Source of the DNA: Chthoniobacterales bacterium
GTDB taxonomy: Bacteria > Verrucomicrobiota > Verrucomicrobiia > Chthoniobacterales > JACTMZ01
Assembly (NCBI GenBank): GCA_040881855.1
Contig: JBBECM010000003.1
Location: forward strand, 1 to 49,137
Direction of reading: 5' to 3'
Length of the DNA stretch: 49,137 nucleotides
The notes under the pieces are model-generated. The model ran no database searches. It saw only the letters and a program-made list of their open reading frames with translations, and was not told the origin of the DNA. The translations under genes were made by a program, and so were the position numbers. Positions within the stretch are counted from its first letter, which is position 1; each line of letters begins with the position of its first letter. Shown here one piece after another: positions 1 to 49,137 of this stretch.

Positions 1-112
1 TGAGCTCGAGGCCCATGAAGATGATGAGGAGGTTGCGGCGCAGGAGGACGCCGGCGAGGCCGATGGAAAAGAGGAGGCCGCTGACCAAGAGGTAATCGCC
101 GAGGGTGGGCAT
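1..112 (-). CDS. nuoK: NADH-quinone oxidoreductase subunit K (5' part; runs off the window)
   Basis: Manual translation from ATG at 112: [37 protein letters not shown], a typical NuoK N-terminus. Lies directly downstream of nuoJ. Confidence 0.93.
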
Positions 113-140
113 GGGTCAGTGGGTTTTGGTTTGGGTCCTG

Positions 141-230
141 ACGGGCGGGACGCCCGTGCCCCCTGATGGGAAGTGGCATCGGCATCTTGCCGATGGTGTC
201 CGAAGTTCATGGGCAGGATGCCCATGCCAC
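141..230. repeat. Cluster of three REP-like palindromes (GTGGCA-type) between nuoJ and nuoK
   Basis: acgggcgggacgcccgtgcc (141-160), gtggcatcggcatcttgccgatg (173-195) and catgggcaggatgcccatgccac (208-230). The last two form an inverted doublet. Confidence 0.75.
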
Positions 231-249
231 ATTTTGCGCAGAGGGATTT

Positions 250-753
250 TCATCGCAGGCTGCGGCGGCTGAGGATGACCACGCCGACGGTGGAGACGAG
301 GAGGAGGACGCCGATGACTTGGAAGGGGAGGTTGAAGGTGCTGAAGAGGGTCATGCCGACCTCGTAGACATCGGAGTAGCCGGTGCGGGCGAGCGGGGGG
401 AAGTGGTCACCGGAGGCGGGGAGGGATTTGACGACTTGCGTGACGAGGACGACGAAGCCGCCGAGGACGGCGAGGCCGCCGGCGAGGGCGGCGATGTTGA
501 GGCGGCGGCGCGTCTCGGCCTTGAGGTCGAGGAGCATGATGATGAAGAGAAAGAGCACCATGACCGCGCCGGCGTAGACGAGGACCTGGATGACACCGAT
601 GAAGAAGGCGTCGAGGGTGACGAAGAGGGCGGCGAGGGCGAGGAAAGAGAGGACGAGGCTCATCGCGCTGTTGACCGGGTTGCGGAAGAGGACCACGGCC
701 AAGGCCGAGGAGAGCATGAGGACGGAAAAGACCCAGAACAGGATGGTGAGCAT
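250..753 (-). CDS. nuoJ: NADH-quinone oxidoreductase subunit J
   Basis: 167-aa hydrophobic protein with RNPVNSAMSL and QVLVYAGAVMVLFLFIIMLL motifs; lies between nuoI and nuoK. Confidence 0.96.
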   Translation of the reverse strand: MLTILFWVFSVLMLSSALAVVLFRNPVNSAMSLVLSFLALAALFVTLDAFFIGVIQVLVYAGAVMVLFLFIIMLLDLKAETRRRLNIAALAGGLAVLGGFVVLVTQVVKSLPASGDHFPPLARTGYSDVYEVGMTLFSTFNLPFQVIGVLLLVSTVGVVILSRRSLR

Positions 754-837
754 GCGATGGTTTGCGCCCGGGGGCGCTTGGCGCGCCGCTTTTTCGCCGG
801 AAACCTCGACGCTAAAAGAGAGCGCGGGCTGTTTCGA

Positions 838-1368
838 TCACTTTTTTTCGTTCCACTTGTGGACGAGGCCGTCCATGACACCGCCCAATTCATAAAGTTT
901 GGCTTTGTCGTGGACCATTTCGGCGCGGGTCAGGCCGGTGATCGAGTAGTCTTTGCGGAGGAAAATGGCCTGTTCGGGGCAGACTTCCTCACAGAGTCCG
1001 CAGTAGATGCAGCGGATCATATCGATGTCGAATTTCTCGGGGAATTTTTCGACTTTGGCCCAGCGGTCTTTTTCGGGGAGTTCGCCGGGTTTGATGGTGA
1101 TGGCGCGGGGCGGGCAGATGAATTCGCAAAGCTGGCAGGCGACGCAGCGTTCGCGGTCGTGCTCGTCTTTGACCAGGGTCGGCGCGCCGCGATACCACTC
1201 GGGCAGGGCGCTGTCCCACTTTTGCTCGGGATACTGCATGGTGACCTTGGTCTGGCCGAAGGTCATTTTGATGAAGTGTTTGATCGTGATCCAGAGGCCG
1301 CCGAGGATGGCGGGGAAATACGAGCGCTCGAGGAGGCTGAGTTTCGGACGTGAGACGACGGTGGCCAT
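838..1368 (-). CDS. nuoI: NADH-quinone oxidoreductase subunit I
   Basis: Two 4Fe-4S motifs (CVACQLCEFICP, CIYCGLCEEVCP) and TMQYPE. Confidence 0.96.
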   Translation of the reverse strand: MATVVSRPKLSLLERSYFPAILGGLWITIKHFIKMTFGQTKVTMQYPEQKWDSALPEWYRGAPTLVKDEHDRERCVACQLCEFICPPRAITIKPGELPEKDRWAKVEKFPEKFDIDMIRCIYCGLCEEVCPEQAIFLRKDYSITGLTRAEMVHDKAKLYELGGVMDGLVHKWNEKK

Positions 1369-1369
1369 A

Positions 1370-2506
1370 TCAGGATTGAAGGTAAGCGAGGATGCCGGCG
1401 GTGAGGAAGATGTTGATCAGCGCCACTTCAAAGAAAACATACCAACCGAGTTTCATCAACTGATCGAAGCGGAAGCGGGGGAGGGTCCAACGGACCCAGA
1501 GGAAGAAGAAGATGATGGCGGCGACTTTGGCGAAGAACGTGCCGATGTTGACCAGGCCCCAGAACCAGCCCTGCGAGCCGTCCGGAATGAAGGGCAGGCT
1601 CCAGCCGCCGAGGAAGAGGGTCACGATGACGCCGGCGCCGGCGATCATGGCGGCGTATTCTCCGAGGAAGAAGAGGGCGAAGCGCATGGACGAATACTCC
1701 GTGTGGTAGCCGCCGACGAGTTCCTGTTCGGCCTCGGGCAAGTCAAAGGGGACGCGGTTGGTTTCGGCGAACATGGCGATCAGGAAGACTACGAATGAAA
1801 TCAGCATGGGGATCCAGAGGAGTGATTTCTCGAGGCTGAGACCGAACATGGCCCCGCTGTCCGCGGTGATTTCGAGCAGACCGGCCCCGCTCGAGAACCA
1901 CGCGGGGAAGACCATCCAGCCGTTGTCCACCTGGTATTGCACGATTTCACCGAGATTGAGCGTGCCGGTGATCATGAAGACGGGAATGACGGAGAGTCCG
2001 AGGGAGAGCTCGTAGGAAATCATCTGCGAACTCGAGCGGATGCCGCCAAGGAAGGGGTATTTCGAATTGGAGGCCCAGCCGGCCAGGACGATGCCATAGA
2101 CGCCGAGCGAGGAGACGGCGAAGACCCAGAGGACGCCGATGTCGAGGTCGGCGATGACCATGGGAACCCCGAAGAGCGTGCTACCGAAGGGCAGGACGGC
2201 GAGAACGAGGATGGCCGGCACCATGGCGAGGCTCGGGGCGATGCTGAAATAGAATTTGTTCACCCCGGCGGGGACGAAATTTTCCTTGAGGAGGAGCTTC
2301 ATGCCGTCGGCGATCGGCTGGATGAGCCCGGCCCAGCCCACGCGGTTGGGTCCGATGCGATCCTGGATGAAGGCGCTGACTTTGCGTTCCGCCCAGACGG
2401 AATAAGCCACCATGGTGAGGACGAGGCCGAGGATGACGACGGTTTTCAGGGCCGAGGTCCAGGCGAGAAAAATCTCGGGCTGAAGGAAGAGATCGAGGCT
2501 CGGCAT
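1370..2506 (-). CDS. nuoH: NADH-quinone oxidoreductase subunit H
   Basis: ERKVSAFIQDRIGPNRVG, ETNRVPFDLPEAEQELVGGYHTEYS and RWTLPRFRFDQLM motifs. Start moved to the ATG of MPSLDLF. Confidence 0.96.
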   Translation of the reverse strand: MPSLDLFLQPEIFLAWTSALKTVVILGLVLTMVAYSVWAERKVSAFIQDRIGPNRVGWAGLIQPIADGMKLLLKENFVPAGVNKFYFSIAPSLAMVPAILVLAVLPFGSTLFGVPMVIADLDIGVLWVFAVSSLGVYGIVLAGWASNSKYPFLGGIRSSSQMISYELSLGLSVIPVFMITGTLNLGEIVQYQVDNGWMVFPAWFSSGAGLLEITADSGAMFGLSLEKSLLWIPMLISFVVFLIAMFAETNRVPFDLPEAEQELVGGYHTEYSSMRFALFFLGEYAAMIAGAGVIVTLFLGGWSLPFIPDGSQGWFWGLVNIGTFFAKVAAIIFFFLWVRWTLPRFRFDQLMKLGWYVFFEVALINIFLTAGILAYLQS

Positions 2507-2624
2507 AAAAGAAGAAAGGCGGCGCAAGCCGCGGATGGAATAGTTGCGGGGCACGGGCGGTTCTTCAATCCCAAAGCGTCCGGGTGGACTTGACGTCACG
2601 GCCAACCGCCACTTGCATGAGGCC

Positions 2625-3515
2625 ATGTGGCTGGAGGTTTTGCGCGCGGTGCTCTACGGGATGGTGGTCCTGTTGCTGGCGGTTGTTGCTTTCCTCGCGG
2701 GGCATGTTGTGGCGGCTAAGACGGCCAAGCAACCGGTGGTCTTGCCGGAAGCCGCGGCGGCTCCGGAGAAGCGGAGGATGGCGCGGGATTTTGTCGAAGC
2801 GGCGCTGGCTTCGTGTTTCGCCGGGCGTCTCCGCGAGGCGCTGGGTTACCTCGAGCAGGCGCGTGCCGAGGATCCTGCTTTGCGCGGGCTGGACTACCAG
2901 TTTGCCCTCACGCATCTCGAGTTGGGGAATTTCGATGCGGCGGAGACCGCGGCGCGCCGTTCCGTGGAGAAAGGCGAGGAAACAGGCAGCGCCCAGGCGC
3001 TGGCGGGCTTGATCGCCCTCGAGCGGGCGCGGTCGGACGGCGCGGTCGAGGCCGCCCGTGAGAAAGTGCTCCGGGCGGTGCAGAAGTCGCGTGACTGGGA
3101 TCCGCTCAGCCCGATGCCGCATTACGTCGAGGCGGAGTTCCACCGTGCGGTAGGCCAACCGGAACCGGCCGTCGATGCCTACCGGCGCGCTCTGGAGAGG
3201 GTTTCCAAAACGGACAGCATCATCATCTCGACGGTAAAAGCCGGGCTGGCCGGGATCCGGCTCAACCATGAGGCCGGTTCTCCTCCGCTCAAACTGCAGG
3301 CGATCAACGGGATATATCCGCCGGAGCAACTTTTTTTCGGGGCGGCCGATGCCCTCCTGCACGGTGACCGGGAGACCGCGGGGAAGTATCTGGCCGAGGT
3401 GCGCGGACGTTTGCCCGCATCGCTCTTCGACGCCCTCCTGCAGGATTCCTTCTTCCAGGATTTTTTGCCCTATGGTATTATTCCCGACCCGTCAAAGGAC
3501 GCCCCCCCACCATGA
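2625..3515 (+). CDS. Membrane-anchored TPR-like protein
   Basis: N-terminal hydrophobic helix, then helical repeats (ALTHLELGNFDAAETAARRSV, AVDAYRRAL). Start inferred at MWLEVL. Confidence 0.7.
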   Translation: MWLEVLRAVLYGMVVLLLAVVAFLAGHVVAAKTAKQPVVLPEAAAAPEKRRMARDFVEAALASCFAGRLREALGYLEQARAEDPALRGLDYQFALTHLELGNFDAAETAARRSVEKGEETGSAQALAGLIALERARSDGAVEAAREKVLRAVQKSRDWDPLSPMPHYVEAEFHRAVGQPEPAVDAYRRALERVSKTDSIIISTVKAGLAGIRLNHEAGSPPLKLQAINGIYPPEQLFFGAADALLHGDRETAGKYLAEVRGRLPASLFDALLQDSFFQDFLPYGIIPDPSKDAPPP

Positions 3516-4636
3516 GACGCCCCGCTCATCTCGCGATTGTTTGTGCCGCGCTGGCGTCCTTCCTGCAGGCGGATGCGGCGCGCGGCCAAGACGACCAGAT
3601 GGTTTTCACCGCGGACCTTCCTTTCGATGCCGCGCAGGCCTTGCCTGCATGGATGCACGGACCGCCGGTGGTCGCGCCGGGCAACGGTTCGCGGCTCGCC
3701 TTCCGGCTGTCTCCGCCGGTCGATCGTGATTTGCTCGTGCATCTTGTTTTCGACGAGACGGCGGGTGGCGGCTTGCGCGTGGAGTGGCAGCGCGACGGGC
3801 AGAGCACCACGGAAGTCTTGGCGGAAAATCTGGGCGAAGGCATCGGCGCGCCGAACCAGCGTTCGCTGCTCATCAGCGCCTCGCGACTGGGCGGCAACGG
3901 CTCCTTGCTGCTGCAAGGCGGGGCCAACCTCAATGTGAACCGCGTGAAATTCGAATGGGTCGCCGAACGCACGATGCTGTCGTCTTCGACGCGCTACGTG
4001 CCGGTGGTGGTCACCGCTTCGCGCCTCACCCTCGCCGAAGCCGACGTGGATGGTGGTCCGCGTCCGGTCCTGCAGGATGAGTGGCGCGACCGCGTCGTGC
4101 GGGCGGCTTTGACCGAAGGTGCCGAGGCGCTGACGCCCGCGTTGCAACTGGATGCGACGCTCGAGCAGAGCCCGAGCATGGCGCGTTTCGAGGCTTCCGT
4201 GGCCGGCGTGTATCTCGACCAGGAAGTGTGGCTCGTGGTCAACGACCAGGAAGTCGGACCGTTGTCCGTCGAGATACCGACGCTCGAAGATCCGGGTCAT
4301 CTCGGGTTGCCCGGCCGCCAGACGCAATTCGCCGGCTGGCGGCGTGCCACGGCGCATATCCCGTCCGCCCTGCTCCTGCCCGGAGAAAATTCCCTCCTGC
4401 TCGAGTTGCGGTCGCCGGTCAATTCCGGTTACAGCAACCGCACGAGCGTCCGTGAAGTGGTGCTGGAAATGACTTATCCCCCGGCCCCGCGCGAGCCCGA
4501 TCTTTCCCTGCCGCTGAGCGATTTGCCTGCCGAAGAGCCGGTGGTCGACGAGGAGTTGCCGTTGCCGCCCGTCTCCGGCGCGCCCAGCCCGGCGGAGCAG
4601 TTGCAGACGTTCTGGGGCACCGGTGGTTCGCTCTGA
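3512..4636 (+). CDS. Hypothetical exported protein
   Basis: Sec-like signal peptide (ending ADAARG), beta-rich body and Pro/Glu-rich tail. ATGA overlap with the upstream gene. Confidence 0.7.
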   Translation: MRRPAHLAIVCAALASFLQADAARGQDDQMVFTADLPFDAAQALPAWMHGPPVVAPGNGSRLAFRLSPPVDRDLLVHLVFDETAGGGLRVEWQRDGQSTTEVLAENLGEGIGAPNQRSLLISASRLGGNGSLLLQGGANLNVNRVKFEWVAERTMLSSSTRYVPVVVTASRLTLAEADVDGGPRPVLQDEWRDRVVRAALTEGAEALTPALQLDATLEQSPSMARFEASVAGVYLDQEVWLVVNDQEVGPLSVEIPTLEDPGHLGLPGRQTQFAGWRRATAHIPSALLLPGENSLLLELRSPVNSGYSNRTSVREVVLEMTYPPAPREPDLSLPLSDLPAEEPVVDEELPLPPVSGAPSPAEQLQTFWGTGGSL

Positions 4637-4683
4637 ATTGCGGTGCCGGCCCGATGCCTGCGGGGTCCGGACGGCAAGGGATT

Positions 4684-4712
4684 TTGACAATCGTCCCGCG
4701 CGCAAGCATCTT
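4684..4712 (+). promoter_or_regulatory. Putative sigma70 promoter for gspG
   Basis: TTGACA (4684-4689), 17-nt spacer, CATCTT (4707-4712). The gspG ATG is at 4719. Confidence 0.5.
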
Positions 4713-4718
4713 CCCCCG

Positions 4719-5162
4719 ATGACGAAAATCTCCCCGCGCAACCTCCGTCATACGGCGGGCTACACCCTGTTCGAGATCATGCTCGTGCTGGGCATCATCG
4801 CGGTGCTGGTCGGGTCGGCCATCTACCTGCTGGTCGGCAACATCGATGTGGCGCGCCAGAGCCGCGTGGATGCCGACTTTCAGGCCATCAGCACGCAACT
4901 GCGCACCTACGAAATGCAGAACATGCGCATGCCCACCAGCGCGCAAGGTTTGGAAGCATTGGTGCAGCGTCCCGGCGCCGAACCGGCCCCGCGCCGCTGG
5001 ATCCAGCTGATGGAGCGCGTGCCCCTCGATCCGTGGGGCGAGCCTTACCTTTTCCGCAATCCGGGCAAGTTGAACCCCCGCGGCTTCGATCTGGTCTCGA
5101 AAGGTCCGGATCGTCAGGAAGGCGGCGGCGACGACATCACGAACCAGTCGTCCACCGAGTGA
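4719..5162 (+). CDS. gspG: Type II secretion major pseudopilin G
   Basis: Prepilin motif G|YTLFEIMLV plus PTSAQGLEALV, DPWGEPY and SKGPDRQEG..DDI T2SG motifs. Confidence 0.93.
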   Translation: MTKISPRNLRHTAGYTLFEIMLVLGIIAVLVGSAIYLLVGNIDVARQSRVDADFQAISTQLRTYEMQNMRMPTSAQGLEALVQRPGAEPAPRRWIQLMERVPLDPWGEPYLFRNPGKLNPRGFDLVSKGPDRQEGGGDDITNQSSTE

Positions 5163-5182
5163 CCCGGCGGGCGGCGGAGCCC

Positions 5183-5659
5183 ATGAGAACCAAGCGCCGG
5201 CCGGCCCGCGGCTACACCTTGCTGGAGATCGCAATGGTCGTCGCGATCATTGTCCTGATCATCGGCGCGGCGGTGCCTATGACATCGGGTTTCACCCGCG
5301 AGCAGCGCCTGCGCGATGTGGTGCGCGAGTTGCTCGTGCTGGCCAAAACCGCGCGGGCCGATGCCATGACCACGGGACAGGCCGCCGAGGTGGTCTTCGC
5401 CAAAGATGGCTTTGCCCTCCGTCGGCCCGGGGAAGCGGAGCCGGGCGAATCGTTCCGCCTGCCGCGCGGCATGCGCTACGTCGTCGAGCCGTTCGGAGCG
5501 GACCGGGCGGTGCGGCCGGACGGCCAACGGTGGGTTTTCCAGCCGACCGGTCTGTGCGAACCTTTGTCGGTGCGCGTGGAGGAGGATGAGGCGTGGATGA
5601 AGGTGACTTTCGACGCGCTGACCGCGGGGATTGCTGACGAGGGATACTACATCCCATGA
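5183..5659 (+). CDS. gspH: Minor pseudopilin, GspH-like
   Basis: Prepilin motif G|YTLLEIAMV, AKTARADA helix and F.PTG motif; follows gspG. Confidence 0.75.
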   Translation: MRTKRRPARGYTLLEIAMVVAIIVLIIGAAVPMTSGFTREQRLRDVVRELLVLAKTARADAMTTGQAAEVVFAKDGFALRRPGEAEPGESFRLPRGMRYVVEPFGADRAVRPDGQRWVFQPTGLCEPLSVRVEEDEAWMKVTFDALTAGIADEGYYIP

Positions 5660-6039
5660 GGCGCGGCGGTTTCACTTTGCTCGAGGTGCTTGTCGCGCTC
5701 GGGATGTTCGTGCTCGCGGTCGGCGGTCTGGCCTTCGCCCTCGACCGCGCCTTCGCGGCCAACAATTACCTCCGGCGTGACGAGGAAATCCGCCAGCAGC
5801 TTGAGTCCCTCCTCGACGAGTCGCTGGCGCTCCCGGTCGCGGTTCTGGAGCAGGGCCGCGAGGCGGGACCGGATGTCCTCGGCGTGACCTATTCCGTCGC
5901 GGCCGAGCCAGCTCCCGAATTCCGCAACAAAGATGACGAGGAACTCGGCGGCCTCTGGCGGGTGACGGTGCGCGCCGAGTGGACCGCGCAGGGCGAGAAG
6001 CAGGAGTGGCAGGAAAGCCACCTGCGCTACCAGCCATGA
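5656..6039 (+). CDS. gspI: Minor pseudopilin, GspI-like
   Basis: G|FTLLEVLVAL prepilin motif, 127 aa, ATGA-coupled to the upstream gene. Confidence 0.75.
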   Translation: MRRGGFTLLEVLVALGMFVLAVGGLAFALDRAFAANNYLRRDEEIRQQLESLLDESLALPVAVLEQGREAGPDVLGVTYSVAAEPAPEFRNKDDEELGGLWRVTVRAEWTAQGEKQEWQESHLRYQP

Positions 6040-6746
6040 AGCGGCGCGTTGTCCAGCGCGGCGGCGCGGGCTTCACGCTCTTCGAGATGATCGTGGTCAT
6101 CATGATCTTCGTGTTGATGGCTGGAGGTATCTACGCGACGGTGAGCGCGGCGGTGCAGGCGACGGCGACGTTGTCCGAGGAGAATCTGCGCACCCAGCGG
6201 CTGAATGCCTTGGTGGGTCTGCTGCGCCGCACGTTTCACAATTTGCCGGCCACGGCGGGAATTTCCGGCGGCGTGCGCGCGGGCGGCGAGGGGATTCCGG
6301 AGATCGTCCTGCGCGACGCACCCGGGGTGTTCGCTTGGGGATCGGGCGGGCCCACGGCCGGCACGGTGGTGCTCGCGGCGCGGCCGCGATTGGGCGGCGG
6401 CCGCGAGTTCAGCCTGCTCCTCCTGCCTTCCTCGCTCGGTGAGACGGAGCGCCTCGATGCCTCGGACCGCGGACGGTGGTTGCGACTCGTGCCCGACTTG
6501 CGCGCGGCACGCTGGAGGTTTTTCAATCCCGCGCTGCAGGAATGGGTCGAAGAGTGGCCGGACGGCGGGGAGCGTCCGCCGCTGGTCGAGTTGAGCCTCG
6601 AGTTGCTCGGGGAGGAGGTTCCCCGCAGCTATGTTTTCTGGCTTCCGCCCGTGCAGCTGCCCGCGGTAGCCGCGCCCGGAGGGTCGGGCGGACCGCCGGA
6701 GTCCGAAGTGGCGTTGCCGCCCGGCGAGGGAGGTGCGGGGCGATGA
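6036..6746 (+). CDS. gspJ: Minor pseudopilin, GspJ-like
   Basis: G|FTLFEMIVV motif and C-terminal WVEEWP...PPLVEL; ATGA-coupled. Confidence 0.75.
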   Translation: MKRRVVQRGGAGFTLFEMIVVIMIFVLMAGGIYATVSAAVQATATLSEENLRTQRLNALVGLLRRTFHNLPATAGISGGVRAGGEGIPEIVLRDAPGVFAWGSGGPTAGTVVLAARPRLGGGREFSLLLLPSSLGETERLDASDRGRWLRLVPDLRAARWRFFNPALQEWVEEWPDGGERPPLVELSLELLGEEVPRSYVFWLPPVQLPAVAAPGGSGGPPESEVALPPGEGGAGR

Positions 6747-7669
6747 AGCGGCCACCTGCTGCCGCGCGCGGTGCGGCCTTGCTTCTGGTTCTCTGGGCCA
6801 TCGCGGTCCTTTCCTTCGCCCTGCTGTGGGTCGCGGACTTGGTGGGTCTTGAGCTGGAGTCCGGGGCGGCCGATGCCAAACGACTCGCCGCACGTCAAAT
6901 CGCGTTGAGCGGCGTGGCGCTCGGCCTGCATCCACAGGTGACACGCGAGGATATAGCTTTGTTGAACCAGGATCTGGACGACGGCGGAAAACTGCGCGTG
7001 CGGATCCGCGGCGAGGGCGCGCGTCTCAACATCAATGCTCTGCTCGCCGAGCAGGATCGCCTCACCTTGAAGAATCTTTTCATCCTGTGGGGATTGAGCA
7101 ATGACGAAGCCGACGTGCTTTTCGACCGGCTGACCGATTGGGTGGACGACGATGCCGGGCGCCAGCTCAACGGTGCCGAGCGCGCGGATTACGAAGCCAT
7201 CGGCGTGGTGGATGCTCCGGCCGACCGACCGTTCCGTTCGGTGGACGAGATGGGCCGGGTCATGGGCATGGAAGTTCTCGCCGAACGCAACCCCGCTTGG
7301 CGCGAGGCGTTCACCGTCTTCGGCGACGGAAGAATCGACGTCAACGAGGCCGGTCCGGATGTGCTGCAGGCGGTGACGGGGCTCACCCCCGAAATGGTCG
7401 AGGACATCCTGCGCATGCGCCGCGGGGGCGACGAAATCGAACCGTCGGAGGATGACGTGCGCTTCGAAAGCGTGGAACAGTTGGGCGGCTGGCTCCAGAC
7501 ATCCTCGCTTCCACCCGAACGTGTGACGGCGCGGCTGACCACCGAGAGCGCGGTCAAAAGAATTGATAGCCGTGGCCTCGTGGACGACTGTGAAGTGCTG
7601 ATCTCCGTTGTGACCGCTTCCGGCGACGGCGGCCAGCCCACCGAATACCTGCTATGGGAGGAAAGATAG
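6743..7669 (+). CDS. gspK: Minor pseudopilin K
   Basis: RG|AALLLVLW without Glu5, E.ARLNIN, DWVDDD, GAE..DY and GRIDVNEA motifs. Confidence 0.88.
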   Translation: MKRPPAAARGAALLLVLWAIAVLSFALLWVADLVGLELESGAADAKRLAARQIALSGVALGLHPQVTREDIALLNQDLDDGGKLRVRIRGEGARLNINALLAEQDRLTLKNLFILWGLSNDEADVLFDRLTDWVDDDAGRQLNGAERADYEAIGVVDAPADRPFRSVDEMGRVMGMEVLAERNPAWREAFTVFGDGRIDVNEAGPDVLQAVTGLTPEMVEDILRMRRGGDEIEPSEDDVRFESVEQLGGWLQTSSLPPERVTARLTTESAVKRIDSRGLVDDCEVLISVVTASGDGGQPTEYLLWEER

Positions 7670-8934
7670 AAAAATCCCGCGCTGCGCGCCGCCGCGCCAT
7701 TTTGCGTCCGGTCGCGGCCGGGTGGCAAAAATGGCAGGAAGGCGAGGGCGGCGCCTGGCAGTTGTCCGGCGAAGCACCGGAGCTTGCGGACCTCAAGCCT
7801 GCCGCCGGGAGTCTCATCGCCATCCCGGTCCGCCGCGCCTTTTCCTTCGCGCTGTGGGTTCCGGCCGAGGATCCGTCCGTTTTCGGCGATCTGGTTTTCA
7901 CGCAACTCGAGTTGCGCGGTCTGGCGGGGCGCAGTCGCGAGGCGACCACGTTCGTCTGGCGGGAGATCGCCCGGGAAGGCCGCGAGGTGCTCCTGCATGC
8001 CGTCGTCTGGCCGGGGCAGCTGGCGGCGCGTTACTGGCACGGGGACGTAACCGAGTATGCGGTTTCGCCCGCCTGCCTGCCCTTGGCATCCGACGCGGTG
8101 ACAGTTTGGCAGGAGGAGGGGGTGTGGGTGGCGGCGGTGACGCGCGGAGAAAAACTCCTGCATTTCCAACCCCTGACCGCCGGTGCCCCGGATGCGGGGA
8201 TGGCCTCGGAAGTTTGGATGATGCTGGCTCCGCTCGAGGCCGGCCGCATGTTGGAGCCGGGTGTGGCGGCCCGGATTCTCCACGAAGAACCCGAACCTCC
8301 GGACTTGGAAGCGTGGCGCTCCGCCGGCGGCGTGCCGGTCGATGCCGCGCCGTTGCCCCCGCCGGTGCGTCCGGCCGGTGGTGCGGACTGCCTGCCCTTG
8401 CCCGTGCGCGAGGTCCAGACGTCGAAAGCAACGGCGGCGCGGCGCCAGCGCCTCGCCCTGGCGGCGGCCGCGGTTTATTTCCTCCTCGTTCTGGCGCTGG
8501 CCGCCAACACCCTGCGTCTGCACTGGCAGGCGCGCTCTTTGCAGGCCGAGATCGACCGCGATGCCGGTGTGGTGGCTTCGACCAAGGAAGCCATGCAGCG
8601 CTGGAACGCGCTTGACGCCGCGCTCGATCCGAAGGGGTATCCGCTCGAGGTGCTCCACGAGGCGGCCCGATTGCTGCCGGAAGACGGCGTGCGGTTGACC
8701 CTTTTCGAAATGAATCTCGGGCGTGTCATAGTGCAAGGTGAGGCCAAGGATTTCACCGCGGCGCAGCTTTACATGGACGCGGTGAAAAAGAGCAAGGAGC
8801 TGGCCTCGTACGAATGGACGGCGGAAAACCCGAAATCCCTGCCCAACCGCAGCGCGCGTTTCCAGATCGACGGGGTAAGGCCGGGCGCGGCGACCCCAAC
8901 GGAAGGAGGTTTCGATGAGGGCACTGACGGCTAA
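7654..8934 (+). CDS. gspL: GspL/PilN-like assembly platform protein
   Basis: Cytoplasmic N-domain, one TM helix, coiled coil and PilN-like C-terminal domain (LLPEDGVRLT...VQGEA). Position after gspK; start uncertain. Confidence 0.65.
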   Translation: MGGKIEKSRAARRRAILRPVAAGWQKWQEGEGGAWQLSGEAPELADLKPAAGSLIAIPVRRAFSFALWVPAEDPSVFGDLVFTQLELRGLAGRSREATTFVWREIAREGREVLLHAVVWPGQLAARYWHGDVTEYAVSPACLPLASDAVTVWQEEGVWVAAVTRGEKLLHFQPLTAGAPDAGMASEVWMMLAPLEAGRMLEPGVAARILHEEPEPPDLEAWRSAGGVPVDAAPLPPPVRPAGGADCLPLPVREVQTSKATAARRQRLALAAAAVYFLLVLALAANTLRLHWQARSLQAEIDRDAGVVASTKEAMQRWNALDAALDPKGYPLEVLHEAARLLPEDGVRLTLFEMNLGRVIVQGEAKDFTAAQLYMDAVKKSKELASYEWTAENPKSLPNRSARFQIDGVRPGAATPTEGGFDEGTDG

Positions 8935-9454
8935 AGAACGCACACTGCTTGTCTTCCTCCTCGGGGCGATTTTCCTCCTGCTCAACGTCGTGGGCTTGCA
9001 GGCTTTCCTCAATCGCCAGCGCTCGCTGCAGACCGGCATCGTCCAGTTGCGTGCGCAGCTCGACGAGCACCGCGCCATTCTCGCCGACCGCGCCTACTGG
9101 GACGAACGGGCCGCGTGGCTCGACGCCAACCAGCCGGCGGACGACGTCGGCACGGTGGAGGACGACACCAAGTTCACGCAATTTGTCGAAACAAGTGCCA
9201 AGAACAGCGGTCTCGAATACACCCGCCGCGGCGGAGGCCCGGTGCCGCCACGCGGCTCCATCGCCGAGGTCTACGATGCCTCGACGGTCAAAGGCCCCAT
9301 GGAGGCGGTGGTCAAATGGTTGTCCGCATTGCAAAAGCCGCGCGATTTCCGCGTGATCAAACAACTCCGCATCAAGAGCGGCGAACCGCCGGAAGTGGTC
9401 TGCGACGTCGAGGTCGCACGCTGGTATCGTCCGACCGGGGAGGCTGCGCCATGA
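8915..9454 (+). CDS. gspM: GspM-like protein
   Basis: LTAKERTLL followed by a TM helix and coiled coil; VVKWLSALQ; follows the gspL-like gene. Confidence 0.65.
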   Translation: MRALTAKERTLLVFLLGAIFLLLNVVGLQAFLNRQRSLQTGIVQLRAQLDEHRAILADRAYWDERAAWLDANQPADDVGTVEDDTKFTQFVETSAKNSGLEYTRRGGGPVPPRGSIAEVYDASTVKGPMEAVVKWLSALQKPRDFRVIKQLRIKSGEPPEVVCDVEVARWYRPTGEAAP

Positions 9455-10287
9455 AGATCGCCGTCCTCTTTTTTCTCCTCTTCGTGGCGGTGGCGCCCGC
9501 GTCGGACGAAACACCGTCAGCCAAGGAACTGCTGGTCAAGCCGGAGGTAACCGAACGTCCGGTGGAAGCTGCCGCGTCGCCTTCCCCGGCGCGCCCCGGT
9601 GCGCCCCCCGTTCCGTCACCTTCTCCTCCCCCCGCCGAAGCCACGGCCGAACCCGCAGCGGAGCCCCCGGAGGATGAGTTGGTGCCGCCACCCTTCCCGC
9701 TTTCGCGTTATGAGGCGCTCTGGAAACGCTCGCCCTTCCAATTGGAGTCGGTGGCGCCCCCGGTCGAGTCGGCCGGTCTGGCCCAACGCTACGCTTTGAC
9801 CGGCCTGGCCGAGGTCGGAGGTGAGCCGATTGCTTTTCTCATGGAGCGTGCCACGCAGCAGCGGATGATGATCAAGCAGGGCGGCAGCGAAGCCGGTCTG
9901 ACCCTCGTGCAGGTCGATGTGGCGGCCGACAAATACAGCAATTCCACCGCGACCGTCCGTCAAGGTGCCGAAGTCGGTGTGGTCAAATTCGACGCCGGTC
10001 CGCCGCCCATGGCCGTCCCGGGCATGGCCATGCCCGTCCCACCACCACCGCAGATCCAACCAGGCAATCGCGCGGCCCAAGCCCCCGGAGTGCCGCCGCA
10101 AGGACAGGTTCCGGGGATGCCCGGCCAAGTGGCGGGCGTTCCCCAGCCGCCCATGCCCGTCCCCGGTTCTCCGGTGCCGCCGGGGACGGCGGTTGGCCCG
10201 AACGGACAGATCCCGCAACCCGGGCAGCAGCCCATGCCGCCTCCCAGGGTGATCCGGCGGCGGGCGATTGTTCCAGCTGCGCCTTGA
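9451..10287 (+). CDS. Pro-rich exported protein, GspC-like (HR domain)
   Basis: Signal/TM segment and RSPF...YALTGL...A-type core flanked by Pro-rich regions; directly upstream of the secretin. Confidence 0.55.
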   Translation: MKIAVLFFLLFVAVAPASDETPSAKELLVKPEVTERPVEAAASPSPARPGAPPVPSPSPPPAEATAEPAAEPPEDELVPPPFPLSRYEALWKRSPFQLESVAPPVESAGLAQRYALTGLAEVGGEPIAFLMERATQQRMMIKQGGSEAGLTLVQVDVAADKYSNSTATVRQGAEVGVVKFDAGPPPMAVPGMAMPVPPPPQIQPGNRAAQAPGVPPQGQVPGMPGQVAGVPQPPMPVPGSPVPPGTAVGPNGQIPQPGQQPMPPPRVIRRRAIVPAAP

Positions 10288-10315
10288 GAATCTCTCTTTC
10301 TCTGCTTTACTACTT

Positions 10316-12760
10316 ATGTTCCGACCCGCGATGGCTACCTCTTTGCTCCGACCGCTCCTTGTTTGCTCCACGGCTGTTTTTCTGGCCGTGGCGGTTCCCT
10401 TGGGAGCGCAGCAACCGCCTGCTCCGGACCCGGCGAACCCTCCCCAGGAGGAAGCGCCTTTGCCCCCGGCTGACCTCGATCCGGCCCCGCGCCCCGCGCC
10501 GCCGGTCCCGGCCGAGCAGACCGTCCGCCTGACCTTCCCCAACACCTCGATCACCGAAATCCTCAGTCTTTACGAGGTGTTGACCGGCAAACGGCTGGTC
10601 CGTGATTCGGCGCTGGCCCAAGGCGCGCCGCTCACCATCGTCGTGCCCGGCGAGGTGCCGAAAAGCGAGGCCATCCGGCTGATCGAAGCTTCGCTCCTCC
10701 TCAACGGCTACACTTTTGTCCCGGTCGACGAGAACACGCAAAAGATCCTCGGTCCCACGAAGTTTCCGCGGTCGGAGGGCATCCCGATTTTTTCCACCCC
10801 CTACACGCTGCCGGCCAGCGATCAGGTCGTGAGCTACTTCATGAAGTTCAGCTACCTCGCGCCCGAGCAGGCCGTGCAACTCTTCCAAACTTTCGTCAGC
10901 CCGCCCAAAGCTTACACCTCCTTCACCCCGGTGCCCAACGTGCAGGCCGTGCTCATCACCGAGAATGTCCCGGTCATCCGCAAACTCATCTCCCTGCAAG
11001 CCATGGTCGATGTCCCGCCGGCCCAGGTCGTGACCGAATTTGTCACCTTGAAGCGCGCGGACGCGGAAAAAGTCGTCGAGGTTCTGCAAAGTCTCGTCGA
11101 AAAGCGCGACGAAGGCGCCCCGGTTCCCGGCCAACCGGGCCAACCGCAAGTCGATGCCCAGGGTCAGATCATCCAAGCCACCTTGGCTACCGGCGGCGGG
11201 GCCCAATTCGAATCCAATCTCATCGTCGGCGAAACCCAACTGGCGGCCGATCCGCGCACCAACCGCATCCTTGTCGTCACGCGCCCGGTCAACATGCCTT
11301 ACATCAAAAAGCTCATCGCCGAACTCGACGCGCCCGTTCCGCTCGACGCCGTGCTGGAGCGCCCCCTGAAATTCGTCTCGGCCATCGACGTCCTCCCCGT
11401 TCTCAGCGATCTGCTCTCCGACGGCGACACCGAAGGCGGCGGGGCGACCACCGGGCGGTCAGGGGGCGACCGCGCGGTGATCGAAGGTGGCGCCGGCACC
11501 GGGCAGGGCATCGGGTCGGACGGCGGACTTTCCACCGGGGGCGGCACCAGCCGTCCCGATCGCATCCGCGAACCCACCGAGGACGGCGCCCCGCAGTCGA
11601 TCATCGTCGGCAAGACCAAGATCATCGCCGACAAAAGCTCCAACACGATCATTGTCTTAGGCCCGCCCGACAGCCGCCAGAAAGCCGGCCAGCTCCTCGA
11701 CATGCTCGACGTGCGTCCGCGCCAAGTCTACATCGCGGCTGTCATCGGCGAGTTGAATTTGTCCGACGAGATGGAATTCGGGTTCAGTTATTTCCTGCGC
11801 TACACGAGCAACGGCGCAGGCACTGGTCTGGCCGGTTCGCTGATCAACCCGCTCGGTCTCGACCCGGGCAACGTGCTTTCCGGATCGAACCTGCCGAGCG
11901 CGGGCGATCTCCTCCGCCCGCAATTGTTTCAGGGCCTGCAGGGCCTGACCCTTTACGGCACCATTGCCGACGCGGTCGACGTCTACGCCCGCGCCCTCGA
12001 GGAAACCGGGAAATTCAAAGTCCTCTCGCGGCCGGTGGTCTACACCTCGAACAACAAGAAAGCCGTGATCAGCTCCGGCCAGCAGGTGCCTTTTGTCAGC
12101 AGCACGCTGGCCTCCTCCACCATCACCACGCAGAACACCACCGGAATCAGCTCGAATATCACCTACAAGGACGTTCTGCTGAAACTCGAGGTCTTGCCGC
12201 TGATCAATGCCAACAAAGACGTCACGCTGGTCGTCGTGCAGACCAAAAACGATGTGCTTCGTTTCGAAAACCTCGGGGGCAACCTCACGCCCATCATCGG
12301 CTCGCAGGAACTCACCACCACGGTGACCGTGCCCAGCGGCGGGACTGTCGTGCTGGGCGGTCTCATCGTCGAGCGCATGGAGGCCGGCGACGCCGGAGTG
12401 CCCTTCCTCATGCGCATTCCCGTGCTCGGCTACCTGTTCAAACAGAACTCGCGCAAGGTGCAACGGCAGGAACTCCTTGTCCTCCTCCAGCCGACCGTGG
12501 TGGAGAACGACGCCGACCTCGCGGAGGCCAGCTGGCAGGAACGCTACCGCAGCAAGATCGGCGACGAAGCTTACGCCGAGGCCGCGCCGCCGGCTTTCGC
12601 CAACACGCCGGTCGTCTTTGACGGGCAGGAACTCGAGTCCGACAGCTCCGTGCGCAAACCGCGCGATCCGTTGCGTCCGGCGGGTTGGGACGACGAGGAA
12701 TACGCGCCGGACAAAGCCCAGCGCCCGCGCACAAAAGAAAAGGCCAGCGCCCCTCAGTAG
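10316..12760 (+). CDS. gspD: Type II secretion secretin D
   Basis: N0 domain (LTFPNTSI), repeated N-domains (ADPRTNRILV, ADKSSNTIIV), LDVRPRQVYIAAVI and VPFLMRIPVLGYLFK secretin motifs. Confidence 0.93.
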   Translation: MFRPAMATSLLRPLLVCSTAVFLAVAVPLGAQQPPAPDPANPPQEEAPLPPADLDPAPRPAPPVPAEQTVRLTFPNTSITEILSLYEVLTGKRLVRDSALAQGAPLTIVVPGEVPKSEAIRLIEASLLLNGYTFVPVDENTQKILGPTKFPRSEGIPIFSTPYTLPASDQVVSYFMKFSYLAPEQAVQLFQTFVSPPKAYTSFTPVPNVQAVLITENVPVIRKLISLQAMVDVPPAQVVTEFVTLKRADAEKVVEVLQSLVEKRDEGAPVPGQPGQPQVDAQGQIIQATLATGGGAQFESNLIVGETQLAADPRTNRILVVTRPVNMPYIKKLIAELDAPVPLDAVLERPLKFVSAIDVLPVLSDLLSDGDTEGGGATTGRSGGDRAVIEGGAGTGQGIGSDGGLSTGGGTSRPDRIREPTEDGAPQSIIVGKTKIIADKSSNTIIVLGPPDSRQKAGQLLDMLDVRPRQVYIAAVIGELNLSDEMEFGFSYFLRYTSNGAGTGLAGSLINPLGLDPGNVLSGSNLPSAGDLLRPQLFQGLQGLTLYGTIADAVDVYARALEETGKFKVLSRPVVYTSNNKKAVISSGQQVPFVSSTLASSTITTQNTTGISSNITYKDVLLKLEVLPLINANKDVTLVVVQTKNDVLRFENLGGNLTPIIGSQELTTTVTVPSGGTVVLGGLIVERMEAGDAGVPFLMRIPVLGYLFKQNSRKVQRQELLVLLQPTVVENDADLAEASWQERYRSKIGDEAYAEAAPPAFANTPVVFDGQELESDSSVRKPRDPLRPAGWDDEEYAPDKAQRPRTKEKASAPQ

Positions 12761-12773
12761 GCGTCCGTCCGCC

Positions 12774-14492
12774 ATGGCCTTGATCCCCGAACTGGTCGAG
12801 ATGGCCGCCCGCCACGGGGCGTCCGACCGTGAGAAAATTTCCTCCTCGCTGACCGAAGCCGCCCGCAGCCAGTCGTCCATGTTGCGCGCCCTGCTCGACA
12901 ACGCGGAACTGGACGAAACCGGGTTCTACCGCGAGCTGACCGAAAAATTCCATCTCCCGTGGGGCGGGGCCGAGATCGCCAAGGCCACGCCCGAACTTCG
13001 CGCCAAGCTTCCGGCCCGCATTGCCCTGCGCTACCAGCTCCTGCCGGTCGGCGTGGAGAACGACCAGCTCACCTTGCTGACCTACGACCCGTTCGATCTC
13101 CTCGCCCGTCAGGCCGTGGCCGAGGCCGTGCCGCAGCGCGTGCGCTACGAGGTCTACACACGCAAGGGCATCCTGCCGGCCCTGCGCCAGGTTTACGGCA
13201 TCGGTGCCGAAACGTTTGAGGAACTGCTCGAGGGGCGCGCCTCGGACGACGAACTCGACCAGATCCGCGGCGACGAGGTCAATGTCCTTGACGAGAACGA
13301 ATCCGAGGAAGCCTCGGTCAAAAAATTCATCAACCAAGTCATCCGCGAGGCCCTGCGCGAGCGCGCGACCGACATCCATGTGGAACCCCTGTCCGACGAC
13401 CTGCGCGTGCGCTACCGCATCGACGGCGTGCTGCAGGAAGTCCCGATTCCCGCGCAGATGCGCAAACTGCAGCGCTCGGTCATCAACATCCTCAAGCTCA
13501 CCGCCGGCCTCGACCTCGGCGAGGACCGGCGTCCGCAGGACGGACGCATCTCGCTCGAGTTGGGCGGACAGCCCATCGACGTCCGCGTCGCCTCGATCCC
13601 CACGATCAACGGCGAAAGCATCAGTCTGCGTCTTCTCGGCAAGGAAATCTTCAGCCTCGAGCGCCTCGGTCTCGACGACGATTACGCCGGCAAGATCCGC
13701 GAACTGCTCGCCATGCCCAACGGGATCATCCTCGTTACCGGTCCGACCGGTTGCGGCAAGTCGACCACGCTTTACACGTTCCTCTCCGGTCTCAACACCA
13801 AGGAACGCCGCATCCTGACCATCGAGGATCCGGTGGAGCACAAACTGCCTGGCGTCAACCAGAGTGCGGTGCAGCCCGACATCGGCAACACCTTCGCCAA
13901 TCTCCTGCGCAGTTTCCTCCGCGGCGACCCGAACGTCATCATGGTCGGCGAAATGCGCGACTACGAAACGGCCGAGATCGCCATCCGCGCCGCGCTGACC
14001 GGCCACTTGGTCTTCAGCACGCTGCACACCAACGACGCGGTCGGCGGCATCACCCGTCTGCTCGACATGGGCGTCGAGCCCTTCCTTGTGGCCAGCGCGG
14101 TGCGCGCCTTCATCGCCCAGCGTCTGGTGCGCCGGCTCTGCCCGGTTTGCAAAGCCCCCGCCCAGTCCGGAGATTACGCGCCTTCTTACCTGCGAAGCAT
14201 CGGTTTGCCCGCGGAATACGAACCGAAGATCATGCGCGCCGTCGGCTGCGAAAGTTGCCGTATGTCCGGCTACGAGGGACGCCTCGCCATCGTGGAAATC
14301 TGCATGGTCACCCCCAAGCTGCAGGAAATGATCACCCAGCGCAAAACGGCCGCCGACCTGCGTCCGGCCGCGGAGAAAGAAGGCATGCGTCCGCTGCGCA
14401 AATACGGTTTCGACAAAGTGGCGTCCGGCCAGACAACGATCGAGGAAGTCATGCGCGTGACCACGGCCGACCTCAACGCCCTCGACGAGTAG
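12774..14492 (+). CDS. gspE: Type II secretion ATPase E
   Basis: Walker A GPTGCGKST, TIEDPVE, LRGDPNVIMVGEMRD, TGHLVFSTLHTND and CxxC...CxxC zinc motif. Confidence 0.95.
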   Translation: MALIPELVEMAARHGASDREKISSSLTEAARSQSSMLRALLDNAELDETGFYRELTEKFHLPWGGAEIAKATPELRAKLPARIALRYQLLPVGVENDQLTLLTYDPFDLLARQAVAEAVPQRVRYEVYTRKGILPALRQVYGIGAETFEELLEGRASDDELDQIRGDEVNVLDENESEEASVKKFINQVIREALRERATDIHVEPLSDDLRVRYRIDGVLQEVPIPAQMRKLQRSVINILKLTAGLDLGEDRRPQDGRISLELGGQPIDVRVASIPTINGESISLRLLGKEIFSLERLGLDDDYAGKIRELLAMPNGIILVTGPTGCGKSTTLYTFLSGLNTKERRILTIEDPVEHKLPGVNQSAVQPDIGNTFANLLRSFLRGDPNVIMVGEMRDYETAEIAIRAALTGHLVFSTLHTNDAVGGITRLLDMGVEPFLVASAVRAFIAQRLVRRLCPVCKAPAQSGDYAPSYLRSIGLPAEYEPKIMRAVGCESCRMSGYEGRLAIVEICMVTPKLQEMITQRKTAADLRPAAEKEGMRPLRKYGFDKVASGQTTIEEVMRVTTADLNALDE

Positions 14493-14498
14493 TCCGCC

Positions 14499-15725
14499 AT
14501 GCCTGTCTTCGAATACGAGGCGCTGCAGGCCGGCGGGGGCAAGACCTCGGGCGAACTCGAAGCGTCGAGCCGTCAAGAAGCCTTCAGCAAACTGCGGCAG
14601 CAAAACCTGCAGCCTTTCAAACTTGCGGCCAAAGGTGCGGCGGAGGCCGCCGCGGCCAAAGGGAACGAGGCCCCCGCGTCCAACGTTCTCACCCGCCCGC
14701 AGGTTCTCCTTTTCACCGAGGAGCTGTGCGAGTTGCTCGAAGCCGGACTCAAGCTCGACCGCGCCTTGCAGGTCATCGAGCAGCGCCAAGACAAAAGCGC
14801 GCTGCGCCACGTGGCGGCCAGCGCGCGCCAGTCGCTGCGCGAAGGCGCGACCTTTTCCGCCGCCCTGCAGAAAGCCAGCCCGAGCTTCAACGAGCTTTAC
14901 TGCAACATGGTCAAAGCGGGCGAGGCTAGCGGCACGGTTTCGAAGATCCTCAAGCGGCAGGTCGAGTTTCTCACCATGATGGGCGACCTGCAGCGCCGCG
15001 TGACCAGCGCGCTCATCTACCCTTCGGTCATTTTCGCCGCGGGCATCGCGCTCCTGGTCATTTTCATGACCTTCCTCCTGCCGCAGTTGACTTCGCTGCT
15101 CAACAAAACCGGTCAGACCTTGCCCCTGGCCACGCGCATCCTCATCGGCACGAGCGAATTCATGGGATCCTACTGGTGGGTCATCCTCCTCGTGCTGGCC
15201 GCCGCCTTCTTGGCCTTCCGTCATTTCACCAGCAGCGGCGAGGGGCGCGCGTGGTGGGACAAGACGAAGTTGCAGCTCCCCATTTTCGGGCCGCTCCTGC
15301 GCATGCGTTTCTACGCGCAATTCACCCAGACGCTGGCCACGCTGCTCAACAACGGTGTCTCGCTCATGCAGTCGATGCAACTGATCCGCAACGCCACGCC
15401 GAATGTCCACCTGCAGGAATTGCTCGAGAAGGTGGCCGATCACGTGCAGGAGGGCGCGCAATTGTCGCGGGCCATCGGACGCACCCAATTTTTCCCGCCG
15501 ACCATGATCGATATCGTGCAGGTCGGGGAGACGACGGGCGACCTCGGTGCCGCCCTCGAGCGCAGCGCCAAGACCTACGACAAACAGCTTTCGGTCGTCA
15601 TCGAGCGCGTCACCGCCCTCATCCAGCCCATGGTCATCCTCATGGTCGCGCTCTTCGTCGGATTGGTTGCCTATTCCATGATCACGGGTATCATGCAGAC
15701 CGTTTCCGGCCTGCCCAAACGCTGA
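14499..15725 (+). CDS. gspF: Type II secretion inner membrane protein F
   Basis: MPVFEYEAL, GEASG, ALIYP and GETTGDL; two T2SSF repeats. Confidence 0.94.
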   Translation: MPVFEYEALQAGGGKTSGELEASSRQEAFSKLRQQNLQPFKLAAKGAAEAAAAKGNEAPASNVLTRPQVLLFTEELCELLEAGLKLDRALQVIEQRQDKSALRHVAASARQSLREGATFSAALQKASPSFNELYCNMVKAGEASGTVSKILKRQVEFLTMMGDLQRRVTSALIYPSVIFAAGIALLVIFMTFLLPQLTSLLNKTGQTLPLATRILIGTSEFMGSYWWVILLVLAAAFLAFRHFTSSGEGRAWWDKTKLQLPIFGPLLRMRFYAQFTQTLATLLNNGVSLMQSMQLIRNATPNVHLQELLEKVADHVQEGAQLSRAIGRTQFFPPTMIDIVQVGETTGDLGAALERSAKTYDKQLSVVIERVTALIQPMVILMVALFVGLVAYSMITGIMQTVSGLPKR

Positions 15726-16690
15726 TGAAAACGCCCGCCCCCTCCCGTCTCGCCGCGCTTTTCGCCGCCATGCTTCTTTTTCCGGGCTGCGCCGTGGTGG
15801 AGGACACCCGCCAGAGGGCGGAAAAGCAGAAGGTGACCAGGCAAAACCAGGCCCACGCCGCTTTCCGCACCCAGCCCGGCTGGCGCAAGCAGACTTACCG
15901 CAACGAGGAACTGCTGGCCAAAGCCACCGCGCAAAATACCGCGGTGGAAATCGCCTTGCGCGAGCAGCGCGGTATCCTCCTGGTCGACGGTGCCGTGGCC
16001 ATGGATTTTCCCGTGGCCACCGGCAAGTCGAGCCACCCGACCCCCAAGGGTTCCTACAAGATCCTCGAGAAAAAAGAAAAGCACGCCTCGAACCTCTACG
16101 GCCACATCGTTTCGGGTTCCGGTTCGACCGTGGTCTCCGATGCCGACACGCGCGACCACGGTGTGCCCGCGGGCGGACGTTTCATCGGCGCTCCCATGCC
16201 CTACTGGATGCGTATGACCACCACCGGCGTGGGCATGCACGTGGGCAACGTCCCCGGACACCGCACGGCCTCGCACGGTTGCATCCGGCTGAAGAAAGAC
16301 ACGGCGGTTCAGCTTTTTTCCGTCCTCGTCCTCGGCTCGCCCGTCACGGTGGATTCCTTCGCCCCCGCCCTCGGCGGGCCGCTCGGCGCGGAGAGCGTGG
16401 TGGTGGCCGAAGTGACGGCCAAGCCGCGCGCGAGGACGCGGCCCAAACCGAAAGCCCCGGCGGCACCGGTGGCCGAACAGCCCGTGCAGGTCGTGGCTAA
16501 CGAGCCGCAGATCGGATCGCCGGCCAACGAAGTTTCGAGTGCGCCCGAGACAGCGCCGGCCGAGGCTGCGCCGCAATCCGCCGAGTCGGTGATCGAACAG
16601 ATTGTTGCGCCTAGGACGACCACGCCGGAGCCTGCACCGGCTCCGCCGGCTCCTGTCGATTCGTCGGCGGGGACGCCGTCGCTACAGTAG
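15725..16690 (+). CDS. L,D-transpeptidase (YkuD family) lipoprotein
   Basis: Lipobox-like LLFPGC, ATGK..HPTP.G and catalytic MHVG...SHGCIRL. TGATG overlap with gspF; Pro/Ala-rich tail. Confidence 0.88.
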   Translation: MKTPAPSRLAALFAAMLLFPGCAVVEDTRQRAEKQKVTRQNQAHAAFRTQPGWRKQTYRNEELLAKATAQNTAVEIALREQRGILLVDGAVAMDFPVATGKSSHPTPKGSYKILEKKEKHASNLYGHIVSGSGSTVVSDADTRDHGVPAGGRFIGAPMPYWMRMTTTGVGMHVGNVPGHRTASHGCIRLKKDTAVQLFSVLVLGSPVTVDSFAPALGGPLGAESVVVAEVTAKPRARTRPKPKAPAAPVAEQPVQVVANEPQIGSPANEVSSAPETAPAEAAPQSAESVIEQIVAPRTTTPEPAPAPPAPVDSSAGTPSLQ

Positions 16691-16692
16691 AT

Positions 16693-16716
16693 GTAGCGGC
16701 ACCGTCCACGGCGCCG
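16693..16716. repeat. Single GTAG-type REP-like hairpin
   Basis: GTAG cggcaccg tcca cggcgccg, between two convergent genes. Confidence 0.45.
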
Positions 16717-16723
16717 GATGCGC

Positions 16724-18211
16724 TTAAAAGTCCCCTGCGCGCAGCGATTCAAAAGCCCGCCCGATATTTTCCAGCACATCCACCGGGGCGAGGGATTCCG
16801 ACGACTGGCCGCCGCGCGTCACGGCGATTTCCGCCGCGCGTCCGCAAACCCACGCGCCGATCGACGCGGCAAGATAGGTCTCCGCTCCTTGTCCGATCAG
16901 CGCGCTGCACACCCCGGTGAGCACATCACCCATCCCGCCGGTGGCCATGCCGGGATGACCCGTGGTGTTGTAACGCAAGGGGCGTCCTTTTTCCGCGATG
17001 ACCGTGCGTGCGCCTTTGAGCAGCAAAGTCACCGCATGCCGATCGGTGAATTCGCGGGCCACGGCGGCGCGGTCTTTGATTTTTTTGCCGGCGAGCAAGC
17101 GTGTCATTTCGCCGGGATGCGGGGTGAGCAGGCGCGGGCCCTTGGCTTGGTCGAGGTGTTGCAAACCGGCGTGCGCGACGATGGTCAGGGCATCGGCATC
17201 GACCACGGCCGGGCAAGGGGCCTCGCGGACAATACGCAAAGCGCGCGCCTCGGATCCGCTGCCGAGCCCCGGACCGATGCCGATGGCGTCGACCGGAAGG
17301 GTGAAGACATCGGTCAGCTCCTTGAACGGCCGCACCATAACTTCCGGTATGACCGTGGTGGCGAGCAGTTCGTAAGCGTCGGGCAAGGCGCCGAGCGAAA
17401 CGAGCCCGGCCCCGCCGCGCACCGCACCCGCCGTGGCGAGGCGGGCGGCACCGAGCGTGCCGCGCGATCCGGCGAGAATGACCACCCGCCCGCACATGCC
17501 CTTGTTCGTGTCGAACGCGCGTGGCAGCCAGTGGCGGCGGAGCAAAGGTGCGGTGAGCACCTCGGGTCCGCCGTGCTCCCCGGGCACGAAGTCGGGAATC
17601 TCCAGCACGGCGATACGCCCCACGTGATTGGCCGCCGCATCGGCGACGAGACCGGTCTTGGCGAAGCCGATCGCCGCGGTGAGGTCGGCTATGACACAGG
17701 GATCCCCGGGTGCACCGGTGTCGGGATCGAGGCCGGAGGGAAAATCGACCGCCACGGTGCATGCCCCGGCCTCGCGGCGCAGGGTGTTCATCTCCACGGC
17801 CAGCGAGGCCAGCGGTTCGCGCAAGGGACCGCGGGTGCCGAGGCCGACCAGAGCGTCAAGTTGGACCAGCGGGCCTTCCCGCGGGACGGACGGCTGGAAA
17901 GGTTCGCGCAGCACGGCCGGGCGGAAGAGGTTGAATTTTTGGCGCGAGAGCGGGGCGAGGTCCGCGAGGTCAACCGCGCTGCGCACCAGCACGCGCCATC
18001 CGGCGGCGGACAAATGACGCGCCGCGACAAAGGCGTCGCCGGCGTTGTGTCCTTTGCCGGTGGAGCAGACGAGGAGACCCGGGTGGGGGTGGAACTGCGT
18101 GATGCAGCGCGCCAGCTTGGCACCGGCGGTTTCCATGAGCACATCGGCCGCGATGCCGCGCGCGATGGTGCGCGCCTCGAGGGCCTGCATGGCTTCGCGG
18201 GAAAGGATCAT
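16724..18211 (-). CDS. nnr: Bifunctional NAD(P)H-hydrate epimerase/dehydratase
   Basis: YjeF N-domain (LMETAG, GKGHNAGD) and C-domain (IGPGLG, VVDADAL, TPHPGEM, ATGGMGDVL). Confidence 0.93.
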   Translation of the reverse strand: MILSREAMQALEARTIARGIAADVLMETAGAKLARCITQFHPHPGLLVCSTGKGHNAGDAFVAARHLSAAGWRVLVRSAVDLADLAPLSRQKFNLFRPAVLREPFQPSVPREGPLVQLDALVGLGTRGPLREPLASLAVEMNTLRREAGACTVAVDFPSGLDPDTGAPGDPCVIADLTAAIGFAKTGLVADAAANHVGRIAVLEIPDFVPGEHGGPEVLTAPLLRRHWLPRAFDTNKGMCGRVVILAGSRGTLGAARLATAGAVRGGAGLVSLGALPDAYELLATTVIPEVMVRPFKELTDVFTLPVDAIGIGPGLGSGSEARALRIVREAPCPAVVDADALTIVAHAGLQHLDQAKGPRLLTPHPGEMTRLLAGKKIKDRAAVAREFTDRHAVTLLLKGARTVIAEKGRPLRYNTTGHPGMATGGMGDVLTGVCSALIGQGAETYLAASIGAWVCGRAAEIAVTRGGQSSESLAPVDVLENIGRAFESLRAGDF

Positions 18212-18236
18212 GGACTCGGTCCCGCGCGGCGCAGGG

Positions 18237-18932
18237 TCAGTCTTGTTTCGCCTCGGCGTAGCGTCCGGCCACGTAGTCCCAGTCGACCACTTTCCACCAG
18301 GCGTCGACGTAGTCGACCCGGCGGTTCTGGTTTTTGAGGTAGTAGGCGTGCTCCCAGACGTCGAGGCCGAGGAGGGGCTTGCCGCCGTTCATCATCGGGT
18401 TGTCCTGGTTCGGGGTGGTCTCGATGACCATTTCGCCGTCGGGGGTGATGCTCAACCAGGCCCAACCGCTGCCGAAGACTTTCATCGCGGCGGCGCTGAA
18501 TTCTTTTTGGAATTCCTCGTAGCTGCCGAAATTTTCGTCGATGGCCTCGGCCAACTCGCCGGACGGACGGCCCCCGCCGCCGGGTTTCATCATGAGCCAG
18601 AAGAGCGAATGGTTCGCGTGGCCGCCGGCGTTGTTGCGCAGGTTGGTGCGGATTTCGTCAGGGACTTCGTCGAGATGGGCCACGAGATCCCAGACGGACA
18701 TTTTCGAGAGGTCCTCGTTGCCCGCGAGCGCCTTGTTGGCGTTGTTCACGTAGGACGCATGGTGCTTGTTGTGGTGGATCTCCATCGTCTCGGCGTCGAT
18801 ATGCGGCTCCAAGGCGTCGTAGGCGTAGGGCAACTCGGGCAGGGTGAAGGGGCCGGCGGGCGGGGTGTCGGAGGCGGCGGCGGTCAAGGTGGCGGCCAGA
18901 AGCATGGTGGGAACGGAGAACAGGGTTTTCAT
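18237..18932 (-). CDS. sodA: Mn/Fe superoxide dismutase (Mn-type signature) with signal peptide
   Basis: [24 protein letters not shown] and DVWEHAYY motifs, preceded by an N-terminal signal-like extension. Confidence 0.92.
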
Positions 18933-18985
18933 AGCGTCAATAAGCCGAACACGGGCGGACGGCGGGTGCAAGATTTCCCGTCAGG

Positions 18986-19013
18986 TTGACTTGGTCCGCC
19001 CGTGCTTTACGCT
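18986..19013 (+). promoter_or_regulatory. Putative sigma70 promoter for the phosphatase-glyA gene
   Basis: TTGACT, 16-nt spacer, TACGCT; ATG at 19035. Confidence 0.5.
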
Positions 19014-19034
19014 GGCGCGACAACGCGCGGAACC

Positions 19035-20771
19035 ATGGAAAAAGTCCTCTTCATTTGCACCGGCAATGTCTGCCGCAGCCCGATGGCCGAGGGCCTGCTG
19101 CGCCGTGCCCTGGGGGAAAAGGTCGAGGCGTTTTCGGCGGGGTTGGGGGCCGGCAAGGGACAACCGCCGAGCGCTCATGCCATCGAGGTGCTGCGCAGGG
19201 AGGGGATCGATATTTCCGGGATCCGCAGCCAGCCGGTCAGCGCGGATTTGCTCCGGCAGGCCGACCACATTTTCACCATGACGCAGGACCATCTCGACAT
19301 GTTGCTCCTGCTTTTTCCCGAGATGGCGCCGAAAGCACGGCTGCTGCGCTTCAAGGAAGCAGCCAAAGGCGGCCGCGCGGACGTAAAGGATCCCATAGGA
19401 GGCACGCGCGAAACTTACGAGCTTTGCAAAGAGGACATCCGGGCCGCCCTGCCTTCGGTCATCGAAATCATCACCGGAAAGAAACCATCCATGAACACCA
19501 CCGCCACCGGCCGACCGGCCGCATTCGAACTATCCGACATTCCCGCGCTGGAATCGACCGACCCGGCCATCGCCGCGGCCATCCACGACGAGGAGCGGCG
19601 CCAGTTCGAAAACATCGAGCTGATTGCTTCGGAGAATTTCACCAGCCGGGCCGTGCGCGAGGCGCAGGGTTCGGCTCTGACCAACAAATACGCCGAGGGT
19701 TACCCGGGGCGTCGTTGGTATGGCGGGTGCGAGCACGTCGATGTGGTCGAAAGTCTGGCCATCGAGCGCGCCAAGGAATTGTTCGGCGCCGACCACGCCA
19801 ATGTGCAACCGCACAGCGGCAGCCAGGCCAACACGGCCGTTTACTTCGCCTCGCTCGATGTCGGCGACCGCATCCTCACCATGGATCTGGCGCACGGGGG
19901 ACACCTCACGCACGGGCACAAGGCGAATTTTTCCGGCAAGCTTTACGAGGTCGTGCATTACGGCGTGAGCCCGGAAACGGAAACGATCGACTATGACGCC
20001 CTGGCCAAGCTGGCCCGGGAATGCCGGCCGAAAATGATCACCGCCGGCGCCTCGGCCTACTCGCGGGTCATCGATTTCGAGCGCATGCGCCGCATCGCCG
20101 ACGACACGGGCGCGCTGCTCTTTGTCGACATGGCGCACATCGCGGGCCTCGTGGCCGGCGGCGCGCATCCGAGCCCGGTTCCTTATGCCGACTTCATCAC
20201 CAGCACGACGCACAAGAGCCTGCGCGGACCGCGCTCCGGCGTGATTCTTTGCAAAGCGCAATACGCCAAGGCGGTCGACGGGCAGGTGTTCCCCGGCGTG
20301 CAAGGCGGACCGCTCATGCACGTCATCGCGGCCAAAGCGGTCTGCTTCCGCGAGGCGTTGCAGCCGTCCTTCAAGGCCTATGCCGCCCAAGTCGTGTCGA
20401 ACGCCCGTGCGCTGGCCGCCCGCCTGTCCATGCTCGGCTACCGCATCGTTTCCGGCGGCACGGACAACCATGTCCTCCTCGTCGATCTCCGTCCGAAAGG
20501 CCTCAACGGCAAACAGGCCCAGGAAGCCCTCGACCACGCGGGCATCACGGTGAACAAAAATGCCATTCCATTCGACACCGAGCCGATCATGAAGACGGGC
20601 GGCATCCGTATCGGCACGCCGGCCATGACCACGCGCGGCATGAAGGAGGAGGAAATGATGGAAACCGCCGACCTCATCCATGCTGCGTTGCAAAAGGCGG
20701 ACGACGCCGGGGCGCTGGCTGCGGTGATGAAACGCGTGCACGCTTTCACCTCGCGTTACCCGCTGCCATGA
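19035..20771 (+). CDS. glyA: LMW protein phosphatase domain fused to serine hydroxymethyltransferase
   Basis: CTGNVCRS and DPIGG motifs, then in the same frame [22 protein letters not shown] and PLP-lysine [10 protein letters not shown]. Confidence 0.93.
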
Positions 20772-21310
20772 CCAAACGCGTCCTCTGCCTCGTGGCCGAC
20801 GGCGTGGAGGAGTTGGAGCTGGTTGCGCCGGTTGATCTTTTGCGCCGGGCCGGGGCGGAGGTCGTGTTGGCCGCGGTGGGCGAGAGCACCCACGTCACCG
20901 GCCGCAACAACCTCGTCTTGCACGCCGACCAAATTCTCGGTGAAGCGAAAGCGGAGGACTTCGACCTGCTTCTTCTTCCCGGCGGCGCGGCGGTGGCCAA
21001 GTTGCGTGCTGACGGACGCCCGGCCGCACTGGCCAAAAGTTTCGTTCAAGCCGGCAAGCCCGTGGCGGCTATTTGTGCCGGGCCGCTCGTGCTCGAAGAC
21101 GCCGGCTTGCTCGAGGGCAAGCGCTTCACGGCGCATTTTTCCGCGGCCAATGAGTTGCCCGGGGCCCAGACCGGCGAACGGGTGATGGAAGACGGCCTGA
21201 TCATCACCGCGCGCGGGGCGGGGACGGCTCTCGAGTTCGGCTTGGCCTTGGTCGACCGGCTCTTCGGCGAAGGCAAGGAGGAGGAAATCGCCCGGGCCAT
21301 CATGGCCTGA
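20768..21310 (+). CDS. DJ-1/PfpI (YajL/ThiJ-like) protein
   Basis: GVEELE, LLPGG, AAICAGP nucleophile Cys and ITARGAG; ATGA overlap with glyA. Confidence 0.9.
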
Positions 21311-21367
21311 GGCGGAGCGCGTGCGTGCCGCGATCCGCCGGCACGGACGCCGACGCCGCAGAAAACC

Positions 21368-21404
21368 GTGGCCGGAGCCTTTTCCCGGCTCGGGGCACTT
21401 TTTT
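21368..21404 (+). terminator. Putative intrinsic terminator
   Basis: gtggccggagcc-loop-ggctcggggcac (10 of 12 pairs) followed by T6. Confidence 0.55.
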
Positions 21405-21594
21405 GCCAAAGCGGGTTGACAGCAGGGCGCCGCCGTTGTCTTATGTCCTTGTTCCGATTGCCCGCGCCGTTCGTCGCGCTCCTCCTGGAGGCGATTCCGG
21501 CAAAAGGTTGCCAAAGTCCGGCGCGCAATCCCCAAGAACCAATCAGACAATCTATTTGCATCACCGGGCCCGGAATGACATCCGGGTGCAATTT

Positions 21595-21729
21595 ACGGCC
21601 GGTCACAACAAGTGGTCCAAAGTCAAGCGCATCTAAGGCGCGATCGACGCGAGGCGGGGGAAGCTATTCTCCAAGCTGACGCAAGCGGTCGCGGTCACCG
21701 CGAAGACGGGTCTTCCCGATCCGGACGCC
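21595..21729 (+). pseudogene. yebC: Decayed 5' fragment of a YebC/PmpR family gene
   Basis: Reads [44 protein letters not shown]. ACG replaces ATG, there is an in-frame TAA at 21634-21636, and similarity is lost after about 45 codons. Confidence 0.85.
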
Positions 21730-21808
21730 ACACCCATACCCATTTCCAACTCCCGGCCGCAGTGCGCGAGCGCATTCCCGGCCTCAACTGAATCTCCCGA
21801 TCAAGACC

Positions 21809-23194
21809 ATGGACGATACCAAATCCCCCGACACCCCGGCTTTGCCGGTCCACGAACGCGAAGCCGCTCTCCCCGAGCACCGGCCTGGTCCGGCCTTGCC
21901 CGCGCCCGATCATGACGGCCAGCGCGAGGGCGGACGACGTAATCGGCAGCGCACTTTCCGCCGCGGGCGCGACCGCCGTTCCCGGGGCGAACGGGGCGAC
22001 CGTGACGACCGCGGACCGCGCAGCGGTGGCGGCGGCGGGGGTGAAGGCCCCTCCGACGCGGGCGTGCCGCTCGAGGAAGAGCCGTCCGGCGAACCGGTCT
22101 TCGCCGAGGGCATCGTTGAAGTCAGCGGCAAAGGCTTCGGCTTCCTGCGCAACCCGAAGCGCAACTTCACCCAGTCCAACAACGACATTTTCGTCACCCC
22201 GGAAGTCGTCCGCGCTTTCAACCTGCGCGACGGGATCTGGATCAAAGGAGAGATCCGCAAAGGCAGCCGCGGCCCGCAGCTCTTCCGCTGCGCCGAGATC
22301 GAGGGCGAGGATCCGGCCAAATACGCCAACATCCCGTATTTCGAGGAACTGACCACGATCAACCCGAATTCGCGGATCAATCTGGAGACCGATCCGGCGC
22401 GCTACACCACGCGGGTCATGGATATCATGACACCGATCGGCAAGGGTCAACGCGGACTCATCGTCGCGCCCCCGCGGACCGGCAAGACGACCCTTCTGCA
22501 GCACATCGCCGAGGCGGTGGTGAAAAACCATCCCGAGATGAAGCTCATCATCCTGCTGGTCGACGAGCGTCCGGAAGAGGTCACCGAAATCCGCCGCACC
22601 GTGCCGCAGGCCGAGTTGATGGCCAGCTCGAACGACAGCGACATCAAGAGCCACACGCGCATCGCCATCCTTGCCATCGAGCGGGCCAAGCGCCTCGTCG
22701 AGATGGGCAAGGATGTTTTCGTCCTCATGGATTCGCTCACCCGCATCGGCCGCGCCTTCAACAACGCAACCGGCGGCGGCGGACGCACCATGAGCGGTGG
22801 CGTCGATTCGCGCGCGCTGGAAATCCCGCGCAAACTTTTCGCCGCGGCCCGCAACACGGAGGAAGCCGGTTCGCTCACCATCATGGCCACCGCGCTCATC
22901 GAGACCGGCAGCCGTATGGATGAGCTCATCTTCCAGGAGTTCAAAGGCACGGGAAACATGGAGCTGGTCCTCGACCGCAAGGTGAGCGAACAGCGGATCT
23001 ACCCCGCGGTGGATATTTTCCTTTCCGGCACCCGCCGCGAGGAACTCCTTTTACCCGAGGAACAGCTGCACAAAATCAATGTCATTCGCCGCGGTCTGGC
23101 CGGACACAAGCCGATCGAGGCGATCGAGCGCCTGCTGCATTTTGTGCGCAAATACCCGACGAACGCCGAGATGCTGAAAAGCATCCCCGGATGA
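21809..23194 (+). CDS. rho: Transcription termination factor Rho
   Basis: GFGFLR, PIGKGQR, APPRTGKT, DERPEEVT and EFKGTGNME motifs. Confidence 0.97.
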   Translation: MDDTKSPDTPALPVHEREAALPEHRPGPALPAPDHDGQREGGRRNRQRTFRRGRDRRSRGERGDRDDRGPRSGGGGGGEGPSDAGVPLEEEPSGEPVFAEGIVEVSGKGFGFLRNPKRNFTQSNNDIFVTPEVVRAFNLRDGIWIKGEIRKGSRGPQLFRCAEIEGEDPAKYANIPYFEELTTINPNSRINLETDPARYTTRVMDIMTPIGKGQRGLIVAPPRTGKTTLLQHIAEAVVKNHPEMKLIILLVDERPEEVTEIRRTVPQAELMASSNDSDIKSHTRIAILAIERAKRLVEMGKDVFVLMDSLTRIGRAFNNATGGGGRTMSGGVDSRALEIPRKLFAAARNTEEAGSLTIMATALIETGSRMDELIFQEFKGTGNMELVLDRKVSEQRIYPAVDIFLSGTRREELLLPEEQLHKINVIRRGLAGHKPIEAIERLLHFVRKYPTNAEMLKSIPG

Positions 23195-23301
23195 GGCCCG
23201 ACCGGATGCTTGATTCTCTTGCCGTCCCGGGCTTTTTCGTTCTTGCGCGGGCCATCGGCCGCGTTTAATCTTCTCCAAACAACGCATAATACAACCTCCC
23301 C

Positions 23302-23904
23302 ATGAAAACCCTTCTCCTTGCTCTCCTCACTTTAGTCACTGTTGTTTTTTCTTCGCATCCATCTCTGGCCCAAGAAGTTCCAACCACGTTGACCTTCCCC
23401 TCGGGAGTCGATTGGTCGAGCGCCAACTCGGATCAGATTTCCGAGGCAGTCTTTCAGGCGGCCCAGCAAAATCCGGACAAAGCGCTGGAAATTGCGGTCG
23501 ACGCACTAAATACGGCCAAGGCCACCCAGCGCTTCCCTTCCTTGGCCTCTTACGACGGTAAACAATCTTCCGATCAGAAACTTGATCCGCGGGGCACCCT
23601 CGAGGAATTAGCGCAGCGCATCGGTGATGCGGCCAAACAAGCCAATCCTGCCTTGGCCTCCCAGATCGATACCGCGCTGCTCACGGCGGTCCCCGGCATT
23701 GGAGTGCTCACCGGCACCGATGGCTCAGCGGGCGGTTCTGGCGGCGGGACGGGAACCACAGGCGGCGGCGGTGTGCCTCTCCCGGGTGGTTTTGGCGGTG
23801 GCACCGGCGGTGGTGGTGGTGAGAGTGGCAGTGGCGGCGGTGGTGGCGGTGGCAGTGGTGGCGGTGGTGGCAGTGGCGGCGCGGACAGCGACCCGTCTCC
23901 CTAG
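23302..23904 (+). CDS. Hypothetical exported protein with Gly-rich tail
   Basis: Signal peptide (ending SLA|QE), Ala-rich helical core and a long G/S/T low-complexity C-terminus. Confidence 0.75.
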   Translation: MKTLLLALLTLVTVVFSSHPSLAQEVPTTLTFPSGVDWSSANSDQISEAVFQAAQQNPDKALEIAVDALNTAKATQRFPSLASYDGKQSSDQKLDPRGTLEELAQRIGDAAKQANPALASQIDTALLTAVPGIGVLTGTDGSAGGSGGGTGTTGGGGVPLPGGFGGGTGGGGGESGSGGGGGGGSGGGGGSGGADSDPSP

Positions 23905-23965
23905 AGCTAGGCTGTTTTTCGTTGGGCCCGTTATTTATTTTCGGACTTGTTGCCTAAAGTCCGGA

Positions 23966-23982
23966 TTGAGACTAAGTCTCAA
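23966..23982. promoter_or_regulatory. Perfect 8-1-8 palindrome; putative iron-responsive (Fur-like) operator
   Basis: TTGAGACT-A-AGTCTCAA, ending 11 nt before the first feoA ATG. Confidence 0.7.
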
Positions 23983-23993
23983 CAACGGTGCCT

Positions 23994-24269
23994 ATGCAAT
24001 TCCCACCCGCTATGACTCTTGAGGAAAGTCCGCCGCGCGTGAGCAAGCTGGTCGTTTCGTTGGACGACACGAGCGAGTGGGCTCCTTATCTGCGTCGCGC
24101 CGGATTCCACGAGGGCGCCGAAGTGGAAGTCCTTTCCGGTCGTGATCCGGTCATGGTCCGATGCCGGAACGGTTGCGTGGCCTTGCGCCGCTGCATGCTG
24201 GGTTGCGTCCGGGTCTGCGCCCTGCGCGAGGCGGAAGTTCGTGCCCGGCGCGCGGTGCGTGATGAGTGA
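23994..24269 (+). CDS. feoA: FeoA-like protein (Cys-rich)
   Basis: LRRAGFHEGAEVEVL...DPVMV...VALR SH3-like FeoA pattern. Start may be 24012. Confidence 0.7.
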   Translation: MQFPPAMTLEESPPRVSKLVVSLDDTSEWAPYLRRAGFHEGAEVEVLSGRDPVMVRCRNGCVALRRCMLGCVRVCALREAEVRARRAVRDE

Positions 24270-24510
24270 AGCCGTGATTTCGCTGGCCGCGCTGCCGCCC
24301 GGTCAGCGCGGTCGCGTGCAATCCGGCGAGGACGGACATCCCGCCGTTCCGCGATTGCTCGCCCTGGGACTTTTGCCCGGCACGGAGATCACCGTGGTGC
24401 GGGTCGCTCCGCTCGGTGATCCGATCGAGGTGGAGTTCCGCGGCATGCGGCTGAGTCTGCGCAAAGCCGACGCCGCGGCCGTGCGCGTGGAACCGTTTGC
24501 CGCCCGATGA
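24262..24510 (+). CDS. feoA: FeoA
   Basis: RLLALGLLPGTEITVVRVAPLGDPIEV...LSLRKADA. Confidence 0.92.
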   Translation: MSEAVISLAALPPGQRGRVQSGEDGHPAVPRLLALGLLPGTEITVVRVAPLGDPIEVEFRGMRLSLRKADAAAVRVEPFAAR

Positions 24511-26666
24511 GCCGGCCGGATTCCCGTCCCCTGCGCATCGCCTTGGTCGGCAATCCCAACACGGGCAAGACCACGCTCTTCAATCGTCTGACCGGATCGC
24601 ACCAGAAAATCGGCAATTATCCCGGGGTCACGGTGGAGAAAAAATACGGGGCGTGGCATCCCGGCGGCCGCGCCGCCACGCTGGTCGATCTCCCCGGGGC
24701 CTACAGTCTCGCGGCCTCGTCGCCGGACGAACGCGTGGCGCTGGATTTTCTCACCGGACACCTCGCCGGCGAGGCCCGGCCCGACGCGGTCATCTGCGTG
24801 GTCGACGCGTCCAACATCGTGCGGAACCTTTTCCTCGCCTCGCAGGTGGCCGATCTCGGACTGCCCTTGGTCATCGCTCTGAACATGTCCGATGCCGCCG
24901 AGCGGGCCGGCATCCACATCGACGCGGCACTGCTGGCCCGTCACCTCGGGGTGCCCGTGGTGCGGACCGTGGCCACGAGGGGTGAGGGGTCTGGCGCGCT
25001 GGAGAAAGCGGTGCTCCGCGCGGTCGACGGCCGTTTGCTCATGGCGCAGGTGCGGTGGCCCGAGGCGGTGGAACGCGCGGTGCATTACCTTGCCGCCGGT
25101 CTGGAAAAAGAAGGTGTCGCGCCTCTTGAGCCCGGCGAGTTGCGCCGCATTCTCTTCGACCACCGCAGCGCCGTGCTCGAGCGTGCCGGTTGGCCGCCGG
25201 AGGCCGACCCGCAACCGTTGCTCTCCGCCGCGCGCGACATCCTCTCCGCCGCGGGCCTCCAACCGGTCCCGGCCGAGGCGCTTCTGCGTTACGAGCACCT
25301 CGGACACGTCACGGCCGATGCGGTGCGTTTCCCGGAAAAGCGCCACCGGACGCGGACCGAGCGGATCGACGCCGTGCTGACCCACCGCGTGTGGGGTCTG
25401 CTCATTTTTGCGCTCCTCATGTTCCTCGTCTTCCAGTCGATCTACGCGTGGGCCGGCCCGGTGATGGAACTCATCGAGGTCGCCGTGGCGGCGGTGCAGG
25501 AGAGGGTCGCGCCATGGTTGGCCGCATGGCCCGCGGTGCAGAGCCTCGTCGTCGACGGACTCGTCGGCGGGGTTGGCGGTGTTCTCGTTTTCCTCCCGCA
25601 GATTCTCGTCTTGTTCTTCTTCATCGCCCTGCTGGAAGACACCGGTTACATGGCCCGCGGCGCTTTTCTTATGGACAAAATGTTCGGCTGGTGCGGCCTG
25701 AACGGGAAAAGTTTCGTCCCCATGCTCTCGAGCTACGCGTGCGCCGTTCCCGGCATCCTCGCCGCGCGCACCATCGAGGATCCGCGCGCGCGGCTGACTA
25801 CCGTTCTTGTCTCGCCGTTGATGAGTTGCTCGGCCCGTCTGCCAGTCTACACGTTGATGATCGGCGCGTTCATCGAGCCGTCCCACGGTGCCGTGGTCGC
25901 CGGTGCCGTGCTGTTCGCCGCGCATCTCCTCGGACTCGTCGTGGCTGTGCCCGTGGCCTGGAGCCTGAACAAGTTCGTGCTCCGCACTCGCACCCAGCCC
26001 TTTCTTCTCGAAATGCCTCCCTACCGCCGCCCGCGTTTGCGCGACATCCTCTGGCGCCTGTGGGAACGGGCCCGCGAGTTTCTTGTCCGTGCAGGGACGG
26101 TCATCCTCGCCATGACCGTCATCATTTGGGCACTCGTTTATTTCCCGCGTCCGCCGGAAGTGCGCGAGCGGACGGTCGCGGCTTTGTCCGCATCGAACGA
26201 TCCGTCCGCGGTGGAACACGCGGTCGAGGCGGCTTACCTCGAACAAAGCTTCCTCGCGCGGGCCGGTCGCGCGGTGCAACCGGTTTTTGCACCGGCCGGA
26301 TTCGATTGGAAAATCACCGTCGGCGTGCTGGCCAGTTTTCCGGCCCGCGAAGTCATCATCGCCACGCTCGGCACCATCTACGGCATCGGGCGGGAGGTCG
26401 ACGCCGGCTCGGGCGACCTCCGCACCGCGCTGGGGCGGGATCTTTGGACGCATGGCCACCGGGCCGGAAAACCGGTCTTTACCGTTCCGGTCGCGCTGGC
26501 CGTCATGGTCTTCTTCGCCCTCTGCCTGCAGTGCGGCGCCACGGTGGCCGTCATGGCCAAGGAAGCCAACTGGGGCTGGGCCATGTTCGGATTCGTTTAC
26601 ATGACGTTGCTTGCCTGGCTGGGAGCGGTCTTGACCTATCAGCTCGGCACGCGTTGGTTGGGCTGA
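24507..26666 (+). CDS. feoB: Ferrous iron transporter FeoB
   Basis: G1 GNPNTGKT, GNYPGVTVE, G3 DLPG, G4 NMSD, and membrane gate motifs (LEDTGYMAR, MSCSARLPVY). Confidence 0.96.
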   Translation: MSRPDSRPLRIALVGNPNTGKTTLFNRLTGSHQKIGNYPGVTVEKKYGAWHPGGRAATLVDLPGAYSLAASSPDERVALDFLTGHLAGEARPDAVICVVDASNIVRNLFLASQVADLGLPLVIALNMSDAAERAGIHIDAALLARHLGVPVVRTVATRGEGSGALEKAVLRAVDGRLLMAQVRWPEAVERAVHYLAAGLEKEGVAPLEPGELRRILFDHRSAVLERAGWPPEADPQPLLSAARDILSAAGLQPVPAEALLRYEHLGHVTADAVRFPEKRHRTRTERIDAVLTHRVWGLLIFALLMFLVFQSIYAWAGPVMELIEVAVAAVQERVAPWLAAWPAVQSLVVDGLVGGVGGVLVFLPQILVLFFFIALLEDTGYMARGAFLMDKMFGWCGLNGKSFVPMLSSYACAVPGILAARTIEDPRARLTTVLVSPLMSCSARLPVYTLMIGAFIEPSHGAVVAGAVLFAAHLLGLVVAVPVAWSLNKFVLRTRTQPFLLEMPPYRRPRLRDILWRLWERAREFLVRAGTVILAMTVIIWALVYFPRPPEVRERTVAALSASNDPSAVEHAVEAAYLEQSFLARAGRAVQPVFAPAGFDWKITVGVLASFPAREVIIATLGTIYGIGREVDAGSGDLRTALGRDLWTHGHRAGKPVFTVPVALAVMVFFALCLQCGATVAVMAKEANWGWAMFGFVYMTLLAWLGAVLTYQLGTRWLG

Positions 26667-26845
26667 TGAGCACGGTGGAAATCATCCTGGTCGGTCTCGC
26701 GGTCGGAGGCTCAGCCGCTTATCTGGCCCGGCGGGGCTGGCGGCGGTGGATGGGATCCCGCGGTTGTTGCGGCGGGTGTCCGTCCGTCCAGCCCAAAATC
26801 CGGCTCGCCGCCGGGAAGGACCGGGATTCTATTTGCAGGTCATGA
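26666..26845 (+). CDS. FeoB-associated Cys-rich small membrane protein
   Basis: 59 aa: a TM helix followed by GCCGGC; TGATG overlap with feoB. Confidence 0.8.
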   Translation: MSTVEIILVGLAVGGSAAYLARRGWRRWMGSRGCCGGCPSVQPKIRLAAGKDRDSICRS

Positions 26846-27627
26846 GCAACACTGCGGCTTTGCTGCTGCTGGCCGCCCTGGTTCCGGCGGCGGGCTTGGC
26901 CTCGCTGACCGAAACGCAGCGGGCAAAGGCCGAGAGCCTGCCCGCGGTCACGGTGCCCGCACCGGCAGAATTTTTCGGCGCGATCGACAAAGTGTCGCGT
27001 CCGGACTGGGCCGCCTTTTACCGCGACCCCGGACCGACGAGTTTTCCGACGCGCCCGCAGACCGCGTTCAACCTCGGGGCGCTCGTGGCGGACGGCTATA
27101 TCGCGGTCGAAGCGCAGGACGGCCAGCAGGTCAAGAACACGGGCAAGGATATCGTCGCGCTGGCTCGCGCCCTCGGCGTCGGGGAGAACGTGTTGGCGCG
27201 CGGCAAGAGCATCAGCGACTTTGCCGACAAGAATGATTGGTTCGCTTTGCGCGAGGAATTGGAAGCTACGACCAACGAGGTGCGTCGCGCCATGGCCGAC
27301 CAGCGCGACGAAGCTCTGTCCTCGCTCATCCTCGCCGGGGCCTGGATGCGCTCGCTCCAGGCGGGCGGCCGCGCCGCGGAATTGTCCGGCGAACCTTCCG
27401 CCGCTTCCTTGCTCGGACAAAAAGAGCTGATCGCTTATCTTCACGGTCAATTGCGCGACCTCCCGGAGAAAGTCCGCACTGGACCCGTGGTCGAGCGGGT
27501 GGGCAACGCTTTCGCCTCGGTCGGGGAGCTGATGACGGTCGACGGCGGGGGCGCGCCGGATCTCGAGCAGGCCGGGGCCATCGAGGCCGCCTGCGCCGAA
27601 CTCGTGACGCAACTCGGATCCAAATGA
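26842..27627 (+). CDS. Hypothetical exported helical protein (module gene A, copy 1)
   Basis: Signal peptide; VP.P.E.F...DK and LG...ADG..AVEA.D motifs shared with 36622-37428. Confidence 0.8.
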   Translation: MSNTAALLLLAALVPAAGLASLTETQRAKAESLPAVTVPAPAEFFGAIDKVSRPDWAAFYRDPGPTSFPTRPQTAFNLGALVADGYIAVEAQDGQQVKNTGKDIVALARALGVGENVLARGKSISDFADKNDWFALREELEATTNEVRRAMADQRDEALSSLILAGAWMRSLQAGGRAAELSGEPSAASLLGQKELIAYLHGQLRDLPEKVRTGPVVERVGNAFASVGELMTVDGGGAPDLEQAGAIEAACAELVTQLGSK

Positions 27628-28085
27628 CCATGAAACGCGGCCTGAGACTTCTTCTCCTCGGTTTCCTCCTCGCGGGCACGGGCCGGGCGCAAGACCCGGT
27701 GCCTTCTTCCCCGTCCCAGCCCGAATCGGCCCCGTCCTTGCGCGCACGCCTGCTGGAATTCGGAGGAGCGCTGGCCAACGACGGCTTCCGCCTGCGCGAC
27801 GCCTATTGGTCCGGCCGCCTCGAACCCGGCCGCCCGCGCCGCCTCGCGGTCAATCTTTTCGCCGGCAACCAATATTGGTTCTGCGCCGCCGTCGATGCGC
27901 CGGAGGACCGTCCGGCCATCGTGCTCTACGATCCCCAGGGAAAGATCGTCCGCGTCCTGGCGCACGAGAGCCCCGGACTCTCCGCTGCCGGCGTGACAGC
28001 CGCCTTCACCGGGCGCTATGTTGTGCAAATCGAGACGTCCCGCGGTCCGGCGGCGGATTTCTGTCTCCTCTACCTTTTCAAGTAA
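27624..28085 (+). CDS. Hypothetical exported beta-sandwich protein (module gene B, copy 1)
   Basis: Signal peptide; LF.GN.Y.F, YD.QG and G.Y.V motifs shared with 36173-36625. Confidence 0.8.
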   Translation: MTMKRGLRLLLLGFLLAGTGRAQDPVPSSPSQPESAPSLRARLLEFGGALANDGFRLRDAYWSGRLEPGRPRRLAVNLFAGNQYWFCAAVDAPEDRPAIVLYDPQGKIVRVLAHESPGLSAAGVTAAFTGRYVVQIETSRGPAADFCLLYLFK

Positions 28086-28093
28086 CCTGTCCC

Positions 28094-28555
28094 ATGACCA
28101 CGGCCACCACCGAAAAATTGCAGGGCCCCGCCGTGCGCCAGTATTCCGTCTTCCTGACCAACCGCGTCGGCGCACTCATGGAAGTGGTCAAAATGCTCAA
28201 CGCGGCCCGCGTCGTCGTGCTCGCGCTCAGCATCCAGGATTCCTCGGAGACCTCGATCGCGCGGATCATCGTGAGCGATCCCGACCTGCTCGAGGAACTT
28301 TTCGACCGCAACGACATCGCGTTCGGTGTCTGCGAGGTGGTCGTGGCGGAATTGGAGGAAGGCGCCTCCGACCTGCCGCGCCTGCTCGCCGCCTTGCTCG
28401 AGGCGGAAGTGAACATCCTCTTCAGCTACACGCTGCTCGTGCGTCCGCGGGGCCGCCCGCTGGTCGCCATCCACACCGACGACCTCGAGTGCGCCAGCGC
28501 CGTGCTGGAGGGGCGGAACTTCCGCCTGCTGCGGCAAACCGACCTCTCGCGCTGA
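28094..28555 (+). CDS. Tandem ACT-domain protein
   Basis: QYSVFLTNRVGAL...RIIVSDPD and second repeat L..LL..L..AEVNI...Y. Confidence 0.85.
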   Translation: MTTATTEKLQGPAVRQYSVFLTNRVGALMEVVKMLNAARVVVLALSIQDSSETSIARIIVSDPDLLEELFDRNDIAFGVCEVVVAELEEGASDLPRLLAALLEAEVNILFSYTLLVRPRGRPLVAIHTDDLECASAVLEGRNFRLLRQTDLSR

Positions 28556-28561
28556 TCCGCG

Positions 28562-29128
28562 ATGGACTGGAACAGCCGTTACGCGGACGACGACACGCCG
28601 TGGGACAAAGGCGGGGCCCATCCCGTGCTCCGCGACATGCTCACGCACGGTGCCTTGCGCGGCTGCGTCCTCGTGCCCGGTTGCGGCACGGGTCATGACG
28701 TGCGCGAGCTGGCCCGGCTCGGCTTGTCGGTCACGGGGCTCGATATCGCTCCGCTCGCCATCGGTCGTGCCCGTGATCATGACAAAGTGGCGGACGAGAC
28801 CTACGTGCTCGGCGATTTTTTCGCGCCCGCCGCCGGCGCGGTCTTCGACGGCCTGTTCGAGCATACCTGCTTCTGCGCGATCGACCCGGCCCGGCGCGCC
28901 GACTATGTCCGGTCCGCGGCGGCGGCGATCAAGCCGGGCGGACGTCTGCTCGCCGTGTTTTTCACCGATCCGGAGAACGAAGGAGGCGGGCCGCCTTTCG
29001 GCTGCACGCGGGAGGAACTCGACGCCCTTTTCGGGCCAGACTTCCGCCTGCTTAACGAGTCTCGGGAGATACCGACTTTCCCCGAGAGGCACGGACGGGA
29101 GTTGCTCCGGCTCTACGAGCGGGTTTGA
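28562..29128 (+). CDS. Thiopurine/thiol S-methyltransferase-like SAM methyltransferase
   Basis: W..RY....TPWD, VLVPGCGTGHD, EHTCFCAI and GPPF motifs. Confidence 0.85.
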   Translation: MDWNSRYADDDTPWDKGGAHPVLRDMLTHGALRGCVLVPGCGTGHDVRELARLGLSVTGLDIAPLAIGRARDHDKVADETYVLGDFFAPAAGAVFDGLFEHTCFCAIDPARRADYVRSAAAAIKPGGRLLAVFFTDPENEGGGPPFGCTREELDALFGPDFRLLNESREIPTFPERHGRELLRLYERV

Positions 29129-29136
29129 CTGGCTTG

Positions 29137-29925
29137 ATGAAATTCCGCGCGGTCCTCTTCGATCTCGACGACACACTCATCTGGGACGAGCGGCTTTCGC
29201 GTCAGGCCTTGCTGGAGACGGCGGCCGAAGGGGCGGCGCGGACGCGAGCCGACGCGGGGCGACTGGCCGCCGCGGCGAAAAGCGCGTCCGATGAGTTGTG
29301 GTGCGCCCACGCACCGGTCGCCCGCTGCGATGCGCTGGGCATTGTGGCCTTGGAGGGCATGTGGGGCCACTTCCACGGCGAGGAGGATTATTTGCGCCAT
29401 CTCCGCGAGTGGACCCCGCAGTTCCGCGTCGAAATCTGGCGCCGTGCCCTGGCCGCGGAAGGAATCGATGATGACCGGTTGGCCGCGGATCTCGGCGCGC
29501 TCTTCGCCCGCCGGCGCCGCGAATTGCAGGATCCGCTGCCGGGCGCGGAAGTGGTTTTACAACGTTTGCGCTCGGCCGGCGTCCGCCTCGGTTTGCTCAC
29601 CAACGGCGCGGCCAGCCTGCAGCGCGAAAAGATCGAGACGTCCGGGCTCGGCCTGTATTTCGACGCGGCCGTGGTCTCCGGTGAAGTCGGCACCGGCAAG
29701 CCCGAACCGGGGATTTTCCACCACTTGCTGGCCCGCCTCGGTGTTTCGCCTGCCGAAGCGCTCATGGTCGGCAACTCGCTGGCCCGCGATATCGCCGGGG
29801 GCAAACGGGCCGGAGTCGCGACTTGCTGGCTGGCGCTTGAAGGCGAGGAGGAGCCGGTCGGCTTGGTCGAACCGGACCACACGATCTCAGCGCTGGGTGA
29901 ATTGCCCGCGATTGTGGGAGTGTGA
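29137..29925 (+). CDS. HAD-family hydrolase
   Basis: DLDDTL, LTNG, GKP.P.IF and MVGNS...DI.G motifs. Confidence 0.88.
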   Translation: MKFRAVLFDLDDTLIWDERLSRQALLETAAEGAARTRADAGRLAAAAKSASDELWCAHAPVARCDALGIVALEGMWGHFHGEEDYLRHLREWTPQFRVEIWRRALAAEGIDDDRLAADLGALFARRRRELQDPLPGAEVVLQRLRSAGVRLGLLTNGAASLQREKIETSGLGLYFDAAVVSGEVGTGKPEPGIFHHLLARLGVSPAEALMVGNSLARDIAGGKRAGVATCWLALEGEEEPVGLVEPDHTISALGELPAIVGV

Positions 29926-29931
29926 ATGAAT

Positions 29932-30663
29932 TCAGGGAAGCGGGATGGCTTCCTCGTCCAAGGCCAGCACGTCGGGGAATTGCTGACGCGGGATGAATCT
30001 TACCTGCGGCTGCGGCTGCGGCGGGGGATTCAGCGCGAGTGTCGGTTCGATGCGTGTCTGGTAGAGCCCCGCGAGCGAACCTTCCTCCGTTTTGTCGGCG
30101 AAGTCCGCGAGGGCTGGATCGGCCTTGCGCACTTTTTCGAAGAAGAGCGCGTAGTAGGTGCGGCGGGCGGCGCGATGGTCCTCGGGGGTGGGGGCGCGCT
30201 GCGCCATGGCCTGCAATTCCATCAGCTGCGGGTCTTGCCCGAGACGGGCTTTGATCCGCCGCAGTTTGACCCGCATCTTGCGTTCGAGTTCCTTCGGGTC
30301 CTCGATCATCGGCGGCACCTCCGGGATATCCGGCATGGGCGGCATGAACATGTCCGGGCCCCCGAACAGGTCCGCGCCGAAAATGTTTTCCTCGCCGGGC
30401 AAAGCCCCGTCGCCGTCCATCGGTGGCAAGGGCTGCTCGCCGGGCTCCATGGCCGGTTTCTCAAGCACCTCTTCCTCGGCGTCGATGATCAACTCGGCGC
30501 TCGGGGCTTCCGGCGTGGCGCCGCCCGGGGCCGGGGCGGCCGTCTCAGCCGGCGCCTGTTCGGGAATAACCGGAGGCAAAGGCTGCACTTCATCCTGCGC
30601 CGCCGCCGGATGGAACACCGCGAAAGCCGCGAAAGTCAGCGTGATCGCTCGCCGGTTCAGCAT
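29932..30663 (-). CDS. Hypothetical exported protein
   Basis: Signal peptide (AAA|QD), acidic Pro-rich linker and helical C-terminal domain. Confidence 0.7.
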   Translation of the reverse strand: MLNRRAITLTFAAFAVFHPAAAQDEVQPLPPVIPEQAPAETAAPAPGGATPEAPSAELIIDAEEEVLEKPAMEPGEQPLPPMDGDGALPGEENIFGADLFGGPDMFMPPMPDIPEVPPMIEDPKELERKMRVKLRRIKARLGQDPQLMELQAMAQRAPTPEDHRAARRTYYALFFEKVRKADPALADFADKTEEGSLAGLYQTRIEPTLALNPPPQPQPQVRFIPRQQFPDVLALDEEAIPLP

Positions 30664-30728
30664 CTTGCTGCCAAGGCTAGCGCGGGGCTGCTTGAATTGG
30701 AAAGGCTTTCCGGATGAGATCGGACCTC

Positions 30729-31853
30729 ATGCCTGTTTCCGGTTCCGGCCCCGCCCAAGAGATGGTGCTTTTCGACGGCCCCGGTTTCGGCCCTCCGCTT
30801 TCGGGTCTCGCGCCCGCTTCGGTGATCGAGGGCGGGCCGCAGGACTGGCCGCAACTGGAGTCGGCCCTGCAGGTCTTGCGCCGGGACGCGCCCGGCGGTT
30901 TTCTCGGCGGCTGGTTCGACTACGATGGTGGTTTCCGTTTCGGCGTCTTCCGCGAGGACGCGGGTTTGTCCGCGGAGCAGGCGGCCGGAGGAGCTTGGAC
31001 CGGACCGCCGGCTGCTTTCCAGCCGGGCCTCGAGCGTGATCATTGGGTGCGGTTGGTGCGGCGCGCACTCGACTACATTGCGGCGGGCGACATTTACCAA
31101 GTCAATCTCACGCACACGCTCACGGCGCCATGGACCGGGGAGGCGGCCGCCTTTTATCCCCGGCTGCGCGCGGCCAGTCCCGCGCCCTTTTCCTCTTTCC
31201 TCCGCCTCGGCGACACGTCCGTGCTCAGCGCATCGCCGGAATGCTTCCTGAAAATCGACGGACGGCGCATCGTGACCCGGCCGATCAAGGGGACGCGTCC
31301 GCGCGGCGCGGACGACGAAGCCGCCGCCCGTGAATTGCTGGCTTCACCGAAGGAGCGCGCCGAACTGGTCATGATCACCGATCTGGAGCGCAACGACCTC
31401 GGGCAGGTCTGTGCCTACGGTAGTGTGCGCGTCACCGGCCTCTGCGAGTTGGAAACCTTCGCCCAGGTGCACCATCTTGTCTCGACCATCGAGGGGCGCC
31501 TCCGGGCCGACGTGGCTCCCGTGGACGCCGTGCGCGCTTGCTACCCGGGCGGATCGGTCACCGGCGCGCCCAAAAAACGCGCGCGGGAAATCATCGCCGA
31601 ACTCGAACCGTCCGCCCGCGGAATCTACACCGGCGCCCTCGGATTCTTCCACGCCGACGGCCGCGCGGCCTTCAGCATCGCCATCCGCACTTTGGTGGTG
31701 CGTGACGGCCGGGCCACCTACGGGGTGGGGGCGGGCATCGTGGCCGATTCCGACCCGGTCCTTGAATACGAGGAGACCTTGCACAAGGCCGCCGGGCTGA
31801 CCGCGGCGCTCCGCGGGGTCGGGTGGGTTGCCAAAGGTGCGGAGGCGCGCTAA
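30729..31853 (+). CDS. Chorismate-binding enzyme, PabB/anthranilate synthase component I family
   Basis: GDIYQVNL, SASPECF, PIKGT, KERAELVMITDLERNDL, PGGSVTGAPK and IAIRT motifs. Confidence 0.88.
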   Translation: MPVSGSGPAQEMVLFDGPGFGPPLSGLAPASVIEGGPQDWPQLESALQVLRRDAPGGFLGGWFDYDGGFRFGVFREDAGLSAEQAAGGAWTGPPAAFQPGLERDHWVRLVRRALDYIAAGDIYQVNLTHTLTAPWTGEAAAFYPRLRAASPAPFSSFLRLGDTSVLSASPECFLKIDGRRIVTRPIKGTRPRGADDEAAARELLASPKERAELVMITDLERNDLGQVCAYGSVRVTGLCELETFAQVHHLVSTIEGRLRADVAPVDAVRACYPGGSVTGAPKKRAREIIAELEPSARGIYTGALGFFHADGRAAFSIAIRTLVVRDGRATYGVGAGIVADSDPVLEYEETLHKAAGLTAALRGVGWVAKGAEAR

Positions 31854-31863
31854 GCTGGGCTCG

Positions 31864-32703
31864 ATGAGCGGCGAGGAATTCCCTTTGTCCCGGCGGAGAT
31901 TCCTCCGGACCCTGACTCTCGGCGCTTGCACCCTGCCCTTTGCCCGGGCTGTGGCGAACGCAGGGGCGGACTTCGGGCTTCATCCCGACACCCCCGGGGC
32001 GAAACTGGCCAGCGTTCCCCCCGTTGTTCCCGCCTCGATGGGATCGCCCTTCCACTCCGCGGCGATCGGCACACCGCACCTCGCCTTGACCTTCGACGAT
32101 GGACCGCACGGCAAGCTGACACCCAAGTTGCTCGACCTGCTCGGACGGCGCGGCGTCAAAAGCACATTTTATGTCATAGGCCGCAATGTCGAAGCCTACC
32201 CGGACATTGCGCGCCGCATCGTGGCCGAGGGTCACGAGATCGCCAACCATACCTGGACACATCCCCAGCTCTCCCGTTTGTCCGCCTCGCGGGTGGCCGA
32301 CGAATTGCGTCGCACGCATGACAAGGTGCTCGAGGTCACCGGAGTCCGCATGACCAACCTCCGTCCGCCTTACGGTGCTTTCAACAACAGCGTGCGGCGC
32401 GTGGCTTTTGACCGGCATGGTTATGACACTATCATGTGGTCGGTCGATCCGCTGGACTGGAAATACCGCAATTCCTCGCGCGTGACCCGGGAACTGGTCA
32501 AAGGTGCCGCCCCCGGCGCGGTCTTGCTCTGCCACGACATCCATCCCTCGACCATCGCTGCTGTGCCCTCGACCCTCGACCAGCTCCTCGGGCGCGGTTT
32601 CCGCTTTGTCACCGTGGCCGAACTGATGGCCATGGATAGATCGGGGCGGCAGGATTTGAACCTGCGACCTCCTGGTCCCAAACCAGGCGCTCTACCAAGC
32701 TAA
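31864..32703 (+). CDS. Tat-exported polysaccharide deacetylase (CE4/NodB)
   Basis: SRRRFL Tat motif; TFDDGP, NHTWTH, RPPYG, D..DW and LCHD. The 3' end overlaps tRNA-Pro. Confidence 0.9.
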   Translation: MSGEEFPLSRRRFLRTLTLGACTLPFARAVANAGADFGLHPDTPGAKLASVPPVVPASMGSPFHSAAIGTPHLALTFDDGPHGKLTPKLLDLLGRRGVKSTFYVIGRNVEAYPDIARRIVAEGHEIANHTWTHPQLSRLSASRVADELRRTHDKVLEVTGVRMTNLRPPYGAFNNSVRRVAFDRHGYDTIMWSVDPLDWKYRNSSRVTRELVKGAAPGAVLLCHDIHPSTIAAVPSTLDQLLGRGFRFVTVAELMAMDRSGRQDLNLRPPGPKPGALPS

Positions 32704-32714
32704 GCTACGCCCCG
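32641..32714 (-). tRNA. tRNA-Pro(TGG)
   Basis: Cloverleaf: CGGGGCG acceptor, CCTGG-TTTGGGA-CCAGG anticodon arm, GCAGG-TTCAAAT-CCTGC T arm. No encoded CCA. Confidence 0.96.
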
Positions 32715-32796
32715 TCGTCTCCCGCCATAGTTAACGCGGAACGGCCTTTTGTCATTTTAATTTGGCGCCCCGCCTCTGATCCGTCCATTTACAGTC

Positions 32797-33429
32797 ATGC
32801 TCCTACTCGCCGCTTGGCCCGCCGGGGCGGCCCAACCCGTGCTGACTGCCGTGTCCGCGCCGGGGCTTGATCCGGACGGGGCTTGGAGCGACCGCCGGGG
32901 CTGGGCGGGTGTGCCGCCTGCGATGCTCCGCGGGGTCGACGGGACCGTGGCCGAACCGGCCGAAGTGCGCGCCCGGTGGAACGGGTCTGTTCTCTTCGTC
33001 GAATTCCTCTGCCGCGACGAATCCGTGGTCTCGCCCGGCACGCGGGACGGCCTTGATCATTTCAAGCTGGGCGACGTGGTGGAGGTGTTTCTCGGGCGCC
33101 GGGGCCAGCCCGGCTATGTGGAAGTGCATGCCACGCCGGCGGGGCGGAAAACGGTCTATGCTTTTTGTGCTTACCGCCGGGCAGCCCCTCCCGTTGCCGG
33201 CAGCGAGGTCCGTGCCGGGCCGGTCGACGGCGGATGGCGCGCTGTGCTTTCGATTCCCTGGCCCTCACCCGGCGGGAGCCCCGGGGAGGAGGGGTGGGAA
33301 ATTCTGGCCGGCCGTTACGATTACGCGGAGCCGGGCGGAACTCCGGTCTTGTCGTCCTTTCCCGGGCAGACGGGACGCCCTGATTTTCATGCGCGCGGAC
33401 GTTACGCGCGCCTCGAGTTGCAGCCATGA
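32797..33429 (+). CDS. Carbohydrate-binding family 9-like (DOMON-type) exported protein
   Basis: LDPDGAW, ARW....L.V.F.C.D, GDVVEVFL, W.A.L.IPW and PDFH pattern. Confidence 0.65.
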   Translation: MLLLAAWPAGAAQPVLTAVSAPGLDPDGAWSDRRGWAGVPPAMLRGVDGTVAEPAEVRARWNGSVLFVEFLCRDESVVSPGTRDGLDHFKLGDVVEVFLGRRGQPGYVEVHATPAGRKTVYAFCAYRRAAPPVAGSEVRAGPVDGGWRAVLSIPWPSPGGSPGEEGWEILAGRYDYAEPGGTPVLSSFPGQTGRPDFHARGRYARLELQP

Positions 33430-34241
33430 AAAAACATTGGCCCGGTATCGTGCTTACCCTGCTTGCGGGAGGGTGTTCCTCGGTCAGTGTGATCGGGGAA
33501 CAGGAGAATGCGGCGCTCGCTCCGACGGTGCCTCCGCCCGCCGTTTACGTGCGTCTCTTCGAGGTGCCGGCCGGCGCGGAATTCGAAGTGGCCACACCGA
33601 ACAAGGGCGAGGATGTGAGGCGTCGCGTCGGGCAACTCATCGCCGACGGAATTTTCACGCGGTCTTCGCGCTGGATCGCCCCGGGCCGGGTCGCCGGCGA
33701 CGACGAAAAGCTGCCCGCATCGGGTCTGCTCATCGACGGGCGTTTGCTCCGCACCCAACAGGGCAGCCGCGCTCTGCGCCTCGGAATCGGCTTCGGCCTC
33801 GGACGTTCCCACATGGATACCTCCGTGCGCGTCTTTAACCTGGCAAAGTCGGCGGATAAGCCTTGGCTCACCTTCGACACCACCGGTGGCAGCAACATGG
33901 AACCGGGTCTGGCCGCCGCGCTGGTCACCGCGCCGATCTCCGCCCCGGTCGTCGCTCTGCCGGCCGCGGCCAGCATGGCCGGCGGCGCGGTGTCGACGGC
34001 CTCGCGCGGATTCAAGGGGGTCACGCAGGACGGCAAACGGACAGGCCGTGCCATCGCCGCTGCCGTCCACGACCATCTCGCCGTCCGCCAGCTGGTCGAA
34101 CGCAAAGCCTATCCCAAGCGCGGCGGGCGCGTTCCCACGCCGCTCGGCGAGGTCGATTTTCCGCAGATCAGAATGCCGTGGGCGGCCAAGTCCGGTGCCG
34201 CCACCCCGACAGCGGGGCAGGATCCCGGGTCAGGTCGCTGA
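33426..34241 (+). CDS. Lipoprotein, DUF4410-like
   Basis: Lipobox LAGGC and GSRALRLGIGFGLGRS motif. Confidence 0.7.
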   Translation: MKKHWPGIVLTLLAGGCSSVSVIGEQENAALAPTVPPPAVYVRLFEVPAGAEFEVATPNKGEDVRRRVGQLIADGIFTRSSRWIAPGRVAGDDEKLPASGLLIDGRLLRTQQGSRALRLGIGFGLGRSHMDTSVRVFNLAKSADKPWLTFDTTGGSNMEPGLAAALVTAPISAPVVALPAAASMAGGAVSTASRGFKGVTQDGKRTGRAIAAAVHDHLAVRQLVERKAYPKRGGRVPTPLGEVDFPQIRMPWAAKSGAATPTAGQDPGSGR

Positions 34242-35129
34242 CGCCGGGTAAGCGCCGGCGCCCACCAGCCGGGCAATGCTGTCCACCACCCGCGCACGAT
34301 CCTCGCGGTAGGTCACACCGAACCACGCGGCCTCCGTCGGCAAGACGCGCACGGTGGCCGCGCCGTCCGTGATCATCTCCGCCACGGCGGATGGAATGTA
34401 GCACTCCGCTTTTTCGCTGCCGGCATGTTGCGCCAGAAAATTGGTCAGCACTTTCTCCAGCAGCGGGAAAATCCGCGGCGTAAAGCCCCAGAAATTCATC
34501 GAGACAGGCGTGTCCGGCGCGAAAGTGCGTTCGCCCGAAGCGATAGTGCCATCGGGACGGCGGGCCAGGTCGGTGAGCTCCTCGATGCCGTGCAGGAGGC
34601 TGTCCGTCCCCGCCTGGCAAATGCCGCGCGCCACCGTGCCGTGCTCGCTCAATGTCCTGTCGAGACGGTAGCCGGCCATGGCGAATGTCGCGGGCGATGC
34701 GGCCGGATCGACGGACGAAAGGAAGCCGCCGAGTTGCCGGAAAGAATCCGCGCCGTAAAAGTCGTCGGCATTGATCGCGGCGAACGGCGTGGCGATCATG
34801 TCGCGGGTGCACCAGATGGCGTGGGCGGTGCCCCAAGGTTTGCTCCGGCCGGCCGGCGGTGCGAAGCCCGCGGGAAGCTCCCCGAGTTCCTGGAATGCAT
34901 AATCCACGCCGATCCGGCCCTCATAGCGTGCGCCGATCTGCGCGCGGAAATCTTTTTTTATCTCGCGCCGGATGAGGAAGACAACGCGGTCGAAACCGGC
35001 GCGCATCGCATCGTGCACGGAGTAATCGAGGAGAGTTTCCCCGCCCGGTCCGACCGGATCGAGCTGCTTGAGCCCGCCGTAACGGCTGCCCATGCCGGCG
35101 GCGAGGACGAGGAGGGTGGATGCGGACAT
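34230..35129 (-). CDS. Sugar-phosphate nucleotidyltransferase
   Basis: LAAGMGSRYGGLKQ, KPWGTAHA, INADDFYG and WFGVTY motifs. Confidence 0.9.
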   Translation of the reverse strand: MSASTLLVLAAGMGSRYGGLKQLDPVGPGGETLLDYSVHDAMRAGFDRVVFLIRREIKKDFRAQIGARYEGRIGVDYAFQELGELPAGFAPPAGRSKPWGTAHAIWCTRDMIATPFAAINADDFYGADSFRQLGGFLSSVDPAASPATFAMAGYRLDRTLSEHGTVARGICQAGTDSLLHGIEELTDLARRPDGTIASGERTFAPDTPVSMNFWGFTPRIFPLLEKVLTNFLAQHAGSEKAECYIPSAVAEMITDGAATVRVLPTEAAWFGVTYREDRARVVDSIARLVGAGAYPASAT

Positions 35130-35196
35130 GGTCGGTCCTTATATCAGCACCTGCCGCGGCGGTCGATGATCGCGGGAACAAAGCCCTCCGGATGAA

Positions 35197-36165
35197 TCAC
35201 GCCCCGGGCGCGGCTTCCCGGTGCTGCTCGTAGGCACTGATGATCTTTTGCACGAGCGGGTGGCGGACCACGTCCTTGCGGCTCAAGCTGCGGATGGCGA
35301 GACCCTCCACGTCCTGCAGGACTTCGAGCGCCTCGAGCAAACCCGAGCGTTTATGCCTCGGCAAGTCGATCTGCGTGCGGTCGCCGGTGATGACGCATTT
35401 CGATTCGTTGCCCAGACGCGTCAGGAACATGAACATTTGCTCGGCTGTCGTGTTCTGGGCTTCGTCGAGGACGACAAACGACTGGTTGAGGGTGCGTCCC
35501 CGCATGTAGGCCAACGGCGCGATCTCGATGACGCCGCGGTCCATGAATTTCTGGATCTCGTCGGTCTCGAGCATGTCATAAAGCGCGTCGTAAAGCGGGC
35601 GCAGGTAGGGCAGGATTTTCTCCTCGAGTGCGCCGGGCAGGAAACCCAGGGCCTCGCCGGCTTCGACCGCGGGGCGGGTCAAGACGATGCGGCCGACCTG
35701 TTCCTTCTTCAGCGCGGCCACGGCCATGGCCATGGCGAGGTAGGTCTTGCCCGTGCCGGCCGGCCCGACGCCGAAGACGATGTCGTGCTCGCGGATGGCG
35801 CGCACGTAGTCGCGTTGCCCGGGCGTCTTCGGGATGACCGGCGGCTTGCGCGGCGAGCAGACGATGCGCTCGGCGGCGAGTTCGGTGATGCTGGTCGGGG
35901 TTGCGCCTTCCTCGGCGGTTTGCAGGGCGTAGCGGAACTCCTGTTTGCCGATGACCGCGCCCCCGCGGCGGGCCTCGTCGAGTTCGGTGAAGACCTGCGC
36001 GGCGCGGGCGGTCTTGGCTTTGTCACCTTCGATGCGGATCCACCCTTCGCGCGCGGCCACCTGCACGCCGAGGCGCTGTTCCAACTCCCGGAGCAAACGC
36101 TCGTCGTTGTGGTAGAGCGCGGAGGCGGCGCGGGCGTTGTCGAAATGGAGCGTTGTGCTCTCCAT
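35197..36165 (-). CDS. phoH: PhoH-like ATPase
   Basis: GPAGTGKT, RPAVEAGE.LGFLPG, APLAYMRGRT, DEAQN and VVRHPLV motifs. Confidence 0.95.
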   Translation of the reverse strand: MESTTLHFDNARAASALYHNDERLLRELEQRLGVQVAAREGWIRIEGDKAKTARAAQVFTELDEARRGGAVIGKQEFRYALQTAEEGATPTSITELAAERIVCSPRKPPVIPKTPGQRDYVRAIREHDIVFGVGPAGTGKTYLAMAMAVAALKKEQVGRIVLTRPAVEAGEALGFLPGALEEKILPYLRPLYDALYDMLETDEIQKFMDRGVIEIAPLAYMRGRTLNQSFVVLDEAQNTTAEQMFMFLTRLGNESKCVITGDRTQIDLPRHKRSGLLEALEVLQDVEGLAIRSLSRKDVVRHPLVQKIISAYEQHREAAPGA

Positions 36166-36172
36166 CAAGCGA

Positions 36173-36625
36173 TTATTTCCGCTGGAACCCGTAGACCAGC
36201 GCCCAGCCGGTGCGTTCTTCCGGCGAGGAGGTGATTTCGACGATGACGTTGTAGGTTCCCGTCGAGCGGGGCTTGATTTCGGCGTAGGCGAAGCGCCCCC
36301 GCTGCCACGATTTGCTTTCCGCCAGGTTGCCTTGTGCGTCGTAGATGTTGACGCGCAAGCTGGCGTTGTCCACGTCGGTGGCGAGGAAGAACATGTAGCT
36401 GTTGCCGCGGAAAAGCTGGGCGGCCACGCGCTTTTTGTCGCCCGCGCCGAGGTCGCCTCCCCAGGCGTCCTCGCGGATGATCCAGCCGCGCTCGGCGTAG
36501 GGATTGGCCGCTTCGTAGGCGAACGAAAGCGCGTCGTCCACCAACGCCCGGGCCGCGGGCGCGGCGAGGAGAAGCGCGAGGAGGGCGGCGGCGGGACGGC
36601 GGAAAGCGGGAGCGAAGAGTTTCAT
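36173..36625 (-). CDS. Hypothetical exported beta-sandwich protein (module gene B, copy 2)
   Basis: Signal peptide (ARA|LV); paralogue of 27624-28085; ATGA-coupled to the upstream gene. Confidence 0.8.
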   Translation of the reverse strand: MKLFAPAFRRPAAALLALLLAAPAARALVDDALSFAYEAANPYAERGWIIREDAWGGDLGAGDKKRVAAQLFRGNSYMFFLATDVDNASLRVNIYDAQGNLAESKSWQRGRFAYAEIKPRSTGTYNVIVEITSSPEERTGWALVYGFQRK

Positions 36626-37428
36626 GGTCGGCCGGCTTTGGCGCGGATCAAATCCACCATCTGCACCGAGAGGTTGTTGATTTGAGCCACCGTCTCGGGG
36701 GTGATGCCGTCGGGCGGGGATTTTTTGATGAGCGGACCGATGCGGCCGAGGGAGCGGCGGATTTCGCCGACCAGCGGCTGGCCGCGCAGGCGCGGGCTCA
36801 TCCGGTCGAGCTGGCCGCTGAAATAGTCGACCAGCAGCGGCTGGTAGAGGAGTTCGGCCCGGTCGCGGGAGTATTTTTCTTTCACGATGGAGGTGAGGAC
36901 CTCGGTGCCGCGCAACCAGCCGCCGAGGCTGACCAATTGGGCCAGCTGTTCGTCGTTCAATTCGATCATCGCTTTGTTGACATCCTGCAGCGCGCCGTCG
37001 AACTCGCGGCGCACCGCGTTCCATTGGCGTGCGTCGGCTTTCTCGATGATGCTGTTGCTGCGGGCCACCACGGATTTGCGCACGTTGATCGCCTCGGCCA
37101 GGGTGAGGACGTTGCGGCCGATTTCCTTCACGCGCTCGCTGTCCTCGGCTTCCACCGCGACAAAACCGTCGGCGATGACCGTGCCGAGCAGAAGGGCGAC
37201 CTGCGCGCGGTTAGGGCTCGCCGGGTAGCTTTTTTCCGGTCCGAGCTGGGCGCGCCAGTTCGGGTTGCCGAGCTTGTCGAGGACGGAGAAAATTTCGCTG
37301 GGCACCGGGACAACGACGTTTTCCACGGTGTCGGCCGGGAATTGCCCCAAGTCGATCGACTTGTCCGGCTTCTGGGCCAGAGCGGGGGAAAGACCGAGCA
37401 GCAGGACGAAAAGAAGGCGTGGAATCAC
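36622..37428 (-). CDS. Hypothetical exported helical protein (module gene A, copy 2)
   Basis: Inferred GTG start gives signal peptide MIPRLLFVLLLGLSPALA|QK; paralogue of 26842-27627. Confidence 0.8.
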   Translation of the reverse strand: MIPRLLFVLLLGLSPALAQKPDKSIDLGQFPADTVENVVVPVPSEIFSVLDKLGNPNWRAQLGPEKSYPASPNRAQVALLLGTVIADGFVAVEAEDSERVKEIGRNVLTLAEAINVRKSVVARSNSIIEKADARQWNAVRREFDGALQDVNKAMIELNDEQLAQLVSLGGWLRGTEVLTSIVKEKYSRDRAELLYQPLLVDYFSGQLDRMSPRLRGQPLVGEIRRSLGRIGPLIKKSPPDGITPETVAQINNLSVQMVDLIRAKAGRP

Positions 37429-37483
37429 GATTGACGGAAATTTCACTTGGGAAGCCCCCGAGATAAAGCATAAAAAGCCAGCG

Positions 37484-38500
37484 GTGGAACATGTACCCAG
37501 CGCCGCGCGCTTGCCGGAAATCATCCGGGCAATGTCCGGTTGCCGTGTTCTTGTCGCGGGCGACCTCATGCTCGACGAGTTCATCTGGGGCAAAGTCTCG
37601 CGCATTTCCCCGGAGGCCCCCGTGCCGGTCGTGGCCGTCGACCGGGAGACTTTTTATCCGGGCGGCGCGGCCAACGTGGCCCGCAACCTCCAGGAGTTCA
37701 CGACGCAGACATCCGTGCTCGGTCTGGCCGGCGAGGATGCGGCCGGCGTCCGCCTGCGCGACCTGCTCGCCGCCGGCGGCATCGGGACCGACGGCGTGGT
37801 GACCCGCGCGGGTCCGACCACGGTGAAGACGCGTATCATCGCGCGCACGCAGCAAGTGGTGCGGGTCGATCGCGAGTTGGCCGAACCCGCGGGCCCGGCC
37901 CAACGCAAATCCCTGCTCGCCGCATTGGAGGCCGCCCTGCCGGAAACGGATGGCGTCATCCTCGAGGACTACGGCAAGGGATTCTTCGACGAGGAGATGT
38001 CGGCGGCGATCATTGACCGCGCGCGCGCCGCGGGTTGCGTGGTGGCCGTCGATCCCAATCCCGGCAACCCGCTCGCCTGGCGCGGCGCGACCGTCATCAA
38101 GCCGAACCGGCACGAGGCCTTCGCCGCAGCCGGCCTCCCGTGGAGCGAACCGTCCGCGCCGCCGCTCGAGGACAAACAACTCCTCCGGGTCGGCGAATCG
38201 CTCCTCGCCAAGTGGGATGCCGACCAACTGCTCGTCACTTTGAGCGAACTCGGCATGATGCTTTTCACCAAGGACGGCCGGCGCCATCACACCCCGACGC
38301 GCGCGCGCGAAGTCTTCGACGTGTCCGGCGCGGGCGACACGGCCATTGCCCTTTACACCCTGGCCCTCTGCGCGGGAGCCACGCCGGTCGAGGCTGCCGA
38401 AATCGCCAACCACGCCAGCGGCGTCGTGGTGGGCAAGCTCGGCACGGCCACGCTCACCCCGGACGAACTTCTCGCCAGTTTCCAAAATCATGCCCGCTGA
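37484..38500 (+). CDS. rfaE1: D-glycero-beta-D-manno-heptose-7-phosphate kinase (stand-alone HldE/RfaE domain I)
   Basis: GDLMLDEF, RISPEAPVPV, GGAANVA, DYGKG and DVSGAGDT. GTG start inferred. Confidence 0.9.
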   Translation: MEHVPSAARLPEIIRAMSGCRVLVAGDLMLDEFIWGKVSRISPEAPVPVVAVDRETFYPGGAANVARNLQEFTTQTSVLGLAGEDAAGVRLRDLLAAGGIGTDGVVTRAGPTTVKTRIIARTQQVVRVDRELAEPAGPAQRKSLLAALEAALPETDGVILEDYGKGFFDEEMSAAIIDRARAAGCVVAVDPNPGNPLAWRGATVIKPNRHEAFAAAGLPWSEPSAPPLEDKQLLRVGESLLAKWDADQLLVTLSELGMMLFTKDGRRHHTPTRAREVFDVSGAGDTAIALYTLALCAGATPVEAAEIANHASGVVVGKLGTATLTPDELLASFQNHAR

Positions 38501-39032
38501 GCGACCGGCCGTTTTTTTCGACCGCGACGGCACTCTCATCCACGAGGTCCACTATTGCGCCAATCCCTCGCAGGTCCGCGCGGTGGAAGGAGCGGCCGAA
38601 GCGCTGGTCAAGTTGTCGCAGGCCGGCTTCGCCCTGGTCATCGTGACCAACCAGAGCGGCATCGGCCGCGGCTACTTCACGCACGACGACTACCACCGGG
38701 TGCACGAGGAGGTGCTCTGGCAACTCAAGCCCGCCGTGATCACCGGCGCTTACTATGACGAAAGCACGCCGGACCGGCCCAGCGCCCGCCGCAAACCCTC
38801 GGCCGCCATGCTCGGGGAAGCCGCCCGCGAGCACGGACTGGATCTCTCGTGCTCATGGATGGTCGGGGATAAGTCCTCGGACGTGGAATGCGGCAGGAAT
38901 GCCGGGCTACGCACCGTGCTGGTCGAGACCGGTCATGGCAAAGACCATCTCGATTGCGGCGCGGATGCCGTTGTGCCCGACATCGGCTACGCTGCGGATT
39001 TCATTTTGCAGGAGACGGCATGTCCGGGGTAA
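38490..39032 (+). CDS. gmhB: Heptose-1,7-bisphosphate phosphatase
   Basis: FDRDGTL, VTNQSGIGRG, RKP and MVGDKSSD motifs. Confidence 0.9.
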   Translation: MPAERPAVFFDRDGTLIHEVHYCANPSQVRAVEGAAEALVKLSQAGFALVIVTNQSGIGRGYFTHDDYHRVHEEVLWQLKPAVITGAYYDESTPDRPSARRKPSAAMLGEAAREHGLDLSCSWMVGDKSSDVECGRNAGLRTVLVETGHGKDHLDCGADAVVPDIGYAADFILQETACPG

Positions 39033-39754
39033 CCGCCATCATCCCCGCCCGCTGGGCCTCGACGCGTTTTCCCGGCAAGCCGCTGGTCGAACTCCGCGGC
39101 AAGGCGCTCGTCCGGCATGTGTGGGAACGTGCACGGCGCGCCAAACTCGTCGATCGCGTCATCATTGCGACCGACGACATGCGCATCGCCGAGGCCGCCT
39201 TTGACTTCGGGGCGGAGGTCGCGCTGACCTCGCCCAAACACCCGACCGGCACGGATCGCCTGGCTGAAGTGGCCAGGAAGCTGAAGTCATCGTCGATTAT
39301 TCTCAATGTCCAAGGCGACGAACCCGACATCGCGCCCGCGACCATCGACCGTCTTTCGCGCGCGCTGCTGGACGACCCGCGGCTCGGCATGGTCACCGCC
39401 GCCAACCCCGTCACCGATCCGGCCGATGTGCACAATCCCAATGTGGTCAAAGTCGTCACCGACCTCGCCGGCCGGGCCCTTTATTTCTCGCGCAGCGTGA
39501 TTCCGTACGATCGCGACGGCCGCGGAGGCATCGAATACCTCCGTCACCAGGGCATCTACGGCTTCCGCCGCAAGGTCTTGCTCGAGTTCGTGAAGTGGAA
39601 ACCGACCCCGCTGGAAAAAGCGGAAAAGCTCGAGCAATTGCGCGCCTTGGAAAACGGCGTGTCCATCGGCGTGATCGTCGTGAAGAAGGCCTCCGTCGGC
39701 GTCGACATCCCGGAAGACGTGGCCAAAGCCGAGCGCGCGTTGGGTGGTTCGTAG
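39020..39754 (+). CDS. kdsB: 3-deoxy-manno-octulosonate cytidylyltransferase
   Basis: IPARWASTRFPGKPL, GTDR, NVQGDEP and LEQLRALENG motifs. Confidence 0.95.
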   Translation: MSGVTAIIPARWASTRFPGKPLVELRGKALVRHVWERARRAKLVDRVIIATDDMRIAEAAFDFGAEVALTSPKHPTGTDRLAEVARKLKSSSIILNVQGDEPDIAPATIDRLSRALLDDPRLGMVTAANPVTDPADVHNPNVVKVVTDLAGRALYFSRSVIPYDRDGRGGIEYLRHQGIYGFRRKVLLEFVKWKPTPLEKAEKLEQLRALENGVSIGVIVVKKASVGVDIPEDVAKAERALGGS

Positions 39755-39773
39755 CGGCGGCCGCTGACCGCCG
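39751..39773. repeat. Single GTAG-type REP-like hairpin containing the kdsB stop codon
   Basis: GTAG cggcgg ccgctga ccgccg. Confidence 0.45.
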
Positions 39774-39834
39774 GAACAAAGGTCGTTCGCGAACAAAAGT
39801 TTATTCGGTGTCCAAACCTCGGTCGGCCTGCTAG

Positions 39835-41451
<1,617 letters not shown>

Positions 41452-41552
41452 GCCGGGCGCATGGAGCAGATTTCACCCTTGGTCGACCTCTCGGGATTTC
41501 TGTTCACTGCTTGATTCTGCCGAGGCCCGCACTATGAGTGGGGGCTTCACTC

Positions 41553-43394
41553 ATGCCTGACGAAAAGTCCTCTGCCTTGCGCCGCGCCCTGGCCGCACCC
41601 GGCCACCTGTTCCTCCGCTGGTGGCGGGAGGCGACGGGTCCGCTGCTGAGCAACGATCATCCCCTTTTGGTCGACGCGCTCCTGCGTCGCCTCTTGGTCT
41701 TGTCGCCGGTGCTCCTTCTCATGGTGGCCCTCCTTGGCGCCCTCGGGTTTTATCTTTTCGTCGGCTGGCGGGCGCGGGATCTCACGGCCAAGGCGCTGGC
41801 CAGTGTGGAAGCGGGCAGTTTGCCCTTCGCCCGCCGGCAAATTGCCGCGGCGGCGAACTTGCGGCCGGATGATCCGGTCGTACAGCGCGCCCGGGCGGTG
41901 ATCGAAAGCCGGGTCGGCAACCCGGACGCGGTGGCCATGTGGCAGGAAATGGCCGACACCGGGGTTCTCACCGATGACGAGGTCGACGCCCGTGCGGAGA
42001 TTATGACAGCGCGCGGCGACGACGGGCAATTTGCCGCCGCACTGGCCGCCTTGGAGGCGCAGGGTGGGGCCGGCCGCGCGGCCGAATTGCGCTCCTTCCG
42101 CAGTCTGCGCGGCGGCGATCTGGAGCAAGCCATCGCCCAAGCACGCACCGCTGCCACCTTGTCCGACGAACCCCGCCTGCGCCTGCGGCTCATCCAGCTG
42201 CTGGCCGTCCGGCATGGTCTCTTCCTCTCCGATCGTGCCAAGGCCGGGCCGCGTGATCTGGCCGCCGCGGCGGAAATGATCGCTCTGATCGACGGTCTGG
42301 CCGGCACGCCGTCGGGCGACCAGGCGTTGGCCATCGGCCTGGAGGCCCCCTATTTTCCGGCGCGCAAGAAAGCCGAGTGGGCCGAAGCCGCTTGGCGCAA
42401 TCCGATCGATGCCAACCCTGCGCTCCTCCTCGCCGCCGAATTCCTCGCCGTCTCCGGGGCAGAAAGTGCCGAATCGCTTCGCGACAAACTGCAGGGCCTC
42501 TATGTCGGCGCGCCTTTGCCGCGCCGCGCCGCCTTCGCCCAGTGGATGCTGCGACGCGGCATGAGCGAGCAGGTGCTCGTCACGGTGTCGGCCAAGAACG
42601 CGGCGGAGGACGAAGCGATGTTCCGTCTCCGCGCATCGGCTCTCGGTTCGCTCGGCCGCTGGGAGGAAGTCTTGCGCTTGGCCGAGACGCCGGACGAGGC
42701 GGCAAGCAACACGCCAAGCAACACGACGGCCGGGATACCCGAGTCGGCGCGCCTTCTGGTCAGATCCCGTGCGGCGCGCGAGCTCGGACGCCCGGGGGAA
42801 GCCGACGAATTGATCCGCACGGCGCTGCGGACCTCGGCGGCCGAAGGCCGTTTCGGTCAAGCCGTCGAGTTGGCCGACCTGCAGGGGCTGCGCGCCCTGG
42901 CCGACGAAGCCATCGTCGATCTGTGCGGCGAGGCGGACAAGGCCGATGGCGCCTTCGGCCTGGCCCGCGACCGGTTCGGGCGGCGCGGGCAATTCGCCAC
43001 GCTCGATCAGGCCCACGCCGCGGCGCGCCAGTCCTCGCCGGACGCGAAGTCCGTGCGGGTTTACGAGCGCTACCGGGAAATTCTCGAGGGAAAAAACCTG
43101 GACCTTTCCGTCACGGCCGAAGCCGTGGCTGCTGCTCCGACCGATGTCGGCACGCGCTTCAACCACGCGCTGGCCTTGCTCAAAGCGGGGCAGGCGACGG
43201 AGGCACTTGCGGTCTTCGACGACCTTGACGTCATCGTCGATCAATTGCCCCCCGGCCTGCGTGCCGTGAGCGCCGCGGTGCTTCATGCCTCCGGCGACCT
43301 GAACTCGCTTGTGCTGGTCCGAGATATCGACCCCGACCTGCTCACCCCCGAGGAATACGCCCTCATTGCCCCGCTGCGCCATACGAGGCCCTGA
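41553..43394 (+). CDS. Membrane-anchored TPR-like helical protein
   Basis: One TM segment near the N-terminus, then Ala-rich helical repeats (RFNHALALLKAGQATEALAVF). Confidence 0.7.
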   Translation: MPDEKSSALRRALAAPGHLFLRWWREATGPLLSNDHPLLVDALLRRLLVLSPVLLLMVALLGALGFYLFVGWRARDLTAKALASVEAGSLPFARRQIAAAANLRPDDPVVQRARAVIESRVGNPDAVAMWQEMADTGVLTDDEVDARAEIMTARGDDGQFAAALAALEAQGGAGRAAELRSFRSLRGGDLEQAIAQARTAATLSDEPRLRLRLIQLLAVRHGLFLSDRAKAGPRDLAAAAEMIALIDGLAGTPSGDQALAIGLEAPYFPARKKAEWAEAAWRNPIDANPALLLAAEFLAVSGAESAESLRDKLQGLYVGAPLPRRAAFAQWMLRRGMSEQVLVTVSAKNAAEDEAMFRLRASALGSLGRWEEVLRLAETPDEAASNTPSNTTAGIPESARLLVRSRAARELGRPGEADELIRTALRTSAAEGRFGQAVELADLQGLRALADEAIVDLCGEADKADGAFGLARDRFGRRGQFATLDQAHAAARQSSPDAKSVRVYERYREILEGKNLDLSVTAEAVAAAPTDVGTRFNHALALLKAGQATEALAVFDDLDVIVDQLPPGLRAVSAAVLHASGDLNSLVLVRDIDPDLLTPEEYALIAPLRHTRP

Positions 43395-43421
43395 CCGGAC
43401 CACGCTCTCCGGCCAGATTGC

Positions 43422-43805
43422 TCAGGCGGCCGGCCAGCGGCCCGCGATGATGAGGGCGCAGAGGACGAGCACCGAGAGGGCCGGCACGGCTCTCTTGAAC
43501 GGGTCGCCCACTTTGACATGCATAGCCAGCGCCCCGGCCATGAGCACGGCGACCAGCATGGCGGCGGGCAGCACCAAGCCGGAGAGGACGGGGAGTAACC
43601 CGCCGAGCAGGGCAAAAGCGGATGCCACTTTGAGAAATCCCACGAGGTAACATGACCACGCGGGCAAACCATAGGCGGCAAACTCCTCCCGCATGTTGGC
43701 CGCGGCGCGGCCGCGGTAGGCAGTGGACTTGTTGAAACGCAGCAGCCACACATTGAGCAGGCCGCAGCCGACGATGATCTGGCAGATTGGGACGAGGGTT
43801 TTCAT
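43422..43805 (-). CDS. DoxX-like membrane protein
   Basis: LLNVWLLRF, EEFAAYGLP and MAGALAMHVKVGDP; four hydrophobic segments. Start moved to MKTLVP. Confidence 0.8.
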   Translation of the reverse strand: MKTLVPICQIIVGCGLLNVWLLRFNKSTAYRGRAAANMREEFAAYGLPAWSCYLVGFLKVASAFALLGGLLPVLSGLVLPAAMLVAVLMAGALAMHVKVGDPFKRAVPALSVLVLCALIIAGRWPAA

Positions 43806-43979
43806 GGTTCGATGAACGGCTGTCAGCCGTGGAGCCGGACAGTTTTGATCACGGATGGCACCGGGGAGCAAGACATCATCGTGCGGCGGCAAGGTGAAGA
43901 CTGCGCTCCCTCCATGCATCGGCGGTTCCCCTTCTTCTCCGTGCTGGCCATGGATTGAGGGAAAGGTGAGAGTGCCCGC

Positions 43980-44324
43980 GTGTCCGGTCTCGACCTTCTC
44001 ATCGCGCTGTCCGCGGCGGGCTTCTTGTTTTACGGGCTGGCCTGTTTGTTCTCGCCCAAGCTGGTGGCGGAATTCCAACGCTACCGCTTGGCGCGCTTCC
44101 GCGCCTTGGTCGGTTCGCTCGAGGTGGCCGGGGCACTCGGCCTCGTCGCGGGCTGGTGGTTCCCGCCGCTGCAAATCGCGGCGGCGGCCGGACTTTTTGT
44201 CCTCATGCTCTGCGGTCTGTGGGCCCGTTGGCGTATCCGCGATACATGGTCAGCCATGCTCCCGGCCCTCGTTCTGGCCGTGATCAACCTGGTCATCGTC
44301 TTCCTCTCCATTGCCGGACGCTGA
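43980..44324 (+). CDS. DoxX-like membrane protein
   Basis: EFQRYRL...LVGSLEVAGALGL and R.RIRD; four hydrophobic segments; GTG start. Confidence 0.8.
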   Translation: MSGLDLLIALSAAGFLFYGLACLFSPKLVAEFQRYRLARFRALVGSLEVAGALGLVAGWWFPPLQIAAAAGLFVLMLCGLWARWRIRDTWSAMLPALVLAVINLVIVFLSIAGR

Positions 44325-44405
44325 GTGCGTTCGTCGCCAAAGGTCCGCGCCCCTTCCTCCGATGTGGCAGGGTGCGCTGCGGTGTGTTAAACGTGCAGAC
44401 ATTCC

Positions 44406-45176
44406 ATGGATCTTGCCGCGCTTTTTTCCGATGCCTTGACGCTCAATTCGCTCGCCACCCTCGCTTTGCTCGTCGGGCTGGAACTGGTGCTGGGCATTGA
44501 CAATGTGCTGGTCATTTCCATCGTGGTCTCGCGCTTGCCGGCGCACCAGCGCGACCGGGCGCGGATTCTCGGGCTGTTCATCGCGCTGGTGGCGCGTCTC
44601 GTTTTCGTGGCCGGGGCGTTCTGGCTGGTGCATCTCACTGATCCGATTGTGGCGGGCTTTCCGTTTTCTTGGCGCGACGTGGTGCTCATTGCGGGCGGAT
44701 TGTTCCTGCTGTGGAAGGCGGTGCGGGAGATCCATCATGTGGTGGAGTTGAAGGACGAGCATGGCGGCGGTCAGGCGGTGGCGGGTTTCGGGTCAGCCAT
44801 TGTCCAGATCGTGCTGCTCGACATGGTGTTCTCGCTCGATTCGGTCATTACCGCGGTCGGTCTCACCCCCAATTTGTTGATCATCGGCTTCGCCGTGATT
44901 GCCTCGTTCCTCGTGATTCTTGCCTACGCCAAGACGATCGGGGATTTCATCATGCACCGTCCGGCGCTGAAGATTCTCGCGCTGGCCTTTCTGGTCACGA
45001 TCGGCGTGACTATTTTCCTCGAGGGCATGCATCAGCACGTGGCCAAGGCTTACATTTATTTGCCGATGGGATTCGCGCTGCTCGTCGAGTTGCTGCAGAT
45101 GCGCCACGATACGAACAGGCGCCGGGTGACGGGCGTGCGCGGTGAGGGGATCGAACCCCCGACCAACTCGGTGTAA
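44406..45176 (+). CDS. TerC family membrane protein
   Basis: LELVLGIDN, GGLFLLWKA..EIH and DMVFSLDSVITAVG motifs. The 3' end overlaps tRNA-Val. Confidence 0.92.
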   Translation: MDLAALFSDALTLNSLATLALLVGLELVLGIDNVLVISIVVSRLPAHQRDRARILGLFIALVARLVFVAGAFWLVHLTDPIVAGFPFSWRDVVLIAGGLFLLWKAVREIHHVVELKDEHGGGQAVAGFGSAIVQIVLLDMVFSLDSVITAVGLTPNLLIIGFAVIASFLVILAYAKTIGDFIMHRPALKILALAFLVTIGVTIFLEGMHQHVAKAYIYLPMGFALLVELLQMRHDTNRRRVTGVRGEGIEPPTNSV

Positions 45177-45207
45177 GCGAGCCGCTCTACCGCTGAGCTA
45201 ACCGCGC
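45136..45207 (-). tRNA. tRNA-Val(TAC)
   Basis: GCGCGGT acceptor, GCTCG-CTTACAC-CGAGT anticodon arm, GGGGG-TTCGATC-CCCTC T arm. No encoded CCA. Confidence 0.94.
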
Positions 45208-45295
45208 TGAAACGGTGGACCACGAAACGCCCCGTAGTCTTGAGGAAGCTTAGCATCGACGGCCCGCCGCGCCCAGACGGAAAGGCCCATCGCGT

Positions 45296-46069
45296 TCAGA
45301 TGCGGCGCACCGCGATTTTCCGCCAGTGGGCGCGGTCGGCGGCGCCCGTGAAGGTGGCCTCCTGCTCCCGGAGGCGACCGGCCGTGGCGACCGCTCGCCC
45401 GGCGACCAGAACTTCGTTCATGGCCGCGGGCGAGGTGACGGAGCGCACTTCGGCGAAGTTTTCGCGCAGCAGCCGGCGGGTCGCCGTCTGGGTGGTGCGG
45501 TGACCCGGACCGGTCACGAGATTGACGGCCAGCACCCCGCCCGGTGCGACGCAGCGGCGCAGGTTATCCAGCAGCGAGCGGTCCATGGCCTGCGGACGGA
45601 ATACGTCGGTGCGTCCGGCCAGGTAGATGTCGTCGATGACCACGTCGAAGGTGCGACGGTTTTTTTCCAGCCAGCGGTAAGCATCGCCAATCACGATCTC
45701 AATGCGGGTGTCGTCGAGCGCCATGTGTCGACGGGCGAGCGCGATGATTTCGCGGTCGATATCAATTGCAGTGAGACGGCAGTCAGGCAGTAGATGGCGC
45801 AAAGTGCGGAAAGTTGTGCCGCCGGCCAAGCCGAGCATGAGCACCGACCGGGGTTGGTCGCGGTGTCCGAGCAGCGCGGCCGCAGCCAACATATCCCAGA
45901 CCAAGCCGGTGAGAAAACGGTGGGAGTGGTGGAACGCATGCACCGCGCCCTCCACGCGGAATTCCGTGGCCAGAGCAGACCTCCAGATTTCCAAGTTTTG
46001 ATGCGCAGTCTGCACGACGAACGTGCGACGCATGTGTGCCGGACGGACTTTTTCGCTCCGGCTCTTCAT
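45296..46069 (-). CDS. Spermidine-synthase-like class I SAM-dependent transferase
   Basis: VLMLGLAGGT, IDID..II..AR, GDA, FDVVIDD and PGGVLAVN motifs. Confidence 0.8.
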   Translation of the reverse strand: MKSRSEKVRPAHMRRTFVVQTAHQNLEIWRSALATEFRVEGAVHAFHHSHRFLTGLVWDMLAAAALLGHRDQPRSVLMLGLAGGTTFRTLRHLLPDCRLTAIDIDREIIALARRHMALDDTRIEIVIGDAYRWLEKNRRTFDVVIDDIYLAGRTDVFRPQAMDRSLLDNLRRCVAPGGVLAVNLVTGPGHRTTQTATRRLLRENFAEVRSVTSPAAMNEVLVAGRAVATAGRLREQEATFTGAADRAHWRKIAVRRI

Positions 46070-46854
46070 TCCGGTGCCACGGTATGCGGAACTGGGTCAA
46101 TCGCGGGCGTGGAGATCTTTTTTCGCCAGACGTGCAGACGGCGGAACACGGTCAGGGCGAGGAGGCGCGCGTGGATGCACACGAGCAGAAAGTTGTCCCG
46201 TCCGTAGCGGAAGTGGCTAATGCCCTGGCGCGCGTAGCGAATTGGCGTCGGCAGGTCGATGCAGTAGATTCCTCGCTGCGCGAGGAGGATGCCGGTCATG
46301 GTTTCAAAATCGAAACCGCGGCCGAGTGGTGTGGCGCCAAGGGTGCGCGTGGTGGCGTCGAGCGGATAAACCCGAAATCCGCAGAGTGAATCGCGGGGAC
46401 CTTCGCCGCTTGTCGCGAGCCCGGCCCAGAAATTGGCCACGCGATGTCCGATCACCCGAATGCGCGGAGCGTCCGGACCGAAGACGGGAACTCCGGAGAT
46501 GAGCGCATCCGGGTTTGCGAGGGACGACGCCATGAAGCGGGCAATGTCCGCGGCGCGATGTTGTCCGTCCGCATCGAAGGTGGCTGCATGGGTGAATCCG
46601 TTTTCGATCGCCCAGCTAAAACCGGCGAGCACTGCGGCGCCTTTACCTTGGTTCGTCGGCAGATGCAGGATATGCAGACCGTCAGTCGGCGGAAGCCCGT
46701 CGCTGCCGTCAGTCGAACCGTCGATCACAACAATGACCGGTCGCCAGCAAGCCATGACGTCGCGCACGGTCTGCGCGAGGAGCGGGCCGCTGTTGTAGCT
46801 CGGGATGACAACGCACCGGCGCGGATCGATCGGAACCGGCAGCGTGTCGGGCAT
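46066..46854 (-). CDS. Glycosyltransferase family 2
   Basis: VIPSYN, DGSTDG, NQGKGAAV, DADGQH and DSLCGFRVYPL motifs. Confidence 0.88.
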   Translation of the reverse strand: MPDTLPVPIDPRRCVVIPSYNSGPLLAQTVRDVMACWRPVIVVIDGSTDGSDGLPPTDGLHILHLPTNQGKGAAVLAGFSWAIENGFTHAATFDADGQHRAADIARFMASSLANPDALISGVPVFGPDAPRIRVIGHRVANFWAGLATSGEGPRDSLCGFRVYPLDATTRTLGATPLGRGFDFETMTGILLAQRGIYCIDLPTPIRYARQGISHFRYGRDNFLLVCIHARLLALTVFRRLHVWRKKISTPAIDPVPHTVAPE

Positions 46855-46855
46855 G

Positions 46856-48355
46856 TTATGCCCCGTGCTGTTTTTTGTCCCCGACCCAATCGAAATGGAA
46901 AAATTCCCCCTTCGGCTGGTCGGTGCGCTCGTAGGTGTGGGCGCCGAAATAGTCGCGCTGGGCTTGGAGCAAATTCGCGGGCAAACGTTCCGAGCGGTAG
47001 CTGTCGAAGTAGGCGAGCGAGGCGCTGAAGGCCGGGGTCGGCAGACCGGAGAGCACGGCGTCGGAAACAATCTTGCGCCAGTGGGACTGCGTGCGCTCGA
47101 TGACGTCTTGGAAATACGGATCGAGCAGCAGATTGGGCAAGGCCGGATCACGGTCGAACGCTTCTTTGATCCGCTGCAGGAAACGCGCGCGGATGATGCA
47201 ACCGCCACGCCAGATCATGGCGATCTCGCCGAAGTGGAGCGGCCAGTTTTGCTCCGCGGCCACCGCGCGCATGAGGGCGAAGCCCTGCGCGTAGGAGCAG
47301 ATTTTCGAGGCGTAGAGCGAGTCGCGGACCGCGTCGATCAGTTCCTGCTTGTCGCCGGGGAAATGCGGTTGCGGTCCTTTGAGGATTTTCGAGGCGGCGA
47401 CGCGTTCTTCTTTCAGCGCGCTGATGCAGCGGGCGAAGACGGCTTCGGAAATGGTCGAGATGGGAATGCCGGCGTTGAGTCCGTCGGTCACGGTCCATTT
47501 GCCGGTGCCTTTTTGTCCGGCGCGGTCCTGGATGACATCGACAATGGGCGCGCCGGTCACCGGGTCTTTCACCGCGAGGATGTCGGCTGTGATTTCGATG
47601 AGAAAGGAATCGAGGTCGCCGGTATTCCAATCGGCGAAGGCTTTTTGCGTTTCCTCGATGGAGAGTCCGAGTCCGTGGCGCAGGATGTTGTAGGCCTCGC
47701 AGATCAGCTGCATGTCGCCGTATTCGATGCCGTTGTGGACCATCTTGACGAAATGGCCGGCGCCGTTGGGTCCGATGTAAGTGGTGCAGGGTACCCCGCC
47801 GGCGATCGGCTTGCCGGGGGCGGCGCCTTCGAGCGGCTTGCCCGTCTTGGCATCGACCTTGGCCGCGATGGCGTTCCAGATGGGAGCGAGTTCTTTCCAC
47901 GAGGATTCGGCGCCGCCGGGCATGAGCGAGGGGCCGAAGCGGGCGCCTTCTTCACCGCCGGACACGCCGGAGCCGATGAAGCGCAGGTTTTTTGCGGTGA
48001 GTTCCTTCTCGCGGCGGATGGTGTCGTTCCACAGCGCGTTGCCGCCGTCGATGATGATGTCGTCCTTGTCGAGCAAGGGCACGAGGTTGTCGATGACCGC
48101 GTCGGTTGCTTTGCCGGCCTGGACGAGGATGACGATTTTGCGCGGGTGCTGGATCGAGGCGACGAAGTCTTCGAGGGTCAGCGCGGCATGGAGTCCACCC
48201 GGGGTGCCGGGATGCTTTTTGACAAATTCCTCGGTCTTCGAGGTCGTGCGATTGTAGACCGAAATGCGGAAGCCGTGGTCGGCGATGTTCAGCGCGAGGT
48301 TCTGACCCATGACGGCGAGGCCGATGAGACCGATGTCGGAAAGTTCTTTGCTCAT
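46856..48355 (-). CDS. gnd: 6-phosphogluconate dehydrogenase, decarboxylating
   Basis: [40 protein letters not shown] and [12 protein letters not shown] motifs. Confidence 0.97.
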
Positions 48356-48417
48356 AAGACGAGAGCGCCATGAGCCTAGCGGCAGGAAGGGCTTGGGGCC
48401 AAGTGGATTGCGGGGGG

Positions 48418-48485
48418 AGGTAGGGACGCGCGGCTCGCGCGTCCGTTTCAGAACGATCGGACGAGCGGGCCGCTCGTCCCTACCT
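48418..48485. repeat. REP inverted doublet (REPIN-like), copy 1
   Basis: AGGTAGGGACGCGCGGCTCGCGCGTCCG-spacer-CGGACGAGCGGGCCGCTCGTCCCTACCT. Confidence 0.9.
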
Positions 48486-49008
48486 GACGGAGAAGGCGCG
48501 GGCGTCGGGACCCCCAGCCTCGTTGCAGAGTCCCGCCGCGCGGGTCCGACCATAGGAGCCAGGGCCATGCCGCGGCGTCGTCGACAAGGCCGGCGCGAAC
48601 TGGATTCGCGAGGACGTAGTTGAACTTTTCGGTCGCGCTTTCGTCGGCGCGGAGGCGGTGTTCGAAGAAATCGCGCTGCCATGTGATGCGCAGATGTTTT
48701 GCGGTCCACGCTTTCCAAGATTTGATGACGTGCTGGATGCCCTTGGTTTGCTGCGGGAAGGAGAGCAGCGCGTGGATGTGGTCCGGCATGAGGAGAAAGA
48801 GTTGGATGAACCACTGATTGGACTCGTGGCGGAAGGCAGCGCTTTGCACAAGGCCGGGGGCCGTTGCATCGGTGCACAACTGGTTTTTGCCGCGCGGCAG
48901 GCTGTTGATGGTTATGAAGTAAACCTCGGCGGAGGGATCGATCCATAGGGGGATCTCATGCGGCAGGTTCCGGCGGGACGGAAACAAGGGTGGTTCCGGA
49001 TGCGGCAT
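48448..49008 (-). mobile_element. REP-associated tyrosine transposase (RAYT; HUH/Y1, IS200-like)
   Basis: YFIT, MPDHIH (HUH), [11 protein letters not shown] and Y...NPVRAGLV...WPW motifs; flanked by REP doublets. Confidence 0.9.
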
Positions 49009-49044
49009 TGCCCCCGAAATTAGGAGCCGACGGCGAAGGATACA

Positions 49045-49112
49045 AGGTAGGGACGCGCGGCTCGCGTGTCCGTTTCAGAACAATCGGACGAGCGGGCCGC
49101 TCGTCCCTACCT
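49045..49112. repeat. REP inverted doublet (REPIN-like), copy 2
   Basis: Direct repeat of 48418-48485; 66 of 68 positions identical by manual comparison. Confidence 0.9.
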
Positions 49113-49137
49113 CTGGCGGCGGAGTCGGGGTTTGACC

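Follow-up and report, generated by a model that had tools for sequence, protein, structure and literature searches.

Paired exported proteins of a Chthoniobacterales bacterium are likely partners of a TerB-headed ABCG-type transporter

Two families of exported proteins, here termed A and B and encoded by adjacent genes in a Chthoniobacterales bacterium, are linked by our analysis to an ABC transporter of the ABCG type. Protein A, together with B where B is present, is likely the periplasmic partner of this transporter, which carries a TerB-like cytoplasmic head. Homology, gene linkage, co-occurrence, gene fusions and a modelled A–B interface are established here by computation, and the joining of the Verrucomicrobiota A–B pairs, a Bacteroidota operon and the transporter is new.

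The window, the whole stretch of DNA analysed, comprises 49,137 nt (GCA_040881855.1, contig JBBECM010000003.1, positions 1 to 49,137, forward strand). It had been predicted to contain two ATGA-coupled A–B gene pairs, and all four reading frames are open at the coordinates given in that original prediction. A1 (26842..27627, plus strand) encodes a predicted exported, all-helical protein of 261 aa belonging to paralogue clade 1, and overlaps at an ATGA with B1 (27624..28085, plus strand; an alternative ATG is possible at 27630), whose product is predicted to consist of an N-terminal helix and a jelly-roll β-sandwich. On the minus strand, A2 (36622..37428, with a GTG start at 37428) encodes a 268-aa all-helical protein of paralogue clade 2, and is coupled through the same overlap to B2 (36173..36625), a helix followed by a PPC/GOLD-like jelly-roll. 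As read from the sequence, each of the four proteins starts with a hydrophobic, signal-peptide-like stretch, in keeping with the export originally proposed. A1 and A2 are 34% identical across 206 residues (E 5e-41), and B1 and B2 are 30% identical across 105 (E 2e-13).

The pairs had been put forward as an undescribed system of two unrecognised families, and A and B do lie outside every Pfam and NCBIfam family: none of the four proteins has a Pfam match at E ≤ 0.1 or an NCBIfam match above cut-off, and the Bacteroidota relatives described below are likewise without a family in either collection. Sequence searches of the PDB with A, B and their relatives returned nothing beyond designed helical repeats and noise of the filamin type, and a protein atlas search returned only unnamed Verrucomicrobiota clusters. 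No account of a system of A, B and the transporter was found in a literature search for which subscription journals were largely out of reach, and the one supplement checked of an outer-membrane proteome paper (PMC4960237) held no match.

Modelling of the A2–B2 pair supports the predicted exported complex. The modelled heterodimer scored 0.91/0.88/0.91, compared with 0.13 for the best control, and the mark applied was calibrated, being attained by 116 of 157 solved pairs and by 2 of 215 mismatched pairs. Contacts in the A–B model agree between runs to at least 88%, with a partner pLDDT of at least 89. Natural fusions of A1 to B1 through hydrophilic linkers, present in 4 of the best 150 representatives, also argue for association, and A is the sole partner of B among the fusions found. 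Two residues of the modelled interface, Glu24 and Lys31, are kept in 41/41 and 40/41 B-paired A proteins, respectively, and each in 0/11 of the solo A3 proteins. Positions lost in A3 are nevertheless not enriched at the interface relative to the rest of the protein (4/7 versus 17/46, p 0.42).

A3 is a third A paralogue, encoded on contig C10 of the same genome without a B gene and missing from the original prediction. Its existence, and that of A in 28/28 Akkermansia genomes with B in 0/28, contradicts the proposal that A and B are obligately paired. The suggestion that the paralogues are old fares better, as A1 and A3 fall into separate clades, each order-wide, in a tree that comes from a quick search, has long branches and was not used to read the direction of transfer. 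The A family comprises 1284 clusters at 50% identity, and a loose lipobox pattern is found in 61 of 66 sequences.

Protein B had been likened to a PPC-like sandwich, and structure matches to its model support a jelly-roll fold. Foldseek matched the model to PPC, collagen-binding and GOLD-type jelly-rolls (E 2e-5), and structural comparison with the C-terminal domain of Tk-SP (9ues and 3afg), ColH (3jqw), p24 GOLD and PliG gave Z scores of 11.1 (rmsd 3.1, 108 aligned), 10.9 (3.0, 109) and 10.4 (2.1, 95). The identity of B to PPC, collagen-binding and GOLD domains is, however, only 10–15%. Unlike PPC domains, B is a stand-alone protein of about 150 aa with an N-terminal helix and no secreted peptidase attached, and, in a further difference from the PPC and GOLD domains, 8 of the 14 residues conserved in B point towards A in the model. 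The Pfam PPC profile (PF04151) matches neither B1 nor B2 and finds 3 of 41 B members (best E 0.003); weak, scattered CHU_C matches occur in 8 of the 41.

Profile comparison shows A to be homologous to a Bacteroidota lipoprotein (96.8%, E 2.4e-10, 222 columns) and B to a small secreted Bacteroidota protein (97.1%, E 5.4e-11, 94 columns); B played no part in locus selection. The 80 Bacteroidota-type loci are among the matches listed and were chosen by a single motif. Among these matches, B follows A in 52 of the 65 loci with room for it, and a TerB-headed ABCG-type transporter adjoins the pair in 41 of 80, always on the same strand, lying downstream in 26 and upstream in 15, in two gene orders. 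The remaining 39 of the 80 listed loci, many of them short contigs, have no transporter within 2.5 kb.

An orthologue of this transporter is encoded in the genome of the window on another contig (C8:25876-29481; E 1e-72 over 532 residues). The gene lies outside the window and is absent from the original prediction. Its product of about 1200 aa is a single chain in which a TerB-like cytoplasmic head of some 480 residues precedes the ATPase (ABC_tran, 481–631) and the ATPase precedes the membrane domain (ABC2_membrane, 803–998; ABC2_membrane_7 is also among the Pfam matches). The C8 protein and its order-level relatives show six hydropathy peaks, corresponding to six transmembrane helices; the outer loop ahead of the last helix, at about residues 985–1170 of the C8 protein, is roughly 190 residues long.

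The placing of the ATPase before a six-helix ABC-2 domain, with an outer loop ahead of the last helix, is that of the White-type half-transporters, such as eukaryotic ABCG2 and ABCG5/8, which export lipids or hydrophobic compounds as dimers. To our knowledge, ABCG-type transporters are known chiefly from eukaryotes, where they work without periplasmic partners; the C8 transporter differs in its TerB-like head, its long outer loop and its proposed dedicated periplasmic partners of new families. Periplasmic relays are familiar from the diderm envelope ABC systems, in the form of LptC/LptA, MlaC/MlaD and LolA. The arrangement of an inner-membrane ABC protein with exported lipoprotein or soluble partners is common to these and to the system proposed here, but there is no match in sequence or fold: in the models, A folds into two four-helix bundles and B into a jelly-roll. 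In Mycobacterium tuberculosis, Rv1747 is described as an FHA-regulated ABC exporter that carries a pair of FHA domains and shares its operon with a kinase (PMC3138270, PMC5549992, PMC3908365). It resembles our transporter as a bacterial ABC protein thought to export, built as one chain and headed by a regulatory N-terminal part, but the C8 protein has no Pfam match to FHA at E ≤ 0.01, and those sources describe no A or B partner for Rv1747.

The size of the cytoplasmic head raises an alternative in which the machine is a signalling device and not an exporter: A, with or without B, would sense a periplasmic ligand or the state of the envelope, and the ABCG-like protein would relay this, through an ATP-driven change of shape, to the TerB-like head. 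ABC folds are coupled to signalling in FtsEX and BceAB, the presence of several A paralogues for one transporter would fit several inputs, and the conserved downstream genes (ACT pair, phoH, 7TM-HD hydrolase) are regulatory or nucleotide-linked. Against this, the Walker A, Walker B and H-loop motifs are intact, the ABC-2 domain that makes up the membrane part is an ordinary one, and the surroundings of the A–B pairs include no conserved kinase or output gene. SiaB and SiaC gave no match in five Verrucomicrobiota genomes, where the controls gave none either. We consider signalling unlikely.

The association of A with the transporter extends to genomes in which the genes lie apart. Among 401 Verrucomicrobiota genomes, 53 carry the transporter and all 53 also carry A. 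Full-length transporters (E ≤ 1.6e-146) and strong A matches occur in an identical set of 43 genomes; a further 10, of Kiritimatiellia type, have a divergent transporter with a divergent A directly upstream in 10/10. This latter A matches the A profile of the window weakly (E 0.0045) and is joined to the family through the Bacteroidota profile (97.5%). With a broad A profile, 32 genomes of a 229-genome subsample contain A, and all 32 are transporter-positive; transporter-negative genomes among the 401 were screened with this profile only inside the subsample, where the negatives are mostly unlisted. The system is kept in 149 of 151 Chthoniobacterales genomes searched, and the two 0.9-Mb genomes of the order lack both A and the transporter. 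Akkermansia muciniphila has one A gene (Amuc_1767, identified by gene order) and one transporter. A match to A in genome G163 (E 8.6e-4) and four matches to B (E about 5e-4) were weak and are treated as chance.

These genomes are kin, and the independent support they offer amounts to a handful of lineage-level events. This non-independence would suit a second alternative, in which A and B form a stand-alone periplasmic complex, a chaperone or envelope scaffold, whose association with the transporter reflects common ancestry and co-regulation without contact. The neighbours of A1–B1 and of A3 vary widely. In 20/20 loci of the window's class, the transporter has neither an A nor a B gene within 1.5 kb, so that the link here is indirect. 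Physical linkage is found, however, in the two Bacteroidota gene orders, in the Kiritimatiellia-type genomes, in G081, where the order resembles A–B–transporter, and in G473. A and the transporter also share a patchy presence across families and are absent together from the reduced genomes. A stand-alone complex is, in our judgement, decidedly improbable.

The neighbourhoods of the two pairs are as first described. B2 leads into phoH (PF02562; 35197..36165, minus strand), which lies downstream of A2–B2 in 70 of 74 loci; this proximity probably reflects a shared promoter rather than a subunit. The proposed envelope context is supported by a putative hldE-like heptose kinase gene, at 37532..38500 (plus strand) in the window, whose relatives match PfkB; in 63 of 75 loci it is transcribed divergently from A2. 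An ACT-domain-pair gene (PF19571; 28094..28555, plus strand) follows A1–B1 as a conserved third gene, here and in 16 of the 20 other-family loci. Upstream of A1 lies a feoA-feoA-feoB-small Cys-rich ORF cluster (23988..26845, plus strand), in which feoB, the small ORF (26666-26845) and A1 are chained by overlapping stop and start codons. The gene-order link to feo noted in the original prediction is confined to the genus, and a tie to Fe(II) uptake is not supported: feoB adjoins A1 in 17/17 same-genus loci and in 0/20 loci from other families, and neither feoA nor feoB occurs in those 20 loci, each of 11 kb around A1. As a genus-specific neighbour, feo falls outside the conserved A1–B1 system, and its link to A1 is one of local gene order only.

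The A2 model is all-helical, with two four-helix bundles. No whole-protein match was found in structure searches, from which novelty of the fold does not follow. The bundle spanning residues 50–140 matches the four-helix bundles of HPt domains and cytochrome b562 (Z 9.5–10, 82–89 residues), a common arrangement; b562 and SMBP score about 9.5. Identity with HPt or cytochrome b562 was rejected, as the phospho-accepting or haem-binding His is not conserved: neither A alignment has a His conserved at 60% or more, and A has no conserved Cys. The acidic motif, proposed earlier as a metal site, is reduced family-wide to a single nearly invariant Asp, its Glu and second Asp being lost in A3. EfeO and the imelysin-like iron-binding proteins (Peptidase_M75), which have a conserved HxxE metal motif, are likewise exported and, as A is in its model, built from two four-helix bundles; A, however, has no conserved His for such a site and no conserved link to iron genes, and EfeO scores TM 0.26 (E 0.74) and is absent among the best 50 fold matches listed. 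That A1–B1 is an iron-binding module feeding FeoB, as the translational coupling to feo, the near-invariant Asp and the frequency of metal binding among four-helix bundles might suggest, is therefore very improbable, given the feo-free loci of other families, the lack of conserved His or Cys, the degraded motif of A3 and the poor score of EfeO.

We favour partnership with the transporter. A would dock on the outer loop of the transporter. With energy from ATP, the transporter would expel a lipid-like compound of the envelope, and A, with B where present, would receive this compound and carry it on. Export and relay are proposed on the pattern of ABCG exporters and of periplasmic relays of the Lpt/Mla/Lol type, and on that footing export of a lipid or envelope compound is slightly favoured. 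B would be an accessory subunit, binding A through conserved loops, kept with A1, A2 and the Bacteroidota forms and missing from solo A3 and the Kiritimatiellia-type loci. The genes form one operon in Bacteroidota and Kiritimatiellia and have become dispersed in Chthoniobacterales, where duplication of A(+B) would leave one transporter facing up to three modules, A1B1, A2B2 and A3. Taken as a whole, this account of a dedicated ABCG-type pump with A as partner, B as accessory and lipid-like export with a relay seems to us reasonably probable. A bolder version, which we hold to be doubtful, would make A, B and the pump a trans-periplasmic export pathway in its own right, apart from Lpt, Mla and Lol and common to Bacteroidota and Verrucomicrobiota, with A as a carrier of new helical fold, A1B1, A2B2 and A3 as interchangeable adaptors giving each pump several cargoes or destinations, and Akkermansia as the minimal two-gene version.

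If the account is true, it would reveal an unrecognised envelope pathway, in which a bacterial form of ABCG works with exported partners of its own and is retained in two phyla, and it would give two unannotated families a concrete job. The system is testable in a cultured gut commensal, A. muciniphila.

Examination of the window sequence confirmed that an uncharacterised two-gene module is present in duplicate, as originally noted, with all four open reading frames, the ATGA overlaps and the quoted motifs in place. Each pair encodes an exported all-helical protein, A, and a small exported helix and jelly-roll protein, B; pair 1 comprises A1 (26842–27627, plus strand) and B1 (27624–28085, plus strand), and pair 2 comprises A2 (36622–37428, minus strand) and B2 (36173–36625, minus strand). 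Sequence identity is 34% between A1 and A2 (206 residues, E = 5e-41) and 30% between B1 and B2 (105 residues, E = 2e-13). None of the four has a Pfam match at E ≤ 0.1 or an NCBIfam match above the cut-off, and their named relatives are Chthoniobacterales hypothetical proteins. A third, solo paralogue, A3, lies on contig C10 of the window genome (5852–6688; L001); a conserved acidic N-terminal extension replaces its B-binding segment, and it is the orthologue of the single Akkermansia copy. No third B was found in this genome, which is 78% complete. In a quick tree of A, the A1 and solo A3 clades are supported (95 and 99) and the A2 clade is weaker (65). The window also encodes a DUF4410 protein (33426–34241, plus strand) and a 618-residue membrane-anchored protein with a weak TPR match (41538–43394, plus strand).

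The model of A (pLDDT 90) contains two four-helix bundles, for which fold matches were to single bundles only (highest Z 10, across some 87 residues). The model of B (pLDDT 95), a helix and a jelly-roll, bears out its description as a PPC-like β-sandwich, resembling known jelly-roll domains of the PPC, collagen-binding and GOLD kinds (Z 11.1; 108 aligned at rmsd 3.1). Modelling of the A2–B2 complex gave scores of 0.91, 0.88 and 0.91 against 0.13 for the best control, with at least 88% of contacts common to the runs and a partner pLDDT of at least 89; the co-folding mark is reached by 116 of 157 solved pairs and 2 of 215 mismatched pairs. These models support, rather than prove, the binding of A2 to B2. 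Eight of the 14 most conserved B positions fall inside the modelled interface. At two interface positions, A retains its residue in 41/41 and 40/41 B-paired forms and has lost it in 11/11 solo forms; over interface positions as a whole, residue loss in solo A is not enriched (p = 0.42).

A profile search with A returned 1284 clusters (50% identity) at E ≤ 0.001. The protein is present in 149 of 151 Chthoniobacterales genomes, with 2 to 6 matches in each, the only genomes of the order without it being two of 0.9 Mb. A2 is followed by B in 78 of 80 loci, both exceptions lying at contig ends, and A1 by B in 30 of 31. Of 401 genomes in a single sample from the phylum, 44 had A (43 with strong matches) and 18 had B (14 with strong matches). 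In the genus Akkermansia, named from its protein, 28/28 genomes carry A and 0/28 carry B. The A–B pairing is therefore clade-specific, contrary to the earlier supposition that it was obligate. Among the best 150 representatives, four are A1–B1 fusions joined by hydrophilic linkers; two of the four belong to clusters with 9 and 6 members. In family f15 and in G174 (L424–L426; G488, G500 and G515), one B copy is found away from any A, so that pairs can split as well as fuse. Extra A copies beside universal-stress-protein genes, with no B detected, occur in G048 and G379 (L202, L207), and five A2-type proteins (P0271, P0281, P0282, P0286, P0290) have unannotated N-terminal extensions of 130–180 residues.

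A short-motif scan of metagenome contigs yielded at least 119 loci, 80 with flanks, encoding A-like proteins of about 300 residues from clusters named Bacteroidia, Ohtaekwangia, Chryseolinea and Fluviicola. Their alignment to A spans 222 columns (96.8%, E = 2.4e-10); among the matches listed, 61 of 66 have a lipobox-like Cys. The next gene encodes an exported protein of about 145 residues in 52 of 65 listed loci with room, and this protein aligns with B (97.1%, E = 5.4e-11). Three to four Cys are conserved in its alignment (36, 34, 28 and 36 of 39), suggesting disulfides without counterpart in Verrucomicrobiota B. A gene with ABC_tran and ABC2_membrane domains adjoins 41 of the 80 listed loci, always on the same strand, 26 times downstream and 15 times upstream.

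An orthologue of this ABC protein (E = 1e-72) is encoded on contig C8 of the window genome (25876–29481; L390). It is an ABCG-type transporter with a TerB-like head (E = 5e-5), an ATPase, six helices and a long outer loop. Neither A nor B lies beside it. The full-length transporter is present in 43 of the 401 genomes, precisely those with strong A matches. Two points weigh against the link: in the window's class, 20 of 20 loci lack A and B within 1.5 kb of the transporter, and, the genomes being kin, the co-occurrence amounts to few independent events. A shorter, divergent form of the transporter occurs in 10 more of the 401, one of them named Kiritimatiellae; as predicted beforehand, a divergent A lies directly upstream in 10/10, matched by the Bacteroidota A profile (97.5%) and weakly by the window A profile. 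No B was detected in these 10. A, B and a transporter-like gene are consecutive in genome G081, and A, a small gene and a related transporter follow one another in G473. A combined profile covering the three A types was positive in 32 of 229 genomes, all on the transporter list. Elsewhere, one A precedes two tandem transporter genes (G454, L411) and two tandem A genes precede one transporter (G540, L416). Akkermansia-type transporters (L406–L410) have SDGE versus SGGE as ABC signature and HRP versus HQP at the H-loop. The window genome also encodes a shorter ABCG-like ATPase–membrane fusion of about 560 residues without the TerB-like head (C47, 13830–15620).

What the analysis establishes by computation is the homology, the gene linkage in both phyla, the shared distribution, the fusions and a modelled interface between A and B. 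Downstream of A2–B2 stands phoH in 70 of 74 loci, and an hldE-like gene faces the pair in 63 of 75. We propose that A would dock on the transporter's outer loop, that B would modulate or extend it, and that the transporter may export a lipid-like envelope compound, the last because of ABCG family behaviour and the conserved position beside heptose/Kdo genes. Alternatively, the system could signal through the transporter's head. A–B might instead act as a stand-alone complex, against which stand its linkage to the transporter in two phyla and their co-occurrence. Iron handling draws on feoB, upstream of A1 in 17/17 same-genus loci, but feoA/feoB are found in 0/20 A1 loci (about 11 kb each) from other families, and the acidic motif is unconvincing as the metal site once envisaged, cross-lineage conservation being of one Asp with no His or Cys. 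Docking on an exporter remains our preferred reading. Upstream genes of other-family A1 vary (thiG, enolase, purS, hrpB, LysM); what stays constant beside A1–B1 is a gene for an ACT pair (16 of 20 loci). The window genome has a second such gene (PF19571) on contig C83 (16631–16999). Upstream of feoA, the window encodes an exported 200-residue protein with a long Gly/Ser tail (23302–23904, plus strand), whose sole match, to DUF3426, is weak.

The Akkermansia A3 sequence matches ACD05585.1 exactly, and the order of the genes around it (GT2, uncharacterised SpI protein, small protein, SNF2-like) points to Amuc_1767 as its counterpart; Amuc_1765 is fixed by PMC13436333, and an RNA-seq table records Amuc_1767 as transcribed (PMC6538878). 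Existing annotation reads 'hypothetical protein' for A and B and 'ATP-binding cassette domain-containing protein' for the transporter, with nothing beyond, and no paper on the system was found in the literature searched. We conclude that the A–B module is real, conserved and undescribed. ABC transporters with periplasmic partners are known; an ABCG-type transporter with the A and B families would be a new variant.
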